Below, piece by piece: positions 1-64,000 of a stretch of 64,000 nt of DNA; position 1 is the first letter of the stretch, and each line of letters begins with the position of its first letter. This stretch comes from an uncultured candidatus Porisulfidus sp. GTDB taxonomy: Bacteria; Pseudomonadota; Gammaproteobacteria; Poriferisulfidales; Oxydemutatoraceae. Made by a program: the position numbers and the translations under genes. The notes under the pieces are model-generated. The model was given only the letters and a program-made list of their open reading frames with translations. It searched no databases and was not told the DNA's origin. The stretch is taken from assembly GCA_965215125.1 (NCBI GenBank), contig OZ244052.1, positions 32,001 through 96,000 on the forward strand, read 5' to 3'.

Positions 1-136
1 TTATAACCAACAAGGCGGCGATATACTTCGTCTTTCCACTTTGTTGCGCGAGGTTGCCAGACAAAGCCGTGGTACTTTTATTGCGTTGGATTGATTATCG
101 GGTGGTTTGCGTGGTTGACTTATGCAGAACCGTTGC

Positions 137-318
137 AACCACCTCATAAAAAGGCTTACATTTTGTATATATGCTGGGGTTCTGCACAATGTCACGCCGT
201 TTGTCTTTGCTATTCGTATTATTTCTAATAGCCATAAATAGCTGAATCTTGTATAAGGTAGCGTTCCTTGTGCTACTGCAACAAGGAACGGTTATTTGCA
301 ACAAACGGCGGTTCTATT
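137..318 (-). repeat. Composite intergenic repeat (family B hairpin element with expanded loop)
   Basis: ggttctgcacaatgtcacgccgtttgt (~178-204) and acaaacggcggttcta (301-316) form the two arms; 137-200 is homologous to 33891-33955 and, inverted, to 18753-18815. Confidence 0.7.
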
Positions 319-324
319 TTGTCT

Positions 325-3300
325 TTATGGGTTCAGTAGGCCTTCGGGGAATAATCTGATTTGGGTACGGATAACTCTATGGATATCAACAACTCTCCTA
401 TAGCTTATCAATTCATTAGTATTCTGATCTTGGAAGAGTAGTGTGATTGTGATTGTTCTAGCGGTGGAGGGTATCATTGCAGTAAAGGGTTGTCTGTTCT
501 CAGTCATAGTCATCCGGTCCTCCTCATTATCTACTCTATATTGAAAGCGAATGGTAGCGTTTTCAATATTTGCATCTGGGATCAGCCTTACATTATCAGC
601 GTTCAAGTCAACTCTCAGCATATAGTCGCTTGGCATTTCCGGTGTTTCAATTAGAGTTGCCGATTCTCCTTCTGCTACACGCAATGAAAAATCAGGTCTC
701 ATAGCTTGACCTTGCAGTAACATGCCACATCGTTCGCAATCAACCGGGTCGGTTTCGCTTCTTAGATACTTAAGTGCCGGGTATTGCATGTTGGTGCCGA
801 AATCCCAGTTGACAGCACGCCATCCGGAGATGGATGATCGTGATTGAAGATTCATATCATCAGTTAGAGTTTCACTGTTCCTTATCGTTCCAATAGGGAG
901 ATTTTCACCGACTAAGTTATATCGACTGCTTTGATCGCCATAACTGTCAATAATGGAGCCACTGTTGATGCCGACCAAAGCACCGACCAGTCTGGTTCCT
1001 ACCACATTGCCGACGGCAGCATAACTTGAAGCTATCAAGTTTCTGTTATCACCAACCAAACCGCCGACTCGTTCACTTCCGTCTATGTTGCCGATTGAGT
1101 ATGTGTCTGCAATGACACCGACATTCAAACCGACCAAACCGCCGGCATAATAAAAGTTCCTATCTACCCTGGTCGCTCCGAAGGCTACAACCGTGATACT
1201 TGTTAAAGTGCCGCTTGCATAACTATTATTAATGTTGCCGGCATTGACACCGGCCAAGCCACCGGCAAAGGTTACCCCTAGCACATCGCTCTCGGCTATG
1301 CTATTGGTAATCCGCCCGGTATTGATACCGACCAAGCCCCCGATCTGATCTATTCCTGTCACATCGCTATGCGTATAGCTATCGTTGATGATTCCGGCGT
1401 TATCACCTACCAGACCGCCACCCCATGCATTCCTTAAGGTAACCGTGCTCGCGCTGGTTACACGGCTATTAATAATCGTGCCTTCGTTGCGACCGACCAA
1501 GCCACCGGTTAAGTATCTACCGCTTACATTCGCATCCGATAGTTCGATATTGACGATACGAGCATTGCGTCCGGTATAGCCGAATAATCCGGTATAATTT
1601 CTAATAAAGTCTCTATCAATCATAAGATTAGCAATGCTGTGGCTGGTGGTTGCGCTAAATTCCACATTAAAAGGATTACTGGGATTTCCTATCGGTCGCC
1701 AACCTCTATCGGTCTCTTTACCGGTCGTCCATATCGGCTTGTTCTCGGATGGATTGCGATAGCTTTCGTCCTTATCAAAGTCTAAATCTCTGACCAACTC
1801 ATAGCCTCTGCAAGCACTATCGTTCCTCTCTCCACAAGTCTTCGGCATGGCATCGGCATCCAATCGATAACGCATCGCATACAAGCCTTCCAAATCGCAA
1901 ATTTCTATCAAGCCGTCGCCGTCTCTATCTATGGTATCTGCGCGGCATGGCATTCGCGGTATGCCGCTTAATTTAGGCTGCGCAGGTATTACTATGGCAT
2001 AATCCCTTGCACTACCTCGCTCTATAGAAATAGTAGTGACCCTTCGAATATCATCTACCGGAATTGTACGCGAAATTGTACGCGAATTGTTTTCTCTAGT
2101 GGTAGAAGACATCACATTATCTTGCACTCTGACTCCTCGCACGTTGACAAACAAATTAGCATTTGGAATATTCGTTGTAGCCGTCACCGTTATTTTCGTC
2201 GTGTTCTCAGGGATGTCAAAAATCTCATAACCATTAAAACTAGAGAATGCGTTTATAACCGGGTCAAACTCAGGTTCCAATGTACCGACCGATAAAGTCA
2301 CACCGCTCAATGCCGGGGTGCCTATGCCGATTCTTGAGTCTTGTTCCGGAAGCAGTGTGTCGCAAGCCGGTAATGTGACCCGATAATCGGTTTGTCCGTC
2401 GGCAACGACACAACTTGAATAGCCGTTGCCGTCAAAATTCCCTGTGTATGTCAGGGTCGGCGTAGTAGACAGTGCGGTGACCGTGCCACCGGACTCGGGG
2501 GATACCAAATCGCCGACATTATTTGCTCCTGTTACGATATTACCGGCATAGCCGACAATCGTTCCGTTGCTATTGTAGCCGACCAAGCCGCCGACATTCG
2601 TGCCACCGACTACATGACCGAGCGCATAGCTGTTATCGATGGTGCCGGCATCGTTATAGCCGACCAAGCCACCGACATCGAAATCACCCAGCACGCTATT
2701 GGTGGCATAACTATTGGTGATGGAACCCCCTCCTTTGAACGGACTCTCGCTGTGGTTATAACCGACCAAGCCACCGACCGCATTTCCGGCTGTTATTATA
2801 TCGGTACCTTGAATACCGCTAGCAGCGGGTATGCTAAAGAAGCTGAGTGCGTAGCTATCGCTGATCGGACCGAAGCTGTAACCTGCCAAACCACCCACCG
2901 CAAAATCCCCGTTTAGCCTGACTTGGGTATAGCTATTGACGATTGAACCGTAATTAGAACCGACCAGCCCACCGAGCCACGCGCGAGTCGCGTTTAGTCC
3001 AACGCGAAACAATTGAGTGAAAACTACGGAGCTGTTGGCAATAAGAGAACTCTCGGTAACCGAACCTTCGCTATCGGTTAACCTACTCGTCACGCCGACT
3101 AAACCGCCGACCGCATACCGCCCACTAATGTTTGGATCTCGCACCTGAATATCCAAAATTTTGGCTCGGGGACCGATCACACCGAACAAACCGATATTGT
3201 CTTCCTCCGGTCTATTGATATACAAGCGATCAATGAATAGATTATCGGTAGCTGCCGTAAAAACGGTATTGAAAGGGGTTTCAATGCTCCCTATAGGTTG

Positions 3301-6300
3301 CCAACCTGGAGGCGATGATGTAAATGTAGATATCCATGCCCGATTCACTTCTCCGATATAAGAGTCATTAGAACTAAAGTTTAAGCTTCTTTGCAATTCA
3401 TAACCTTCACAAGGTTGATCGTTGTTTTGACCGCAAGTTGCCGGCATTTCGGTCAAATGCTCGCGTATTGCGTCCAAGTCGTCCAAATAGTAAATTTCTA
3501 TCAAGCCATCGTCGTCATCGTCTATACCTATATCTGTCCGCTTAATCGGTTCTAAAATGAACGACTCTCGGTCTGCATATTCGGTTGTAAAGCCTTGACC
3601 GTCGGTGTGGGTTACATTCACGAAATAGCGGGTGCTTCCGTTGTCTGTGTCGGGCAATCTATATTCGGGTGAAGTAGAAACCTCATTCCGCTCTTTTCTA
3701 CCATTTTCAACATGCAATCTTTCCCATGTATACATAAACTCACCTTCACCGTCCGAATCGGTGCCTTCGCCGACAACGATACTCAAGGTCGTCGAGCTTA
3801 CTTCCAAACTGATATCGGGAGGCATCCCGTTGTTTATCTTATTGACTCTCAGTGTTTCTCTCGGTGTATATGTTGTTGCCCCGTCAACTATATTCACTTC
3901 AAATACGAGGGTGGCCATGGTAGTCTCAATACCTCCCGGCACAAAATTATCGGGTATCTTCACCTGCAAAGTAGCGGTGCCCTGCCCCGATAAAATGTCA
4001 ACCGAGTCCGGCGGTATAAACGACCAGCTACGGCTATCGCCTATCGCACTAGTGTTTAAGGTGATTTCGTCTCCTTCATCTACGACCGTGCTTGTGGTCT
4101 CTATATCGTACCTGCGCATGACCAGCGTGTAAGTGGTATTTATATCGCCGTCGGTCACGACAATGGATACAGTCGTCGCAACATCTAAGTCTAATGGAAT
4201 CGAGTTGCTAGGCTGACCGCTGGATTTACCGGAAAAATAATTTCGGCTATCGCGGTCCCTTATGATTTTAATCTCGGCATCATCCCCACCGACGGCAAAA
4301 GGTCTTAACTGAACCTCGTCCCGGTTCAGAATACCTATACTATAATTCTCTCGCAAAACGGAGAAAGGTTGATTACCGAGGCGTAGATCGGGGTTCAATA
4401 CCTCGCCGTTTGATAGCAGAAACAGTGCGCCCAGACCGGTCTCATATTGCTGATTGGGCAATAGCCCGCAGCGTGCGGTATCGGAATCTAAGTTACATGA
4501 GGCCGGGTCGTAGCGAAGCATCGGATAAGTCGTCTCATCGCCGAAATCCCAGTTGTCGGTACTCCATTGTCGATAAATGCCGATTGCATCTATCGGTGAT
4601 TGCAGTTCCATCGTGGTTTTGCTTGTCTCATCGTCATCGGTGGGGCGTCTGTCGCCTTCGGTATAAACATCGCTATTCCAGTAGCTAGCAACTGTATCGT
4701 CGTTCTCGCCTAACAATACCTTATTACCTAGCAATCCTCCTATCCTTCTGTTGTTATTAGGATTAGGGATTACTTTAGAAATCGTATAGCTATTTTCGGC
4801 GGCTATAAAAGGAGTGAAGCCAATACTTCTATCGGGCAAACCGATCAATCCACCTAAATTGGGTGAGCCACTGCCTACATCGCCTTCGATAACATCCCCG
4901 GTTGAGTAACTGTTTATGACTACAATTCTTCTACCGAAACGATTTATACTTCGGCCTATCAAACCACCTATATGCCTATTTCCGGTGACAGAACCACGCG
5001 CAAAGCTATTACGAACCGCACCCTCGTTTCTACCTATTAAACCACCAACTCCTGCATTTCCGCGTACTTCTACATTCGTTCCGCTATTCCTTATCGTACC
5101 AACACTAAAATTGTAACCTACCAGTCCTCCTGTGTTGTCCCCAAGACCTACAATCGTGCCGCTCGTTGCGATCACATAGCTATCAGCAATGATACCTCCG
5201 TTTTGGCCAACTAATCCACCTGTATTCGCATTACCGCCGATTTTCACGGAACCGCCCACATAGCTGGAATTAATCATGCCTCCTGAGAAAGCGATCAATC
5301 CACTTACTGAATTGTTTCCTCTAATATCTACATTGATTAAACCTATATTGCTGATAATGCTACCGACGTTTACTTGTCGGAATAAAGCTATAGTGCTCGC
5401 TCTATTGATATAAAGATTAGAGATGGTATAACCATTTCCGTCAAAAGTATAAGAGGAAAAACCATTTACACGAGGAATAGGCTCCCATCCCGGATTGCTT
5501 CTATCGTCATTCGCACTCCATAGATTCATGTTTCTAGTATCGGCATAGCTCAGCGGGTCGTTGAAGTCTAAGTTTCTTCTCAATTCGTAACGGTTTCTTG
5601 ATTGAAGGGTACCGCTTTTTGTTGCGGCCAAATCTTCCAGCGTATAGATATCTATAAAGCCGTTGTCGTTATCGTCGTTATCGCCGGCTCTGTATAAATA
5701 ATTGCCTGCTACTTCGTCGGTGCGATACCCTTGCGCATCGGTGTATTGCACTGCCACTCGATAGCGGGTAGCGGTGGTCGTGTCCGCCGGTATTTGATAA
5801 TCAACCATCCTCAAGGCAGTCGTTGTCGAGGCTACAGGTGTCCATGAGTTTGAATCGGGGGCTCGGCTCTGCCACTGATATCGGTATTCGGTAGCATTGC
5901 CGTCGGGATCATCGCCTACGATAGCGGTTAGTTGCCTATTGCCGAATTCCCCCACAAAATCAATCTCGGCAGGCCCGTTGTCTATCTTCTTTATCGTCAA
6001 TATTCGGCTTATTGACCGGCTGTCTCCTTCTATGAGATCGGTAACCGTTAGTGTCAATACCGTGTTGCGAGTCGTTGCATCCGCTGCCACGAAATCGTCA
6101 AGCACCCGAACCGTGATTGTGGCAGCATTTTGTTCCAGTATCTCCAGCGCACGCACTCCCGGTTGTGTCCATCGATAGTCTCCTCCGACAATGTCGGATG
6201 TCAGTTCAATCGTGCTCCCTTCGTCCACAGTTCCGTCTTCGGAGGGCATAGGCTCCAGCGTGATTTCTCCTGTTCCGGCAATATCCGCTGTTTTGATAAT

Positions 6301-9300
6301 AGTGAGTGTATATGCCGTTGAGGCGGCATCGGCTACAATAATATTCTGTACCGAAGTGTCTTTAGGCAGTGCAACCGTAGTCATCGTACTACCGGTTGCC
6401 GTACCCACACCGTCAATCGTGATAATACCTCTAAAGTCATATCCGTTCAATTCTAATTGAGCACGCTCTTCAGTATCTCTAATCCATAAGGTGTATTCGG
6501 TTCTGTCGGAAACGAAGACGCTATCGGTTCTTGTTACTGTCGGCGCAAGTATATTCAGGTCTCTCAAACCGATCCCTTGATCCGGCAGAAATGTGACACA
6601 TTCTGGTTGGTCGGTGCTTTTCGTGGGTGCTTGATCAGAACACGCTTCGTAGTTATAGCTACCTGAGTTATATCTTAGAATTGGGTACTGTTCGGATGTG
6701 CCGAAATCCCAATTATCGGTAGTCCACTTCTCGTATAGTTCGGAATCGATATTACCGGGTGCGGTCGGTGATTTTAGTATAGATACAGTCTGCGTGGTGT
6801 AAGCGGTACGGACTAAAGAATTTGTTGTGATATCGGCAATCTCGGTACCCGTTGCATAGACATTAATAAGCGTGCCTGTTGTAGAAGCACTACCTAAGCT
6901 TCCCACTAGTGCACCTTCGTAGGTTTCTCGTTGATAACCTCTGGCATAAGCATTGTTAATGCGAACATCGGCATGACCCAGCAGATGCCCCGAATGCAAC
7001 GCATTCCCGGTTAAATCAACCCTCGCATAGACATTTTCATATTGAGGATTTGCATTGTTATCGGTCGTCGTGGCACGGCCTACCAAACCACCCAGCGTAT
7101 CAACCATTCCTTCAGACGACATAGTGCCGGTGACATAGCTGTTTGCTATAAGACAATTCCGGCACGCAGCGGCTAAGCCACCGTTATCGCCACCTCGGGT
7201 TTGAATATCTACATCAAGCAGACCGATATTGTAAATCGCGAGCGGATCCTCGCCGGTGTTGTCTATATTGCCGAATAAACCACTATAAGTAGCGGTACTT
7301 TGATACAGATTGGAGATTGCATAGCCGTTGCCTTCAAATATCATCGGCGCACTAACGGTCGTTTGACTATTGCTACCGATCGACACCCAGCCTTCGTTGC
7401 TTTTGCCGTCATTCGGCTGCCATATGACCTTATTAGCCGTCGAGCTATAGCTGTTATCTACGCCGAAGTCTAAATCTCTTATCAACTCGTAGCCTCTGCA
7501 CACCGTGCTACCATTGTCATCAAAACCACACCCTGAATTTATCACCCTCGCTTGAGTGCTTGTTCTATAGCCGCTGCCGTCTAATCGATAACGTACTGCA
7601 TCTAAATCTTCAAGGTAATAAATCTCTATCAAACCGTCGTTGTCTATGTCTATGTCGGGCCGATAATCCGTAGGTGTGGGTTCACTATAAGCGATATCGT
7701 TTAGATAGCCTTGCCTATCCGTGTAGCTTACACCGACGCGATAGTTAAAGGTGATGGGATATTCCGGCGGTGCCGTATAAGTTTCCATCGTCGCACCGGA
7801 AATATCCATCCATTCGTCGGCATCTATGGCTTTACGCTGCCACTGATAGCCGATATCATCCTCGTTGGGATTGCCGTCTGCGTCTTCAATATCCTCGATA
7901 GCATTCAATGAAATACCGTCCTCTACCCACCTTGGATTTCGTTGTGGAGTATCGTTATTTATTTTATTGACTTTTAGCACTACGCGACGGTCGGTACTGA
8001 AAGTACCATCTCCCACCGTTAAGGTGAACACCACGGTACTAGAAGTATAATCGCGCCCTATAAAATCGTCGGGTACGCGCACAGTCAAGACTGCTATAGA
8101 GGTACTCGATAACACCAAATTCGGATTTAGTAACTGTGATGAATCTTCCGGCATTATATTCCATCGATAATTATATGTTCTGGAACCTCCGCTAAGCCGA
8201 GGTGACTCCAAAGTGAAACTCCTGCCTTCGGTGGTGGATATCGCATTATCGGTAATCGTTCCATCTCCTGCGATGTCGATTTCTCCTGAAACTATCGGTG
8301 TCCTATTTATCAAAGTAAGCGTATATTCGGTCTCGGTGGCAGGAAAGACTTCTCTCACCGTAACTGTTACAGTTGTTTCCCCTACATTTTCCAGAGAAAT
8401 ATCGTCGCTGACATCGGTGGTATCACGCATACCGGCAAAATAATCCGTACTATTTCCCTGCTCGCGGACACTGATTTGCGAGTCGCCCTCGTAAGCCTTC
8501 AATCTGAGTCTTAAGTTCGGTGTTTCATTGCCAAAACTTACATCATAGCGGGTAATTTCAGAAGCAAAGGCTTTATCCAGCACGATGCCGTCGCTTATTA
8601 TCTCCAAATCTCTCAAACCGTCATTTTGATCCGGCAGGAATGTGCCGCATTGCGGTTGGTCGGTGCTTTGCATGCGCAACCCCAAGACCGACGAGCATGC
8701 AATATAGTTAGAATTACCGCTCTTATTATATTTTAGAATCGGAAACTGCTCGGATGTACCGAAATCCCAATTATCGGCAGCCCAATCCCTGTAGAGTTCG
8801 GAATCGGTATCACCGGGTGCGGTCGGCGATTTTAGTATAGATACAGTCCGCGTAGTGTAAGAAGTGCGGACTAAAGAGTCTCCCATGATATCGGCAATCT
8901 TGGTACCTGTTGCATAGACATTGATAAGCGTGCCTGTTGTAAAATCACTACCTAGGCTTCCTACGAGTGCACCTTCGTAGGTTTCTCGTTGATAGCCTCT
9001 GGCATAAGCATTGTTAACGCGAACATCGGCATGACCCAGCAAATGCCCCGAATGCAACGCATTCCCGGTTAAATCAACCCGCGCATAGACATTTTCATAT
9101 TGAGGATTTGCATTGTTATCGGTCGTCGTGGCACGGCCTACCAAACCACCCAGCGTATCAACCGTTCCTTCAGACGACATGGTGCCGGTAACATAGCTGT
9201 TTGTTATCAGGCAATTCCGGCACGCAGCGGCTAAGCCGCCGTTATCGCCACCTCGGGTTTGAATATCTAGATCGAGTAAACCGATATTGTAAATCGCAAG

Positions 9301-12300
9301 CGGATCCTTGCCGGTGTTGTCTATATTGCCGAATAAACCACTATAAGTAGCGGTACTTTGATACAGATTGGAGATTGCATAGCCGTTGCCTTCAAATAGC
9401 ATCGGCGCACTAACGGTCGTTTGGCTATTGCTACCGATCGATACCCAGCCTTCGTTGCTTTTTCTGCCATTCGGCTGCCATATGACCTTATTAGCCGTTG
9501 AGCTATAGCTACTATCTACGCTGAAGTCTAAATCTCTTATCAACTCGTAGCCTCTGCACACCGTGCTTCCATTATCGTTATAGCCACAACCTGCTTTTAT
9601 CACCGTTGCTTGAGTGCTTGTTCTATAGCCGCTACCATCTAATTGATAACGCACTGCATCCAAATCCTCAAGGTAATAAATCTCTATCAAACCGTCGTTG
9701 TCTGTGTCTATGTCCGGCCTATAATCTGCAGGTGTAGAGTCGCTATAGGCAATATCGCTTAAATAGCCTTGCGCATCCGTGTAGCGCACACCGACGCGAT
9801 AGTTAAAGGCAATGGGATACTCCGGCTGTAGTATCGTATAAGTTTCAGACGATGCGCCGGAAATATCCATCCATTCGTCGGCATCTATGGCTTTACGCTG
9901 CCACTGATAGCCGATATCACTATCGCCGGGATTGCCGTCCGGGTCTTCAATATCCTCGATAGCATTCAATGAAATACCGTCTTCTACCCACCTTGGATTT
10001 CGTTGCGAGGTATCGTTATTTATCTTATTGACCTTTAGCACTACACTACGAACAGTACTGGAAGTACCGTCTCCCACCGTTAAGTTGAATACCACGGTGC
10101 TAGATGTATCATTGCGCCCTATAAAATTCTCGGGTATGGTCACAGTCAAAGTTCGGTTGGTGGTATCCCGCAGTTGCAATTTGGAATTTAGTAACTGCGA
10201 AGGATTTTCCGGCATTGCCGCCCAATTATAGCGATAGGCACCAAAACCTCCCTCAATCCGAGGTGGCTCTAAAGTGAAACTTCTGCCTTCGGTGGTGGAT
10301 ACTACATTCTCGGCAATCATTACATCTCCTGTAATGCCGATTTGTTGCGAAACTATCAGTGTCCTATTCATCAAAGTAAGCGTATATTCGGTCTCGGTGA
10401 TAGGAAAGACTTCTCTCACCGTGATCGTCACGGCTGTTTGCTCTATGCCCGTCAGAGGAATACCGTCGCTGACATCGGCGGTATCACGCATGCCGGCGAA
10501 GTAATCCGTACTATCTCCTTGTTCGCGCACACTGATTTGCGAGTCGCCCTCGTAAGCCTTTAATCTTAATGTTAAGTTCGGTGTATCATTGCTAAAACCT
10601 ACACTATAGTTGGTAATTTCGGAAGCAAAAACTTCATCCAGCACGATGCCGTCGCTTATTATTTCCAAGTCTCTCAAACCGTCATTTTGATCCGGCAGGA
10701 ATGTGTCGCATTGTGGTTGGTCGGTGTTTTGCGTGGGTGCTTGATCGGAACACGCTTCGTAGTCATAGCTACCCGAGTTATATCTTAGAATTGGGTACTG
10801 TTCGGATGTGCCGAAATCCCAATTATCGGTAGTCCACTTCTCGTATAGTTCGGAGTCGGTATTACCGGGTGCGGTCGGCGATTTTAGTATAGATACAGTC
10901 CGCGTAGTATAAGAAGTGCGGACTAAAGAGTCTCCCATGATATCGGCAATCTTGGTACCTGTTGCATAGACATTGATAAGCGTGCCTGTTGTAAAATCAC
11001 TGCCTAGGCTTCCTACGAGTGCACCTTCGTAGGTTTCTTGTTGATAGCCTCTGGCATAAGCATTGTTAACGCGAACATCGGCATGACCCAGCAAATGCCC
11101 TGAATGCAACGCATTCCCGGTTAAATCAACCCTTGCATAGACATTTTCATATTGAGGATTTGTATTGTTATCGGTCGTCGTGGCACGGCCTACCAAACCA
11201 CCCAGCGTATCAACCGTTCCTTCAGACGACATGGTGCCGGTGACATAGCTGTTCGCTATCAGACAATTCCGGCACGCAGCGGCTAAGCCGCCGTTATCGC
11301 CACCTCGGGTTTGAATATCTAGATCGAGTAAACCGATATTGTAAATCGCAAGCGGATCCTTGCCGGTGTTGTCTATATTGCCGAATAAACCACTATAAGT
11401 AGCGGTGCTTTGATACAGATTGGAGATTGCATAGCCGTTGCCTTCAAATAGCATCGGCGCACTAACAGTCGTCTGGTTATTGCTACCGATCGGCACCCAG
11501 CCTTCGTTGCTTTTGCCGTCATTCGGCTGCCATATGACCTTATTAGCCGTTGAGCTATAGCTGTTATCTATGCCGAAGTCTAAATCTCTTATCAACTCGT
11601 AGCCTCTGCACACCGTGCTACCATTATCGTTATAGCCACAACCCGCTTTTATCACCGTTGCTTGAGTGCTTGTTCTATAGCCGCTACCATCTAATCGATA
11701 ACGCACTGCATCCAAATCCTCAAGGTAATAAATCTCTATCAAACCGTCGTTGTCTGTGTCTATGTCCGGCCTATAATCTGCAGGTGTAGAGTCGCTATAG
11801 GCGATATCGCTTAAATAGCCTTGCGCATCCGTGTAGCGCACACCGACGCGATAGTTAAAGGTAATGGGATACTCCGGCTGTAATATCGTATAAGTTTCAG
11901 ACGATGCACCGGAAATATCCATCCATTCGTCGGCATCTATGGCTTTACGCTGCCACTGATAGCCGATATCACTATCGCCGGGATTGCCGTCCGGGTCTTC
12001 AATATCCTCGATAGCATTCAATGAAATACCGTCTTCTACCCACCTTGGATCTCGTTGTGGAGTATCGTTATTTATTTTATTGACTTTTAGCACTACGCGG
12101 CGGTCGGTACTGAAAGTACCGTCTCCTACCGTTAAGGTGAACACCACAGTACTAGAAGTATAATCGCGCCCTATAAAATTCGCGGGTACGCGCACAGTCA
12201 AGACTGCTACAGAGGTACTCGATAACACCAAATTCGGCTTTAGTAACTGTGATGAATCTTCCGGCGTCACCGTCCATTCGTAGTCAGGCATGCCGCTACC

Positions 12301-15300
12301 ACCACTAGCTTGAGGTGCCGTCAAAGTGAAACTTCTGCCTTCGGTGGTGGCTATCACATTATCGGTAATCGTTTCATCTCCTGCAATGCCGATTTCTCCC
12401 GAAACTACCAGTGTCCTATTTCTCAAACTCAGTGTATATTCGGTCTCGGTGGCAGGAAAGACTTCTCTCACCGTGATTGTTACAGTTGTTTCCCCTACAT
12501 TTTCCAGAGGAATACCGTCGCTGACATCGGCGGTATCACGCATGCCGGCGAAGTAATCCGTACTATCTCCTTGTTCGCGCACACTGATTTGCGAGTCGCC
12601 CTCGTAAGCCTTTAATCTTAATGTTAAGTTCGGTGTCTCATTGCCAAAACTTACATCATAACGGGTAATTTCGGAGGCAAAAACTTTATCCAATTCAATG
12701 CCGTCGCTTATTATTTCCAAGTCTCTCAAACCGTCATTTTGATCCGGCAGGAATGTGCCGCATTGCGGTAGATTGGTTCTTTGGGTTTGTAGGTCGTTCG
12801 AACAATCCTCCACATATTTTAGAATCGGGAATTGCTCGGATGTGCCGAAATCCCAAATGTCGGTACTCCAATCGTTATATAACTCGGAGCCGGCGGTGCC
12901 GGGTGCGGTCGGCAATTTTAGTATAGATACAGTCTGCGTAGTGTAAGAAGTGCGGATTAAAAAGTCTCCCATGATATCGGCAATCTTGGTACCCGTTGCA
13001 TAGACATTGATAAGCGTGCCTGTTGTAGAAGCACTACCTAGGCTTCCCACGAGTGCGCCCTCGTAGTCTTCTCGTTGATAGCCTCTGGTATAAGCATTGT
13101 TAATATGAATGTCGGCATGACCCAGCAAATGCCCCGAATGCAACGCATTCCCTATCAAATCAACCCTCGCATAGACATTTTCATATTGAGGATTTTCATT
13201 GTTATCGGTCGTCGTGGCACGGCCTACCAAACCACCCAGCGTATCAACCGTTCCTTCAGACGACAAGGTGCCGGTGACATAGCTGTTCGCTATCAGACAA
13301 TTCCGGCACGCAGCGGCTAAGCCACCGTTATCACCGCCTCGGGTTTGAATATCTACATCAAGTAAACCGATATTGTAAATCGCAAGCGGATCCTTGCCGG
13401 TGTTGTCTATATTGCCGAATAAACCACTATAAGTAGCGGTGCTTTGATACAGATTGGAGATTGTATAGCCGTTGCCTTCAAATAGCATCGGCGCACTAAC
13501 GGTCGTTTGGCTATTGCTACCGATCGGCACCCAGCCTTCGTTGCTTTTGCTTTCATTCGGCTGCCATAGAACCTGATTAGCCGTTGAGCTATAGCTGTTA
13601 TCTATGCCGAAGTCTAAATCTCTTATCAACTCGTAGCCTCTGCACACCGTGCTACCATTATCGTTATAGCCACAACCCGCTTTTATCACCCTCGCTTGAG
13701 TGCTTGTTCTATAGCCGCTACCATCTAATTGATAACGGATTGCATCCAAGTCCTCAAGGTAATAAACCTCTATCAACCCGTCGTCGTCTGTGTCTATGTC
13801 CGGTCGATAATCTGCAGGTGTGGGGTCGCTATAAGCGATATCGCTTACATAGCCTTGCCGGTCGGTGTAGCGCACACCGACGCGATAGTTAAAGGTAATG
13901 GGATACTCCAGCTGTAGTATCGTATAAGTTTTCGTTGTTGCACCGTCAATATCCACCCATTCGTCGGCATCTACGGCTTTACGCTGCCACTGATAGCCGA
14001 TATCATTCTCGCCGGGATTGCCGTCCGAATCTTCGATATCCTCCGTAGCGTTTAATTTAGTACCGTCTGCCGTCAACTCAGGTGTTCGTTCCCAAGTATC
14101 GTTATTTGTCTTACCGACCTTTAGCACTACGCTGCGGACAGTACTGGAAGTACCGTCCCCCACCGTTAGGGTGAACACCACCGTGCTAGATGTATAATTG
14201 CGCCCTATAAAATCCGCGGGTATGGTCACGGTCAAAGTTTGAGTGGTGGTATCCGACAGTTGCAAATTTGGGTTTAGTAACTGCGAGGAATTTTCCGGCG
14301 TCACCGTCCATTCGTAGCTAGGCGTGCGGATACCACCACTCACTTGAGGTGCCGTCAAAGTAAAACTTCTGCCTTCGGTGGTGGATATCACATTATCGGT
14401 AATCGTTCCATCTCCTTTAATGCCGATTTCTCCCGAAACTACCAGTGTCCTATTTATCAAAGTAAGTGTATATCGAGTCTCGGTGACAGGAAAGATTTCT
14501 CTCACCGTGATCGTCACGGTTGTTTGCTCTGTGCCCGTCAGGGAAATATCGTCGCCGACATCGGGGGTACTACGCATGCCGGCAAAGTAATCCGTACTAT
14601 CTCCGTGTCTGCGGACACTGATTTGCGAGTCGCTCTCGTAGGCCTTTAATCTTAATGTTAAGTTCGGTGTATCATCGTTAAAACTTACATCATAGTTGGT
14701 GATTTCGGAGGCAAAAACTTTATCCAGTTCAATGACCTCGCTTATTATTTCCAGGTCTCTCAAACCGTTGTTTTGGTCCGGCAGGAATGTGCCGCATTGC
14801 GGTGGGTCGGTTCTTTCGGTTTGTAGATCGTTCGAGCAATCCTCCACATATTTTAGAATCGGGAATTGCTCGGATGTGCCGAAATCCCATCTGTCGGTAC
14901 GCCATCCTATATATAATTCAGGGTCGGAAGTACCGGGTCCGGTGGGTTCTTTAAGTTCATTGTGCCGGGATGGTACTCGGGCGTAACTATTGGAAATACC
15001 GGTTTGATTATTATCTTTTATATTTCCTAGATTATTTGCTGCGTAGCTATTCTCAATAAAGCTATTACTCTCCGACAGTATCGCACCTACCGACAGTCCG
15101 GTGACAGATCCTGTTACATAGCTGGAAGCAATCCGAGCATCACCTCGACCATATAATCCACCACTTAATCTCCCTTGAATATTTACATTCGCATAGCTAT
15201 TTATTATTTGACCTAAGTCATTGCCTGCAAAACCGCCTATCTCTTGGTTTCCTACTATAGTACCTTTGACATAACTATTTCTTATAATCCCGATACCCAG

Positions 15301-16497
15301 GCTGCCGGCAAACCCACCTGCTATACCACTACTCATAATATTGATATTCACTCCGAGCAAACCAAGATTGCGGATTATTCCCGATGATCCTCTCAACTGC
15401 CTAAATAAACCCTGACCTCCCTGATTACGCACGATACGCAAACCAGAAATTGTGTTGCCGTTACCCTCCAATGCCGTAGCTAAACTATCTATCGGGGACC
15501 ACCCTGCTCCTTCAGTCCAAGTCGCTTTATTGCTTAAGTCTTGATAGTGTGCATCGTTGCCGAAATCCAGATGCCTGGCGATTTCATATCCGTCGCAGGT
15601 GCGGCGAGTGCCATCTTCGTCGCAACCCGAACTATTAAGGTCTATATCATCGGAGAGGGTCGGTTGATAGCCGCTGCCGTCCGTTCGGTAGCGAATTGCA
15701 TCCAAATCCTCAAGGTAGTAAATCTCTATCAATCGGTCGTCGTCTATGTCTACATCGGTTCTGTATGTTCCGAATTGTTCCGTAACCGTATACCCCTGCG
15801 CATCGGTATAGCTCAATTCCACGCGATAGCGAATGGTTGGGGTGGTGCCTTCCGGTACCGTGTAAGCGGACAGTGTTCTCGTGGTGGTTTCCGTTTTGAC
15901 ATCACGCCATTGCGTGTCGCTTAAAGCCAGAGATTGCCACGAGTATGTGAACTCGCCGTCGCCGTCTGCATCCGAGATACTATTTACAACGGCGGTTATG
16001 GAAGCGGTCGTACCCGATATATTTGAATTCAATTTCAGATTTACATCGAGGGTGGGAACAAAGTTGGGCTGCTTGATAATCGTCACTATGCTCTCGGTGC
16101 TTGCCGTAGAGCCGGCTTCGCCGACCGTCATCGTGAACACTACGGTGCTAGAAGTATAATCGCGCCCTATAAAATTCGCGGGGATGGTGACAGTCAAAGT
16201 TCGGGTGGTGGGATCCGACAGTTGCAAATTCGGATTCAACAGCTGCGACCGGTCGCGCGGTCGATATTCCCACCGATAAGAATAGTTTTCGCTATTCCCG
16301 CTGCCACCGGCAATTGCATCGCCGGGGAGGCTTAAAGTCAATTCCTCGCCTTCGTTTGCCGAACCTTCAATCGTAATCCCCTTTTGCAGAGTGATATCGG
16401 GATTCTCCGAGGGTACTTGCCCAAGCGCAGACTGACACGGCAGAACTGCAAGTAGAATAAATCGTGCTACGAATATAGGTTTTAATTTCATTTGCAT
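325..16497 (-). CDS. Giant (5390 aa) repetitive secreted/surface protein with GLUG-like beta-helix, cadherin-like/Ig-like and DxDxDG Ca-binding modules
   Basis: N-terminal signal-peptide-like segment (MKLKPIFVARFILLAVLPCQSALG); recurring motifs DIDxDxDGLIEIYYLEDL, GGLVGxN, WDFGTSEQFPILKY, YQWQR; near-identical ~2.05-kb internal repeats. Confidence 0.85.
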   Translation of the reverse strand: MQMKLKPIFVARFILLAVLPCQSALGQVPSENPDITLQKGITIEGSANEGEELTLSLPGDAIAGGSGNSENYSYRWEYRPRDRSQLLNPNLQLSDPTTRTLTVTIPANFIGRDYTSSTVVFTMTVGEAGSTASTESIVTIIKQPNFVPTLDVNLKLNSNISGTTASITAVVNSISDADGDGEFTYSWQSLALSDTQWRDVKTETTTRTLSAYTVPEGTTPTIRYRVELSYTDAQGYTVTEQFGTYRTDVDIDDDRLIEIYYLEDLDAIRYRTDGSGYQPTLSDDIDLNSSGCDEDGTRRTCDGYEIARHLDFGNDAHYQDLSNKATWTEGAGWSPIDSLATALEGNGNTISGLRIVRNQGGQGLFRQLRGSSGIIRNLGLLGVNINIMSSGIAGGFAGSLGIGIIRNSYVKGTIVGNQEIGGFAGNDLGQIINSYANVNIQGRLSGGLYGRGDARIASSYVTGSVTGLSVGAILSESNSFIENSYAANNLGNIKDNNQTGISNSYARVPSRHNELKEPTGPGTSDPELYIGWRTDRWDFGTSEQFPILKYVEDCSNDLQTERTDPPQCGTFLPDQNNGLRDLEIISEVIELDKVFASEITNYDVSFNDDTPNLTLRLKAYESDSQISVRRHGDSTDYFAGMRSTPDVGDDISLTGTEQTTVTITVREIFPVTETRYTLTLINRTLVVSGEIGIKGDGTITDNVISTTEGRSFTLTAPQVSGGIRTPSYEWTVTPENSSQLLNPNLQLSDTTTQTLTVTIPADFIGRNYTSSTVVFTLTVGDGTSSTVRSVVLKVGKTNNDTWERTPELTADGTKLNATEDIEDSDGNPGENDIGYQWQRKAVDADEWVDIDGATTKTYTILQLEYPITFNYRVGVRYTDRQGYVSDIAYSDPTPADYRPDIDTDDDGLIEVYYLEDLDAIRYQLDGSGYRTSTQARVIKAGCGYNDNGSTVCRGYELIRDLDFGIDNSYSSTANQVLWQPNESKSNEGWVPIGSNSQTTVSAPMLFEGNGYTISNLYQSTATYSGLFGNIDNTGKDPLAIYNIGLLDVDIQTRGGDNGGLAAACRNCLIANSYVTGTLSSEGTVDTLGGLVGRATTTDNNENPQYENVYARVDLIGNALHSGHLLGHADIHINNAYTRGYQREDYEGALVGSLGSASTTGTLINVYATGTKIADIMGDFLIRTSYTTQTVSILKLPTAPGTAGSELYNDWSTDIWDFGTSEQFPILKYVEDCSNDLQTQRTNLPQCGTFLPDQNDGLRDLEIISDGIELDKVFASEITRYDVSFGNETPNLTLRLKAYEGDSQISVREQGDSTDYFAGMRDTADVSDGIPLENVGETTVTITVREVFPATETEYTLSLRNRTLVVSGEIGIAGDETITDNVIATTEGRSFTLTAPQASGGSGMPDYEWTVTPEDSSQLLKPNLVLSSTSVAVLTVRVPANFIGRDYTSSTVVFTLTVGDGTFSTDRRVVLKVNKINNDTPQRDPRWVEDGISLNAIEDIEDPDGNPGDSDIGYQWQRKAIDADEWMDISGASSETYTILQPEYPITFNYRVGVRYTDAQGYLSDIAYSDSTPADYRPDIDTDNDGLIEIYYLEDLDAVRYRLDGSGYRTSTQATVIKAGCGYNDNGSTVCRGYELIRDLDFGIDNSYSSTANKVIWQPNDGKSNEGWVPIGSNNQTTVSAPMLFEGNGYAISNLYQSTATYSGLFGNIDNTGKDPLAIYNIGLLDLDIQTRGGDNGGLAAACRNCLIANSYVTGTMSSEGTVDTLGGLVGRATTTDNNTNPQYENVYARVDLTGNALHSGHLLGHADVRVNNAYARGYQQETYEGALVGSLGSDFTTGTLINVYATGTKIADIMGDSLVRTSYTTRTVSILKSPTAPGNTDSELYEKWTTDNWDFGTSEQYPILRYNSGSYDYEACSDQAPTQNTDQPQCDTFLPDQNDGLRDLEIISDGIVLDEVFASEITNYSVGFSNDTPNLTLRLKAYEGDSQISVREQGDSTDYFAGMRDTADVSDGIPLTGIEQTAVTITVREVFPITETEYTLTLMNRTLIVSQQIGITGDVMIAENVVSTTEGRSFTLEPPRIEGGFGAYRYNWAAMPENPSQLLNSKLQLRDTTNRTLTVTIPENFIGRNDTSSTVVFNLTVGDGTSSTVRSVVLKVNKINNDTSQRNPRWVEDGISLNAIEDIEDPDGNPGDSDIGYQWQRKAIDADEWMDISGASSETYTILQPEYPIAFNYRVGVRYTDAQGYLSDIAYSDSTPADYRPDIDTDNDGLIEIYYLEDLDAVRYQLDGSGYRTSTQATVIKAGCGYNDNGSTVCRGYELIRDLDFSVDSSYSSTANKVIWQPNGRKSNEGWVSIGSNSQTTVSAPMLFEGNGYAISNLYQSTATYSGLFGNIDNTGKDPLAIYNIGLLDLDIQTRGGDNGGLAAACRNCLITNSYVTGTMSSEGTVDTLGGLVGRATTTDNNANPQYENVYARVDLTGNALHSGHLLGHADVRVNNAYARGYQRETYEGALVGSLGSDFTTGTLINVYATGTKIADIMGDSLVRTSYTTRTVSILKSPTAPGDTDSELYRDWAADNWDFGTSEQFPILKYNKSGNSNYIACSSVLGLRMQSTDQPQCGTFLPDQNDGLRDLEIISDGIVLDKAFASEITRYDVSFGNETPNLRLRLKAYEGDSQISVREQGNSTDYFAGMRDTTDVSDDISLENVGETTVTVTVREVFPATETEYTLTLINRTPIVSGEIDIAGDGTITDNAISTTEGRSFTLESPRLSGGSRTYNYRWNIMPEDSSQLLNPNLVLSSTSIAVLTVRVPDDFIGRDYTSSTVVFTLTVGDGTFSTDRRVVLKVNKINNDTPQRNPRWVEDGISLNAIEDIEDADGNPNEDDIGYQWQRKAIDADEWMDISGATMETYTAPPEYPITFNYRVGVSYTDRQGYLNDIAYSEPTPTDYRPDIDIDNDGLIEIYYLEDLDAVRYRLDGSGYRTSTQARVINSGCGFDDNGSTVCRGYELIRDLDFGVDNSYSSTANKVIWQPNDGKSNEGWVSIGSNSQTTVSAPMIFEGNGYAISNLYQSTATYSGLFGNIDNTGEDPLAIYNIGLLDVDIQTRGGDNGGLAAACRNCLIANSYVTGTMSSEGMVDTLGGLVGRATTTDNNANPQYENVYARVDLTGNALHSGHLLGHADVRINNAYARGYQRETYEGALVGSLGSASTTGTLINVYATGTEIADITTNSLVRTAYTTQTVSILKSPTAPGNIDSELYEKWTTDNWDFGTSEQYPILRYNSGSYNYEACSDQAPTKSTDQPECVTFLPDQGIGLRDLNILAPTVTRTDSVFVSDRTEYTLWIRDTEERAQLELNGYDFRGIITIDGVGTATGSTMTTVALPKDTSVQNIIVADAASTAYTLTIIKTADIAGTGEITLEPMPSEDGTVDEGSTIELTSDIVGGDYRWTQPGVRALEILEQNAATITVRVLDDFVAADATTRNTVLTLTVTDLIEGDSRSISRILTIKKIDNGPAEIDFVGEFGNRQLTAIVGDDPDGNATEYRYQWQSRAPDSNSWTPVASTTTALRMVDYQIPADTTTATRYRVAVQYTDAQGYRTDEVAGNYLYRAGDNDDNDNGFIDIYTLEDLAATKSGTLQSRNRYELRRNLDFNDPLSYADTRNMNLWSANDDRSNPGWEPIPRVNGFSSYTFDGNGYTISNLYINRASTIALFRQVNVGSIISNIGLINVDIRGNNSVSGLIAFSGGMINSSYVGGSVKIGGNANTGGLVGQNGGIIADSYVIATSGTIVGLGDNTGGLVGYNFSVGTIRNSGTNVEVRGNAGVGGLIGRNEGAVRNSFARGSVTGNRHIGGLIGRSINRFGRRIVVINSYSTGDVIEGDVGSGSPNLGGLIGLPDRSIGFTPFIAAENSYTISKVIPNPNNNRRIGGLLGNKVLLGENDDTVASYWNSDVYTEGDRRPTDDDETSKTTMELQSPIDAIGIYRQWSTDNWDFGDETTYPMLRYDPASCNLDSDTARCGLLPNQQYETGLGALFLLSNGEVLNPDLRLGNQPFSVLRENYSIGILNRDEVQLRPFAVGGDDAEIKIIRDRDSRNYFSGKSSGQPSNSIPLDLDVATTVSIVVTDGDINTTYTLVMRRYDIETTSTVVDEGDEITLNTSAIGDSRSWSFIPPDSVDILSGQGTATLQVKIPDNFVPGGIETTMATLVFEVNIVDGATTYTPRETLRVNKINNGMPPDISLEVSSTTLSIVVGEGTDSDGEGEFMYTWERLHVENGRKERNEVSTSPEYRLPDTDNGSTRYFVNVTHTDGQGFTTEYADRESFILEPIKRTDIGIDDDDDGLIEIYYLDDLDAIREHLTEMPATCGQNNDQPCEGYELQRSLNFSSNDSYIGEVNRAWISTFTSSPPGWQPIGSIETPFNTVFTAATDNLFIDRLYINRPEEDNIGLFGVIGPRAKILDIQVRDPNISGRYAVGGLVGVTSRLTDSEGSVTESSLIANSSVVFTQLFRVGLNATRAWLGGLVGSNYGSIVNSYTQVRLNGDFAVGGLAGYSFGPISDSYALSFFSIPAASGIQGTDIITAGNAVGGLVGYNHSESPFKGGGSITNSYATNSVLGDFDVGGLVGYNDAGTIDNSYALGHVVGGTNVGGLVGYNSNGTIVGYAGNIVTGANNVGDLVSPESGGTVTALSTTPTLTYTGNFDGNGYSSCVVADGQTDYRVTLPACDTLLPEQDSRIGIGTPALSGVTLSVGTLEPEFDPVINAFSSFNGYEIFDIPENTTKITVTATTNIPNANLFVNVRGVRVQDNVMSSTTRENNSRTISRTIPVDDIRRVTTISIERGSARDYAIVIPAQPKLSGIPRMPCRADTIDRDGDGLIEICDLEGLYAMRYRLDADAMPKTCGERNDSACRGYELVRDLDFDKDESYRNPSENKPIWTTGKETDRGWRPIGNPSNPFNVEFSATTSHSIANLMIDRDFIRNYTGLFGYTGRNARIVNIELSDANVSGRYLTGGLVGRNEGTIINSRVTSASTVTLRNAWGGGLVGDNAGIINDSYTHSDVTGIDQIGGLVGINTGRITNSIAESDVLGVTFAGGLAGVNAGNINNSYASGTLTSITVVAFGATRVDRNFYYAGGLVGLNVGVIADTYSIGNIDGSERVGGLVGDNRNLIASSYAAVGNVVGTRLVGALVGINSGSIIDSYGDQSSRYNLVGENLPIGTIRNSETLTDDMNLQSRSSISGWRAVNWDFGTNMQYPALKYLRSETDPVDCERCGMLLQGQAMRPDFSLRVAEGESATLIETPEMPSDYMLRVDLNADNVRLIPDANIENATIRFQYRVDNEEDRMTMTENRQPFTAMIPSTARTITITLLFQDQNTNELISYRRVVDIHRVIRTQIRLFPEGLLNP
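6560..14900 (-). repeat. Four near-identical intragenic tandem units of ~2.04-2.06 kb (~680 aa)
   Basis: Anchor TFLPDQxxGLRDL recurs near 14780, 12745, 10695, 8635 and 6585; long identical nucleotide stretches between units; boundaries approximate. Confidence 0.9.
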
Positions 16498-16646
16498 AGA
16501 GAGTATTATTCTATAAATATTTCCAGCTTAATATTAGGTGGAATTATACCACCGGGCTAACCAAATACCCTAAAACAATAACGCAAACTATTGTAGAGAG
16601 TGCTGATATGCTTTCTTTGAAGTAATATTCCGAACAAACCGCATCA

Positions 16647-17879
16647 TTAAGGTTTATCCGTTTGATGTCGCAATCTGAACAAACCTTCGATGATTCCGCC
16701 GTCGCTGGTGAAATAAAGCGCACCGTCCGATGCAAAAGCAACACCCATAGGACGCATCAGACGATCCCCTGCGTCATCTTGCAAGTCTTCAATCAACGGC
16801 ATAACTTCGGACGCTTCACCTTTTCTAAAATGTACCAATACAACACGCGGCGGTCTGCGGGTTGCCCTGCTTCCGAAATAGCCGCCTCTCGGTTTTGTTG
16901 CCCAGGAACCGTGTATCGCAACAACGGCACTGCCGACCATTTCCGGTTGCAATGCACCTTGTGGAACAAAAGCGACACCCATCGGTGCGCTACGCGCCGG
17001 GAAAGTCGCAACCGGCGGCCGTGCATCGTTGCGCGGTGGTGGACTATTTATACAATTATCCGCCAGCAACTCATTGCGCTCGTTCAACCAAAACCACGGC
17101 ATCCCATGAAAAGAACCGGAGTCGATGCGACTAAAGTATTCGGGGGGCAGTTCATAGCCGTGATGGTCGGGACCGTTATTGCTCGCATAAAGTACACCAC
17201 TGCCCGGATGCCAATCAAAACCCATCGGATTGCGCAGACCGGTTGCATAAGGTTTCCATTGTGCGGATCCGTTCTTTGATTCGGAAAGTATCAAAATGCC
17301 ACCGCGCTGATCGGCAAAGCTATACCCTTCACCTATATATTGATCGCTACAATTACCGCTGATACCCAGCCCCAAATAGATCTTGCCGTCGGGACCTACG
17401 GCTACCGTTCTGCTTGCATGCCCACCACCGGACGGCAATGCTGCGACCCGTTCAAAATCGCTATCGTCCAACGGCTTGTTGCTGTTAGCTTCATGCAACG
17501 GCGCACGATAGACACCGTCGGTCATGCCGACCAACAATTCATCATTGCGTACCGCAACACTGTGCGGGAAACCTCCCGGCTCGGCAATGATCTCAACTTT
17601 GTCATAAGGTGGCTTGATGCGGTAGATATCACCTACCGACGAACCTGCCAACAACACATCGCCCGCCGTCCTGGTCAACATACGCGGCTTCTCCATCTCA
17701 ACCAATAGTTCCAGCGTATAACCCGACGGCACAATCAAACGCCAGGATAAATCGTTCGTCTCAAAAAGCTGTTCGTCGTAACCGAACATCTGCGTATGCG
17801 CACTTGAATTCGGGTTCAGCAGAACCCATATCAAAATCGTTGTGGCAAACAGATACGATGTTTTCAAAAATTTTCTCAT
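16647..17879 (-). CDS. PQQ-dependent sugar/sorbosone dehydrogenase family beta-propeller protein
   Basis: Motifs GGHASRTVAVGPDGKIY, ATGLRNPMGFDWHP, APMGVAF, HGSW, RPMGVAFASDGALYFTSD; signal-peptide-like N-terminus. Confidence 0.8.
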   Translation of the reverse strand: MRKFLKTSYLFATTILIWVLLNPNSSAHTQMFGYDEQLFETNDLSWRLIVPSGYTLELLVEMEKPRMLTRTAGDVLLAGSSVGDIYRIKPPYDKVEIIAEPGGFPHSVAVRNDELLVGMTDGVYRAPLHEANSNKPLDDSDFERVAALPSGGGHASRTVAVGPDGKIYLGLGISGNCSDQYIGEGYSFADQRGGILILSESKNGSAQWKPYATGLRNPMGFDWHPGSGVLYASNNGPDHHGYELPPEYFSRIDSGSFHGMPWFWLNERNELLADNCINSPPPRNDARPPVATFPARSAPMGVAFVPQGALQPEMVGSAVVAIHGSWATKPRGGYFGSRATRRPPRVVLVHFRKGEASEVMPLIEDLQDDAGDRLMRPMGVAFASDGALYFTSDGGIIEGLFRLRHQTDKP

Positions 17880-17968
17880 GACTAAATACTATATAATTGG
17901 ATTGCTTATAGAAGCATTGTACATATTTTGATATAATTCACATAATCTAACTATCGGAGGCTTTTATT

Positions 17969-18631
17969 ATGGAACAAGTTGTTATTTCTCAATCTAGGCG
18001 GGCAGGTCTTGCGAATAGCCGAATTATTAGCAATACCTACCTGCTACTTACCCTAACCCTGCTCACCAGCACAATCACCGCTGCGGTTGCAATGAATATC
18101 GGTGCCCGCCCGGTGAATTGGCTACTGATGCTGGCAATATTCATCGGCATGCCGTTTGTCATCAACCGCTTTCGCAATAGCGTTTGGGGGTTGGTGCTGA
18201 CTTTTGCGTTCACGGCATTCATGGGCTATGTGCTCGGGCCTATACTGAGTCTTTATTTGAGCCTAAGCAACGGACCGCAAATAGTAATGATGTCGTTCGG
18301 CACCACCGCGGCGGTTTTTGTCGGGCTTTCCGCCTATACCCTGGCAACCAGAAAAGACTTCAGCTACATGCGTAGTTTCCTGTTCACCGGCTTGATTGTG
18401 CTACTCGTTGCAATCATCGCCAATCTATTTTTAGCGATACCGCTGCTATCGCTGACTATATCGTCGGTTGCGGTATTCATCATGTCGGGACTCATACTCT
18501 ACGACACCAGCCGCATGATACACGGCGGCGAGACCAACTATGTGATGATGACCGTATCGCTCTACGCCAACATCTATGTGCTATTCGTGCATCTGCTAAA
18601 CCTGTTCTCGTTTATGCACGGAAACGAATAA
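17969..18631 (+). CDS. yccA: Bax inhibitor-1/YccA family membrane protein
   Basis: Seven hydrophobic segments; NTYLLL, TRKDFS, ILYDTSRMIHGGETNYVMMTVSLY; GGAGG RBS upstream. Confidence 0.9.
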   Translation: MEQVVISQSRRAGLANSRIISNTYLLLTLTLLTSTITAAVAMNIGARPVNWLLMLAIFIGMPFVINRFRNSVWGLVLTFAFTAFMGYVLGPILSLYLSLSNGPQIVMMSFGTTAAVFVGLSAYTLATRKDFSYMRSFLFTGLIVLLVAIIANLFLAIPLLSLTISSVAVFIMSGLILYDTSRMIHGGETNYVMMTVSLYANIYVLFVHLLNLFSFMHGNE

Positions 18632-18633
18632 TG

Positions 18634-18890
18634 GAACCGCCACTTGCTCCAGTTGGGCAAGTGGCGTGACATTGTGCTGAATCTTGACGTCATTCCCCTC
18701 CTTCGGAGGGGTGGCAGGCGTATAGAACCATCACTTGTTGCAGTAGCACAAGTGGCGTGACATTGTCCAGAACCCTAGCATATATAAAAAATGTAAAGCT
18801 TTTCCATGGGGTGGTCGCTAAGAATCTGCACCAGCTAATTCCCTTCCTTCGGAGGGGTGGCAGGCGAAGCCTGACGGGGTGGTCGCTAAG
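18634..18890. repeat. Cluster of family A and family B palindromic repeats between convergent yccA and dnaQ (may act as terminator)
   Basis: Perfect stem CGCCACTTGC/GCAAGTGGCG at 18638-18666; CCCCTCC-TTC-GGAGGGG hairpin at ~18695 and a variant (CCCTTCC) at ~18841; family B copy at 18723-18774. Confidence 0.8.
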
Positions 18891-18913
18891 GATCTGCACC
18901 AGTCAATTCCCCT

Positions 18914-19603
18914 TTACGACTGTTTCGCAAACTTTGCCGTTAAAAACTGCTCGTGGCGACGCAATTCATCCTCGGTCGCCTTAATCACTATCAAGCCCTC
19001 GTCGGACAAAACTACCTCCTCCTCGTCGGCAGCAACAACTTCATGCTTGTCAACCTGCGGTTCACCGGCGAAGGATATACTCGTCTGCCCACTCGTCATA
19101 GCTAAATAAACCTGCGCCAATAAATCCGCATCTATCAATGCACCATGCAACTCGCGATGACTTCGATCAATCTGATAATGATCGCTAAGCGCATTCAAGG
19201 CATAAGACGAACCGACATGTACTTTCTTAGCAAGTTCCAATGTGTCAACGATGGTGCAACCCGTCTCTTGTATAAAAGTGCCACGATTTAGACGCGCCAA
19301 CTCGGCATCCAGAAAACCCAAATCAAACGGCGCATTATGTATCAGCACCTCGCTACCCTGAGCGAATTCCAAAAACTCGTCGCACACACTGCCGAACAAC
19401 GGACTCCCCTTGAGCATCTCCCAAGTATAACCGTGCACCCGCCGAGCACCTTCGCTCACCTCACGCTTGGGATTCACCTTAGAATAAAAAGTCCGCTCGC
19501 TAATACCGCGGTCTATAATCTCAACACACCCTATCTCCAAAATCCGATGCCCGTCACCGACCTCAAGCCCGGTCGTCTCGGTGTCCAATGCAATCTGTCT
19601 CAT
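18914..19603 (-). CDS. dnaQ: DNA polymerase III epsilon subunit
   Basis: MRQIALDTETTGL (ExoI), HNAPFDLGFL, HGALIDADLLAQVYLAMTSGQ; AGGAGG RBS. Confidence 0.97.
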   Translation of the reverse strand: MRQIALDTETTGLEVGDGHRILEIGCVEIIDRGISERTFYSKVNPKREVSEGARRVHGYTWEMLKGSPLFGSVCDEFLEFAQGSEVLIHNAPFDLGFLDAELARLNRGTFIQETGCTIVDTLELAKKVHVGSSYALNALSDHYQIDRSHRELHGALIDADLLAQVYLAMTSGQTSISFAGEPQVDKHEVVAADEEEVVLSDEGLIVIKATEDELRRHEQFLTAKFAKQS

Positions 19604-19632
19604 TATCGCCTCCTGTGTATCAATGCTGGCTC

Positions 19633-19838
19633 TGTTGAAAAAGTATCCACGAGCTGCAGGAACGGTACATTCCCCTCCTTCGGAGGGGTGGCAGGCGAAG
19701 CCTGACGGGGTGGTTGTGCCGTATCCGTACTATGTTTATATTCATCCATCCAATTTATGGAAACCATTATTTGTTGGCGCAGGGCGGTTGATGTTATGCG
19801 ATGTTCGCATTTTTTCAACACCCCATACTTTTTCAACA
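19633..19838. mobile_element. MITE-like element with perfect 14-bp terminal inverted repeats, containing a family A repeat
   Basis: TGTTGAAAAAGTAT at 19633-19646 and ATACTTTTTCAACA at 19825-19838; internal 19740-19824 homologous (inverted) to 38088-38170. Confidence 0.7.
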
Positions 19839-19848
19839 ACTTCATATC

Positions 19849-20766
19849 TTACAAATGCCGGATGATTATTTTGTGTTTGTCGGCTATTGCCTCTGCCATA
19901 TGATGGCGGTGACAGCATGTGTGATCTTGCTCAAAGCAAGTGATGGCTACTCTTCGGTGCTGCCGAATGATTTTCACTACATCCTGCAATGCTTGCTTTT
20001 TATCGGTTTGGCTTAAGGTTTTTCGGTATTGATCGAACAGTTGATTATACTCAATGCGAGATTTAATATTCTTTCGCAGATCTCCCTTAATGCCTAATTC
20101 CGGGATATGGATATAAGCTATTCCGAACCTGCCGGTTATATCTTGTAGTTGTTTTTTAGAAAAGCCTTTTTTAATGCTAAAAGGATTATACCTAACATCT
20201 ATCAGTGCAGAGATGCCGTTATCGATTAAGCCTCTCAGATATTGTTCTATACTTTTTCCTTCGTAGCCTATGGTGTAAAGCGTTAAATACTTGTTCTTTA
20301 TCTGTGGTTTTTCTTTAGATATATAACGGCGCAACGGTTTAAATTTCGGTTTGTCCAGAAGCTCGCTATTGATTGCGTAGTACGGATACTTTTTATATAC
20401 CTCGTAGATAAGGGCATCATTGGAAAGTTTTCCATACTCATCAAAGATAGTGTCTAGATACTCTTCATCCTCCGGTTTCAAGTTGATCACCCCTTTAATT
20501 TTCTTATTATTTACAATGTATGCTTTGTCGTTTTTCGTTATCGTCAACAACCGATAATAATCGGCGAGTATCCGAGCATCTTCGTTAGCTTGAAATGAAT
20601 AACACCCATACTTATACGGTAAGAAATGATAAATCGGCTTCTCTTGCCGTTGGGTAAATAGAAAGAGCAACTTTTGCAAGCGGATTTTCTCCGTGCAATC
20701 TTTCCCGCGAGTCAGAATTGCCAGCAACACACGCCTGCGGTAATACAAAGTCTTGGGGAAATTCAT
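19849..20766 (-). CDS. DUF488 domain protein with an N-terminal winged-helix/SocA-like extension
   Basis: LYTIGYEG, LIDVRYNPFSIKKGFSK, HIPELGI, CFEQDHTCCHR; N-terminal LQKLLFL...YHFLPYKYGCYSF. Confidence 0.8.
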   Translation of the reverse strand: MNFPKTLYYRRRVLLAILTRGKDCTEKIRLQKLLFLFTQRQEKPIYHFLPYKYGCYSFQANEDARILADYYRLLTITKNDKAYIVNNKKIKGVINLKPEDEEYLDTIFDEYGKLSNDALIYEVYKKYPYYAINSELLDKPKFKPLRRYISKEKPQIKNKYLTLYTIGYEGKSIEQYLRGLIDNGISALIDVRYNPFSIKKGFSKKQLQDITGRFGIAYIHIPELGIKGDLRKNIKSRIEYNQLFDQYRKTLSQTDKKQALQDVVKIIRQHRRVAITCFEQDHTCCHRHHMAEAIADKHKIIIRHL

Positions 20767-20794
20767 TGCTTGAAAGCCTTCAGATAAAAGAAAT

Positions 20795-21358
20795 TTATGA
20801 TGCGGGAATCGGACATTTTAGAGATTTAAATGAAACCGTTCCCGGAGAGTAGACAAGTGTGAAACCTTTATTTTTATATTCATGGTACTCATACTGATGC
20901 TGATCCTTGATTGGTTTCTTATTCCTCGTTTCTGATAATCCTTTTGTAATAACTATATAATGCTCTTTAATTTCTATTTCTTCGGAAAAGTATATAGCCA
21001 CCATTGAAACCAGATATTTCCAAGCAGGGATAGTATAAAGTATCTGGTTACATGCTTTTTCAAAAGTACGGCTTTCTGCGCTACTTATAGTTTTCTTCAA
21101 TTCTATAAAATAAACATCTGTGGTACTAGTGTTGGGTACTATAATTAAATAATCGCATGACTTTGTATAATTCTTTATATTAGCTATTATCGCTGGATGA
21201 AGTTGGTTCGTTCCCGTTAGATTGATAGCAAGCCCTTCACTTGGTAGTCCTAATATATTGATTTCCATATCGTTACTTTTCTCTTCCAATTTAACACGAT
21301 TTTTAACAATCCTTTTATATCTCTCTGCTTTTAGCAGCTTTTCCATAAACTTAATCAT
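20795..21358 (-). CDS. Hypothetical protein, probable PD-(D/E)XK-like nuclease partner of the adjacent ATPase
   Basis: CDYLII...VYFIELK...ACNQI pattern; 8-nt overlap with the upstream ATPase. Confidence 0.55.
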   Translation of the reverse strand: MIKFMEKLLKAERYKRIVKNRVKLEEKSNDMEINILGLPSEGLAINLTGTNQLHPAIIANIKNYTKSCDYLIIVPNTSTTDVYFIELKKTISSAESRTFEKACNQILYTIPAWKYLVSMVAIYFSEEIEIKEHYIVITKGLSETRNKKPIKDQHQYEYHEYKNKGFTLVYSPGTVSFKSLKCPIPAS

Positions 21359-22745
21359 CTTCCAGCGTCTCTATATCTATATAGGTATTCAGTTCTCCGC
21401 ATATCAGGTTGATATTATCAATCGCATTATCAAAAACTGACATCTCTTTAATGCCTCTTTCGTCTATATTACATGGACTTAACTTCCCATCTTCACAGAT
21501 ATATGCTTTAACAGAATTAGGGTTCAAGCAATCATTCTCCGTATATTCTTTTTTATGCTTTTCAAGAAATTCTTTCTTCCCTTCAAAATTTCGATGCAAC
21601 ATAATCAAGTTATCAATTTCCTTGATTATATAATCACTGTGGGTTGTTATCAGTACCTTTATCCCATTGTTAACACAAAATGCCAAAAGCCGAGCCATTA
21701 AAACTTGATTGCTCGGGCTCAAATGGCTCTCGGGTTCATCAATAATAAGAATTTGCCCTGATATCGCAAGATGTTTTAAGTAAAAATATAAGCTCAAAAT
21801 CCCGCGAGCAGATGACGAAGCAAGATGTAAAGGTATCTCAAATCTATTTTTTCCTCTTTTATTGGAGATAAATTTAATTACATCTTTTTCTACTTTATAG
21901 TAGCCACCTATCATATTCTTTACTAAACTCACTGCATCCGTTGTCAATCCATTTTTCTGTTTTGCAACATACAATAAATCCCTAATGAAATCTACGTTGT
22001 GCTGTATAGATATCGCATAGCGTGCACTCGCTTTTTCAATAAACTCAATTGGGTCAAAATCTTCGGTATCTGATAATCTTTGTAGCTCCTGAACCAGTCT
22101 ATTTCTAGTAAAATCTAATTCTTTATAAAAAAGCGAGATGCCAAACCTTTCGGCAGGTAGAATAAATGGTTCAACACTATCCTCTCGGACCATTTTTTCA
22201 AAGAAAATATGTGGTTTTTTAAGTTGACTTGGGAATGTAGCATATTCTGGATTATCAATCTTAAATTTTAGATTTTCACTTTGAGAGAAGTATTTTATTA
22301 ATGCTTTTGCACCCTCGGTATTCCGTATTGGAATTTCTCCTTTTATTAGTTCATTTTCTTCTTCAAACCGAAAGCTAGCTTTTTCAAATTCGTTTTTCGG
22401 ACAACTAAAAACCTGATGAATAATTCTTTGTGAAAAAAGTTTGGATGCTGCCTTCATCAACCAATTACTCATATTCCGGTATTCAGCAAGAGTTATTTCT
22501 GCCGACCCTGTCGCTTCTATTTGCTGAGCAGTTTCTTTAATTTTTACAAAATATTCCTCAGGGTATTTTCCGAGCCTATAGAAAAGATTAAATCCACTAT
22601 CTTTCCAAAAATCTAAAAAGCCATAGAGTGTATAAACCAAATAGGTTTTACCGGTGTTATTTTGCCCGGCAATAATGGTTAAATCCCCCAGTTCCAATTC
22701 GGCATCTTTAATCGGACCGATATTTTGAAATCTTGCTTTAATCAT
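21351..22745 (-). CDS. ABC/AAA_15-21-type ATPase (defence-associated)
   Basis: NIGPI start, Walker A GQNNTGKT, signature-like ASSSARG, Walker B IIDEPESHLSP, ITTHSDY. Confidence 0.88.
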   Translation of the reverse strand: MIKARFQNIGPIKDAELELGDLTIIAGQNNTGKTYLVYTLYGFLDFWKDSGFNLFYRLGKYPEEYFVKIKETAQQIEATGSAEITLAEYRNMSNWLMKAASKLFSQRIIHQVFSCPKNEFEKASFRFEEENELIKGEIPIRNTEGAKALIKYFSQSENLKFKIDNPEYATFPSQLKKPHIFFEKMVREDSVEPFILPAERFGISLFYKELDFTRNRLVQELQRLSDTEDFDPIEFIEKASARYAISIQHNVDFIRDLLYVAKQKNGLTTDAVSLVKNMIGGYYKVEKDVIKFISNKRGKNRFEIPLHLASSSARGILSLYFYLKHLAISGQILIIDEPESHLSPSNQVLMARLLAFCVNNGIKVLITTHSDYIIKEIDNLIMLHRNFEGKKEFLEKHKKEYTENDCLNPNSVKAYICEDGKLSPCNIDERGIKEMSVFDNAIDNINLICGELNTYIDIETLEDD

Positions 22746-22792
22746 TTTACTAACACGAAGTTCTATGAAAAATCACTGCTCAACCTCGACAA

Positions 22793-25603
22793 TCAACCGG
22801 TGATTTGCTCTTGGTTCTGTTGATTATTAGCATATTCTGCTAGAACATCTATTATCTCGGCAGGCTCTTTTGCGATCTCAAAAGCCCACACCCCGTATTT
22901 GCCATCTTCGTTGACCGCTTGAACCCACTCCTTCATATATCTATGCTTTTCGTCGTTCCTAGCTATGTCCGGTTGCCATCCCTTTACTTCAAGTACGAGA
23001 TGCTGTCCGGATTTCAACCGAATGATAAAGTCGGGATAATATCTTCTAAGCACACCATTGTGAACATAAAGTACACTGAAACCAATGTGGTCGTTTTTGA
23101 CCCATGCGTCTATCATTGCATCTCTATCTAATTGGAATGTACTAAAGCCTTCCCACCTACTATCAAAAACGCACCGATTGATATGGCTTTTTTTGGTTAT
23201 CTTGGTCGGCTTCCCGGTGCGCCACGGACGCATATCCCCGGTTGAGCAGATAGGATGGTTGCTATCAAGCACCAACGATGTTTTTTCGGTGTTGTCCTGC
23301 TTGATTGCATCCCCAAAATGGCGTATGACCGATGTCATCTTAAGTGCTATCACAAGTTTTCTTCTTAATTCATTGTTATTATAGGATTTAGGCTTCACTT
23401 CGATAAGATCCGAGTTGATAAATTGTTCGGCTAGCCGCACGAGCTCGGCTATCAGTATCGGTTCGGGGATTTTCCAGTCGAGTTTGATTTCTTCGTACAC
23501 CGACTGGGCTGCCTTGAAAATCAATGTCTGCTTTCTATTTGTTCGCATAAACTCTTCAAGATCTATATCTCGTATTCTAGAAATATCGGGTTTACCGCCT
23601 ACAGTCTCAGCCATCTCTACTATTTCTATAATTTCGGTTGCATCGATCGGCAGTGGATCAACTTTTTCCCAATCTACCGAAAGCCTATGCTTATAAGCTC
23701 TATCTATTCTGATAACATTCGGCCATTGAATAGCAAATTTTTGCTTTGAATCTAGCGGTTGAACGGTAATTTTATTACCCTTACCCCCACCTCCGCCATC
23801 ATTTGTTCTTTCGTGTGGTAAAAAAGTAAACGGCACACCGAATACTTCAACATATTCCGGCTCGAACAAACCGGTGTCTTCGTTAACATCGTAACATGAA
23901 CGACGCAACCCTCTGCCTACAACCTGCTCGCATAATAACTGGCTGGTAAATGCCCGCAATCCCATGATATGTGTGACCGTATGCGCATCCCACCCTTCGG
24001 ATAGCATATCTACCGAGATAACATTTTGTATCTTTTCTCCCGGCTTACCCTCTTGTCCGACAGTATTTACTTTTTCTCTGAGCGTTTCCACTTTTGCCTT
24101 TTTCGTAGCCCTCGCTTTTGGTGTTTTGTCTCCTTCGTCGGTTTCCGTAGGACTCGATTCCATCGCTTCCTCTTTTTTCAGCACCTTTGAATCTATATGC
24201 AAAATACCGTCTTGGTTACAAAACAACTCCGAATCCGTTATGTGCTTATGCCTAAACGCATGCGCAATGCGCTCCGCCGTTTCCGTTCTATTGGTAACCG
24301 TAATCATTACCGGAGGGGTTGGCGCATCAGCCCATTCTTTCTTTACTTTATCCCAATCCGCTCCGAGTAAAAAATAGGCATTCTTAATCAGTTGAGGCAA
24401 CGGTTCATGAGATCTAGCTTTACGATTTAAGTCGGCTTTAACATCGGGGTCGCTATATATATGGTAGAGCCGAGATTTGTTAGTTCCTGAATCCGATAAT
24501 GTATCATCGTCAATAGCGATGTGCGGTGTTTTAACCAAACCGGCTTCAATCGCATCGTTCAACCCGAAATCACTGACAATCCATCTAAACAAAGACTCCT
24601 CGGTTGTTCTATTGCTACCGGGTGCAAACGGTGTTGCGGAAAAATCAAAGCAAGTCAAAATACCTTGTGCTTCGTGCAGTCGGTCAAGCCCACCCACCCA
24701 GATAGTTGCCTCCTCTTCTTCATCCTTTTTGATACCTTTCATCGACGAACCTGCAGGAATACGCCATGCGTGGTGTGCTTCGTCGTTGATAACGATAATG
24801 TTTTTGGCTTTTGCCATATCACCGAGCACATCTCGAGCATAGGCATTGTCGCTTTTGACACTGCGTTTATCTACGCTCTTTTTCTTGTTAATTTTCTCTT
24901 CGCTGTCCCACTGGAGTGCGTGCCAGTTGCGTATCAATACCTTTGCCTGTGCAAGTTTCTCTCTTAAAGACACCGGCACAACATCAAATTCCTCATAATA
25001 GTTTTTAGGCTCGGAAGGCATGAGTACCGAAAGACGCTCTCTAACCGTCAAGTTCGGGGCAACAACGAAGATATTCTTAGAGAAGCGACCGTCATTGGGA
25101 TAAGTTGCCTTGTTGATTACTTGCCAAGCAATCAACATTGCCATCACGACCGTCTTGCCGGTGCCGGTAGCGAGTTTGGAACACAAACGGCGAAACGATC
25201 CACCGTCACCCTCAACATCAATACCGGTTTTTTCCGAATCGGGTGTTTCAATCAGCCATATTAAGGTTTCAATCGCCTCAATCTGACAAAAGAAAAACCG
25301 ACGCTCTCGTCGCTCTTCGTCTTGCCAATGCTCAAGTAGTGCTTTGGTGACACCGGTAATGCCCGGGCGACCGGCATCACGCCATTTATCTACACGCTGC
25401 CGAATCTTATTAACTAAAGGCAACTCTATGAATACCCCCATATCTTGATAAGGTTTCGTTGCCCTAGGGTCGGAGACTAAATAGCCCGCCGAGCGACGCT
25501 TGTCTACGAGTTCGGGAGGAGAATCGCTATCGGAAAATTTCCAGTGTTTTGACGGGTATTTATACGGTGAATTGATGATAAGACTAGATTTCATACTTTG
25601 CAT
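22793..25603 (-). CDS. res: Type III restriction enzyme Res subunit (SF2 helicase + PD-(D/E)XK endonuclease)
   Basis: FFCQIEAIET, ATGTGKT, INDEAHH, SATP, MLSEGWD, EQVVGRGLRR; C-terminal YYPDFII...LEVKG. Confidence 0.93.
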   Translation of the reverse strand: MQSMKSSLIINSPYKYPSKHWKFSDSDSPPELVDKRRSAGYLVSDPRATKPYQDMGVFIELPLVNKIRQRVDKWRDAGRPGITGVTKALLEHWQDEERRERRFFFCQIEAIETLIWLIETPDSEKTGIDVEGDGGSFRRLCSKLATGTGKTVVMAMLIAWQVINKATYPNDGRFSKNIFVVAPNLTVRERLSVLMPSEPKNYYEEFDVVPVSLREKLAQAKVLIRNWHALQWDSEEKINKKKSVDKRSVKSDNAYARDVLGDMAKAKNIIVINDEAHHAWRIPAGSSMKGIKKDEEEEATIWVGGLDRLHEAQGILTCFDFSATPFAPGSNRTTEESLFRWIVSDFGLNDAIEAGLVKTPHIAIDDDTLSDSGTNKSRLYHIYSDPDVKADLNRKARSHEPLPQLIKNAYFLLGADWDKVKKEWADAPTPPVMITVTNRTETAERIAHAFRHKHITDSELFCNQDGILHIDSKVLKKEEAMESSPTETDEGDKTPKARATKKAKVETLREKVNTVGQEGKPGEKIQNVISVDMLSEGWDAHTVTHIMGLRAFTSQLLCEQVVGRGLRRSCYDVNEDTGLFEPEYVEVFGVPFTFLPHERTNDGGGGGKGNKITVQPLDSKQKFAIQWPNVIRIDRAYKHRLSVDWEKVDPLPIDATEIIEIVEMAETVGGKPDISRIRDIDLEEFMRTNRKQTLIFKAAQSVYEEIKLDWKIPEPILIAELVRLAEQFINSDLIEVKPKSYNNNELRRKLVIALKMTSVIRHFGDAIKQDNTEKTSLVLDSNHPICSTGDMRPWRTGKPTKITKKSHINRCVFDSRWEGFSTFQLDRDAMIDAWVKNDHIGFSVLYVHNGVLRRYYPDFIIRLKSGQHLVLEVKGWQPDIARNDEKHRYMKEWVQAVNEDGKYGVWAFEIAKEPAEIIDVLAEYANNQQNQEQITG

Positions 25604-25609
25604 TATAGG

Positions 25610-25984
25610 TTAAGGGATTAAATTTTCCTTCGGTACGAAAAAAGGCGGCATCTCACACCATACAACATGTCCCTTTCTAATCCAATAATGACATCTACAC
25701 GAATGTCTGGTAACAAATATGGAAGGATTGAGAGTCAATGTGCCGTTTTTATGTTCCTGAACCTTCCATCTCCTAACAGAGTCCGCAGAGACTTCCAAGT
25801 GAATGATTTTCTTGCATTTTTTCTTAGGACAGGTAATCGCAGCATAAAAAGGATATTTCCGCCCCCCTATGATATAGATTGTATTTTTCTCTATATTGTC
25901 GGGTAGATCCTCAACCCATTTTGTCCTATATCGCTTTTTGAGCCTTTGAGTGTAGTTGAATATCTTAAGTAAGTATCTTATGAT
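25610..25984 (-). CDS. DUF6527-like protein (124 aa; the ORF track shows only the last 62 aa); non-ATG or mutated start
   Basis: Frame is open from ATC at 25984 (5 nt after GGAGG): IIRYLLK...WVEDLPDNIEKNTIYIIGGRKYPFYAAITCPKKKCKKIIHLEV...RW...GTLTLNPSIFV...CRCHYWIRKGHVVW. Confidence 0.7.
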   Translation of the reverse strand: MIRYLLKIFNYTQRLKKRYRTKWVEDLPDNIEKNTIYIIGGRKYPFYAAITCPKKKCKKIIHLEVSADSVRRWKVQEHKNGTLTLNPSIFVTRHSCRCHYWIRKGHVVWCEMPPFFVPKENLIP

Positions 25985-27378
25985 TTTTTCCTCCTTTTTA
26001 AGTTTTGAATTAGCATACTCCCTTCTCCCGTACCTAGATATTTCTTAAAGACAGAACCGTCGTCGCTTTCATTCTCTTGATTCAAATAACACCCTTGAAC
26101 CAACTGGAATGTTTGAGTGCCAAATTTTGAATTATCGTCTAATCTAAAATTATGGAGCCGCGCCAAAAAATCGTTAAATGCCAAACAAGCCGCCTGCATA
26201 TTAACGGACATTACGGCAGGTTGATCTTCCACAACACCTTTCAAGTACCCTTCTTGTATCCGTTTTTTGTAATGTTTCACATCATCACGCTTTAACCTCT
26301 CTGCCGTAACCTGCTCGCTCGTATAAACCCCTCTATCTAATAAGCTACAACTATCGGGATGTATATATCGGGAAACGGCATTCGCCTGAGAAATACCACC
26401 TTTGCCATCGGACTCTAAATAAACACCGACATCAAAATAAGGAATCAAATATGCCTTAGAGATACACTCCAGATGATAGCGCCCTGCTGCAGAATCCACA
26501 CAACCAAAAACAATATCGCAATCAACCAAAGACTCTATGGAGCCTTTATCGTAAGTATCCAATTTATGTATTTCCACATTTACATTCATATCCATTTTTT
26601 CAATCGCTCGCCGCAAAACTTCAACTTTGAATACACCTTTTTTTGCATCGCTTTTTTGGGAGTTCATAATGCGGTTAAGGTTTTTTTCTTCTACGACATC
26701 CGGGTCTATCAATACTAAACTGCCTATACAGTTACGCGCTAAAAGTTCAACTATGATGCTGCCGGTTCCCGAACACCCCACCACACCGACTTTCAATAAG
26801 CGAAGTAAATCAAAAGTTCCTTTACCGAAAGTCTGCGATATTCTGGTTGCATAACCGGGAATTTTACTTTTTGATTTGGTCTGCTTCCATATCTTAATAT
26901 TTTCACCGACAACCGATACACTTTCTACAAGAGTAAACTCTCCGTGCTCATTGTATGTTCTAGCTTTGATGCTACCGTCCGGAAGCATAATCGCCGAACC
27001 GTTGAGTCGATTATCGTCAAACCACGCGGATATTGAATGAAACAAAGCTCTATCATTTTCATCGTCGGTTATCGAGAAATCATTGCAACCCTTCGGATGA
27101 CTATGGATAGTAAATACCGAGAGTTTCTTTTTATCTATTTGATCTATCTTTTGAGGTGGCATATATTGGGAAAACGGCCAAGATACATAAATCGGAGTTT
27201 GTTTCTCGTATTCGGACGGTGGAATTAGTATCGCCTCTCCGACTATCAGTCTAGTGCTTTGCAATCCTATCCCCGATGCGCAAAGCATAACTGCAGCGGC
27301 TTCCAACTTATCCCCCGAATGTAGATGATCTTTTAAGGTTTTATGGGTAGCTTCGCCGAGTACTAGAGATGTATACAT
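25978..27378 (-). CDS. JAB/JAMM peptidase - ThiF/E1-like adenylyltransferase fusion
   Basis: N-terminal E...HSHP-x6-S-x2-D JAMM motif (IHSHPKGCNDFSITDD); C-terminal VGVVGCSGTGS, DPDVVEEKNLNR, GCVDS, PAVMSVN. Confidence 0.9.
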   Translation of the reverse strand: MYTSLVLGEATHKTLKDHLHSGDKLEAAAVMLCASGIGLQSTRLIVGEAILIPPSEYEKQTPIYVSWPFSQYMPPQKIDQIDKKKLSVFTIHSHPKGCNDFSITDDENDRALFHSISAWFDDNRLNGSAIMLPDGSIKARTYNEHGEFTLVESVSVVGENIKIWKQTKSKSKIPGYATRISQTFGKGTFDLLRLLKVGVVGCSGTGSIIVELLARNCIGSLVLIDPDVVEEKNLNRIMNSQKSDAKKGVFKVEVLRRAIEKMDMNVNVEIHKLDTYDKGSIESLVDCDIVFGCVDSAAGRYHLECISKAYLIPYFDVGVYLESDGKGGISQANAVSRYIHPDSCSLLDRGVYTSEQVTAERLKRDDVKHYKKRIQEGYLKGVVEDQPAVMSVNMQAACLAFNDFLARLHNFRLDDNSKFGTQTFQLVQGCYLNQENESDDGSVFKKYLGTGEGSMLIQNLKRRKKS

Positions 27379-27390
27379 TTATAAACCCTA

Positions 27391-27783
27391 TTAAGCCTCA
27401 TTTTTTAATGTGTCCTCTACCCAAGACAAATGATATACAACATTATGGTGGTTAGGATTCCATTCATAGTGCCTAGACCATCTCTGCCAATTTTTATTAA
27501 AATGATTTTCATCGGCAAGACAAGCGATTGCTTCCCCGTCCGTGCGAACTATAGCGGGAGAAAAATAAAACATATCTATTTCAACGACCGGGTAGTCAGT
27601 TGGAATGATTATCATCAGGTCGGATTTTTCAGGCGTGTATTTTGAAGAGGGTAATGGATAATCGCAAATAATTATGCCATACTCGCCGCCTTCGGAGACC
27701 GGTTTCCAACAACTAAAATTTGCATTTAGATATTCTATGTCTTCTTCAGACAACCTCTCTTTAAGTAAATCATGTTCTGCCAC
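27391..27783 (-). CDS. Prokaryotic E2/UBC-like protein (Prok-E2_E type)
   Basis: YPLP...IIIPTDYP...IDMFYFSP...WQRWSRH motifs; lies between Ubl and E1 genes. Confidence 0.8.
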   Translation of the reverse strand: MAEHDLLKERLSEEDIEYLNANFSCWKPVSEGGEYGIIICDYPLPSSKYTPEKSDLMIIIPTDYPVVEIDMFYFSPAIVRTDGEAIACLADENHFNKNWQRWSRHYEWNPNHHNVVYHLSWVEDTLKNEA

Positions 27784-27785
27784 CT

Positions 27786-28523
27786 CTAACCTTGTTGTGC
27801 TTGTTTCATAACCGTCTCAAAACGTTCAACTCCTTCCTCAGCAAAATCCACAATCTCTTCCGGTTCTATAGATTTTCTAAGTCCGCCACTAAATTTTCGA
27901 TTAAGCGACCATTCGCTATAATTTTTTCCTGCTAGGCTTAAAATTTCACGACCTTCCCTCTCTCGCTTATCCACTATGTACTTTTTTTTATCAATCTTGA
28001 TTTCATATTTGTCAAATTTCGGAGGTATGCGTCCCTTTTTTGCACACTCTTCCAAATCAACTGAATCATCGTCGCCGGAAGGCACCGTAAAATACACATC
28101 GGTCTCTTGAACAACGAGAGTCATATCATCTTGTATCAAATCGTCGGTTTTGCCTGCTACATCTGCAAACAGTTTAGGTGATTCCAATTCCTCGTCTCTG
28201 CACGAAATATCATTGCCGATTAACTTTACTTTCTCTAATCCTTGTTCAATCTTCTTGCCGTTGAACTCAAAACGTACAGGGTTTCGGACCGAAGGGTTAT
28301 CTCCTATATCCTCGTTAATGTTATCAACAAATATATCCTCGCCACCGTGAATAATGATGTAGTCATCGGGTAATAACGGAATATCTATATCTCCGGATTT
28401 ATTGAGATAAAGACATTTCTCATCGGACTTGATGCCCGAATTTTCGTATAATTTACCTACTTGTGTAAGCCCTTTTTCTCTTTCTGTTTGCTCACCGGCT
28501 AACATTATTGTAACTTTGCTCAT
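27786..28523 (-). CDS. Multi-ubiquitin-like (three beta-grasp domains) protein ending in Gly
   Basis: Three ~70-aa Ubl-like segments; last one YEIKIDK...GREILSLAGK...IVDFAEEGVERFET; C-terminus QAQQG-stop. Confidence 0.8.
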   Translation of the reverse strand: MSKVTIMLAGEQTEREKGLTQVGKLYENSGIKSDEKCLYLNKSGDIDIPLLPDDYIIIHGGEDIFVDNINEDIGDNPSVRNPVRFEFNGKKIEQGLEKVKLIGNDISCRDEELESPKLFADVAGKTDDLIQDDMTLVVQETDVYFTVPSGDDDSVDLEECAKKGRIPPKFDKYEIKIDKKKYIVDKREREGREILSLAGKNYSEWSLNRKFSGGLRKSIEPEEIVDFAEEGVERFETVMKQAQQG

Positions 28524-28524
28524 C

Positions 28525-29100
28525 TTAATTTCTCCGACTATGATTAGCTTGTGATTTTATCATATCCCCTCGGAGCCTGTTATATGCTTGTTGAGAAGTT
28601 AGAATATCCGCACCTTTCCTGCGTCCACTGCTCGTAGGAATTCTCAGCAGCTTTTGGCGACGCACTCCTATTTGGGTTCCTTCGTCAATCATGTCCCTTC
28701 GGTCATTCGTAATCAAAATACGACCTTGCTTGAACGCTACATAAACAAAAAATTTATCGGTTCCCGGTTTGCCTTGAGGTTCGGAAATGATTCCTTTAAT
28801 ACCCACCATCAATTTATCATTAAGATAAACTGTTATACATTTATGGTTTTCAGGTTTCACCCAATAACGGAGCAAGCGTCTCTTTTTAGAGTCATCATTA
28901 ATCTGCTGAATCCTTTTGGTTAAGCGCTTATGATATTCATCGGTGATTCTTCTTTTATCATCTACCAACAGCTTTATTTTGTCATTACATAGCTGCTTTA
29001 ATAATTGGTCAATATGCCTGTTTGTATTTTCCCGAGGGTTTAATAAATGCTCAAAAATATTGGTATCTATTGCAATAGAATCCTTTGTTAGGTTATCCAT
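28525..29100 (-). CDS. PIN-domain-like putative ribonuclease
   Basis: IAIDTNIF (N-terminal Asp), DEY, TDKFFVYVA, LITNDRRD acidic residues in PIN order; 8-nt overlap with the ATPase. Confidence 0.6.
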   Translation of the reverse strand: MDNLTKDSIAIDTNIFEHLLNPRENTNRHIDQLLKQLCNDKIKLLVDDKRRITDEYHKRLTKRIQQINDDSKKRRLLRYWVKPENHKCITVYLNDKLMVGIKGIISEPQGKPGTDKFFVYVAFKQGRILITNDRRDMIDEGTQIGVRRQKLLRIPTSSGRRKGADILTSQQAYNRLRGDMIKSQANHSRRN

Positions 29101-30370
29101 CTCGATCGTCGGACGCCCCCATATTTAGCTCCTCTATCAAATCGGCACCGAAAAACTCCATAGGTAATCCCTTTTGCATAGTTCCATCATCTTTGATAGT
29201 AAGATTGGTGACCGTAGGTATTTTTTCGTCATAATTAAAATAAGCGATTGAAACATCCTTGGGCGATATATGTCCTTTGACAACATGGTTACGAATTCTC
29301 AACAGAATATTCTCGCTATGGGTCTCAATAATTGACCCGACCTTGCGTTCTTTCCATAAATCAACAAAGAAACTTCCCATTTCAATTTGGGCGGTCGGAT
29401 GAATTTGTGCTTCGGGTTGTTCAACGATCAACTGCGAATAAGAGTTCATCAAAAGCCCTTGAACAAATACCGGCATACATTGGCTAACACCGAAACCAAA
29501 ACAAGATAGATTAACTTTGGCTTTGCCCATTTCGTGTATTGCTGAACATGCGGCGAATTGATTTTCCAGCTCCTTTATAGTGATGTAATCTATGTTTAAT
29601 ACCTTTTTAGCATGCTTAATTAAAAGCTCTCTCTTCTTTTTATTCTCGAGAATTTTCTCTCTCCATAATTGAAAAACCGTATCCTCTCCCATTTTTCCTA
29701 CATATCTATTAGGATGTGGATGGTATATCGGAGCAAATCCTTCCAGCTCTTCTCTAGCAGCTGCTAAATGTTCTAAAGATTGAATATCTCCTGTAAGTTT
29801 TTCTACACATCTTCTCATAACAGAGTCTAATACCAATTCATCTATCGGTTCATTTTTAGAAATTGACTCATTTATTTCTATTGGTTCGTCTGTGGAATAA
29901 AGAAATGTAGAATTTGATGAAATATCCGATGACCCTTCTAAAAAGCGTTTACCTTTCCCTAATAAATTTATTTTTTGCTTACCCGAAAATATACCATTTT
30001 TGTTATATGGGGTTATTACCTTAACCTCGTATTCTCTTATTATGTCGCTTATCTTATGTTCTTTGAGAAAGTTAAAAAAATAGCCGCTAGGGCTATCATA
30101 TTCATCATCAACCTTCAAAGAAAAAGTAAGATTAGGTAATCTTCTATTTTTGTTTTTTAGTTCATAAAATACGCCGAGATCAGTTTCTTCACCACTGGTA
30201 GTCAAGAAACTTCTAGTGTTTGTGGTTGATTGCTTAAGCATCATCAAAAACTTAATAATAGAGGATTTTCCCGAATTGTTTTTCCCTATCAGAATAGTAA
30301 TAGGACGAAATCTCACGGTGACTTTATCTCCGAATAAACGAAAATTAGACAATTTAAGCTCTTTGATCAT
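29093..30370 (-). CDS. ABC/AAA-type ATPase with DUF3696-like C-terminus
   Basis: LSNFRLF, Walker A GKNNSGKSS, GFGVSQCMP, VEQPEAQIHP, IETHSE, C-terminal DDGT...LPMEFFG; ATGA overlap with mod. Confidence 0.88.
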   Translation of the reverse strand: MIKELKLSNFRLFGDKVTVRFRPITILIGKNNSGKSSIIKFLMMLKQSTTNTRSFLTTSGEETDLGVFYELKNKNRRLPNLTFSLKVDDEYDSPSGYFFNFLKEHKISDIIREYEVKVITPYNKNGIFSGKQKINLLGKGKRFLEGSSDISSNSTFLYSTDEPIEINESISKNEPIDELVLDSVMRRCVEKLTGDIQSLEHLAAAREELEGFAPIYHPHPNRYVGKMGEDTVFQLWREKILENKKKRELLIKHAKKVLNIDYITIKELENQFAACSAIHEMGKAKVNLSCFGFGVSQCMPVFVQGLLMNSYSQLIVEQPEAQIHPTAQIEMGSFFVDLWKERKVGSIIETHSENILLRIRNHVVKGHISPKDVSIAYFNYDEKIPTVTNLTIKDDGTMQKGLPMEFFGADLIEELNMGASDDRDG

Positions 30371-38861: not shown

Positions 38862-39620
38862 TCAAGCGGTCGGTTGCGGTGCTTCGGGCTTTATTATTCG
38901 GTCTTTCCATATCGGACCTAGCGGTATCAAACGCGAGACTTGTTTTACTGCGAGTATTGCATAAAAGGAGCTACCCCATTTCATAAAACGTCTGCAACCT
39001 CGCGAGATTTTACCGGCATAACCGGGGTGGTTTTTGTATCGGACTAGCGGAGGAGCGAAGTAGCATAATTCTTTTATCTTAAAGCCCAGCACCGAGAGCC
39101 AGTCTTTTACTCGAAAAGGCGTATAGAAGTTGCCGCACCACGGTGGATTGGCTCGTCCATGTAATTGAAACAGCTTGAATAAACCTTGATAACTTATTGG
39201 ATTAAAAGAGATTATTATAAGTGACCCTTCGGAGATTAGCACTCTATCGACTTCGCGCAAAAACTCGTGCGGCTGCGAGATGAATTCGAATATATGGTGT
39301 GCGATGATCAAATCCATGCTCTCGGTATCAAACGGTAGAGATGTGAAATCGGCAAGTATACCGGTGTCGGAATACCTAGTTGCATTGACGATACATTGAG
39401 TGCGCACGCGACTACAGGATAATAGCTCGTCGCCTACTTCAAAGGATGCGATATGCGCTGCGTAATAGCCCATCGTTCTCTCTAACCAAGGCTGTAGTGC
39501 CGGTTCGGTTTCCATCCATAGCTTTCTATTGACATCGCTCTGATACCACTCGTCCAATAATAAGGAGTTTTGCGATGGTGTTCTTTCGATACGTTTTTTC
39601 TTAAAGTTAAACATCGTCAT
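38862..39620 (-). CDS. Class I SAM-dependent methyltransferase (YafS-like)
   Basis: LPFDTESMDLIIAHH.FEF...LREVDRVLISEG...FNPIS, RVKDWLSVLGF; usual position next to rnhA. Confidence 0.85.
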   Translation of the reverse strand: MTMFNFKKKRIERTPSQNSLLLDEWYQSDVNRKLWMETEPALQPWLERTMGYYAAHIASFEVGDELLSCSRVRTQCIVNATRYSDTGILADFTSLPFDTESMDLIIAHHIFEFISQPHEFLREVDRVLISEGSLIIISFNPISYQGLFKLFQLHGRANPPWCGNFYTPFRVKDWLSVLGFKIKELCYFAPPLVRYKNHPGYAGKISRGCRRFMKWGSSFYAILAVKQVSRLIPLGPIWKDRIIKPEAPQPTA

Positions 39621-41242
39621 GCAACCGAAAGCGTAGGCACGGCTGCCAACAATTCTTGGGTGTAGGCATGCTTCGGTTTTGATAAAATTTCCAAGGTATC
39701 GCCGTATTCTATAAATTTCCCCTTATAAATAACGGCAATTTCGTGCGCCAAATAGGCAACGATAGAGATATCGTGGGTAATGAACAGGTAGCCTAGATTG
39801 AGTTGTATTTGTAGTTCTTGTAATAAATTGAGTATTTGCGCCTGCACCAGCACATCCAGCGCACTGGTGGGTTCGTCCCATATAATGAAGTCGGGCTTGG
39901 CGGCAAGTGATCTAGCGATGCAGATACGTTGGCGTTGACCGCCCGACAGCTGATGCGGGTAGCGTCTTAGATAATCATCGCTTAAACCGACTTGCTCCAG
40001 CAATCTATTCAGTTCGGCATTCAAGTCATCGCACCCTTTACATAGTAGTGCTTCGCTTAGAATCTGTGCAACGGACATCTTAGGGTTCAGCGAAAAAAAC
40101 GGATCTTGGAATACGATCTGCGTCTGTGCTTTGATATCGTCCACCGGCTCGGGGTCTCCACTCTCGGCGGCTATATGGATTTTTCCACGGCTGGGTCTAT
40201 TCAAAGCCAGCAAGGCTCTGGCAATGGTGGTTTTACCGCTCCCCGACTCACCGACTAATGCCAGTGTTTTCCCGCGGCGTAGCGTAAACGAGACACCGTC
40301 TACGGCTTTTACGGTATGTTTTATTTGCCTCAATAATCCGCTGCGCAATTGGAAATGGACGGCTAAATCGTCAACCTCTACCCTGCCCTCCGAAGTTTTA
40401 GTATTGCTATCAAATTTTTGTAGTTGCCCTTCGGGGTTTAACAGATAGCCACGCTTGGATTGGTCGGGTAGCATTTGATAAAGACTGCGGGTATATTCGT
40501 GGCGCGCTTGCTTGAAAAATATATCGGCATTCGCTTCTTCCAATATCTTGCCGTGTCGCATCACTGCGATACGCTCGGCAACATTAGCAACCACCGACAA
40601 ATCGTGAGAGATAAACAGCATTGCCATACCGCGGCGTTTTTGTATATCGCACAACAGTTCGAGCACTTGTGCTTGTATCGTAACATCCAATGCGGTGGTC
40701 GGTTCGTCGGCAATCAATAAAGCGGGGTTTGCAACCAGTGCCATCGCAATCATCGCCCGTTGTTTCATGCCGCCCGACAACTGATGCGGGTACGATTGGA
40801 ACACGCGCTCGGGATCCGGCAGTCCTACATCTTCAAACAACTTTAACGCACTCCGATGCGCCGTAGCCCCCTTCTGCTTGCGATGCAGTGCCAGTGGTTC
40901 TAAAATCTGTTTGCCTATTTTCATTACCGGATTGAAAGAGGTCATCGGCTCTTGGAAGATCATCGCCAGTTTGGCGGCGCGATAAAAGCGCATTTGGTAT
41001 GCCGGCAGTTTGAGTAAGTCGGTGCCGTTCAGTTCTACGGAACCCGAACTGATTTGCAAATTGGATGACAGCAAACGAAGCAGAGCCAATGCGGTCAAAG
41101 ATTTACCCGACCCCGACTCTCCCAACAATGCAAAGCTCTGCCCTTCGGCTATATCAAAGCTGATATGATCAACCAGCACACCGCCTTGTGCAGGATCTAG
41201 GGTCTTTATCGTTAAATCGCGAACACGCAACAAAGGTTTCAT
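39617..41242 (-). CDS. Peptide/nickel ABC transporter, fused double ATP-binding subunit
   Basis: Two Walker A motifs (GESGSGKS, GESGSGKT), two YPHQLSGG signatures, two DEPT motifs. Confidence 0.93.
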   Translation of the reverse strand: MKPLLRVRDLTIKTLDPAQGGVLVDHISFDIAEGQSFALLGESGSGKSLTALALLRLLSSNLQISSGSVELNGTDLLKLPAYQMRFYRAAKLAMIFQEPMTSFNPVMKIGKQILEPLALHRKQKGATAHRSALKLFEDVGLPDPERVFQSYPHQLSGGMKQRAMIAMALVANPALLIADEPTTALDVTIQAQVLELLCDIQKRRGMAMLFISHDLSVVANVAERIAVMRHGKILEEANADIFFKQARHEYTRSLYQMLPDQSKRGYLLNPEGQLQKFDSNTKTSEGRVEVDDLAVHFQLRSGLLRQIKHTVKAVDGVSFTLRRGKTLALVGESGSGKTTIARALLALNRPSRGKIHIAAESGDPEPVDDIKAQTQIVFQDPFFSLNPKMSVAQILSEALLCKGCDDLNAELNRLLEQVGLSDDYLRRYPHQLSGGQRQRICIARSLAAKPDFIIWDEPTSALDVLVQAQILNLLQELQIQLNLGYLFITHDISIVAYLAHEIAVIYKGKFIEYGDTLEILSKPKHAYTQELLAAVPTLSVA

Positions 41243-42702
41243 TTGGCGGTCTCCGCAGAACGAGGATCAAAAGCATCTCTAACGCCGTCGGCAAAAAGAT
41301 TTGCGCACAATACCAGCCCGAATAAAAAGAGCATTGCGGCGAGCAACGGCCACCAGACTATCGGTTCGCGTGCCATCTCCAAACGCGCGCTGTTGATCAT
41401 ATTGCCCCAGCTATTCATCGTCGGGTCTACACCGATGTTGATATACGACAGCACCGTTTCGGCCAGCACCAAGCCGCTAAAATCCAACGCGATAGTGATA
41501 AACACGATGTGCATCACATTCGGCAAAATATGGCGCAGTAGCAACTGCCAATGCGGAATACCCAGCACTTGCGCAGCTTCTATATAATTCATCTCTTTAA
41601 TCTTCAGCGTCTCGGCGCGTAGCAAGCGGCATAAGCCGGTCCAGCTGGTGATGCCGAGGATGCCGCACAGAAACAGCAATCTCAAATCGGAACGTTCGGT
41701 GAGATTATTAAACTGGTCGGGGTTTTGATCCATATAAACATGGAGCATCAGAATTGCGGCAGCAACCAAAAGCACACCCGGCACCGAGTTCAGCGTTGTG
41801 TACAGATATTGAATGACATCGTCTATTCTACCCAGAAAATAGCCGGCGCAAACTCCCAACACCAATGCGAAGGGTAGCATTATCAGCGTTGTCAGCGTGC
41901 CGATTAAAAATCCGGTGCGTATGCTTTTGATCGCTTGATACAACACATCCGAGCCGATCTTATCGGTGCCTAGCACATAATAATAGTGACTCATATAGGC
42001 AACCGTAAAAATTATCACAACGAGTAGCATCAGGGTTATCATCACCGCTCGCCACGGCAACTCGTGATGATCGTGTATCAACATCGGCACAACCCGCTCT
42101 ATGGGCTTGGCACTATGCTTGGCATAGAAAAAGCAAATCAGTAAGTAAATGAAAAGGAAGCATAGCAATCCGAAAAATATCCCTTTGAAGATGCGCACAC
42201 CGATATCAAAAGCCTTTTGCTGTTCCATAGTCTGCAAACGTTTATGTATCCATGCGTGGAGCGGTTGTAGCTGTTCGAGATCATCCAAGTGTGCACCGCC
42301 GTATTGGAGGCGCGGGTAATGCTGTTGAGTCGCTCCGTCGGCAATATAAAATTCTTTGACATACGCATGCGTTGCGAAAGGTGCCGAATAGCTTTTCTCG
42401 GTGCGCTCGCGCAGCGGTAGTAAGATCTGATCTAAAACACTGACGATCTCGTTTGAATAGATAACCTCGTTGTTCGCACCTCGCTGATCCAACGCTTTAT
42501 GAAAGTGCAGCGAGTCCAAAAATGCAACCATGAAGTAGAACATCAGAAACACCGCAGAAATCATTGCGGTTTTGTTGCGCGCAAGTTTTCTCCAAATCGC
42601 TCGCAGATGGGTGCGCGTGCGCGCATAATAAAAATATACGATGAATAATGCGATCAATACGAAAAAGAACCCATCGCTCAGCAAAATAACCGGCTTGATC
42701 AT
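41239..42702 (-). CDS. Peptide ABC transporter permease (DppC/OppC-like)
   Basis: LGTDKIGSDV, EAAQVLG...HILPN, SWGNMI, NLFADGVRDAFDPR. Confidence 0.92.
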   Translation of the reverse strand: MIKPVILLSDGFFFVLIALFIVYFYYARTRTHLRAIWRKLARNKTAMISAVFLMFYFMVAFLDSLHFHKALDQRGANNEVIYSNEIVSVLDQILLPLRERTEKSYSAPFATHAYVKEFYIADGATQQHYPRLQYGGAHLDDLEQLQPLHAWIHKRLQTMEQQKAFDIGVRIFKGIFFGLLCFLFIYLLICFFYAKHSAKPIERVVPMLIHDHHELPWRAVMITLMLLVVIIFTVAYMSHYYYVLGTDKIGSDVLYQAIKSIRTGFLIGTLTTLIMLPFALVLGVCAGYFLGRIDDVIQYLYTTLNSVPGVLLVAAAILMLHVYMDQNPDQFNNLTERSDLRLLFLCGILGITSWTGLCRLLRAETLKIKEMNYIEAAQVLGIPHWQLLLRHILPNVMHIVFITIALDFSGLVLAETVLSYINIGVDPTMNSWGNMINSARLEMAREPIVWWPLLAAMLFLFGLVLCANLFADGVRDAFDPRSAETAK

Positions 42703-43676
42703 TCTAAACGCACCCTAGGGTCAACCAGTGTATAGGAAATATCGGTGAGTAGTAAGCCGATGATGTATAGGAACGACCCCAAAAAGACCATTGCCCTGAC
42801 GATCGCAAAATCCTCTCGGGCAATCGCATCTATCGTATAGCTGCCTAGACCCGGGATGCCGAAAAAGGATTCTATAATCAAGCTCCCCAAAAACAACAAA
42901 GGCAAGATGACGACGATACCGGTGAGTATCGGGATCATCGCATTCGGCAACACATGATTGAACAAGATATAAAAATCGTTCAGTCCTTTGGCTCTTGCGG
43001 TAGTAACATAATCTTTGGAGATTTCTTCGAGGAATATCGTACGGTACCAGCGACTGCCTGCCCCGATACCGCTAACAACGCCGATCAACACCGGCAGTAT
43101 TACGAATTTGATTGCATCGACGCCGGTATCGTATCCCGATATAGGCACCAGATTGAGTAGCTTGGCAAACAGATATTGTCCGCCGATGATATAAAAAAGT
43201 GCCGAGATGGACATCAAGACGACGCACAATACGACCGAACCGAAATCAACATATGTTGCCCTGAAAAATACCATGAACAATGCAAAGCTGATATTGACCA
43301 GCAAACCGATCAACAAAGTCGGTACGGCAATCGCCAAGCTCGGCCACATGCGTTGCTTGATATCGTGGCCGATGTTGCGCCCGCTGTCCGAAGGACCGAA
43401 ATCAAATGCGAACAGACGTACCGATTTTGCGTAAAAGATAGTATCGGTTAGTGCACCCAGGCCTCGTTGTTCGCCGTTATATAACAAAGGTTTATCGTAG
43501 CCTCGCTCGCTTTTCCAAAAATCTATCTGCTCTTGTGTGACATAGCGTTCACCCAAGTGCATGCGGGCGATATCGTCGGGTGTATTAACGACGAAAAATA
43601 ACGCGAAGGTTAGCAAGTTCACTCCTATCAAAATAGGTATTGCATAAACGATACGACGAAACAGATAGTTAATCAT
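42699..43676 (-). CDS. Peptide ABC transporter permease (DppB/OppB-like)
   Basis: DYVTTARAKGL, HVLPNAMIP, IESFFGIPGLG, DISYTLVDPRV. Confidence 0.93.
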   Translation of the reverse strand: MINYLFRRIVYAIPILIGVNLLTFALFFVVNTPDDIARMHLGERYVTQEQIDFWKSERGYDKPLLYNGEQRGLGALTDTIFYAKSVRLFAFDFGPSDSGRNIGHDIKQRMWPSLAIAVPTLLIGLLVNISFALFMVFFRATYVDFGSVVLCVVLMSISALFYIIGGQYLFAKLLNLVPISGYDTGVDAIKFVILPVLIGVVSGIGAGSRWYRTIFLEEISKDYVTTARAKGLNDFYILFNHVLPNAMIPILTGIVVILPLLFLGSLIIESFFGIPGLGSYTIDAIAREDFAIVRAMVFLGSFLYIIGLLLTDISYTLVDPRVRLE

Positions 43677-45856
43677 AACGCAACCGCTCGTTGTCGTTTT
43701 TTATAGATATAGACGGCAGGCAAAACAGCAATAAATAGCACCAACAAGAAAATTAAAATCGGTTCGAGTTCCGGTTGATTCCATTGTACTTGGTTTTGTG
43801 CACGCAGCTCGCTATTGATGTTGAAGTATTTTAATCTATTATGCGCCAACTGATTCGGTTTTACATTGCCCAACCAATCGTGGTAGAGTGCGAAAGACTT
43901 GGGATGGATGCCCCAAATCCACGGCGCATCGTAGCGTAGGAGCTCCAGCATTTCGTCTATCAACGCTTGTCTCTCGGCACCGTTCGGCAAACTGCGCATC
44001 CGCTCGAACATCTCGTCGAAACGCGGGTTTTGATAGTTGGAATAGTTTGCGCCTTGGTTGGAAACTTTCCCGTTGGGGCCGTAAAACAAAAAGAAAAAAT
44101 TCTCCGGGTCGGGATAATCGGCATTCCATCCCAAGCGAAACACCTGTGTGGTGCCTTTGTTCAGCTTGTCTTGAAAACGATTATAGTCGGTGTTGCGTAT
44201 CACCAACTGCACGCCTAGATTATCGAATTGCTTGCGCGTCCAATTTAGAAATGCTTTGGCGTCGGGTCCGGTTCCGACCGTATCGAAATTTATCACCAAC
44301 GGTTTTTGAGTTTGTTGATCTATGCCGTCTTTGTAACCGGCTTCCGCCAATAAACGCTTGGCTTCGGATATGGGTTTGCGCCGAGCTTGCCCGTCTACCC
44401 AATCGTAGACATAAGGGTTGATGCCTTCGGCACCCGATACATTGCCGAACATGCCGGGCGGTAGCGGACCTTGCGCCGATAAGCCACGCCCGTTTAGAAA
44501 AATAGAAATATACTCTTCCATATTGATGGCAATAGAGAGTGCTTGCCGCAACTTTCTAGCTCGCTCGTCGCTACCACCGACAATCGGATCCAGCATATTG
44601 AACCCCGTATAATAAGTAGATAGCTGGTAGGAAACCGACAATCGGATACCCTTGTCAATCATAAAATCGGTCAAATCCAGTTCGCCCTGCTTGCCTATTT
44701 GTATCGCTTGATCGAAGCTATCGGTGCTGATGCCCGAACTATCGTAATAGCCTTGTAAAAATTTATTCCAATAGGGAATACTCTCTTTCTCCAAGCTGTA
44801 GACGACTTTATCGATAAACGGCAGTTGTTTATTTGCGTCAACCAAAAGCCCTTGTTCCCGGTCTCCGATATCGCCTTCGGCAGGATAATAGTCGGCTCTA
44901 AAATTAGGGTTGCGTACCAGAGTCATCCGCAAGTTGGGGTTATTCTCGGTCATCATAAAAGCCCCCGTACCGATAGGAAACCAATCCAGCGTGATATTGC
45001 GTTCTTTGAGTGCCGGCTGATGATAAAAACGATCGGCTTCCCACGGCATCGCCGCAAAAAACGGCATCGCAAGCCAATAGATAAATTGCGGATAATCCTT
45101 GCTCACCGTTATCCTATACCGATAATCGTCGATGAGTTCTACGCCTGCCATTTGCTCGTTGCGCAAATCCAACCACGCCTCACGCGCAAGGTCTTCGCGC
45201 AAGCTCGCAATGCGCGCTCTGAACTCCGGAAAGCCGACGATGTATTGTGCCAGAATACTTGCAATCGGAGAATACCGCGCCGGGTCTGCCAGGCGTTTGA
45301 TCTGATAAACATAGTCGGCGGCTTTTAATTCACGCGTCGCTTGTTCGTTAAAGTCCGCCAAGCGTTCTATCTCGGTCAACTGTTCGTCGGACATCACATG
45401 ATATAAATAATCGTCGCCGGAAGCTACAAACGCCGGATGCGGCTGGAATAAAATACCCGGATTTATTTCTATATCGTAGACGATATATGTTGCGTTCTCC
45501 TCATCGGTGCGATACCCCTCTGCGTCTACATAAGATAGGGTCGGCATCCGGTTGGCGGTTAGCGGGATGAGTTGATAGGGTCGCTTTAGATAATGGTATT
45601 GCAACACCGGTTCGTATATCTGTCCTAGAATTGCGTATTCGTTGCTACTGTATGCACGCACCGGATCTAAATGCTTCGGACGTTCGGTGAAACTGGAATA
45701 ATAGGTATTGTCGGTCGAATCTCCGTACGGGTTATTCCACACCGCATCACTACACGCCGATAGTAGTAGCAATATCATCGGGTAAAAACACCATTGTTTA
45801 CCTCGTAGTCGCTGTGCAAAAATCACTCTATACTTTGCTATGTCTTTGTGTTTCAT
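43673..45856 (-). CDS. Peptide ABC transporter substrate-binding (family 5) lipoprotein
   Basis: Lipobox LSAC, PKHLDP, PIGTGAF, GWNADYPDPENF; C-terminal TM helix; true start may be downstream of 45856. Confidence 0.9.
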   Translation of the reverse strand: MKHKDIAKYRVIFAQRLRGKQWCFYPMILLLLSACSDAVWNNPYGDSTDNTYYSSFTERPKHLDPVRAYSSNEYAILGQIYEPVLQYHYLKRPYQLIPLTANRMPTLSYVDAEGYRTDEENATYIVYDIEINPGILFQPHPAFVASGDDYLYHVMSDEQLTEIERLADFNEQATRELKAADYVYQIKRLADPARYSPIASILAQYIVGFPEFRARIASLREDLAREAWLDLRNEQMAGVELIDDYRYRITVSKDYPQFIYWLAMPFFAAMPWEADRFYHQPALKERNITLDWFPIGTGAFMMTENNPNLRMTLVRNPNFRADYYPAEGDIGDREQGLLVDANKQLPFIDKVVYSLEKESIPYWNKFLQGYYDSSGISTDSFDQAIQIGKQGELDLTDFMIDKGIRLSVSYQLSTYYTGFNMLDPIVGGSDERARKLRQALSIAINMEEYISIFLNGRGLSAQGPLPPGMFGNVSGAEGINPYVYDWVDGQARRKPISEAKRLLAEAGYKDGIDQQTQKPLVINFDTVGTGPDAKAFLNWTRKQFDNLGVQLVIRNTDYNRFQDKLNKGTTQVFRLGWNADYPDPENFFFLFYGPNGKVSNQGANYSNYQNPRFDEMFERMRSLPNGAERQALIDEMLELLRYDAPWIWGIHPKSFALYHDWLGNVKPNQLAHNRLKYFNINSELRAQNQVQWNQPELEPILIFLLVLFIAVLPAVYIYKKRQRAVAL

Positions 45857-45913
45857 TTTCCCGATTAAAAGTCAATACCGACGGCTGCGTGAATATCTTC
45901 AGATAATTCTATT

Positions 45914-45950
45914 TTTACATATTCCTGTCATATTTTCGCGTCATTATAGT
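45914..45950 (+). promoter_or_regulatory. Putative Pho box and -10 element of pstS
   Basis: TTTACAT-ATTC-CTGTCAT (11-bp-spaced half sites, 45914-45931) followed by TATAGT at 45945-45950, matching PhoB promoter geometry. Confidence 0.65.
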
Positions 45951-46004
45951 GGCATTGCAGGATTATCCCTAGCAATAATTTAATTAACTATTCAGGAGTA
46001 TAGA

Positions 46005-47051
46005 ATGAAAAAATTTCAATCTTACCTTGCCCTCGCTGGATTTTTCGTTCTGAGTATCGGCATCGCCGATGCAAGAGATCAAATCTCCATCGTCGGTTCT
46101 TCAACGGTATATCCATTCGCAACCGTAGTTGCCGAACATTTCGGCCAAACTTCTAGTTTCAAAACCCCAAAAATAGAATCAACCGGTTCGGGCGGTGGTT
46201 TGAAACTTTTTTGCGCAGGACTCGGGGTGCAAACACCGGATATCACCAACGCATCTCGCCGAATTAAACAAAGCGAGATTGATAGTTGCCGTGAAAACGG
46301 TGTCGACCAAATTATAGAGGTTAAAGTAGGCTACGACGGCATCGTGTTGGCTAATTCTAAAAAAGCCGATATGATGAAAGTCGAGCTTAAGGATATCTAC
46401 TTGGCACTCGCCAAAGACATTCCCAACCCGGACGGTTCGGAATCGTTCGTACCCAACCCGCATAAAATGTGGAGTGATGTCAATGCCGACCTACCCGAAA
46501 CCAAGATTATGGTGCTAGGTCCTCCGCCTACTTCGGGTACCCGTGATGCCTTCGTAGAACTCGGAATGGAAGGGGGTTGCAAAAATTACGAGTGGATCAA
46601 AGCAATGAAGTCTGTCGATAAAACTGTATACAAAGCACGTTGCCATAGTATTCGTGAAGATGGTGCCTATATAGAAACCGGTGAAAACGATAACCTCATC
46701 GTGCAGAAGCTCAGCGTCAATCCCGATGCTTTCGGAATCTTCGGGTTTAGTTTTCTTGAGCAGAATATGGATCTCGTCCAAGGTGCGTTGATCGGCGATG
46801 TGTCCCCGGTATTCGAGACCATCTCCGACGGTAGCTATCCCATATCCAGAGCCTTATACTTCTATGTAAAAAAACAGCATGTAGGCGTTATCCCGGGCCT
46901 TGCCGAATACGCTAAAGCGTTTATCAATCCCGAAGCAACCGGCCAAGAAGGCTATCTGATAGAAAGAGGCTTAATACCAATGGGGCCGGCCGAACACGAA
47001 TCCGTTATGGATGCGGTGAACAATCTAGAAATTCTCTCGGCAACCTTATAG
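46005..47051 (+). CDS. pstS: Phosphate ABC transporter substrate-binding protein
   Basis: ARDQISIVGSSTVYPF, ESTGSGGGLKLFCAG, GPPPTSGTRDAF, YPISRALYFYVK; AGGAG RBS. Confidence 0.93.
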   Translation: MKKFQSYLALAGFFVLSIGIADARDQISIVGSSTVYPFATVVAEHFGQTSSFKTPKIESTGSGGGLKLFCAGLGVQTPDITNASRRIKQSEIDSCRENGVDQIIEVKVGYDGIVLANSKKADMMKVELKDIYLALAKDIPNPDGSESFVPNPHKMWSDVNADLPETKIMVLGPPPTSGTRDAFVELGMEGGCKNYEWIKAMKSVDKTVYKARCHSIREDGAYIETGENDNLIVQKLSVNPDAFGIFGFSFLEQNMDLVQGALIGDVSPVFETISDGSYPISRALYFYVKKQHVGVIPGLAEYAKAFINPEATGQEGYLIERGLIPMGPAEHESVMDAVNNLEILSATL

Positions 47052-47067
47052 CACAACAATCAATTCC

Positions 47068-47095
47068 GTCGCTTGCTCTATATAGGGCAAGCGAC
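47068..47095 (+). terminator. Hairpin downstream of pstS (probable intrinsic terminator)
   Basis: GTCGCTTGCTCT-ATAT-AGGGCAAGCGAC stem just after the stop, between convergent genes; only a weak U-tract. Confidence 0.55.
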
Positions 47096-47126
47096 ACACT
47101 TTCTTATCATCCCAATTTTATGCTAA

Positions 47127-47178
47127 GGTTCTGTACGACTTCATGCCGATTGGCCTACCGGCTCAATCGGTGGTTCTA
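47127..47178 (-). repeat. Family B element overlapping the 3' end of the FAH gene
   Basis: ggttctg...gccgattggcctaccggctcaatcggtggttcta, homologous to 33933-33984. Confidence 0.7.
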
Positions 47179-47945
47179 CTGGTTAAACAGCCGATACCTG
47201 CAATTTCAACTTCGACAGTGCAATCTACCGGCATCGGACCCAATCCGATTGAAGTGCCGCAACAGATAATATCCCCCGGATATAGCGTCATATTGCGAGA
47301 GAGCGCGGTGACGACCTCGGGTGGATTGAAAATCATATCTTTTGCCGGGTAATGCTGGACTTCGGCACCGTTCACACGGGTTATGATTTCAAGGTCTCGC
47401 CAATCCAGTTGGGTTGCAATCGCAGGACCGAATACACCGAAGCCGTCAAAACCTTTTGCGCGGCTCCATTGATCAAAGCCTGCGTACTCTTTTAATAACC
47501 CGAAAGCGGTCACATCGTTGATGCAAGTATAACCGAATATCGCATCGTTGCCGGCTTTAGGATTTTCAAGATTACAGGCAACTTTGCCGACAACGATACC
47601 GAGTTCACCCTCATAAAAAACCTCGCCTTCGTAAAACTTGGGATATCTAATAACCGCTTCGGGTCCGGCATAAGTATTCGCAGGCTTGAATAAATACAAA
47701 GGTGTCTTGGGATAAGGTAATTTATTTTTATCGGCAAGAGCCGCATAATTATTCCACAATGCTATCATTTTGCTCGGTGTGCACGGGGTTAATAATGTAA
47801 CTTTATCCAAACGCACGGTTTGATCGGTGAGCGGCGGAGTGTTAAAAGGATGGTCATCCTCGGTATCACAAAGTCTAATTTCCTGCCCTTCCAAGCAACC
47901 TATTTTTATTCTATTTCGGTGTTCAAACCGTACCCACAAACTCAT
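47163..47945 (-). CDS. Fumarylacetoacetate hydrolase family protein
   Basis: YEGELGIVVGK, IFGYTCINDVTA, WSRAKGFDGF, TLYPGDIICCGT. Confidence 0.93.
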   Translation of the reverse strand: MSLWVRFEHRNRIKIGCLEGQEIRLCDTEDDHPFNTPPLTDQTVRLDKVTLLTPCTPSKMIALWNNYAALADKNKLPYPKTPLYLFKPANTYAGPEAVIRYPKFYEGEVFYEGELGIVVGKVACNLENPKAGNDAIFGYTCINDVTAFGLLKEYAGFDQWSRAKGFDGFGVFGPAIATQLDWRDLEIITRVNGAEVQHYPAKDMIFNPPEVVTALSRNMTLYPGDIICCGTSIGLGPMPVDCTVEVEIAGIGCLTSRTTD

Positions 47946-47961
47946 TTCGCATCCTTAAATA

Positions 47962-48960
47962 TCAGGTATTTTCAAGTAATTCTTTGTCGAATAATTCCAG
48001 TTGTTCGTCCAGCCATTCTACGAGTTTATTTTTTTCTATTCTATTCGCTTCTACGCTCAATAAATGTCGCCATTTTTTGGCGTGTCTGTGTCCCTTAAAT
48101 AAATTCTGCACGGCTTGTAACAATTTTTTATTGAATGTGTTTTTGCCGATTTGATATTCTATATAAAGCAACATCATTCTAGCAATATCTATCGGGGATT
48201 TATAATCCATATAACGATTATAAAACAATGCGTCGACCTCGTGCAGAATGAAAGGACTTTTCTGTACCGCCCGGCCCAGCATCACTCCGTCTACGAGGTC
48301 CAATTCTCGGTACGCAGTAGCTATATCCTGTATGCCACCGTTCAAGATAATCTCCAAGTCGGGACGCGCTTGCTTGAGTCTATAGACATACTCGTATTCG
48401 AGCGGCGGTATTTCTCTATTTTGTTTAGGAGATAATTTGCCTAGCAGTGCCTTGCGGGCATGGACGATGAATGTGTTGCAGCCGGCATCGGCAATACATT
48501 CTATAAAACGATAAAACCGTTCGTAGCCGTCGTAATCGTCAACACCGATTCTACACTTCACACTGACGGGTAAATCACTCGCTTGCGACATTAAGTCGAC
48601 ACAATCTGCGATGCGTTGTGGTGTCTTCATCAAGCAGGCTCCGAATTGCGCCTTACCTACTCTAGGGCTGGGGCATCCTGCATTGATGTTAATCTCGTCA
48701 TAACCGTATTGTTCGGCATATTCGGCGCAACGCGCCATATCTTCGGCACAACTCCCTCCGACCTGCAATGCCAAAGGATGTTCCCGATCGGAAAAACCCA
48801 ATAAACGACCACGATCACCGTTCAGTATTGCATGACTGCTCAGCATTTCCGTATACAGCATCGCATGACGGCTAATCAATCGTAATAAATAGCGAAAGTG
48901 ACGGTCGGTGTAAGCCATCATCGGTGCTACACAAAAACGTCTATGTACACTTAAATTCAT
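47962..48960 (-). CDS. dusA: tRNA dihydrouridine(20/20a) synthase
   Basis: FCVAPMMAYTDRHFRY, LYTEM, NINAGCPS, VKCRIGVD, VHARKA, LSPKQNREIPPL, NGGI, GVMLGR. Confidence 0.93.
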   Translation of the reverse strand: MNLSVHRRFCVAPMMAYTDRHFRYLLRLISRHAMLYTEMLSSHAILNGDRGRLLGFSDREHPLALQVGGSCAEDMARCAEYAEQYGYDEININAGCPSPRVGKAQFGACLMKTPQRIADCVDLMSQASDLPVSVKCRIGVDDYDGYERFYRFIECIADAGCNTFIVHARKALLGKLSPKQNREIPPLEYEYVYRLKQARPDLEIILNGGIQDIATAYRELDLVDGVMLGRAVQKSPFILHEVDALFYNRYMDYKSPIDIARMMLLYIEYQIGKNTFNKKLLQAVQNLFKGHRHAKKWRHLLSVEANRIEKNKLVEWLDEQLELFDKELLENT

Positions 48961-49031
48961 CGGCTTATTATATGCAATGTTTTGCGATTAAACAAAAGCG
49001 TATCGGCATTGTATATCGTACAATAGACACT

Positions 49032-49997
49032 ATGGAACCCGCTCTTCGTATCTCAAATTTGGACAAAACCTATCCGAACGGACAAATAGCTCTACATAAA
49101 GTTGATCTGGTCGTAGAACACGGTGATTTTTTCGCCCTTCTAGGGCCTAACGGTGCAGGCAAATCTACAACCCTCGGCATCATCACTTCACTGATCAAAA
49201 AAACTGCAGGTGAAGTACATATATACGGACTCAACATAGATACACATTTCAATAAAGCCAAAAAGTACATCGGGCTGGTGCCACAAGAGTTCAGCTTTAA
49301 TCAATTCGAGCCGGTGATTGAAATTTTAGTTAACCAAGCGGGTTATTACGGCGTGCCACCTCGTAAAGCGCATAGCCGTGCAGGAGAGTACCTTAAAAAC
49401 CTAGGTTTATGGGAAAAGCGTTATCAGGAAGCACGCAATCTCTCGGGAGGGATGAAACGACGTTTGATGATTGCTCGCGCAATGCTACATCAGCCTCAAC
49501 TATTGATTTTGGACGAACCGACCGCCGGTGTCGATATAGAGATAAGACGGATGATATGGCACTTTCTGAGCGAACTCAACGAACAGGGTACGACGATCAT
49601 ACTCACCACGCATTACTTGGAGGAAGCCGAGAAATTATGCCGCAATATCGCCATCATAGATCAAGGAAAAATCATTGCAAACACAACGATGCGCAATTTA
49701 CTCAATAGCTCGGACTCCGAATCGTTCACCCTTTATCTAACCGAACCTATCACTGCAGATAATATGCCGACCATAGATTCGGTGACTTTAAAGCAGATTG
49801 ATGCGTATACCTTAGAGGTGATTACCGGCTCCAATACCGATTTGGCGCGAGTATTTACCGAGCTGTCGCGTCACAACATTCGCTTATTGAGTCTACGCAA
49901 CACCTCCAATCGCTTGGAAGAGTTATTCTTAAAATTAGTATCCGAGCACGATACTTTACCGTTGAACAACTCCGATATAGAAAGGCGCGTGCAATGA
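49032..49997 (+). CDS. yadG: ABC-2 type transporter ATP-binding protein (YadG-like)
   Basis: GPNGAGKST, IGLVPQEF, LSGGMKRR, LDEPTAGVDIEIRR, NRLEELF; start moved to ATG 49032 to avoid overlap with dusA. Confidence 0.85.
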   Translation: MEPALRISNLDKTYPNGQIALHKVDLVVEHGDFFALLGPNGAGKSTTLGIITSLIKKTAGEVHIYGLNIDTHFNKAKKYIGLVPQEFSFNQFEPVIEILVNQAGYYGVPPRKAHSRAGEYLKNLGLWEKRYQEARNLSGGMKRRLMIARAMLHQPQLLILDEPTAGVDIEIRRMIWHFLSELNEQGTTIILTTHYLEEAEKLCRNIAIIDQGKIIANTTMRNLLNSSDSESFTLYLTEPITADNMPTIDSVTLKQIDAYTLEVITGSNTDLARVFTELSRHNIRLLSLRNTSNRLEELFLKLVSEHDTLPLNNSDIERRVQ

Positions 49998-50785
49998 ACA
50001 AATCTAAATCTGAGTACCCGCAATATATAGCGATAGTGCTTTATACGCTATTGAGACGAGAGATATTACGTTTTATGCGTATTTGGATACAGACTTTGCT
50101 ACCGCCGGCGATAACGACGGTGCTGTATTGCGTTATCTTCGGCGAGCTGGTCGGTCGGCAGCTCTCCGGCATGGGAGGATACACCTATATGGAATACATT
50201 ATTCCGGGATTAATCCTGATGGCGGTAATCACCAATTCCTACAGCAATGTCGTCACCTCGTTCTACAGCACCCGCTTTCATAAAAACATAGAGGAAATGC
50301 TTATCTCACCGATGCCTGCATACATATTAATGATAGGCTTTATTGCCGGCGGCATGGCAAGAGGCTTAGTCGTAGGTCTGGTCGTCTGGATAGTCTCCTT
50401 AGTATTTGCAACGCTCCCCTTCCCCGATTTCGGTTTGACAATCGTCGTGTTGCTGTTGACTTCTGCGGTATTTTCCACTGCCGGCATGATCAACGGTATA
50501 TATGCCAGAAGTTTCGATGGGATTTCAATCATTCCCACTTTTATTTTGATGCCTTTGACCTATTTGGGCGGTGTCTTTTATTCGGTAGAAATACTACCCG
50601 AGGTATGGCGCAACATCACTTTATTCAATCCGATTTTTTATATGATAGATATATTCAGACACGCCAGCATGGGATTTAGTGATGTCAATGTTTCCAGATC
50701 TCTGATTATCCTGGCCGGCTGTTTAGTCGTTTTGGTAACTATTTGCCTACAGCTGCTGGTACGAGGTGTTCGCATACGCAACTGA
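49994..50785 (+). CDS. yadH: ABC-2 type transporter permease (YadH-like)
   Basis: RFMRIWIQTLLPPAIT, PGLILMAVITNSYSNV, PLTYLGGVFYS, NPIFYM. Confidence 0.85.
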   Translation: MNKSKSEYPQYIAIVLYTLLRREILRFMRIWIQTLLPPAITTVLYCVIFGELVGRQLSGMGGYTYMEYIIPGLILMAVITNSYSNVVTSFYSTRFHKNIEEMLISPMPAYILMIGFIAGGMARGLVVGLVVWIVSLVFATLPFPDFGLTIVVLLLTSAVFSTAGMINGIYARSFDGISIIPTFILMPLTYLGGVFYSVEILPEVWRNITLFNPIFYMIDIFRHASMGFSDVNVSRSLIILAGCLVVLVTICLQLLVRGVRIRN

Positions 50786-50792
50786 TCTACCG

Positions 50793-53438
50793 ATGATAGA
50801 CAGCGACCCGCAAGAAACCAGAGAATGGCTCGATGCACTGGACGATCTTAGCGAAACAGCCGGCAAACAGCGCGCCGTTTATTTATTAAAGCGTATAGAA
50901 GAATACGCACAAGCACAAGGCATTTCTACGCCGAGCACTATCGCAAACACCCCTTATATCAATACCATCCCGACTGACGAACAAGCGGCAAGCCCGGGTG
51001 ATAATGCGATAGAACACCGTATTCGCTCGTTGATACGATGGAATGCCGCAGTCATGGTGATTCGTGCCAATAAAAAGTACAACGGCATCGGCGGACATAT
51101 TGCAACCTTCGCTTCTGCAGCAACACTCTACGATGTGGGGTTCAACCATTTCTTTAAGGGACCCAATCATCCCGACGGTAGCGATTTATTATTTATCCAA
51201 GGACATAGCTCACCGGGTATTTATGCACGGGCATTCCTAGAGGGGCGTCTCTCCGAGAAACAGCTTAACGGATTTCGTTTTGAAATCGGCGAACAGGGCT
51301 TGTCGTCTTATCCACACCCTAAACTGATGCCCGATTTTTGGCAATTCCCCACTGTTTCTATGGGGCTTTCGTCGATTATGGGAATTTACCAAGCGCGCTT
51401 TATGCATTATTTGGAAAACCGCAAACTTGTAACATGCAAAGGGCGACGGGTTTGGGTGTTTCTAGGGGACGGCGAGATGGACGAACCCGAAGCACTGGGG
51501 GCTATTTCTCTTGCCGGTCGTGAAAAGCTGGATAACTTGACTTTCGTTATCAACTGCAATCTGCAACGATTGGACGGACCGGTGCGCGGAAACGGCAAAA
51601 TTATTCAAGAACTTGAGGCTATTTTCAGAGGATCGGGTTGGAATGTTATCAAAGTCATTTGGGGATCTTACTGGGATCCTTTATTGAAAAAAGATAAAGA
51701 AGGTCTGTTGGTGAAGAGAATGGGAGAAGTAATAGACGGTTATTATCAAAACTACAAAGCGAAGGAAGGTTCTTATATACGCAAACATTTCTTCGGCAAA
51801 TACCCGCAGTTGTTAGATATGGTTTCCGACTTATCCGATCTGGATTTATGGAAATTGAACAGAGGCGGGCACGACCCCAATAAAGTCTATGCGGCATATC
51901 ACGCAGCGGTCAATCACAAAGAACAACCTACCGTAATTTTAGCCAAAACAGTCAAAGGTTACGGCATGGGGGAGTCGGGCGAGGGGCAGAACCGCTCGCA
52001 TCAGCAAAAGAAGATGGATATAGAGTCGTTAAAGACGATGCGCGATCGCTTTAACTTACCGCTCACCGACAAGCAAGTAGAAAATCTGGAGTATATCGCC
52101 CTGTCCAAAGATAGCGACGAATATCATTACTTATACGAACATCGTACGAAGCTCGGCGGCTTTATGCCACAAAGAAGCCATCTGCGCAGAGCCGCTCCGC
52201 TACCCTACCCGAGTCTGGATAGCCTCTCCGCCTTACTCAAACCGACGGGCAAAGCCTTCTCTACGACGATGGCTTTCGTACGCATCCTAACTTTGCTATG
52301 CAGAGATCCACAATTCGGGCGTTATGTGGTACCGATCGTTCCCGACGAGGCACGCACTTTCGGTATGGAGGGAATGTTTCGTACTCTGGGCATTTATTCG
52401 TCGGTCGGACAACTCTACGAACCGCAAGACATAGACGAAATCATGTACTATAAAGAAGATAAATCGGGTCAGATACTGGAGGAATCTATCTGTGAGGCGG
52501 GTGCATTTTCATCGTGGATTGCGGCAGCAACTTCGTACAGCGAGCATAGTTTGAACATGGTGCCCTTTTATATATTCTATTCGATATTCGGTTTCCAGCG
52601 CATCGGCGACCTCGCCTGGGCGGCGGGTGATATGGAGTCGCGCGGTTTTTTAATCGGAGCAACATCGGGGCGTACCACGCTAGCCGGCGAAGGCTTGCAA
52701 CATCAGGATGGACAAAGTCATTTACAAGCTGCGGTGATACCTAACTGCATTAGTTATGATCCTTGTTTTGCTTACGAACTTGCGGTGATTATTCATCACG
52801 GATTGAAGCGTATGGTCGGCAAACAAGAGAATATCTTCTTTTATATCACCGTGATGAACGAAAGTTACGGACATCCCGAAATGCCCGGAGATATCGCCGC
52901 ACAGATTATTCGCGGTATCTATTGCCTGAAATCATCATCTCATCCTCAAGTTCGCCTATTGGGTAGTGGTGCAATTTTGCGAGAATGTATCGCCGCACAA
53001 AAACTATTGCAGGACGACTGGGATATAGAAGCCGAAGTCTATAGTGTGACTAGCTTCACCGAATTGTCTCGCGACGGACACGATACGCTGCGCTGGAATA
53101 GATTGCATCCTTTAGGCGATAAACGCACACCTTATGTCACCCGATGTTTGACTCAAGCGGATATTCCCGTCGTCGCCGCCAGCGACTATATGCACAGCTA
53201 TGCCGAACAAATACGCGCTTATATTCCCGCACCTTACTATACTCTGGGAACCGACGGCTACGGACGCTCGGATACTCGCAAGCAACTACGACGTTTTTTT
53301 GAAGTAGATAGATACCATATCGTATTAACCGCACTGCAAGCCCTGGCGAACAACAAAAAGCTACCGCCCGATATAGCGGCTTCGGCAATAGAAAAATACC
53401 GAATTGACTCCGATACCGAAAATCCGGCAAAGTGTTAG
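50793..53438 (+). CDS. aceE: Pyruvate dehydrogenase E1 component (homodimeric type)
   Basis: DSDPQETREWLDAL, QGHSSPGIYARAFLEGRL, QFPTVSMGL, GDGEMDE, NCNLQRLDGPVRGN; start assigned to ATG 50793. Confidence 0.96.
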   Translation: MIDSDPQETREWLDALDDLSETAGKQRAVYLLKRIEEYAQAQGISTPSTIANTPYINTIPTDEQAASPGDNAIEHRIRSLIRWNAAVMVIRANKKYNGIGGHIATFASAATLYDVGFNHFFKGPNHPDGSDLLFIQGHSSPGIYARAFLEGRLSEKQLNGFRFEIGEQGLSSYPHPKLMPDFWQFPTVSMGLSSIMGIYQARFMHYLENRKLVTCKGRRVWVFLGDGEMDEPEALGAISLAGREKLDNLTFVINCNLQRLDGPVRGNGKIIQELEAIFRGSGWNVIKVIWGSYWDPLLKKDKEGLLVKRMGEVIDGYYQNYKAKEGSYIRKHFFGKYPQLLDMVSDLSDLDLWKLNRGGHDPNKVYAAYHAAVNHKEQPTVILAKTVKGYGMGESGEGQNRSHQQKKMDIESLKTMRDRFNLPLTDKQVENLEYIALSKDSDEYHYLYEHRTKLGGFMPQRSHLRRAAPLPYPSLDSLSALLKPTGKAFSTTMAFVRILTLLCRDPQFGRYVVPIVPDEARTFGMEGMFRTLGIYSSVGQLYEPQDIDEIMYYKEDKSGQILEESICEAGAFSSWIAAATSYSEHSLNMVPFYIFYSIFGFQRIGDLAWAAGDMESRGFLIGATSGRTTLAGEGLQHQDGQSHLQAAVIPNCISYDPCFAYELAVIIHHGLKRMVGKQENIFFYITVMNESYGHPEMPGDIAAQIIRGIYCLKSSSHPQVRLLGSGAILRECIAAQKLLQDDWDIEAEVYSVTSFTELSRDGHDTLRWNRLHPLGDKRTPYVTRCLTQADIPVVAASDYMHSYAEQIRAYIPAPYYTLGTDGYGRSDTRKQLRRFFEVDRYHIVLTALQALANNKKLPPDIAASAIEKYRIDSDTENPAKC

Positions 53439-53526
53439 AGAGAAATGGCAAGCACAACCGAATTCTCCGGAATTAATAAATGCTTGCGTTATAATCGGTG
53501 ACAATCAAACGATAACCGATATTACT

Positions 53527-54810
53527 ATGGAATCTCAGATAACTGTACCGAATGTAGACGACTTTGATGTTGTTGAAATCAGCGAGATATTAGTCGCACT
53601 CGGTGATACCGTAAATGCCGACGACAGCGTCGTGACTTTGGAAAGTGAAAAAGCGGCGATGGAAATCCCATCTACCAAATCGGGAGTGATCAAGGATATA
53701 CATGTAAAAGTAGGCGATGCGGTTAAAACCGATACTTTGTTGGTTACTCTGGAAACAGAGTCGGATACAAATCAAGCCGAGACTGCAGAACCTGAATCTG
53801 TAACAACGAGCGAAGATACAACGGCAATCCAAACTGCAACACGACCTCAAGAGGCACTACAAACTCAAGCTATAGATAAAGAAGAGGTGGTTACACAACA
53901 ACAAACTCCTCATGCTATCGAATCAAAAGATACAACGGCATTGCGTGCAAGCCCTTCGGTGAGACGTTTTGCGCGTGAGCTCGGTGTTAAGCTCTCGGCG
54001 GTTGCCGGCACCGGTCCTAAAGGACGGATTACCAGAGCGGATGTTGCCCAATACTTTAGTACTGCGGTTACATCGGTAGCACAAAGTAAACCGGCAGCCA
54101 AACGAGTTGACTACAAACGCTTCGGCAATACCCGAACCGAAAGTATCGGCGGAGTACAACGGATAATTGCCGAACATCTGCAAAGCACATGGCAAACCAT
54201 CCCGCATGTATGGCAGCACGGTGAAGCCGATATAAGTGAATTGGAAAACTACCGCAAGCAACACTTTAACGGAGCTAAAAAATCAAGCAAGACCACATTA
54301 TTGCCTTTTCTAATAAAAGCATTGGCACACTCGTTAAGAGAATTCCCTCGCTTTAATGCCTCTTTAGAAAACTCTAAAACCCTGTTGCTCAGGGAGTATT
54401 ATCACATCGGCTTTGCGATTGATACCGAGCATGGCTTATTCGTGCCGGTGATACGAGATGTGGATCAAAAAGATATCAAAACTATAAACAGCGAACTCAA
54501 ACAGCTTGCACGACAAGCCAAAGCAGGCAAATTAAGTGCCGACGATATGTCCGGAGGTTGCATCACCATCAGCAATCTAGGCGGTCTTGATAGTGGTGCA
54601 TTTACACCGATAATCAACGCACCCGAAGCGGCAATTCTGGGTATTAGCCGTACCCGCATCACGCCGGTCTGGGATGGCGAACAATTCGTGCCCAGACCCA
54701 TGCTACCGTTGCATCTATGCTACGACCATCGCTTGAATAACGGTGTTGCCGCAGTTAATTTTCTTAATCATTACAAAGCGTTATTATCTAAACCCGATAT
54801 TTTCAATTAG
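53527..54810 (+). CDS. aceF: Pyruvate dehydrogenase E2 dihydrolipoamide acetyltransferase (single lipoyl domain)
   Basis: LESEKAAMEIPS lipoyl motif, ASPSVRRFARELGV...GTGPKGRI, FTPIINAPE, YDHRLNNG; start assigned to ATG 53527. Confidence 0.93.
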   Translation: MESQITVPNVDDFDVVEISEILVALGDTVNADDSVVTLESEKAAMEIPSTKSGVIKDIHVKVGDAVKTDTLLVTLETESDTNQAETAEPESVTTSEDTTAIQTATRPQEALQTQAIDKEEVVTQQQTPHAIESKDTTALRASPSVRRFARELGVKLSAVAGTGPKGRITRADVAQYFSTAVTSVAQSKPAAKRVDYKRFGNTRTESIGGVQRIIAEHLQSTWQTIPHVWQHGEADISELENYRKQHFNGAKKSSKTTLLPFLIKALAHSLREFPRFNASLENSKTLLLREYYHIGFAIDTEHGLFVPVIRDVDQKDIKTINSELKQLARQAKAGKLSADDMSGGCITISNLGGLDSGAFTPIINAPEAAILGISRTRITPVWDGEQFVPRPMLPLHLCYDHRLNNGVAAVNFLNHYKALLSKPDIFN

Positions 54811-54816
54811 GAGATA

Positions 54817-56247
54817 ATGGCTGCAACTTCTACTAAACAACAGGGCAGTGAACGTCTAGTCGTCATCGGTGGCGGACCTGGCGGCTACAGTGCTGCGTTC
54901 AGAGCTGCCGACTTGGGCTTTGAGGTTACGCTCGTCGAACGTTATTCGGTATTGGGTGGCGTGTGCTTGAATGTCGGTTGTATTCCGTCTAAAACATTGC
55001 TCCATACGAGTGCCGTCATTAGAGCTGCACAAGGATTGAAAGAACAGGGCATTGTCTTCGGTTCTCCGGAAATCAAACCAAAAGAATTGATGCAATTCAA
55101 AGACTCGGTCATCGCACGCTTGAACAAAGGGCTTGCCAAACTTGCCGAACAACGACGCATTCGAGTGATACACGATACTGCTTGCTTCCATTCCGAAGAC
55201 AAATTAAAACTGACCGAATCATCAAAAACCATAGACTTTGATAAAGCAATTATTGCAACCGGCTCTCGCAATCGTCGTATAGAAAGTGCAATAGACCCTA
55301 CACAACTTATGTATTCGGGCGATGCCCTAAACATAAAGCATGTTCCTAGTCGGTTGTTGATTATCGGCGGCGGTATCATCGGCATAGAAAACGCTTTTAT
55401 CTATCAAGGCCTCGGGTCGGCGGTTGAAATTGTCGAACTTCAACCGCAATTACTCGAGATGTGCGATACCGATATCGGCAAACCGTTGCTAGACCGCTTG
55501 ACCGACATTTGTGATGCAATCTACACGCAAGCCCGAATTAGCAAAATTGAAAACGATAAAGACGGATTGCTTGCGGAAATTAAAACATCAAATACTACTA
55601 TCACGCGCCGCTTCGATGCCGTTTTAATCGGCACCGGGCGATTACCGAATAGCGATATGCTAGGACTCGATACTATAAGTTTGCTGACCGACGATAACGG
55701 TTATATCGTAGTTGACGAATGTATGCGTACTAACGTGGCCAATGTTTATGCAGTCGGTGATGTAGTCGGCAATCCGATGCTCGCCCATAAAGCGTCGCAT
55801 CAAGGTAAAATTGCAGCCGAACACGCCGCCGGGATGCGGGTTTCCTTCACCGACAAAGCTATTCCTTGGGTCATCTACAGCGATCCCGAATTGGCATGGG
55901 TCGGCATGACCGAAAAAACGGCGCGCAAAGCGGGAATAGATTATCAAAGTGCGATATTCCCGTGGCAGGCGAGTGGACGCGCACTCGGCACGAAACGAGG
56001 CGACGGTCTGAGTAAGCTAATCTATCATAGCGGAAGCAAGAGATTATTGGGCGGTGCCGTTTGCGGCGCAGGTGCCGACGAACTGATTGCAGAAATAACC
56101 TTGGCACTCGAGATGGATAGCGATCTCTACGATATCTCGTTGAGCGTACACCCCCACCCTACTTATGCGGAAACAATATCACAAACTGCAGAACTTGCAC
56201 TCGGCACGGTCACCGAACTTTATACCGGCAAACCGCGTAAACGATAA
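54817..56247 (+). CDS. lpdA: Dihydrolipoamide dehydrogenase
   Basis: GGGPGGYSAAFRAADLG, GGVCLNVGCIPSK, MLAHKA, HPHPT. Confidence 0.96.
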   Translation: MAATSTKQQGSERLVVIGGGPGGYSAAFRAADLGFEVTLVERYSVLGGVCLNVGCIPSKTLLHTSAVIRAAQGLKEQGIVFGSPEIKPKELMQFKDSVIARLNKGLAKLAEQRRIRVIHDTACFHSEDKLKLTESSKTIDFDKAIIATGSRNRRIESAIDPTQLMYSGDALNIKHVPSRLLIIGGGIIGIENAFIYQGLGSAVEIVELQPQLLEMCDTDIGKPLLDRLTDICDAIYTQARISKIENDKDGLLAEIKTSNTTITRRFDAVLIGTGRLPNSDMLGLDTISLLTDDNGYIVVDECMRTNVANVYAVGDVVGNPMLAHKASHQGKIAAEHAAGMRVSFTDKAIPWVIYSDPELAWVGMTEKTARKAGIDYQSAIFPWQASGRALGTKRGDGLSKLIYHSGSKRLLGGAVCGAGADELIAEITLALEMDSDLYDISLSVHPHPTYAETISQTAELALGTVTELYTGKPRKR

Positions 56248-56263
56248 TTGGCGTCCTCATAAT

Positions 56264-56340
56264 TGGCGTCCCCAAGGGGATTCGAACCCCTGTTACCGCC
56301 GTGAAAGGGCGATGTCCTAGGCCGACTAGACGATGGGGAC
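56264..56340 (-). tRNA. tRNA-Glu (TTC)
   Basis: GTCCCCATCGTCTAG...CCCTTTCACGG...GGTTCGAATCCCCTTGGGGACGCCA; cloverleaf with encoded CCA. Confidence 0.96.
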
Positions 56341-56389
56341 GCAGTGAAAGTGTAAATTGTGACGATAAGCCGCCTTTATGTCAAGTAAA

Positions 56390-56875
56390 TTATGAATCGT
56401 GCAGTGCTTTAGAGCTGACGACGACACCGTCGCTGTCTGCATAAAGCCAATCACCGGGTTTGCAACTCACACCACCTAAGTTCACCTTTACATTGCAAGT
56501 ACCCCTATCTTTCTTTTCACTTTTACACGGATGGGTAGCGAGTGCTTTCACGCCTATCTTTAAGGTTGCAATGATATCGCTGTCTCTGATACAGCCGTTG
56601 ATTACAACACCACACCAGCGATTGTCTATTGCCAGTTGTGCTAATAAATCACCCAACAACGCACAACGCTTCGAACCACCGCCGTCTACGAGTAATACCC
56701 TATTGCGCCCTGCCTCTTGCAGTGTTTTTTTGACGAATGAATTGTCTTCAAAACATTGCACGGTTGCAATCTCGCCGCAGAAAGCCGGCACACCGCCGTA
56801 ATCCTTCAGCGGCAAAGCCATATATTGTAGTTCTTGTAAATGTGCATCGCACAAATCTGCTGTTTTGATAATCAT
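56390..56875 (-). CDS. rraA: RraA/MenG family protein (RNase E regulator / HMG aldolase-like)
   Basis: TADLCD, CFEDNSFV, VLLVDGGGSKRCALLGD, GCIRD, PGDWLYADSDGV. Confidence 0.92.
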   Translation of the reverse strand: MIIKTADLCDAHLQELQYMALPLKDYGGVPAFCGEIATVQCFEDNSFVKKTLQEAGRNRVLLVDGGGSKRCALLGDLLAQLAIDNRWCGVVINGCIRDSDIIATLKIGVKALATHPCKSEKKDRGTCNVKVNLGGVSCKPGDWLYADSDGVVVSSKALHDS

Positions 56876-56910
56876 CTTTTATTCCTGATTGTTGGTGAAT
56901 GCTTTAATAA

Positions 56911-57360
56911 TTAGTTGAGTTTATATTTTACCGTAAATTGCTGTTTACGATAACCCTCGATAACCGCCGCTTCAATTAGCGGAGATTTTATCAATATATC
57001 GCGTAGCTGTTCGTTTTGCTTCTGATCTTGATAACTTGTTCTGAATTTTAATTCTATACCGTCGTTTTTATAGACGGCTGCAGTGCGCAACGAGCCCTGC
57101 AAATGCGGCCAGTCTGCCATCTCGTTTTGAAGTCGTGTGACTCTGTTCCGCCACGCCGTATGGTCGCCTCTCAAATAATAAACCTTTAGCTGTTCCGGTA
57201 TATAGTTCATAAGTGCTTGCTTTAAGACAACCGTCTCCGCTTCCGATATTTTATCTCCGCTATTAATGTTATATATCGCAACGCTCGCCAGTACCGCTAA
57301 AATCGTAACTGCGACTAATATCTCTATTAATGTGAAACCGTAATCGCTCTTTGTATTCAT
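56911..57360 (-). CDS. Prepilin-type N-terminal cleavage/methylation domain protein
   Basis: G|FTLIEILVAVTILAVLASVA class III signal; start set at ATG 57360 behind a GGAGAG RBS. Confidence 0.85.
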   Translation of the reverse strand: MNTKSDYGFTLIEILVAVTILAVLASVAIYNINSGDKISEAETVVLKQALMNYIPEQLKVYYLRGDHTAWRNRVTRLQNEMADWPHLQGSLRTAAVYKNDGIELKFRTSYQDQKQNEQLRDILIKSPLIEAAVIEGYRKQQFTVKYKLN

Positions 57361-57455
57361 AAACAACTCTCCTATTTGTTTGCATCCACCGTGCCGATAA
57401 GCACACTGCAAATAGATTGGAAAATTAAAACCGGTGTCGTTTTAATTTAAGTCTT

Positions 57456-57830
57456 TTAGCCGGGTAAGAGTAGATGTAATATCAGACTCATAATGGAAAC
57501 ATTCAGAAGTATCGTTGTAATAGCCATTCCGAACATTTTTCGGACTAACCGTGTTTCCATCTGCGACATCTTAAGTTCTATTTCTTTGATATCGGTCTTA
57601 GTTGCCATATCTTTGATGTCGGCTTTGGTTGCCATTCTCAATTCTACATCTCTGATGTCGGCTTTGGTTGCCATATCTTTGATATCGGCTCTGGTTGCCG
57701 TATCTTTGACGGCATCCTTAACTATGGTATCGATAATGTAGACAAGATTCTCTATTGCTAAACCAATCTCTTCCTCGGTTGTGCCGGGAATCTTCGCCAG
57801 TGTTTTATGAAAAAGTGAGTTGTATACCAT
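57456..57830 (-). CDS. Coiled-coil protein with ATKADI repeats and C-terminal TM helix (DUF1640/CCDC90-like)
   Basis: ATRADIKD/MATKADIRD/MATKADIKD/MATKTDIKE repeats, ETRL, hydrophobic C-terminus; AGGAG RBS. Confidence 0.7.
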   Translation of the reverse strand: MVYNSLFHKTLAKIPGTTEEEIGLAIENLVYIIDTIVKDAVKDTATRADIKDMATKADIRDVELRMATKADIKDMATKTDIKEIELKMSQMETRLVRKMFGMAITTILLNVSIMSLILHLLLPG

Positions 57831-57972
57831 AATATATCTCCTATTCGGTTAACGATTATAAATAAATACTTGCTTTACGGCAAGGACGAATTTGCAATAT
57901 TAACCTGCAGATACAGCTTGTAAACCGATATAAAATGAACGGTAGCAAATATCCGACGAACGGCGGATAAAA

Positions 57973-58932
57973 CTAAATTTCGGGAAATAATTTACTGATA
58001 GACTGCTCTTGGTGGATGCTTAGAATCGCTTCCGCCAGCATTGTCGATACACTAATTTGTCTAATCGTGCCACATTGCTCGGCAGCCTCGGAAAGTGGAA
58101 TTGTGTCCGTGACTACAACTTCGTCTATCACCGATTGCGCAATGCGTTCAATCGCCGGCCCCGACAATACCGGATGGGTTGCATAAGCACTCACTTTGAG
58201 GGCACCGTTCTCTTTTAGGGCTTTTGCTGCTTTGCATAGAGTTCCTGCAGTATCGACGATATCGTCGATGATAATACAGGATTTATCTTGCACGGTACCG
58301 ATTACGTTCATCACTTGGTTTTCGTTGGGTCGGGGACGTCGCTTATCTATAATCGCAAGATCCGAATCACCCAATCGTTTAGCCAAAGCACGCGCCCGCA
58401 CGACACCTCCTACGTCCGGGGATACGATCATTTTATCACCTTGATAATGTCGATTAATATCATCCAATAACACCGGCGATGCGTAGACATTATCAATCGG
58501 GAAACTGAAAAAACCTTGTATTTGATCGGCGTGTAAATCCACAATCAGTGCGCGATCCGCTTGTACACCGCTAATCATATCGGCAACGACTTTAGCCGAG
58601 ATCGGAACTCTGGCATAGCGCACGCGACGATCTTGTCGGCAATAGCCGAAATAAGGAATGACTGCGGTAATCCGTCCCGCAGAGGCGCGATGCAACGCAT
58701 CGGTCATAATCAATAATTCCATCAGATATTCGGCAGGTGCAAAAATAGGTTGCATAATAAAAATATCCTTACCTCTAACATTCTCAAGAATTTCTATATG
58801 CACTTCGCCGTCGCTGAAACGGTCGACTAAGGCCTTGCCTAGATCGACTTGCAAATGTCCGGCTACTTTTTTTGCCAGTCCGGGGTTCGCCGTGCCGCTG
58901 AATAATGCAATTTTTTTTCTGTTATTTTCCAT
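57973..58932 (-). CDS. prs: Ribose-phosphate pyrophosphokinase
   Basis: [55 protein letters not shown]. Confidence 0.97.
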
Positions 58933-58950
58933 GTTAGTAATAACCGGTAG

Positions 58951-59025
58951 TGGCTGGGCCGGCAGGATTCGAACCTGCGAATGCCGGGATCAAAACCCGG
59001 TGCCTTACCACTTGGCGACGGCCCA
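58951..59025 (-). tRNA. tRNA-Gln (TTG)
   Basis: TGGGCCGTCGCCAAGTGGTAAGGCACCGGGTTTTGATCCCGG...GGTTCGAATCCTGCCGGCCCAGCCA; usual ispE-tRNA-Gln-prs position. Confidence 0.96.
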
Positions 59026-59076
59026 AAAGTATATCGACATCAAATGAGATACGCATATTAACATAAATTACCGATT

Positions 59077-59892
59077 TCATTCATTGACAGGCGACTGATC
59101 GATACCTCGTGCAACCAGAGATTGCAGGTGTGCAGGACAATCATAAGTCAATTCTGTTGCTTGTGCTTCGGTTTCGCAAGATGCAAAAAAAGCACCACCC
59201 GAACCGGTCAAATGCGCACTACTACGACTATTCAGCCAATCCATATCGGCGGCAATCTGCGGGTGCTCTTTTCTGACAACCGCTTCAAACACATTGGTAG
59301 TGTGGCCGGCCAGATAATCTTTCATCGAAACCTTGCCGCAGTTTCTTTTTAACTCGGAACACTCGAACATGATACCGGTATTAACTTGATGCGGAGGAAT
59401 AAACACGGCATACCAACGAGGTGGCAATTCCACCGCCTGCAGAACCTCCCCTATCCCTTCTCCCCACGCACTTTGACCGATGATGAATAACGGGATATCG
59501 GCACCTAAATCTTTACCATAAGCTATAAGTTGTGCCGCATCCAAACGGCAATCCCATAGCCGATTCAATACTTTAAGCGTGGTTGCCGCATCGGAACTTC
59601 CACCACCCAAACCCATTCCCGCAGGAATACGCTTATGCAAATAGATATCGATCCCTCGCAGTGTGTTGCAAGACTGCTGCATGAGACGGGCAGCCTTAAA
59701 CACTAAGTTATCTCGGCGCGGAATATCCACATTACAATGTAGGTTAATTGCATCGTCCGAGCGCACTTTGAAATCAAGCTCATCGTAGTAATCTATAAGT
59801 TGGAACAAAGTCTGCAATTCGTGATAGCCGTCGGGACGACGTTTTGTAATGTGCAGAAAAAGATTTAGTTTAGCAGGTGCTAGATATTTCAT
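59077..59892 (-). CDS. ispE: 4-diphosphocytidyl-2-C-methyl-D-erythritol kinase
   Basis: APAKLNLFLHI, DGYHELQTLFQ, KRIPAGMGLGGGSSDAAT, LGADIP, LTGSG. Confidence 0.96.
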   Translation of the reverse strand: MKYLAPAKLNLFLHITKRRPDGYHELQTLFQLIDYYDELDFKVRSDDAINLHCNVDIPRRDNLVFKAARLMQQSCNTLRGIDIYLHKRIPAGMGLGGGSSDAATTLKVLNRLWDCRLDAAQLIAYGKDLGADIPLFIIGQSAWGEGIGEVLQAVELPPRWYAVFIPPHQVNTGIMFECSELKRNCGKVSMKDYLAGHTTNVFEAVVRKEHPQIAADMDWLNSRSSAHLTGSGGAFFASCETEAQATELTYDCPAHLQSLVARGIDQSPVNE

Positions 59893-59901
59893 AAAAACTA
59901 T

Positions 59902-60552
59902 TTAGCATGCCGAAGTTTTAACGGTAATCGGAGGCGTCTGCCACGAGCGTATATGCAACCACAACTGAGTCTGCGCTCGGCTTAATGTCAAACTGCCGGG
60001 CGACCAATCCAGACAATCATCGTCTCTATAATCGGTATAGCTTATAGCCCATCCACCTTGTTTATAAAATTGCAATCTACCCTGCGTATCAAACTCAATA
60101 TCAAAATAAGACTCGCCGGGGGTGGGTGCACCCAACAACCAGTAGTGCAGACTCTCCACCGGCACTTCGGTACCCAACATAGATTTAATCAATGCCGAAG
60201 GATCGGATGCCTGTGTTTGCCTCCCCTTAGAATCTATCGCCGATACACTGCCGTCCGGTCGACTCTCTATAAACATCAAACGCCGACCCAAAAGATCGCT
60301 GAAAATGATAGCAAAACCGTCTTCGCGTCGTGTCCATTGCATAATCCCTCGCCAACTAAACTTATCGTGGCGCAGTGCTATCCTCATCTGCATATCCCAT
60401 TGTGTATAGCCTGCGATACGCTCCTGCATAACCGACACCGCAGTATCGACAATATGCGTTTCCAGCTTTAGAGTCTGTTGCGAACAGGCACCGAATAACA
60501 GGCAAGATGCCGTTAAAAGAAATAAAAGATATTTATGCAGAAAGAGCTTCAC
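59902..60552 (-). CDS. lolB: Outer-membrane lipoprotein insertase LolB
   Basis: Lipobox FGAC, LG..VPVESLHYWLLGAP, QGGWAISY; position upstream of ispE. Confidence 0.85.
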   Translation of the reverse strand: MKLFLHKYLLFLLTASCLLFGACSQQTLKLETHIVDTAVSVMQERIAGYTQWDMQMRIALRHDKFSWRGIMQWTRREDGFAIIFSDLLGRRLMFIESRPDGSVSAIDSKGRQTQASDPSALIKSMLGTEVPVESLHYWLLGAPTPGESYFDIEFDTQGRLQFYKQGGWAISYTDYRDDDCLDWSPGSLTLSRAQTQLWLHIRSWQTPPITVKTSAC

Positions 60553-61283
60553 GTCTCAAACTTGATCCAATCGTCTTTGTATGCTATAAGTTTCAAAATA
60601 TGTTCGGCTTCAATCACCGGAATTTTTACAGCTATCCTAAACTTATGCATTGTTATCGGGATTTTATAGTATATCGTAAATTGCGAACCGTGTGGTTGCC
60701 AAGTGAATTGTCGCATCTCGGTCTTTCTATCGTAGCCCTCAAAATTTCCTCTACTGTTCACAATCCATCGGTAATTATCGGGTATATAGCGGTGCGCTTC
60801 ATATTCAAATAAAACAAACTCGCAAGTGTTCATATTCCTTACTAATACGATTATTCGTAAATCATCGTATTCGTTCAATGCTTCATCTAAGCGGTTATTC
60901 CAAATCTTAAGAATCGCCTGCCCCGTCAAGTTAACATCTTTACGCGGATCAGATATGCCAAGTGAATAATCCGGTGAATTACGCCCCGATATCAGTCGCA
61001 AGGCATCGGCTTCAAAAGGTTTTTTGTGTTGTACTGTTTTAACCGACCATGCACATTTGTCGCTAACTGCATCAATCAAACCTAAGGGGCTATTTTTATA
61101 GTCTCCTTTTATGGCTTCGGCGAATATTCTACCGAAGTCGTCGCCTGTTATATTTTTGTAACCTATTGCTAATTGATGGACAATCTTTCTACCAATCACA
61201 AAAACCACCTTGCGAGGTATCTCACCGAGTGGATAAGGACTACTTCGCCGCTTTACATTTCCTCTTAGCTTAAGTTTGGGCAT
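60549..61283 (-). CDS. Putative Type II restriction endonuclease
   Basis: Overlaps the C5-MTase gene; GDDF...LIDAV...WSVKT resembles a PD-(D/E)XK-type core; no housekeeping motif recognised. Confidence 0.65.
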   Translation of the reverse strand: MPKLKLRGNVKRRSSPYPLGEIPRKVVFVIGRKIVHQLAIGYKNITGDDFGRIFAEAIKGDYKNSPLGLIDAVSDKCAWSVKTVQHKKPFEADALRLISGRNSPDYSLGISDPRKDVNLTGQAILKIWNNRLDEALNEYDDLRIIVLVRNMNTCEFVLFEYEAHRYIPDNYRWIVNSRGNFEGYDRKTEMRQFTWQPHGSQFTIYYKIPITMHKFRIAVKIPVIEAEHILKLIAYKDDWIKFET

Positions 61284-62244
61284 AGACTTCCAATACCCCC
61301 TCTATTGCAGCACGAGCAAGAGGAATCGGCACTGCATTCCCTGTCTGTTTACGTATTTGACTGTCGGTGCATATAATCCTGAATTTATCAGGAAACCCCT
61401 GTAGGCGTAACATCTCACGCGGAGTCAATCGTCGTTCACCGTCAACGAGTAAGTAATTATGAGAAGCTCCGGCTCGTAGCGCACAGGAGAACGGATGACT
61501 GCTAACATTGCCTCCTTTATTTTCATGCCATATTCCGGGTTTATATCGTGATTTGTGTATTGAGTGTCTAGATTGCTTGATTCTATCCGATACAAAATGA
61601 CGAATATCAGGGTCTTTTTCTAATATCTTAGCCAGTGGTTTCATTGATACTTTGCGCATCGGCCAAGGGAAAATATCGAAATGTTTACGCGTTGCAACTA
61701 TCAAAACTCGCTCACGCTTTTGGGGTAAACCGAAATCGAGTGCATTTAATACCCGGTAATCTACAAAGTAACCGATAAGTTTCAATTCTTTAACGATACA
61801 TCGAAATATTCTTCCGTTATCAATGGTTAGTAACTGCCGAACATTCTCTAATACTACCGCTTTCGGTCGTTTAACTTCTATAATCTTCAGTAACTTAAAA
61901 AACAATCCACCTCGAGAGTCCGCTATACCTTGACGCTTCCCGATAATGCTGAATGGTTGGCACGGCGGACCCGCACATAGTAAATCAAACGAAGGTATTT
62001 TAGATAATTTTATACTATTTATATCACCCTCCGGTCTCATACCGAAATTAGCTTCATAAGTATTTCGGACTTTATCATCAATATCACAAGCATAAATACA
62101 TCTTAAGTTTAAGGTGGCAGAGGCAAAATGGAAACCACCAATACCACAAAAAAAGTCTGCAAATGTTTGTATCGGGTCGGACCGATAGTTAGGCATAGTT
62201 TTAATATCTGCCTTCATACTGTGCGCCGGAGTCTGATTTATCAT
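61270..62244 (-). CDS. DNA (cytosine-5)-methyltransferase
   Basis: Motif I FCGIGG, IV GPPCQPFS, VI ENV, VIII QKRER, IX RRLTPRE.LRLQGFP, X GNAV. Confidence 0.96.
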   Translation of the reverse strand: MINQTPAHSMKADIKTMPNYRSDPIQTFADFFCGIGGFHFASATLNLRCIYACDIDDKVRNTYEANFGMRPEGDINSIKLSKIPSFDLLCAGPPCQPFSIIGKRQGIADSRGGLFFKLLKIIEVKRPKAVVLENVRQLLTIDNGRIFRCIVKELKLIGYFVDYRVLNALDFGLPQKRERVLIVATRKHFDIFPWPMRKVSMKPLAKILEKDPDIRHFVSDRIKQSRHSIHKSRYKPGIWHENKGGNVSSHPFSCALRAGASHNYLLVDGERRLTPREMLRLQGFPDKFRIICTDSQIRKQTGNAVPIPLARAAIEGVLEVYAQT

Positions 62245-62309
62245 CTATTTAAGTATAAAAACGCTAGTCCGATATTTTACTCAAAGTTGCACGACTGCGC
62301 CTCGTCGCC

Positions 62310-63992
62310 TTAGGGTATTATTTTTTCATACAAGCGCATCAGATAATCACTTTCCGGGAAATCTATCAGTGCGTCTTTGAGTAACCGAGTCGCCTCCGCT
62401 TCCCTTTGCATAGACCATAAAATTTCAACCCAGTGACCCAAGATCTCGGAGTCGTGAAACATCGAAGCTGCCTTTTGTACATAGCTTTCCGCAAGTTCTA
62501 GGTTATTAAGACGAAATGCCAGCCAACCCATGCTATCTATGACCGCCGGTTCGGTTGGGTTTATCTCGTAGGCACGGTGTATATAGATGCTCGCATAATC
62601 TAAGCGACGGTTCAGGTCGACGAGCGTATAGCCCAAAGCATTCAAAGCCTGCCAGTTATCTTCGTCCAACTCGATAACACGCTCCATATCTTGCTCGAAC
62701 AAATTAAACTGCTCCATCTCCAACCACAACATGCCGCGAGAATAAAGTAAACTCAGCGAGTAGGGATAGCGTTCAATCGCTTCGTCGTATAAGCGTATCG
62801 CACGCTCCTTAAATCCACCTTCTCGCAATGCCGTCGTCTGCGCGATGTAATAACGTATCTGCTCGTCTTCGTCCTCGCTAAACTCTCGCAATGCTTCAAA
62901 CTGCTCGTCGGCTTTCTCGAACAGACCCTGCATTTGATAGATTTTAGCGATATTGAGCGTTGCTTCCGAACGCAAACCCTCTAATTTGACGGCACGGAAA
63001 TAATTTATTGCGGTCTTTAAATCGCCACGTTTCTCTGCAATCGTTGCTTTGTAATAAGTCGCTATTTCTGCATCGCCTCCCAGTTCGGAATAACGCGCCA
63101 GCAATCGCTCGGCATAATCTAGACGATTCTCGCCTATATTGAATATCGCATATTGCAATACGAATGTTAACCGATCCGGATTGAGGTCGTATGCCGCCTC
63201 GAAAAAATTCTGTGCCGGAATGATATGCCCGTAGTTTTGTAAGCTCAAAGCCGCCTTGGTTTGTAACAAAAAGCTCTGCGGATGCAGCGTTGCTTGCCGA
63301 CTCAACCACTCTAAGGCAACTTTGTCCTCGTTCAATGCAAATAATATATCCGCCTTCAATGCAATTGCGTTAACTAAATCGGGGTTATATACCAAAGCCT
63401 GATCTATCATGTTCAGTGCTTGTTGATAATTGCCGTAATAAAAGTTCAGATAGGCTTTCAGCCAATGAACGGCAGCGTGTTCGGGTACCGCTTGCTCTAG
63501 CTTTTCAAGTACTTCACGGCTTTTTTCAAATTCTATATGTCCTAATATAGGCAATACATGCCGAGTATCTAAATCCTCCTCGGAAGTAAGCAATACCTCT
63601 ATACGCCCTAAGGCTTCGGTATAGTCTTCGGTTTGCAAGTAAATCAATGCCATCACTTTGTTGAGTTCCGTATTTTCGGAATCGCCGGCATACCAATGTT
63701 CGGCTAAAGTTTTTGCTTTTTGATAATCCTCCACACTCACCGCCAATGCAATTGCCGAGCGATAAACATCCGCGTCTTGAGTTAATAATGCTGCCCGGTA
63801 ATAGTGATCCAAAGATTGTTCTTTGTCGCGATACTGTATCGCTATTTCGGCGGATAACAGCTCGTAAAATTGGTCCGATAGCAATTTGGTCTCGCGTTCC
63901 ACACTACCCATAGACGCGCACGACGTAGCAAACATCAGGATAAAAGAGGTGATGCCGTATCGGCGTAGATATATTAGAAAATTCAAAATCAT
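62310..63992 (-). CDS. Tetratricopeptide-repeat lipoprotein (type found upstream of lolB)
   Basis: Lipobox-like ATSC, YELLSAEIA, multiple TPRs, ALNALGYTL, DSMGW, EILGH. Confidence 0.88.
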   Translation of the reverse strand: MILNFLIYLRRYGITSFILMFATSCASMGSVERETKLLSDQFYELLSAEIAIQYRDKEQSLDHYYRAALLTQDADVYRSAIALAVSVEDYQKAKTLAEHWYAGDSENTELNKVMALIYLQTEDYTEALGRIEVLLTSEEDLDTRHVLPILGHIEFEKSREVLEKLEQAVPEHAAVHWLKAYLNFYYGNYQQALNMIDQALVYNPDLVNAIALKADILFALNEDKVALEWLSRQATLHPQSFLLQTKAALSLQNYGHIIPAQNFFEAAYDLNPDRLTFVLQYAIFNIGENRLDYAERLLARYSELGGDAEIATYYKATIAEKRGDLKTAINYFRAVKLEGLRSEATLNIAKIYQMQGLFEKADEQFEALREFSEDEDEQIRYYIAQTTALREGGFKERAIRLYDEAIERYPYSLSLLYSRGMLWLEMEQFNLFEQDMERVIELDEDNWQALNALGYTLVDLNRRLDYASIYIHRAYEINPTEPAVIDSMGWLAFRLNNLELAESYVQKAASMFHDSEILGHWVEILWSMQREAEATRLLKDALIDFPESDYLMRLYEKIIP

Positions 63993-64000
63993 ATTAGTTT

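Follow-up and report, generated by a model that had tools for sequence, protein, structure and literature searches.

The window considered here, a stretch of 64,000 nucleotides from an uncultured candidatus Porisulfidus sp., is confirmed to carry at positions 25610–28523 of its minus strand an operon of the Bub kind, dedicated to ubiquitin-like tagging and encoding BubA, BubB, BubCD and BubE. The unusual trait of the locus is that the bub genes lie inside a Type III restriction-modification (R-M) system, enclosed by its mod and res genes, the operon order being mod, NsnB-like ATPase gene, PIN-like gene, bubA, bubB, bubCD, bubE and res:

30367–32973, minus strand: mod, Type III DNA methyltransferase, 868 aa (Pfam N6_N4_Mtase 2.9e-31; PADLOC MTase_III 5.5e-157)
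29093–30370, minus strand: NsnB-like ABC/AAA_15 ATPase gene, 425 aa (Pfam AAA_15 1.4e-20; PADLOC NsnB 1e-49)
28525–29100, minus strand: PIN-like gene, 191 aa (Pfam PIN_12 E 0.0072, below cut-off)
27786–28523, minus strand: bubA, ubiquitin-like protein (Ubl) of three beta-grasp domains, 245 aa (ORF, Pfam, AF2, Foldseek)
27391–27783, minus strand: bubB, cysteine-free E2, 130 aa from GTG (Prok-E2_E, 9eae_C match)
25978–27378, minus strand: bubCD, JAB/JAMM peptidase and E1 adenylation domain, 466 aa (Pfam, 9ea4 match)
25990–25996, minus strand: Shine-Dalgarno-like AAGGAGG of bubE, read from the DNA
25610–25984, minus strand: bubE, DUF6527 Ser-His protease, 123–124 aa from ATA 25981 or ATC 25984 (Pfam, alignment)
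22793–25603, minus strand: res, Type III restriction subunit, 936 aa (Pfam ResIII 1.7e-10; PADLOC REase_III 3.3e-12)

Neighbours among the eight genes overlap by at most 8 nt and stand at most 12 nt apart. The ATPase gene shares 4 nt with mod and 8 nt with the PIN-like gene, the latter lies directly upstream of bubA with a gap of 1 nt, the GTG of bubB is found 2 nt past the bubA stop in a different frame, the start of bubE overlaps the bubCD stop (25980–25978), and res begins 6 nt beyond the bubE stop. Scans for promoters and terminators returned sites no more numerous than in shuffles and are thus uninformative on operon structure. According to the profile matches, Mod and a Res with ResIII helicase domain are encoded in one operon as in other Type III mod-res pairs, of which EcoP15I is an example, but here six extra genes stand between them.

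BubA ends in KQAQQG, with the codon of Gly245 (27791–27789) followed at once by TAG, and it can be read directly from this sequence that no maturation cut is required. Its AlphaFold2 model (mean pLDDT 93.2) comprises three beta-grasp units; top Foldseek matches are the three-domain multi-ubiquitin 9cd2 (E 6.9e-10) and the Citrobacter protein 9d5a (E 2.9e-9), the last domain superimposes on Citrobacter BubA(155-229) (9ea8_B; TM 0.78, rmsd 1.6), and Pfam reports Multi_ubiq at E 8.4e-10. The C-terminal RFETV.KQAQQG with its glycine, the hallmark of a Bub Ubl, is kept in homologues. The BubAB fusion described for Type I Bub (Ye et al., 10.1101/2024.11.21.623953) is absent, given the TAG and the change of frame. 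One added base past GGT would join the two frames, but a fusion broken by sequencing error or frameshift was rejected, since the closest homologues (92%, 82%, 80%, 79% and 76% identical) and the relative in genome G282 also end exactly at QQG. Among 120 listed homologues 33 have the QQG end, 67 a tail of 1–9 aa and 19 an E2 fusion, while one is truncated; BubA is split from E2 in 100 of these 120 and in 6/6 cassette relatives. Judged by these sequences, unfused BubA is the norm among relatives of the window protein.

BubB matches Prok-E2_E (E 9e-30), and its WQRWSRH (residues 99–105) aligns letter for letter with Citrobacter BubB (9eae_C, E 7.7e-17), QRWSRH being identical in the two. Serine thus replaces the catalytic cysteine and is accompanied, as in Type I, by histidine and aspartate: D70, S103 (codon 27477–27475) and H105 are invariant among six cassette orthologues, and the triad is DSH in 64 of 66 loci. 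BubCD joins a JAB/JAMM domain (residues ~1–165; Prok-JAB 2.4e-5) to an E1 adenylation domain (~170–466; ThiF 9.3e-24), the arrangement of Type I Bub, and matches Citrobacter BubCD over residues 5–438 (9ea4, E 7.6e-67). The JAMM residues E26, H92, H94 and D105 are in place, as are the Gly-rich loop 201–207, R236 and the crossover-loop Tyr378 (codon 26247–26245) of the E1. No CxxC occurs in the whole of BubCD; the cysteine of HPDSCSLLDRG (340–350) is not conserved in five orthologues, and none is found at ~355–385, the crossover loop as estimated from the 9ea4 alignment. Functional residues of BubCD, Tyr378 among them, are invariant in six orthologues and in all 67 fully covered loci of the 73 surveyed, the other six being cut by contig ends. 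Hence the motifs on which the preliminary description had relied, namely a three-domain Ubl ending in Gly and needing no maturation, an E2 with Ser at the catalytic position, an intact JAMM motif, and an E1 devoid of CxxC with HPDSCSLLDRG and with EGYLKG before PAVMSVN (376–393), are all borne out.

All four genes do lie on the minus strand within the stated interval, but the fourth, the DUF6527 gene, is not the 62-aa ORF from TTG (25610–25798). The frame is open upstream to 26044, profile positions 3–63 of 63 (Pfam DUF6527, E 1.3e-14; matched also in the whole-genome search) are covered only with the upstream part included, and orthologues measure 120–140 aa. The longer protein has the DUF6527 domain, the Ser-His dyad and the zinc-binding cysteines of a BubE: C52, C57, S88, C96, C98 and H99 are invariant in an alignment with 18 homologues, and all of them but C98 were also scored across loci, being present in 63 of 64, the remaining locus being cut. 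Ser88/His99 (PS...CH) are the counterpart of the Citrobacter S92/H102 dyad, as was anticipated when PS...H was proposed for the catalytic pair; the first cysteine pair is CPxxxC here, whereas Citrobacter BubE is described with C57/C59/C61. What the gene lacks is a canonical start, as no ATG, GTG or TTG is found ahead of the domain in the 144-codon open frame. The likely start is ATA 25981 or ATC 25984, with AAGGAGG (25996–25990) lying 8 nt before the former and 5 nt before the latter. Such start codons are rare and weak, and BubE may therefore be scarcely produced or non-functional. Since bubE is in the -1 frame relative to bubCD, a BubCD-BubE fusion through -1 frameshifting on an A6 run was considered and found no comparative support, none of the best 150 of 648 DUF6527 representatives exceeding 259 aa.

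The start codon raises the question whether the module is decaying or deregulated, in other words whether loss of the bubE start silenced the deconjugating protease and left the window copy broken or unchecked. This is suggested by the lack of any usual initiator and by the relatives L013, L015 and L016, which use ATG for bubE, that of L015 aligning with the ATA of the window. Nevertheless, the frame is intact with every conserved residue kept, a consensus AAGGAGG stands 5–8 nt upstream, the overlap with the bubCD stop is typical of coupled translation, and all other genes of the operon are intact, making such decay quite improbable.

Taken together, the four genes very probably encode all parts of a JAB-E1-type Bub ('6E'/DUF6527) pathway, which most likely works as Citrobacter Bub does and constitutes one block of an eight-gene defence operon. 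Every residue mutated or named catalytic in Citrobacter Bub is present in the window proteins by sequence comparison: Tyr378 of EGYLKG corresponds to Y370 (residue count on the 9ea4 alignment, chain offset +2) and S103 of WSRH to S333, so that the nucleophiles guessed from the letters, E2 Ser and E1 Tyr, coincide with the published ones, and the oxyester-type reading proposed earlier gains support from homology, its chemistry being already published. In the Citrobacter system conjugation is lost with BubCD Y370F and with BubB S333A/H335A, both in vitro and in E. coli, and S92A or H102A of BubE restores the conjugates that BubE removes; oxyester intermediates were deduced from mutants and structures and not chemically trapped (Ye et al., 10.1101/2024.11.21.623953). 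For the window system all chemical steps rest on homology. By this homology BubA would be made with a free Gly245 and undergo no maturation cut; the E1 domain of a BubCD dimer would adenylate Gly245 with ATP; Tyr378, on its cysteine-free crossover loop, would accept BubA as an oxyester; BubA would then move to Ser103 of BubB aided by His105 and Asp70 and be handed over to a lysine of the target. BubE, with Ser88/His99 and its zinc-binding cysteines, would strip BubA off targets, its output perhaps held low by the ATA/ATC start. Oxyester-type conjugation by the window proteins is thus inferred. It was once judged that E2 domains of this kind are probably inactive (Iyer et al., 2006, PMC1779556), and the cysteine-free E2 might accordingly be an inactive RWD-like domain, with the E1 adenylating BubA for some other chemistry. 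Yet Citrobacter and E. coli Bub do conjugate BubA in dependence on Tyr and Ser residues (Ye et al.), and the same residues are invariant in the window proteins and their relatives; a non-conjugating system is extremely improbable.

A particular place in this scheme belongs to the JAB domain, catalytically intact with nothing to mature. Its JAMM residues are kept in 24/24 loci whose BubA ends at Gly, and the retention of the site despite a BubA without tail suggests that JAB probably acts on a second substrate; it may reasonably be supposed that in this locus the domain does something besides maturation. Against this count the observation of Ye et al. (10.1101/2024.11.21.623953) that conjugates build up with the JAB domain intact and their suggestion that its role is perhaps mainly or only pre-protein cleavage; deconjugation by JAB, as supposed in the preliminary description, is thus a tentative proposal.

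Among known systems the nearest is Type I Bub of Citrobacter sp. RHBSTW-00271 (BubAB, BubCD, BubE; 9ea4, 9eae, 9ea8, 9d5a), sharing the JAB-E1 fusion, the Prok-E2_E Ser/His E2, the three-domain Ubl with Gly and the DUF6527 protease; the window differs in having bubA and bubB as separate genes in different frames, a BubA ending at Gly, a non-canonical bubE start and a site in a Type III R-M operon, while Citrobacter Bub is reported in a tRNA-linked island. The same parts, polyUbl, cysteine-free E2-like protein, JAB-E1 and small metal-binding protein, make up the '6E' operons (Iyer, Burroughs and Aravind, 2006, PMC1779556, polyUbl row of Table 1), for which the text available mentions a polyUbl-E2 fusion only "in some species", predicts the E2 inactive, and refers to R-M operons solely as analogy. 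Type II Bub (E. coli ZDHYS365: BubA, BubBD, BubE) shares the free-standing BubA, whose fold in the window matches 9cd2, the Tyr/Ser chemistry and BubE, but has E2 fused to E1, usually no JAB, and Lys and His beside the E2 serine. Conjugation modules of bacterial Ubl or E1/E2/JAB proteins are likewise found in the defence loci of Bil (BilABCD) and Type II CBASS Cap2/Cap3, but these use catalytic cysteines and thioesters, the Bil E1 having tandem adenylation domains; PADLOC E1-E2 models match the window E1 weakly, at 2.7e-11 at best. Cysteine-free chemistry and this operon family are therefore already in print, and the locus adds no new mechanism. What it adds is a split BubA with JAMM kept, a bubE without canonical start, and Bub inside a mod-res cassette.

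Of the two genes preceding bubA, the first resembles NsnB best (1e-49; PDC-M55A 2.2e-38), and an NsnB-like ABC ATPase followed by a PIN-like protein recalls Menshen (NsnABC), which often adjoins R-M systems (PMC12065111). Unlike Menshen, the cassette has no NsnA (ParB-DUF262), the only GmrSD_N matches in the genome being at 995 kb and 1441 kb, ~0.9 and 1.4 Mb off, and the 191-aa protein is not the inactive PIN-like NsnC with C-terminal effector: it has no extra domain and keeps the acidic residues missing from Menshen inPIN (PMC12065111), D12, E55, D115 and D133 being invariant in an alignment of six orthologues. Its AF2 model is of low confidence (pLDDT 63) and gave nothing in Foldseek at E <= 0.001; VIA-align returned a best Z of 4.7, with VapC/PIN chains at Z 3–4 in most rows, and of the 30 clusters matched in an Atlas search one was PIN and 29 had no name. 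A PIN fold is assigned tentatively. Complex prediction for the PIN-like protein with BubB scored 0.00, which counts neither for nor against binding.

The eight-gene order recurs in genomes G006, G007, G014, G019 and G046, and also in G282, whose contig stops short of mod, giving with the window 7 genomes from at least three families at 35–66% protein identity. BubCD and Res trees of the seven cassettes have the same unrooted topology, with which the AAA1 tree shares 3 of 4 splits. Since groupings in the cassette tree disagree with genome taxonomy, G046 of family f2 pairing with G014 of family f1, and the window with G282 of family f16, transfer of the whole unit is suggested. Altogether the evidence indicates that the eight-gene operon was inherited as a unit, and it probably also moved between genomes as one. 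Bub within a restriction operon is confined to a single subclade: beside Bub, the next relatives L023–L026 (BubCD 53–55% identical) and all loci at <=45% have neither mod nor res, nor the ATPase and PIN-like genes, several of them with 10-kb flanks. The BubCD search of genome contigs gave the single locus L002, on an Oligoflexia MAG contig cut inside bubCD, with a GTG start of bubE and no res downstream.

How Bub is related to restriction may be understood in two ways. The mod-res interval may be a landing site for defence genes where Bub works alone as independent cargo, for which the chances appear to be even. In its favour, L013 and L017 carry IetAS with a duplicated 5' fragment of res, the insertion sites being distinct, L013 also has a Schlafen AlbA_2 gene, PD-T4-4 (PADLOC name) lies downstream of res in the window and is absent there in other cassettes, and elsewhere Bub occurs without R-M genes. 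This agrees poorly with an ATPase/PIN-like/Bub block constant in order and content in 7/7 cassettes while other cargo varies, and with the congruence of trees. Alternatively, the ATPase, the PIN-like protein and Bub could be accessory parts of Type III restriction, tagging for example Res, Mod, the PIN-like protein or a phage protein, whereby tagging on engaged restriction would, for instance, switch restriction or a nuclease on or off. The order conserved across families, the abutting or overlapping genes, the tree topologies, the signs of whole-unit transfer and the occurrence of PIN-like homologues in 7 of 61 genomes, only those with the cassette plus one remnant, speak for such integration. 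It is nonetheless rather unlikely, as the majority of Bub operons examined have no R-M genes, an unrelated IetAS is nested in the same interval of two relatives as expected for a cargo hotspot, and any physical link is putative.

No connection of Bub with Type III R-M emerged from the literature searched: the word "restriction" is absent from the searched text of Ye et al. (10.1101/2024.11.21.623953) and Gong et al. (10.1101/2024.11.21.623966), as is "ubiquitin" from that of the Menshen paper (PMC12065111), and a full-text search combining "type III restriction" with ubiquitin-like, JAB, ThiF or multiubiquitin showed the first term in none of the 15 papers listed of 102 matches. These results cover main texts, and operons that are split or R-M-linked may appear in supplementary tables, for example Table S1 with 544 Bub operons. 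According to Ye et al., no Bub operon gave phage protection in E. coli and Bub targets are unknown.

In this respect the compact unit, in which mod and res enclose Bub along with the genes of an ATPase and a PIN-like protein, offers a concrete place to seek the partners and the trigger of Bub. A free-standing, ready-made BubA is common, and preservation of the JAMM site even with such a BubA questions the view of JAB as solely a cutter of the BubAB pre-protein. The fuller proposal, that ATPase, PIN-like protein and Bub are working parts of Type III restriction, with cysteine-free tagging triggered by or controlling the restriction of foreign DNA, and, as a side claim, that JAB in BubCD performs a conserved catalytic function beyond maturation, is unlikely on present evidence. 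If true, it would give Bub its first biological role and would provide a restriction enzyme regulated by ubiquitin-like conjugation.

The Bub-like genes lie within eight tightly spaced genes on the minus strand (window 22793-32973), the junctions of which, as read from coordinates and DNA, are either overlaps of 4 to 8 nt or gaps of 1 to 12 nt; the source genome is represented by a single 2.22-Mb contig with 99% completeness. Its pyruvate dehydrogenase E1 shares 88-95% identity with unnamed relatives and 62-65% with the nearest named ones (Methylobacillus, Methylophaga and a Piscirickettsiaceae MAG), and the source therefore appears to belong to an uncultured lineage of Pseudomonadota.

Genes of the cassette, in their order
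30367-32973, minus strand: mod, Type III methyltransferase (PADLOC, 5.5e-157)
29093-30370, minus strand: AAA_15 ATPase, closest to Menshen NsnB (PADLOC, 1e-49)
28525-29100, minus strand: PIN-like gene, 191 aa, weak match to PIN_12 (E 0.0072)
between the PIN-like gene and bubB, minus strand: bubA, 245-aa ubiquitin-like protein (Ubl; Pfam Multi_ubiq, E 8.4e-10)
between bubA and bubCD, minus strand: bubB, 130-aa protein (Pfam Prok-E2_E, E 9e-30)
between bubB and bubE, minus strand: bubCD, 466 aa (Pfam Prok-JAB and ThiF)
between bubCD and res, minus strand: bubE, DUF6527 protein (Pfam DUF6527)
22793-25603, minus strand: res, ResIII domain

Operons combining polyUbl, a cysteine-free E2-like protein, JAB-E1 and a small metal-binding protein were listed in 2006, the polyUbl-E2 fusion being ascribed to some species only (Iyer, Burroughs and Aravind, PMC1779556, available text), and were renamed Bub by Ye, Gong, Chambers and Corbett (bioRxiv 2024, 10.1101/2024.11.21.623953). 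According to the available text of the latter work, conjugation of Citrobacter BubA in vitro and in E. coli is abolished by BubCD Y370F and BubB S333A/H335A, the BubAB pre-protein is cut by the JAB domain after a conserved Gly, BubE (DUF6527) is a weak Ser-His peptidase stripping conjugates in cells, and oxyester intermediates were deduced from those mutants together with structures. Compared with this system, all catalytic residues demonstrated there are present in the window proteins and widely conserved. The sole match of BubB in a PDB sequence search is Citrobacter BubB (E 7.7e-17), with QRWSRH of its WQRWSRH motif identical, while residues 5-438 of BubCD align with the Citrobacter counterpart at E 7.6e-67. 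Counting along this alignment with correction for two extra N-terminal residues of the chain, JAMM residues E26, H92/H94 and D105 correspond to E28, H91/H93 and D104 of Citrobacter, and E1 residues R236 and Y378 to R227 and Y370. BubCD lacks CxxC throughout its length, and five orthologues have Asn or Ala in place of the lone Cys of HPDSCSLLDRG. Every sequence feature named in the preliminary description, among them WQRWSRH in the E2, an E1 without CxxC in the usual region and an intact JAMM motif, is present, and the Bub-type oxyester pathway it proposed is supported by homology to the Citrobacter proteins. The set E/H/H/D/R/Y of BubCD is complete in all 67 fully covered sequences (the other 6 of 73 loci are cut by contig ends), and D/S/H of BubB is kept in 64 of 66 loci. 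Since the 73 loci hold 67 distinct BubCD sequences, duplicates among them are few.

BubA terminates with KQAQQG immediately followed by TAG. Its AlphaFold2 model (pLDDT 93.2) comprises three beta-grasp units and is nearest to three-domain multi-ubiquitin proteins 9cd2 (E. coli ZDHYS365, E 6.9e-10) and 9d5a (Citrobacter, E 2.9e-9), the last domain superposing on Citrobacter BubA(155-229) (9ea8_B) with TM 0.78 and rmsd 1.6; the earlier reading of the Ubl as a three-domain protein ending in Gly is borne out by this model and terminus. In the available text of Ye et al. (10.1101/2024.11.21.623953) the BubAB fusion is the defining feature of all Type I operons, whereas in the window Gly245 is the last codon of bubA before its stop, with bubB beginning 2 nt further in another frame. 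In 33 of the 120 listed BubA homologues (out of 184 with E <= 0.001) the chain stops precisely at QQG; 67 have 1-9 additional tail residues, 19 form a fusion with E2 and 1 is truncated. Across the 73 loci BubA ends at Gly in 24, has a short tail in 9 and is a fusion in 26, with no BubA matched in 14, mostly short contigs. Judged by these counts, the split between bubA and bubB is neither an error nor a one-off. Within one cassette type BubA measures 95, 99 and 150 aa (compared loci L014, L015 and L017) versus 245-254 aa in the others; beta-grasp domains thus differ in number, and the C-terminal RFET..QAQQG end remains unchanged.

JAMM residues are kept in all 24 loci with tail-less BubA, implying that the peptidase site is preserved even when BubA requires no maturation. 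As far as sequence conservation can tell, this fits the idea, put forward in the preliminary description, of a second role for JAB, and sits uneasily with the suggestion in the available text of Ye et al. (10.1101/2024.11.21.623953) that pre-protein cleavage may be the main or only task of JAB.

The DUF6527 gene reported in the preliminary description is present, but the 62-aa TTG-initiated ORF at the start coordinate of the stretch described, 25610, is too short. The bubE frame is open for 144 codons, the Pfam DUF6527 profile is matched in full only when the part upstream of this ORF is included, and DUF6527 homologues of BubE span 105-140 aa. No ATG, GTG or TTG precedes the domain in this frame. 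Downstream of a consensus AAGGAGG (25996-25990), ATC (25984) follows after 5 nt and ATA (25981) after 8 nt, the latter overlapping the bubCD stop codon, and the ATG of the orthologue in locus L015 aligns on this ATA. C52, C57, S88, C96 and H99 of BubE are present in 63 of 64 loci, and the sequence from the exception is cut; the position of C98 is occupied by Ser in 49 loci. As for the PIN-like protein, D12, E55, D115 and D133 are invariant, and most chains aligning to its poor model are VapC/PIN, with low Z.

Of 60 related genomes, 5 contain an orthologue of BubCD (53-58% identical); no orthologue was found in the 4 congeneric genomes, and a 400-genome sample of the class gave a match at E <= 1e-30 in 4, the window's own included. 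The eight-gene order is identical in all five relatives and, up to the contig end, in genome G282, identity to the window proteins being lowest for the ATPase (35%) and highest for Mod (66%). For the seven cassettes, the unrooted BubCD and Res trees agree fully in topology, and the ATPase tree shares 3 of 4 splits with them. The cassette tree departs from genome taxonomy, joining G046 (family f2) with G014 (family f1) and the window with G282 (family f16), a mismatch suggesting that the cassette was probably transferred between genomes as one unit. In G046 (locus L014, reverse-complement orientation, about 1-3900) the cassette comes immediately after genes resembling, by eye, a pyruvate dehydrogenase operon; aceE, aceF and lpd of the window (50766-56247) are situated about 18 kb from the cassette on the opposite strand. 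A remnant in locus L106 (genome G018, contig C132, 2-745) consists of the C-terminal end of a cassette-like ATPase and a stop-broken PIN-like gene, with gatB next and no bub genes. Next to the cassette of G282, but on its opposite strand (locus L019, 365-4885), weaker matches to Mod (37% identity), the ATPase (43%) and Res (28%) may represent a second restriction-modification-like set with an embedded ATPase.

Directly after res a PD-T4-4 pair is located (window 20795-22745, minus strand), composed of a 464-aa ATPase (PD-T4-4_A, 3.2e-106) and a 187-aa partner weakly resembling PD-T4-4_B/PDC-M47B; it was not found beside the cassette in the five relatives. GC content is 0.33-0.37 at 20-23 kb and about 0.48 at 15-20 kb. 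Further away, the product of a giant ORF (325-16497, minus strand; 5390 aa) contains GLUG motifs along with a Cadherin-like domain and is probably a surface adhesin-like protein.

Genes flanking the island
19849-20766, minus strand: DUF488 protein
33014-33763, minus strand: pentapeptide-repeat protein, just upstream of mod
34718-35674 and 37005-37928, minus strand: two PDDEXK_2 transposase-like genes

Nesting of Bub between mod and res is limited to one subclade: metagenomic loci L023-L026 (BubCD 53-55% identical) contain bubA, bubB, bubCD and bubE without adjoining mod, res, ATPase or PIN-like genes, and the same holds for all loci with BubCD at or below 45% identity, several of all these loci being seen with 10-kb flanks. 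In two relatives IetAS is inserted into this mod-res interval as well, the position differing between the two and a duplicated piece of the res 5′ end accompanying each insert, a pattern expected of a cargo hotspot. IetA/IetS pairs are located in loci L013 (10564-15782; PADLOC 1.4e-133 and 1.5e-253), together with a Schlafen AlbA_2/HATPase_c_4 gene, and L017 (13333-16715; 1.8e-99 and 2.5e-250). Functional coupling of Bub with restriction appears rather unlikely and is considered here as a lead, not a finding; the literature texts searched, supplementary tables aside, make no mention of a link between Bub and Type III restriction.

The module is a member of a known family and, as cysteine-free chemistry was already published, the core finding adds another representative to it. 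Its noteworthy details are a BubA that needs no maturation alongside an intact JAB site, the non-canonical start of bubE, and an eight-gene cassette, conserved and probably mobile, in which a Bub pathway is embedded in a Type III restriction operon.
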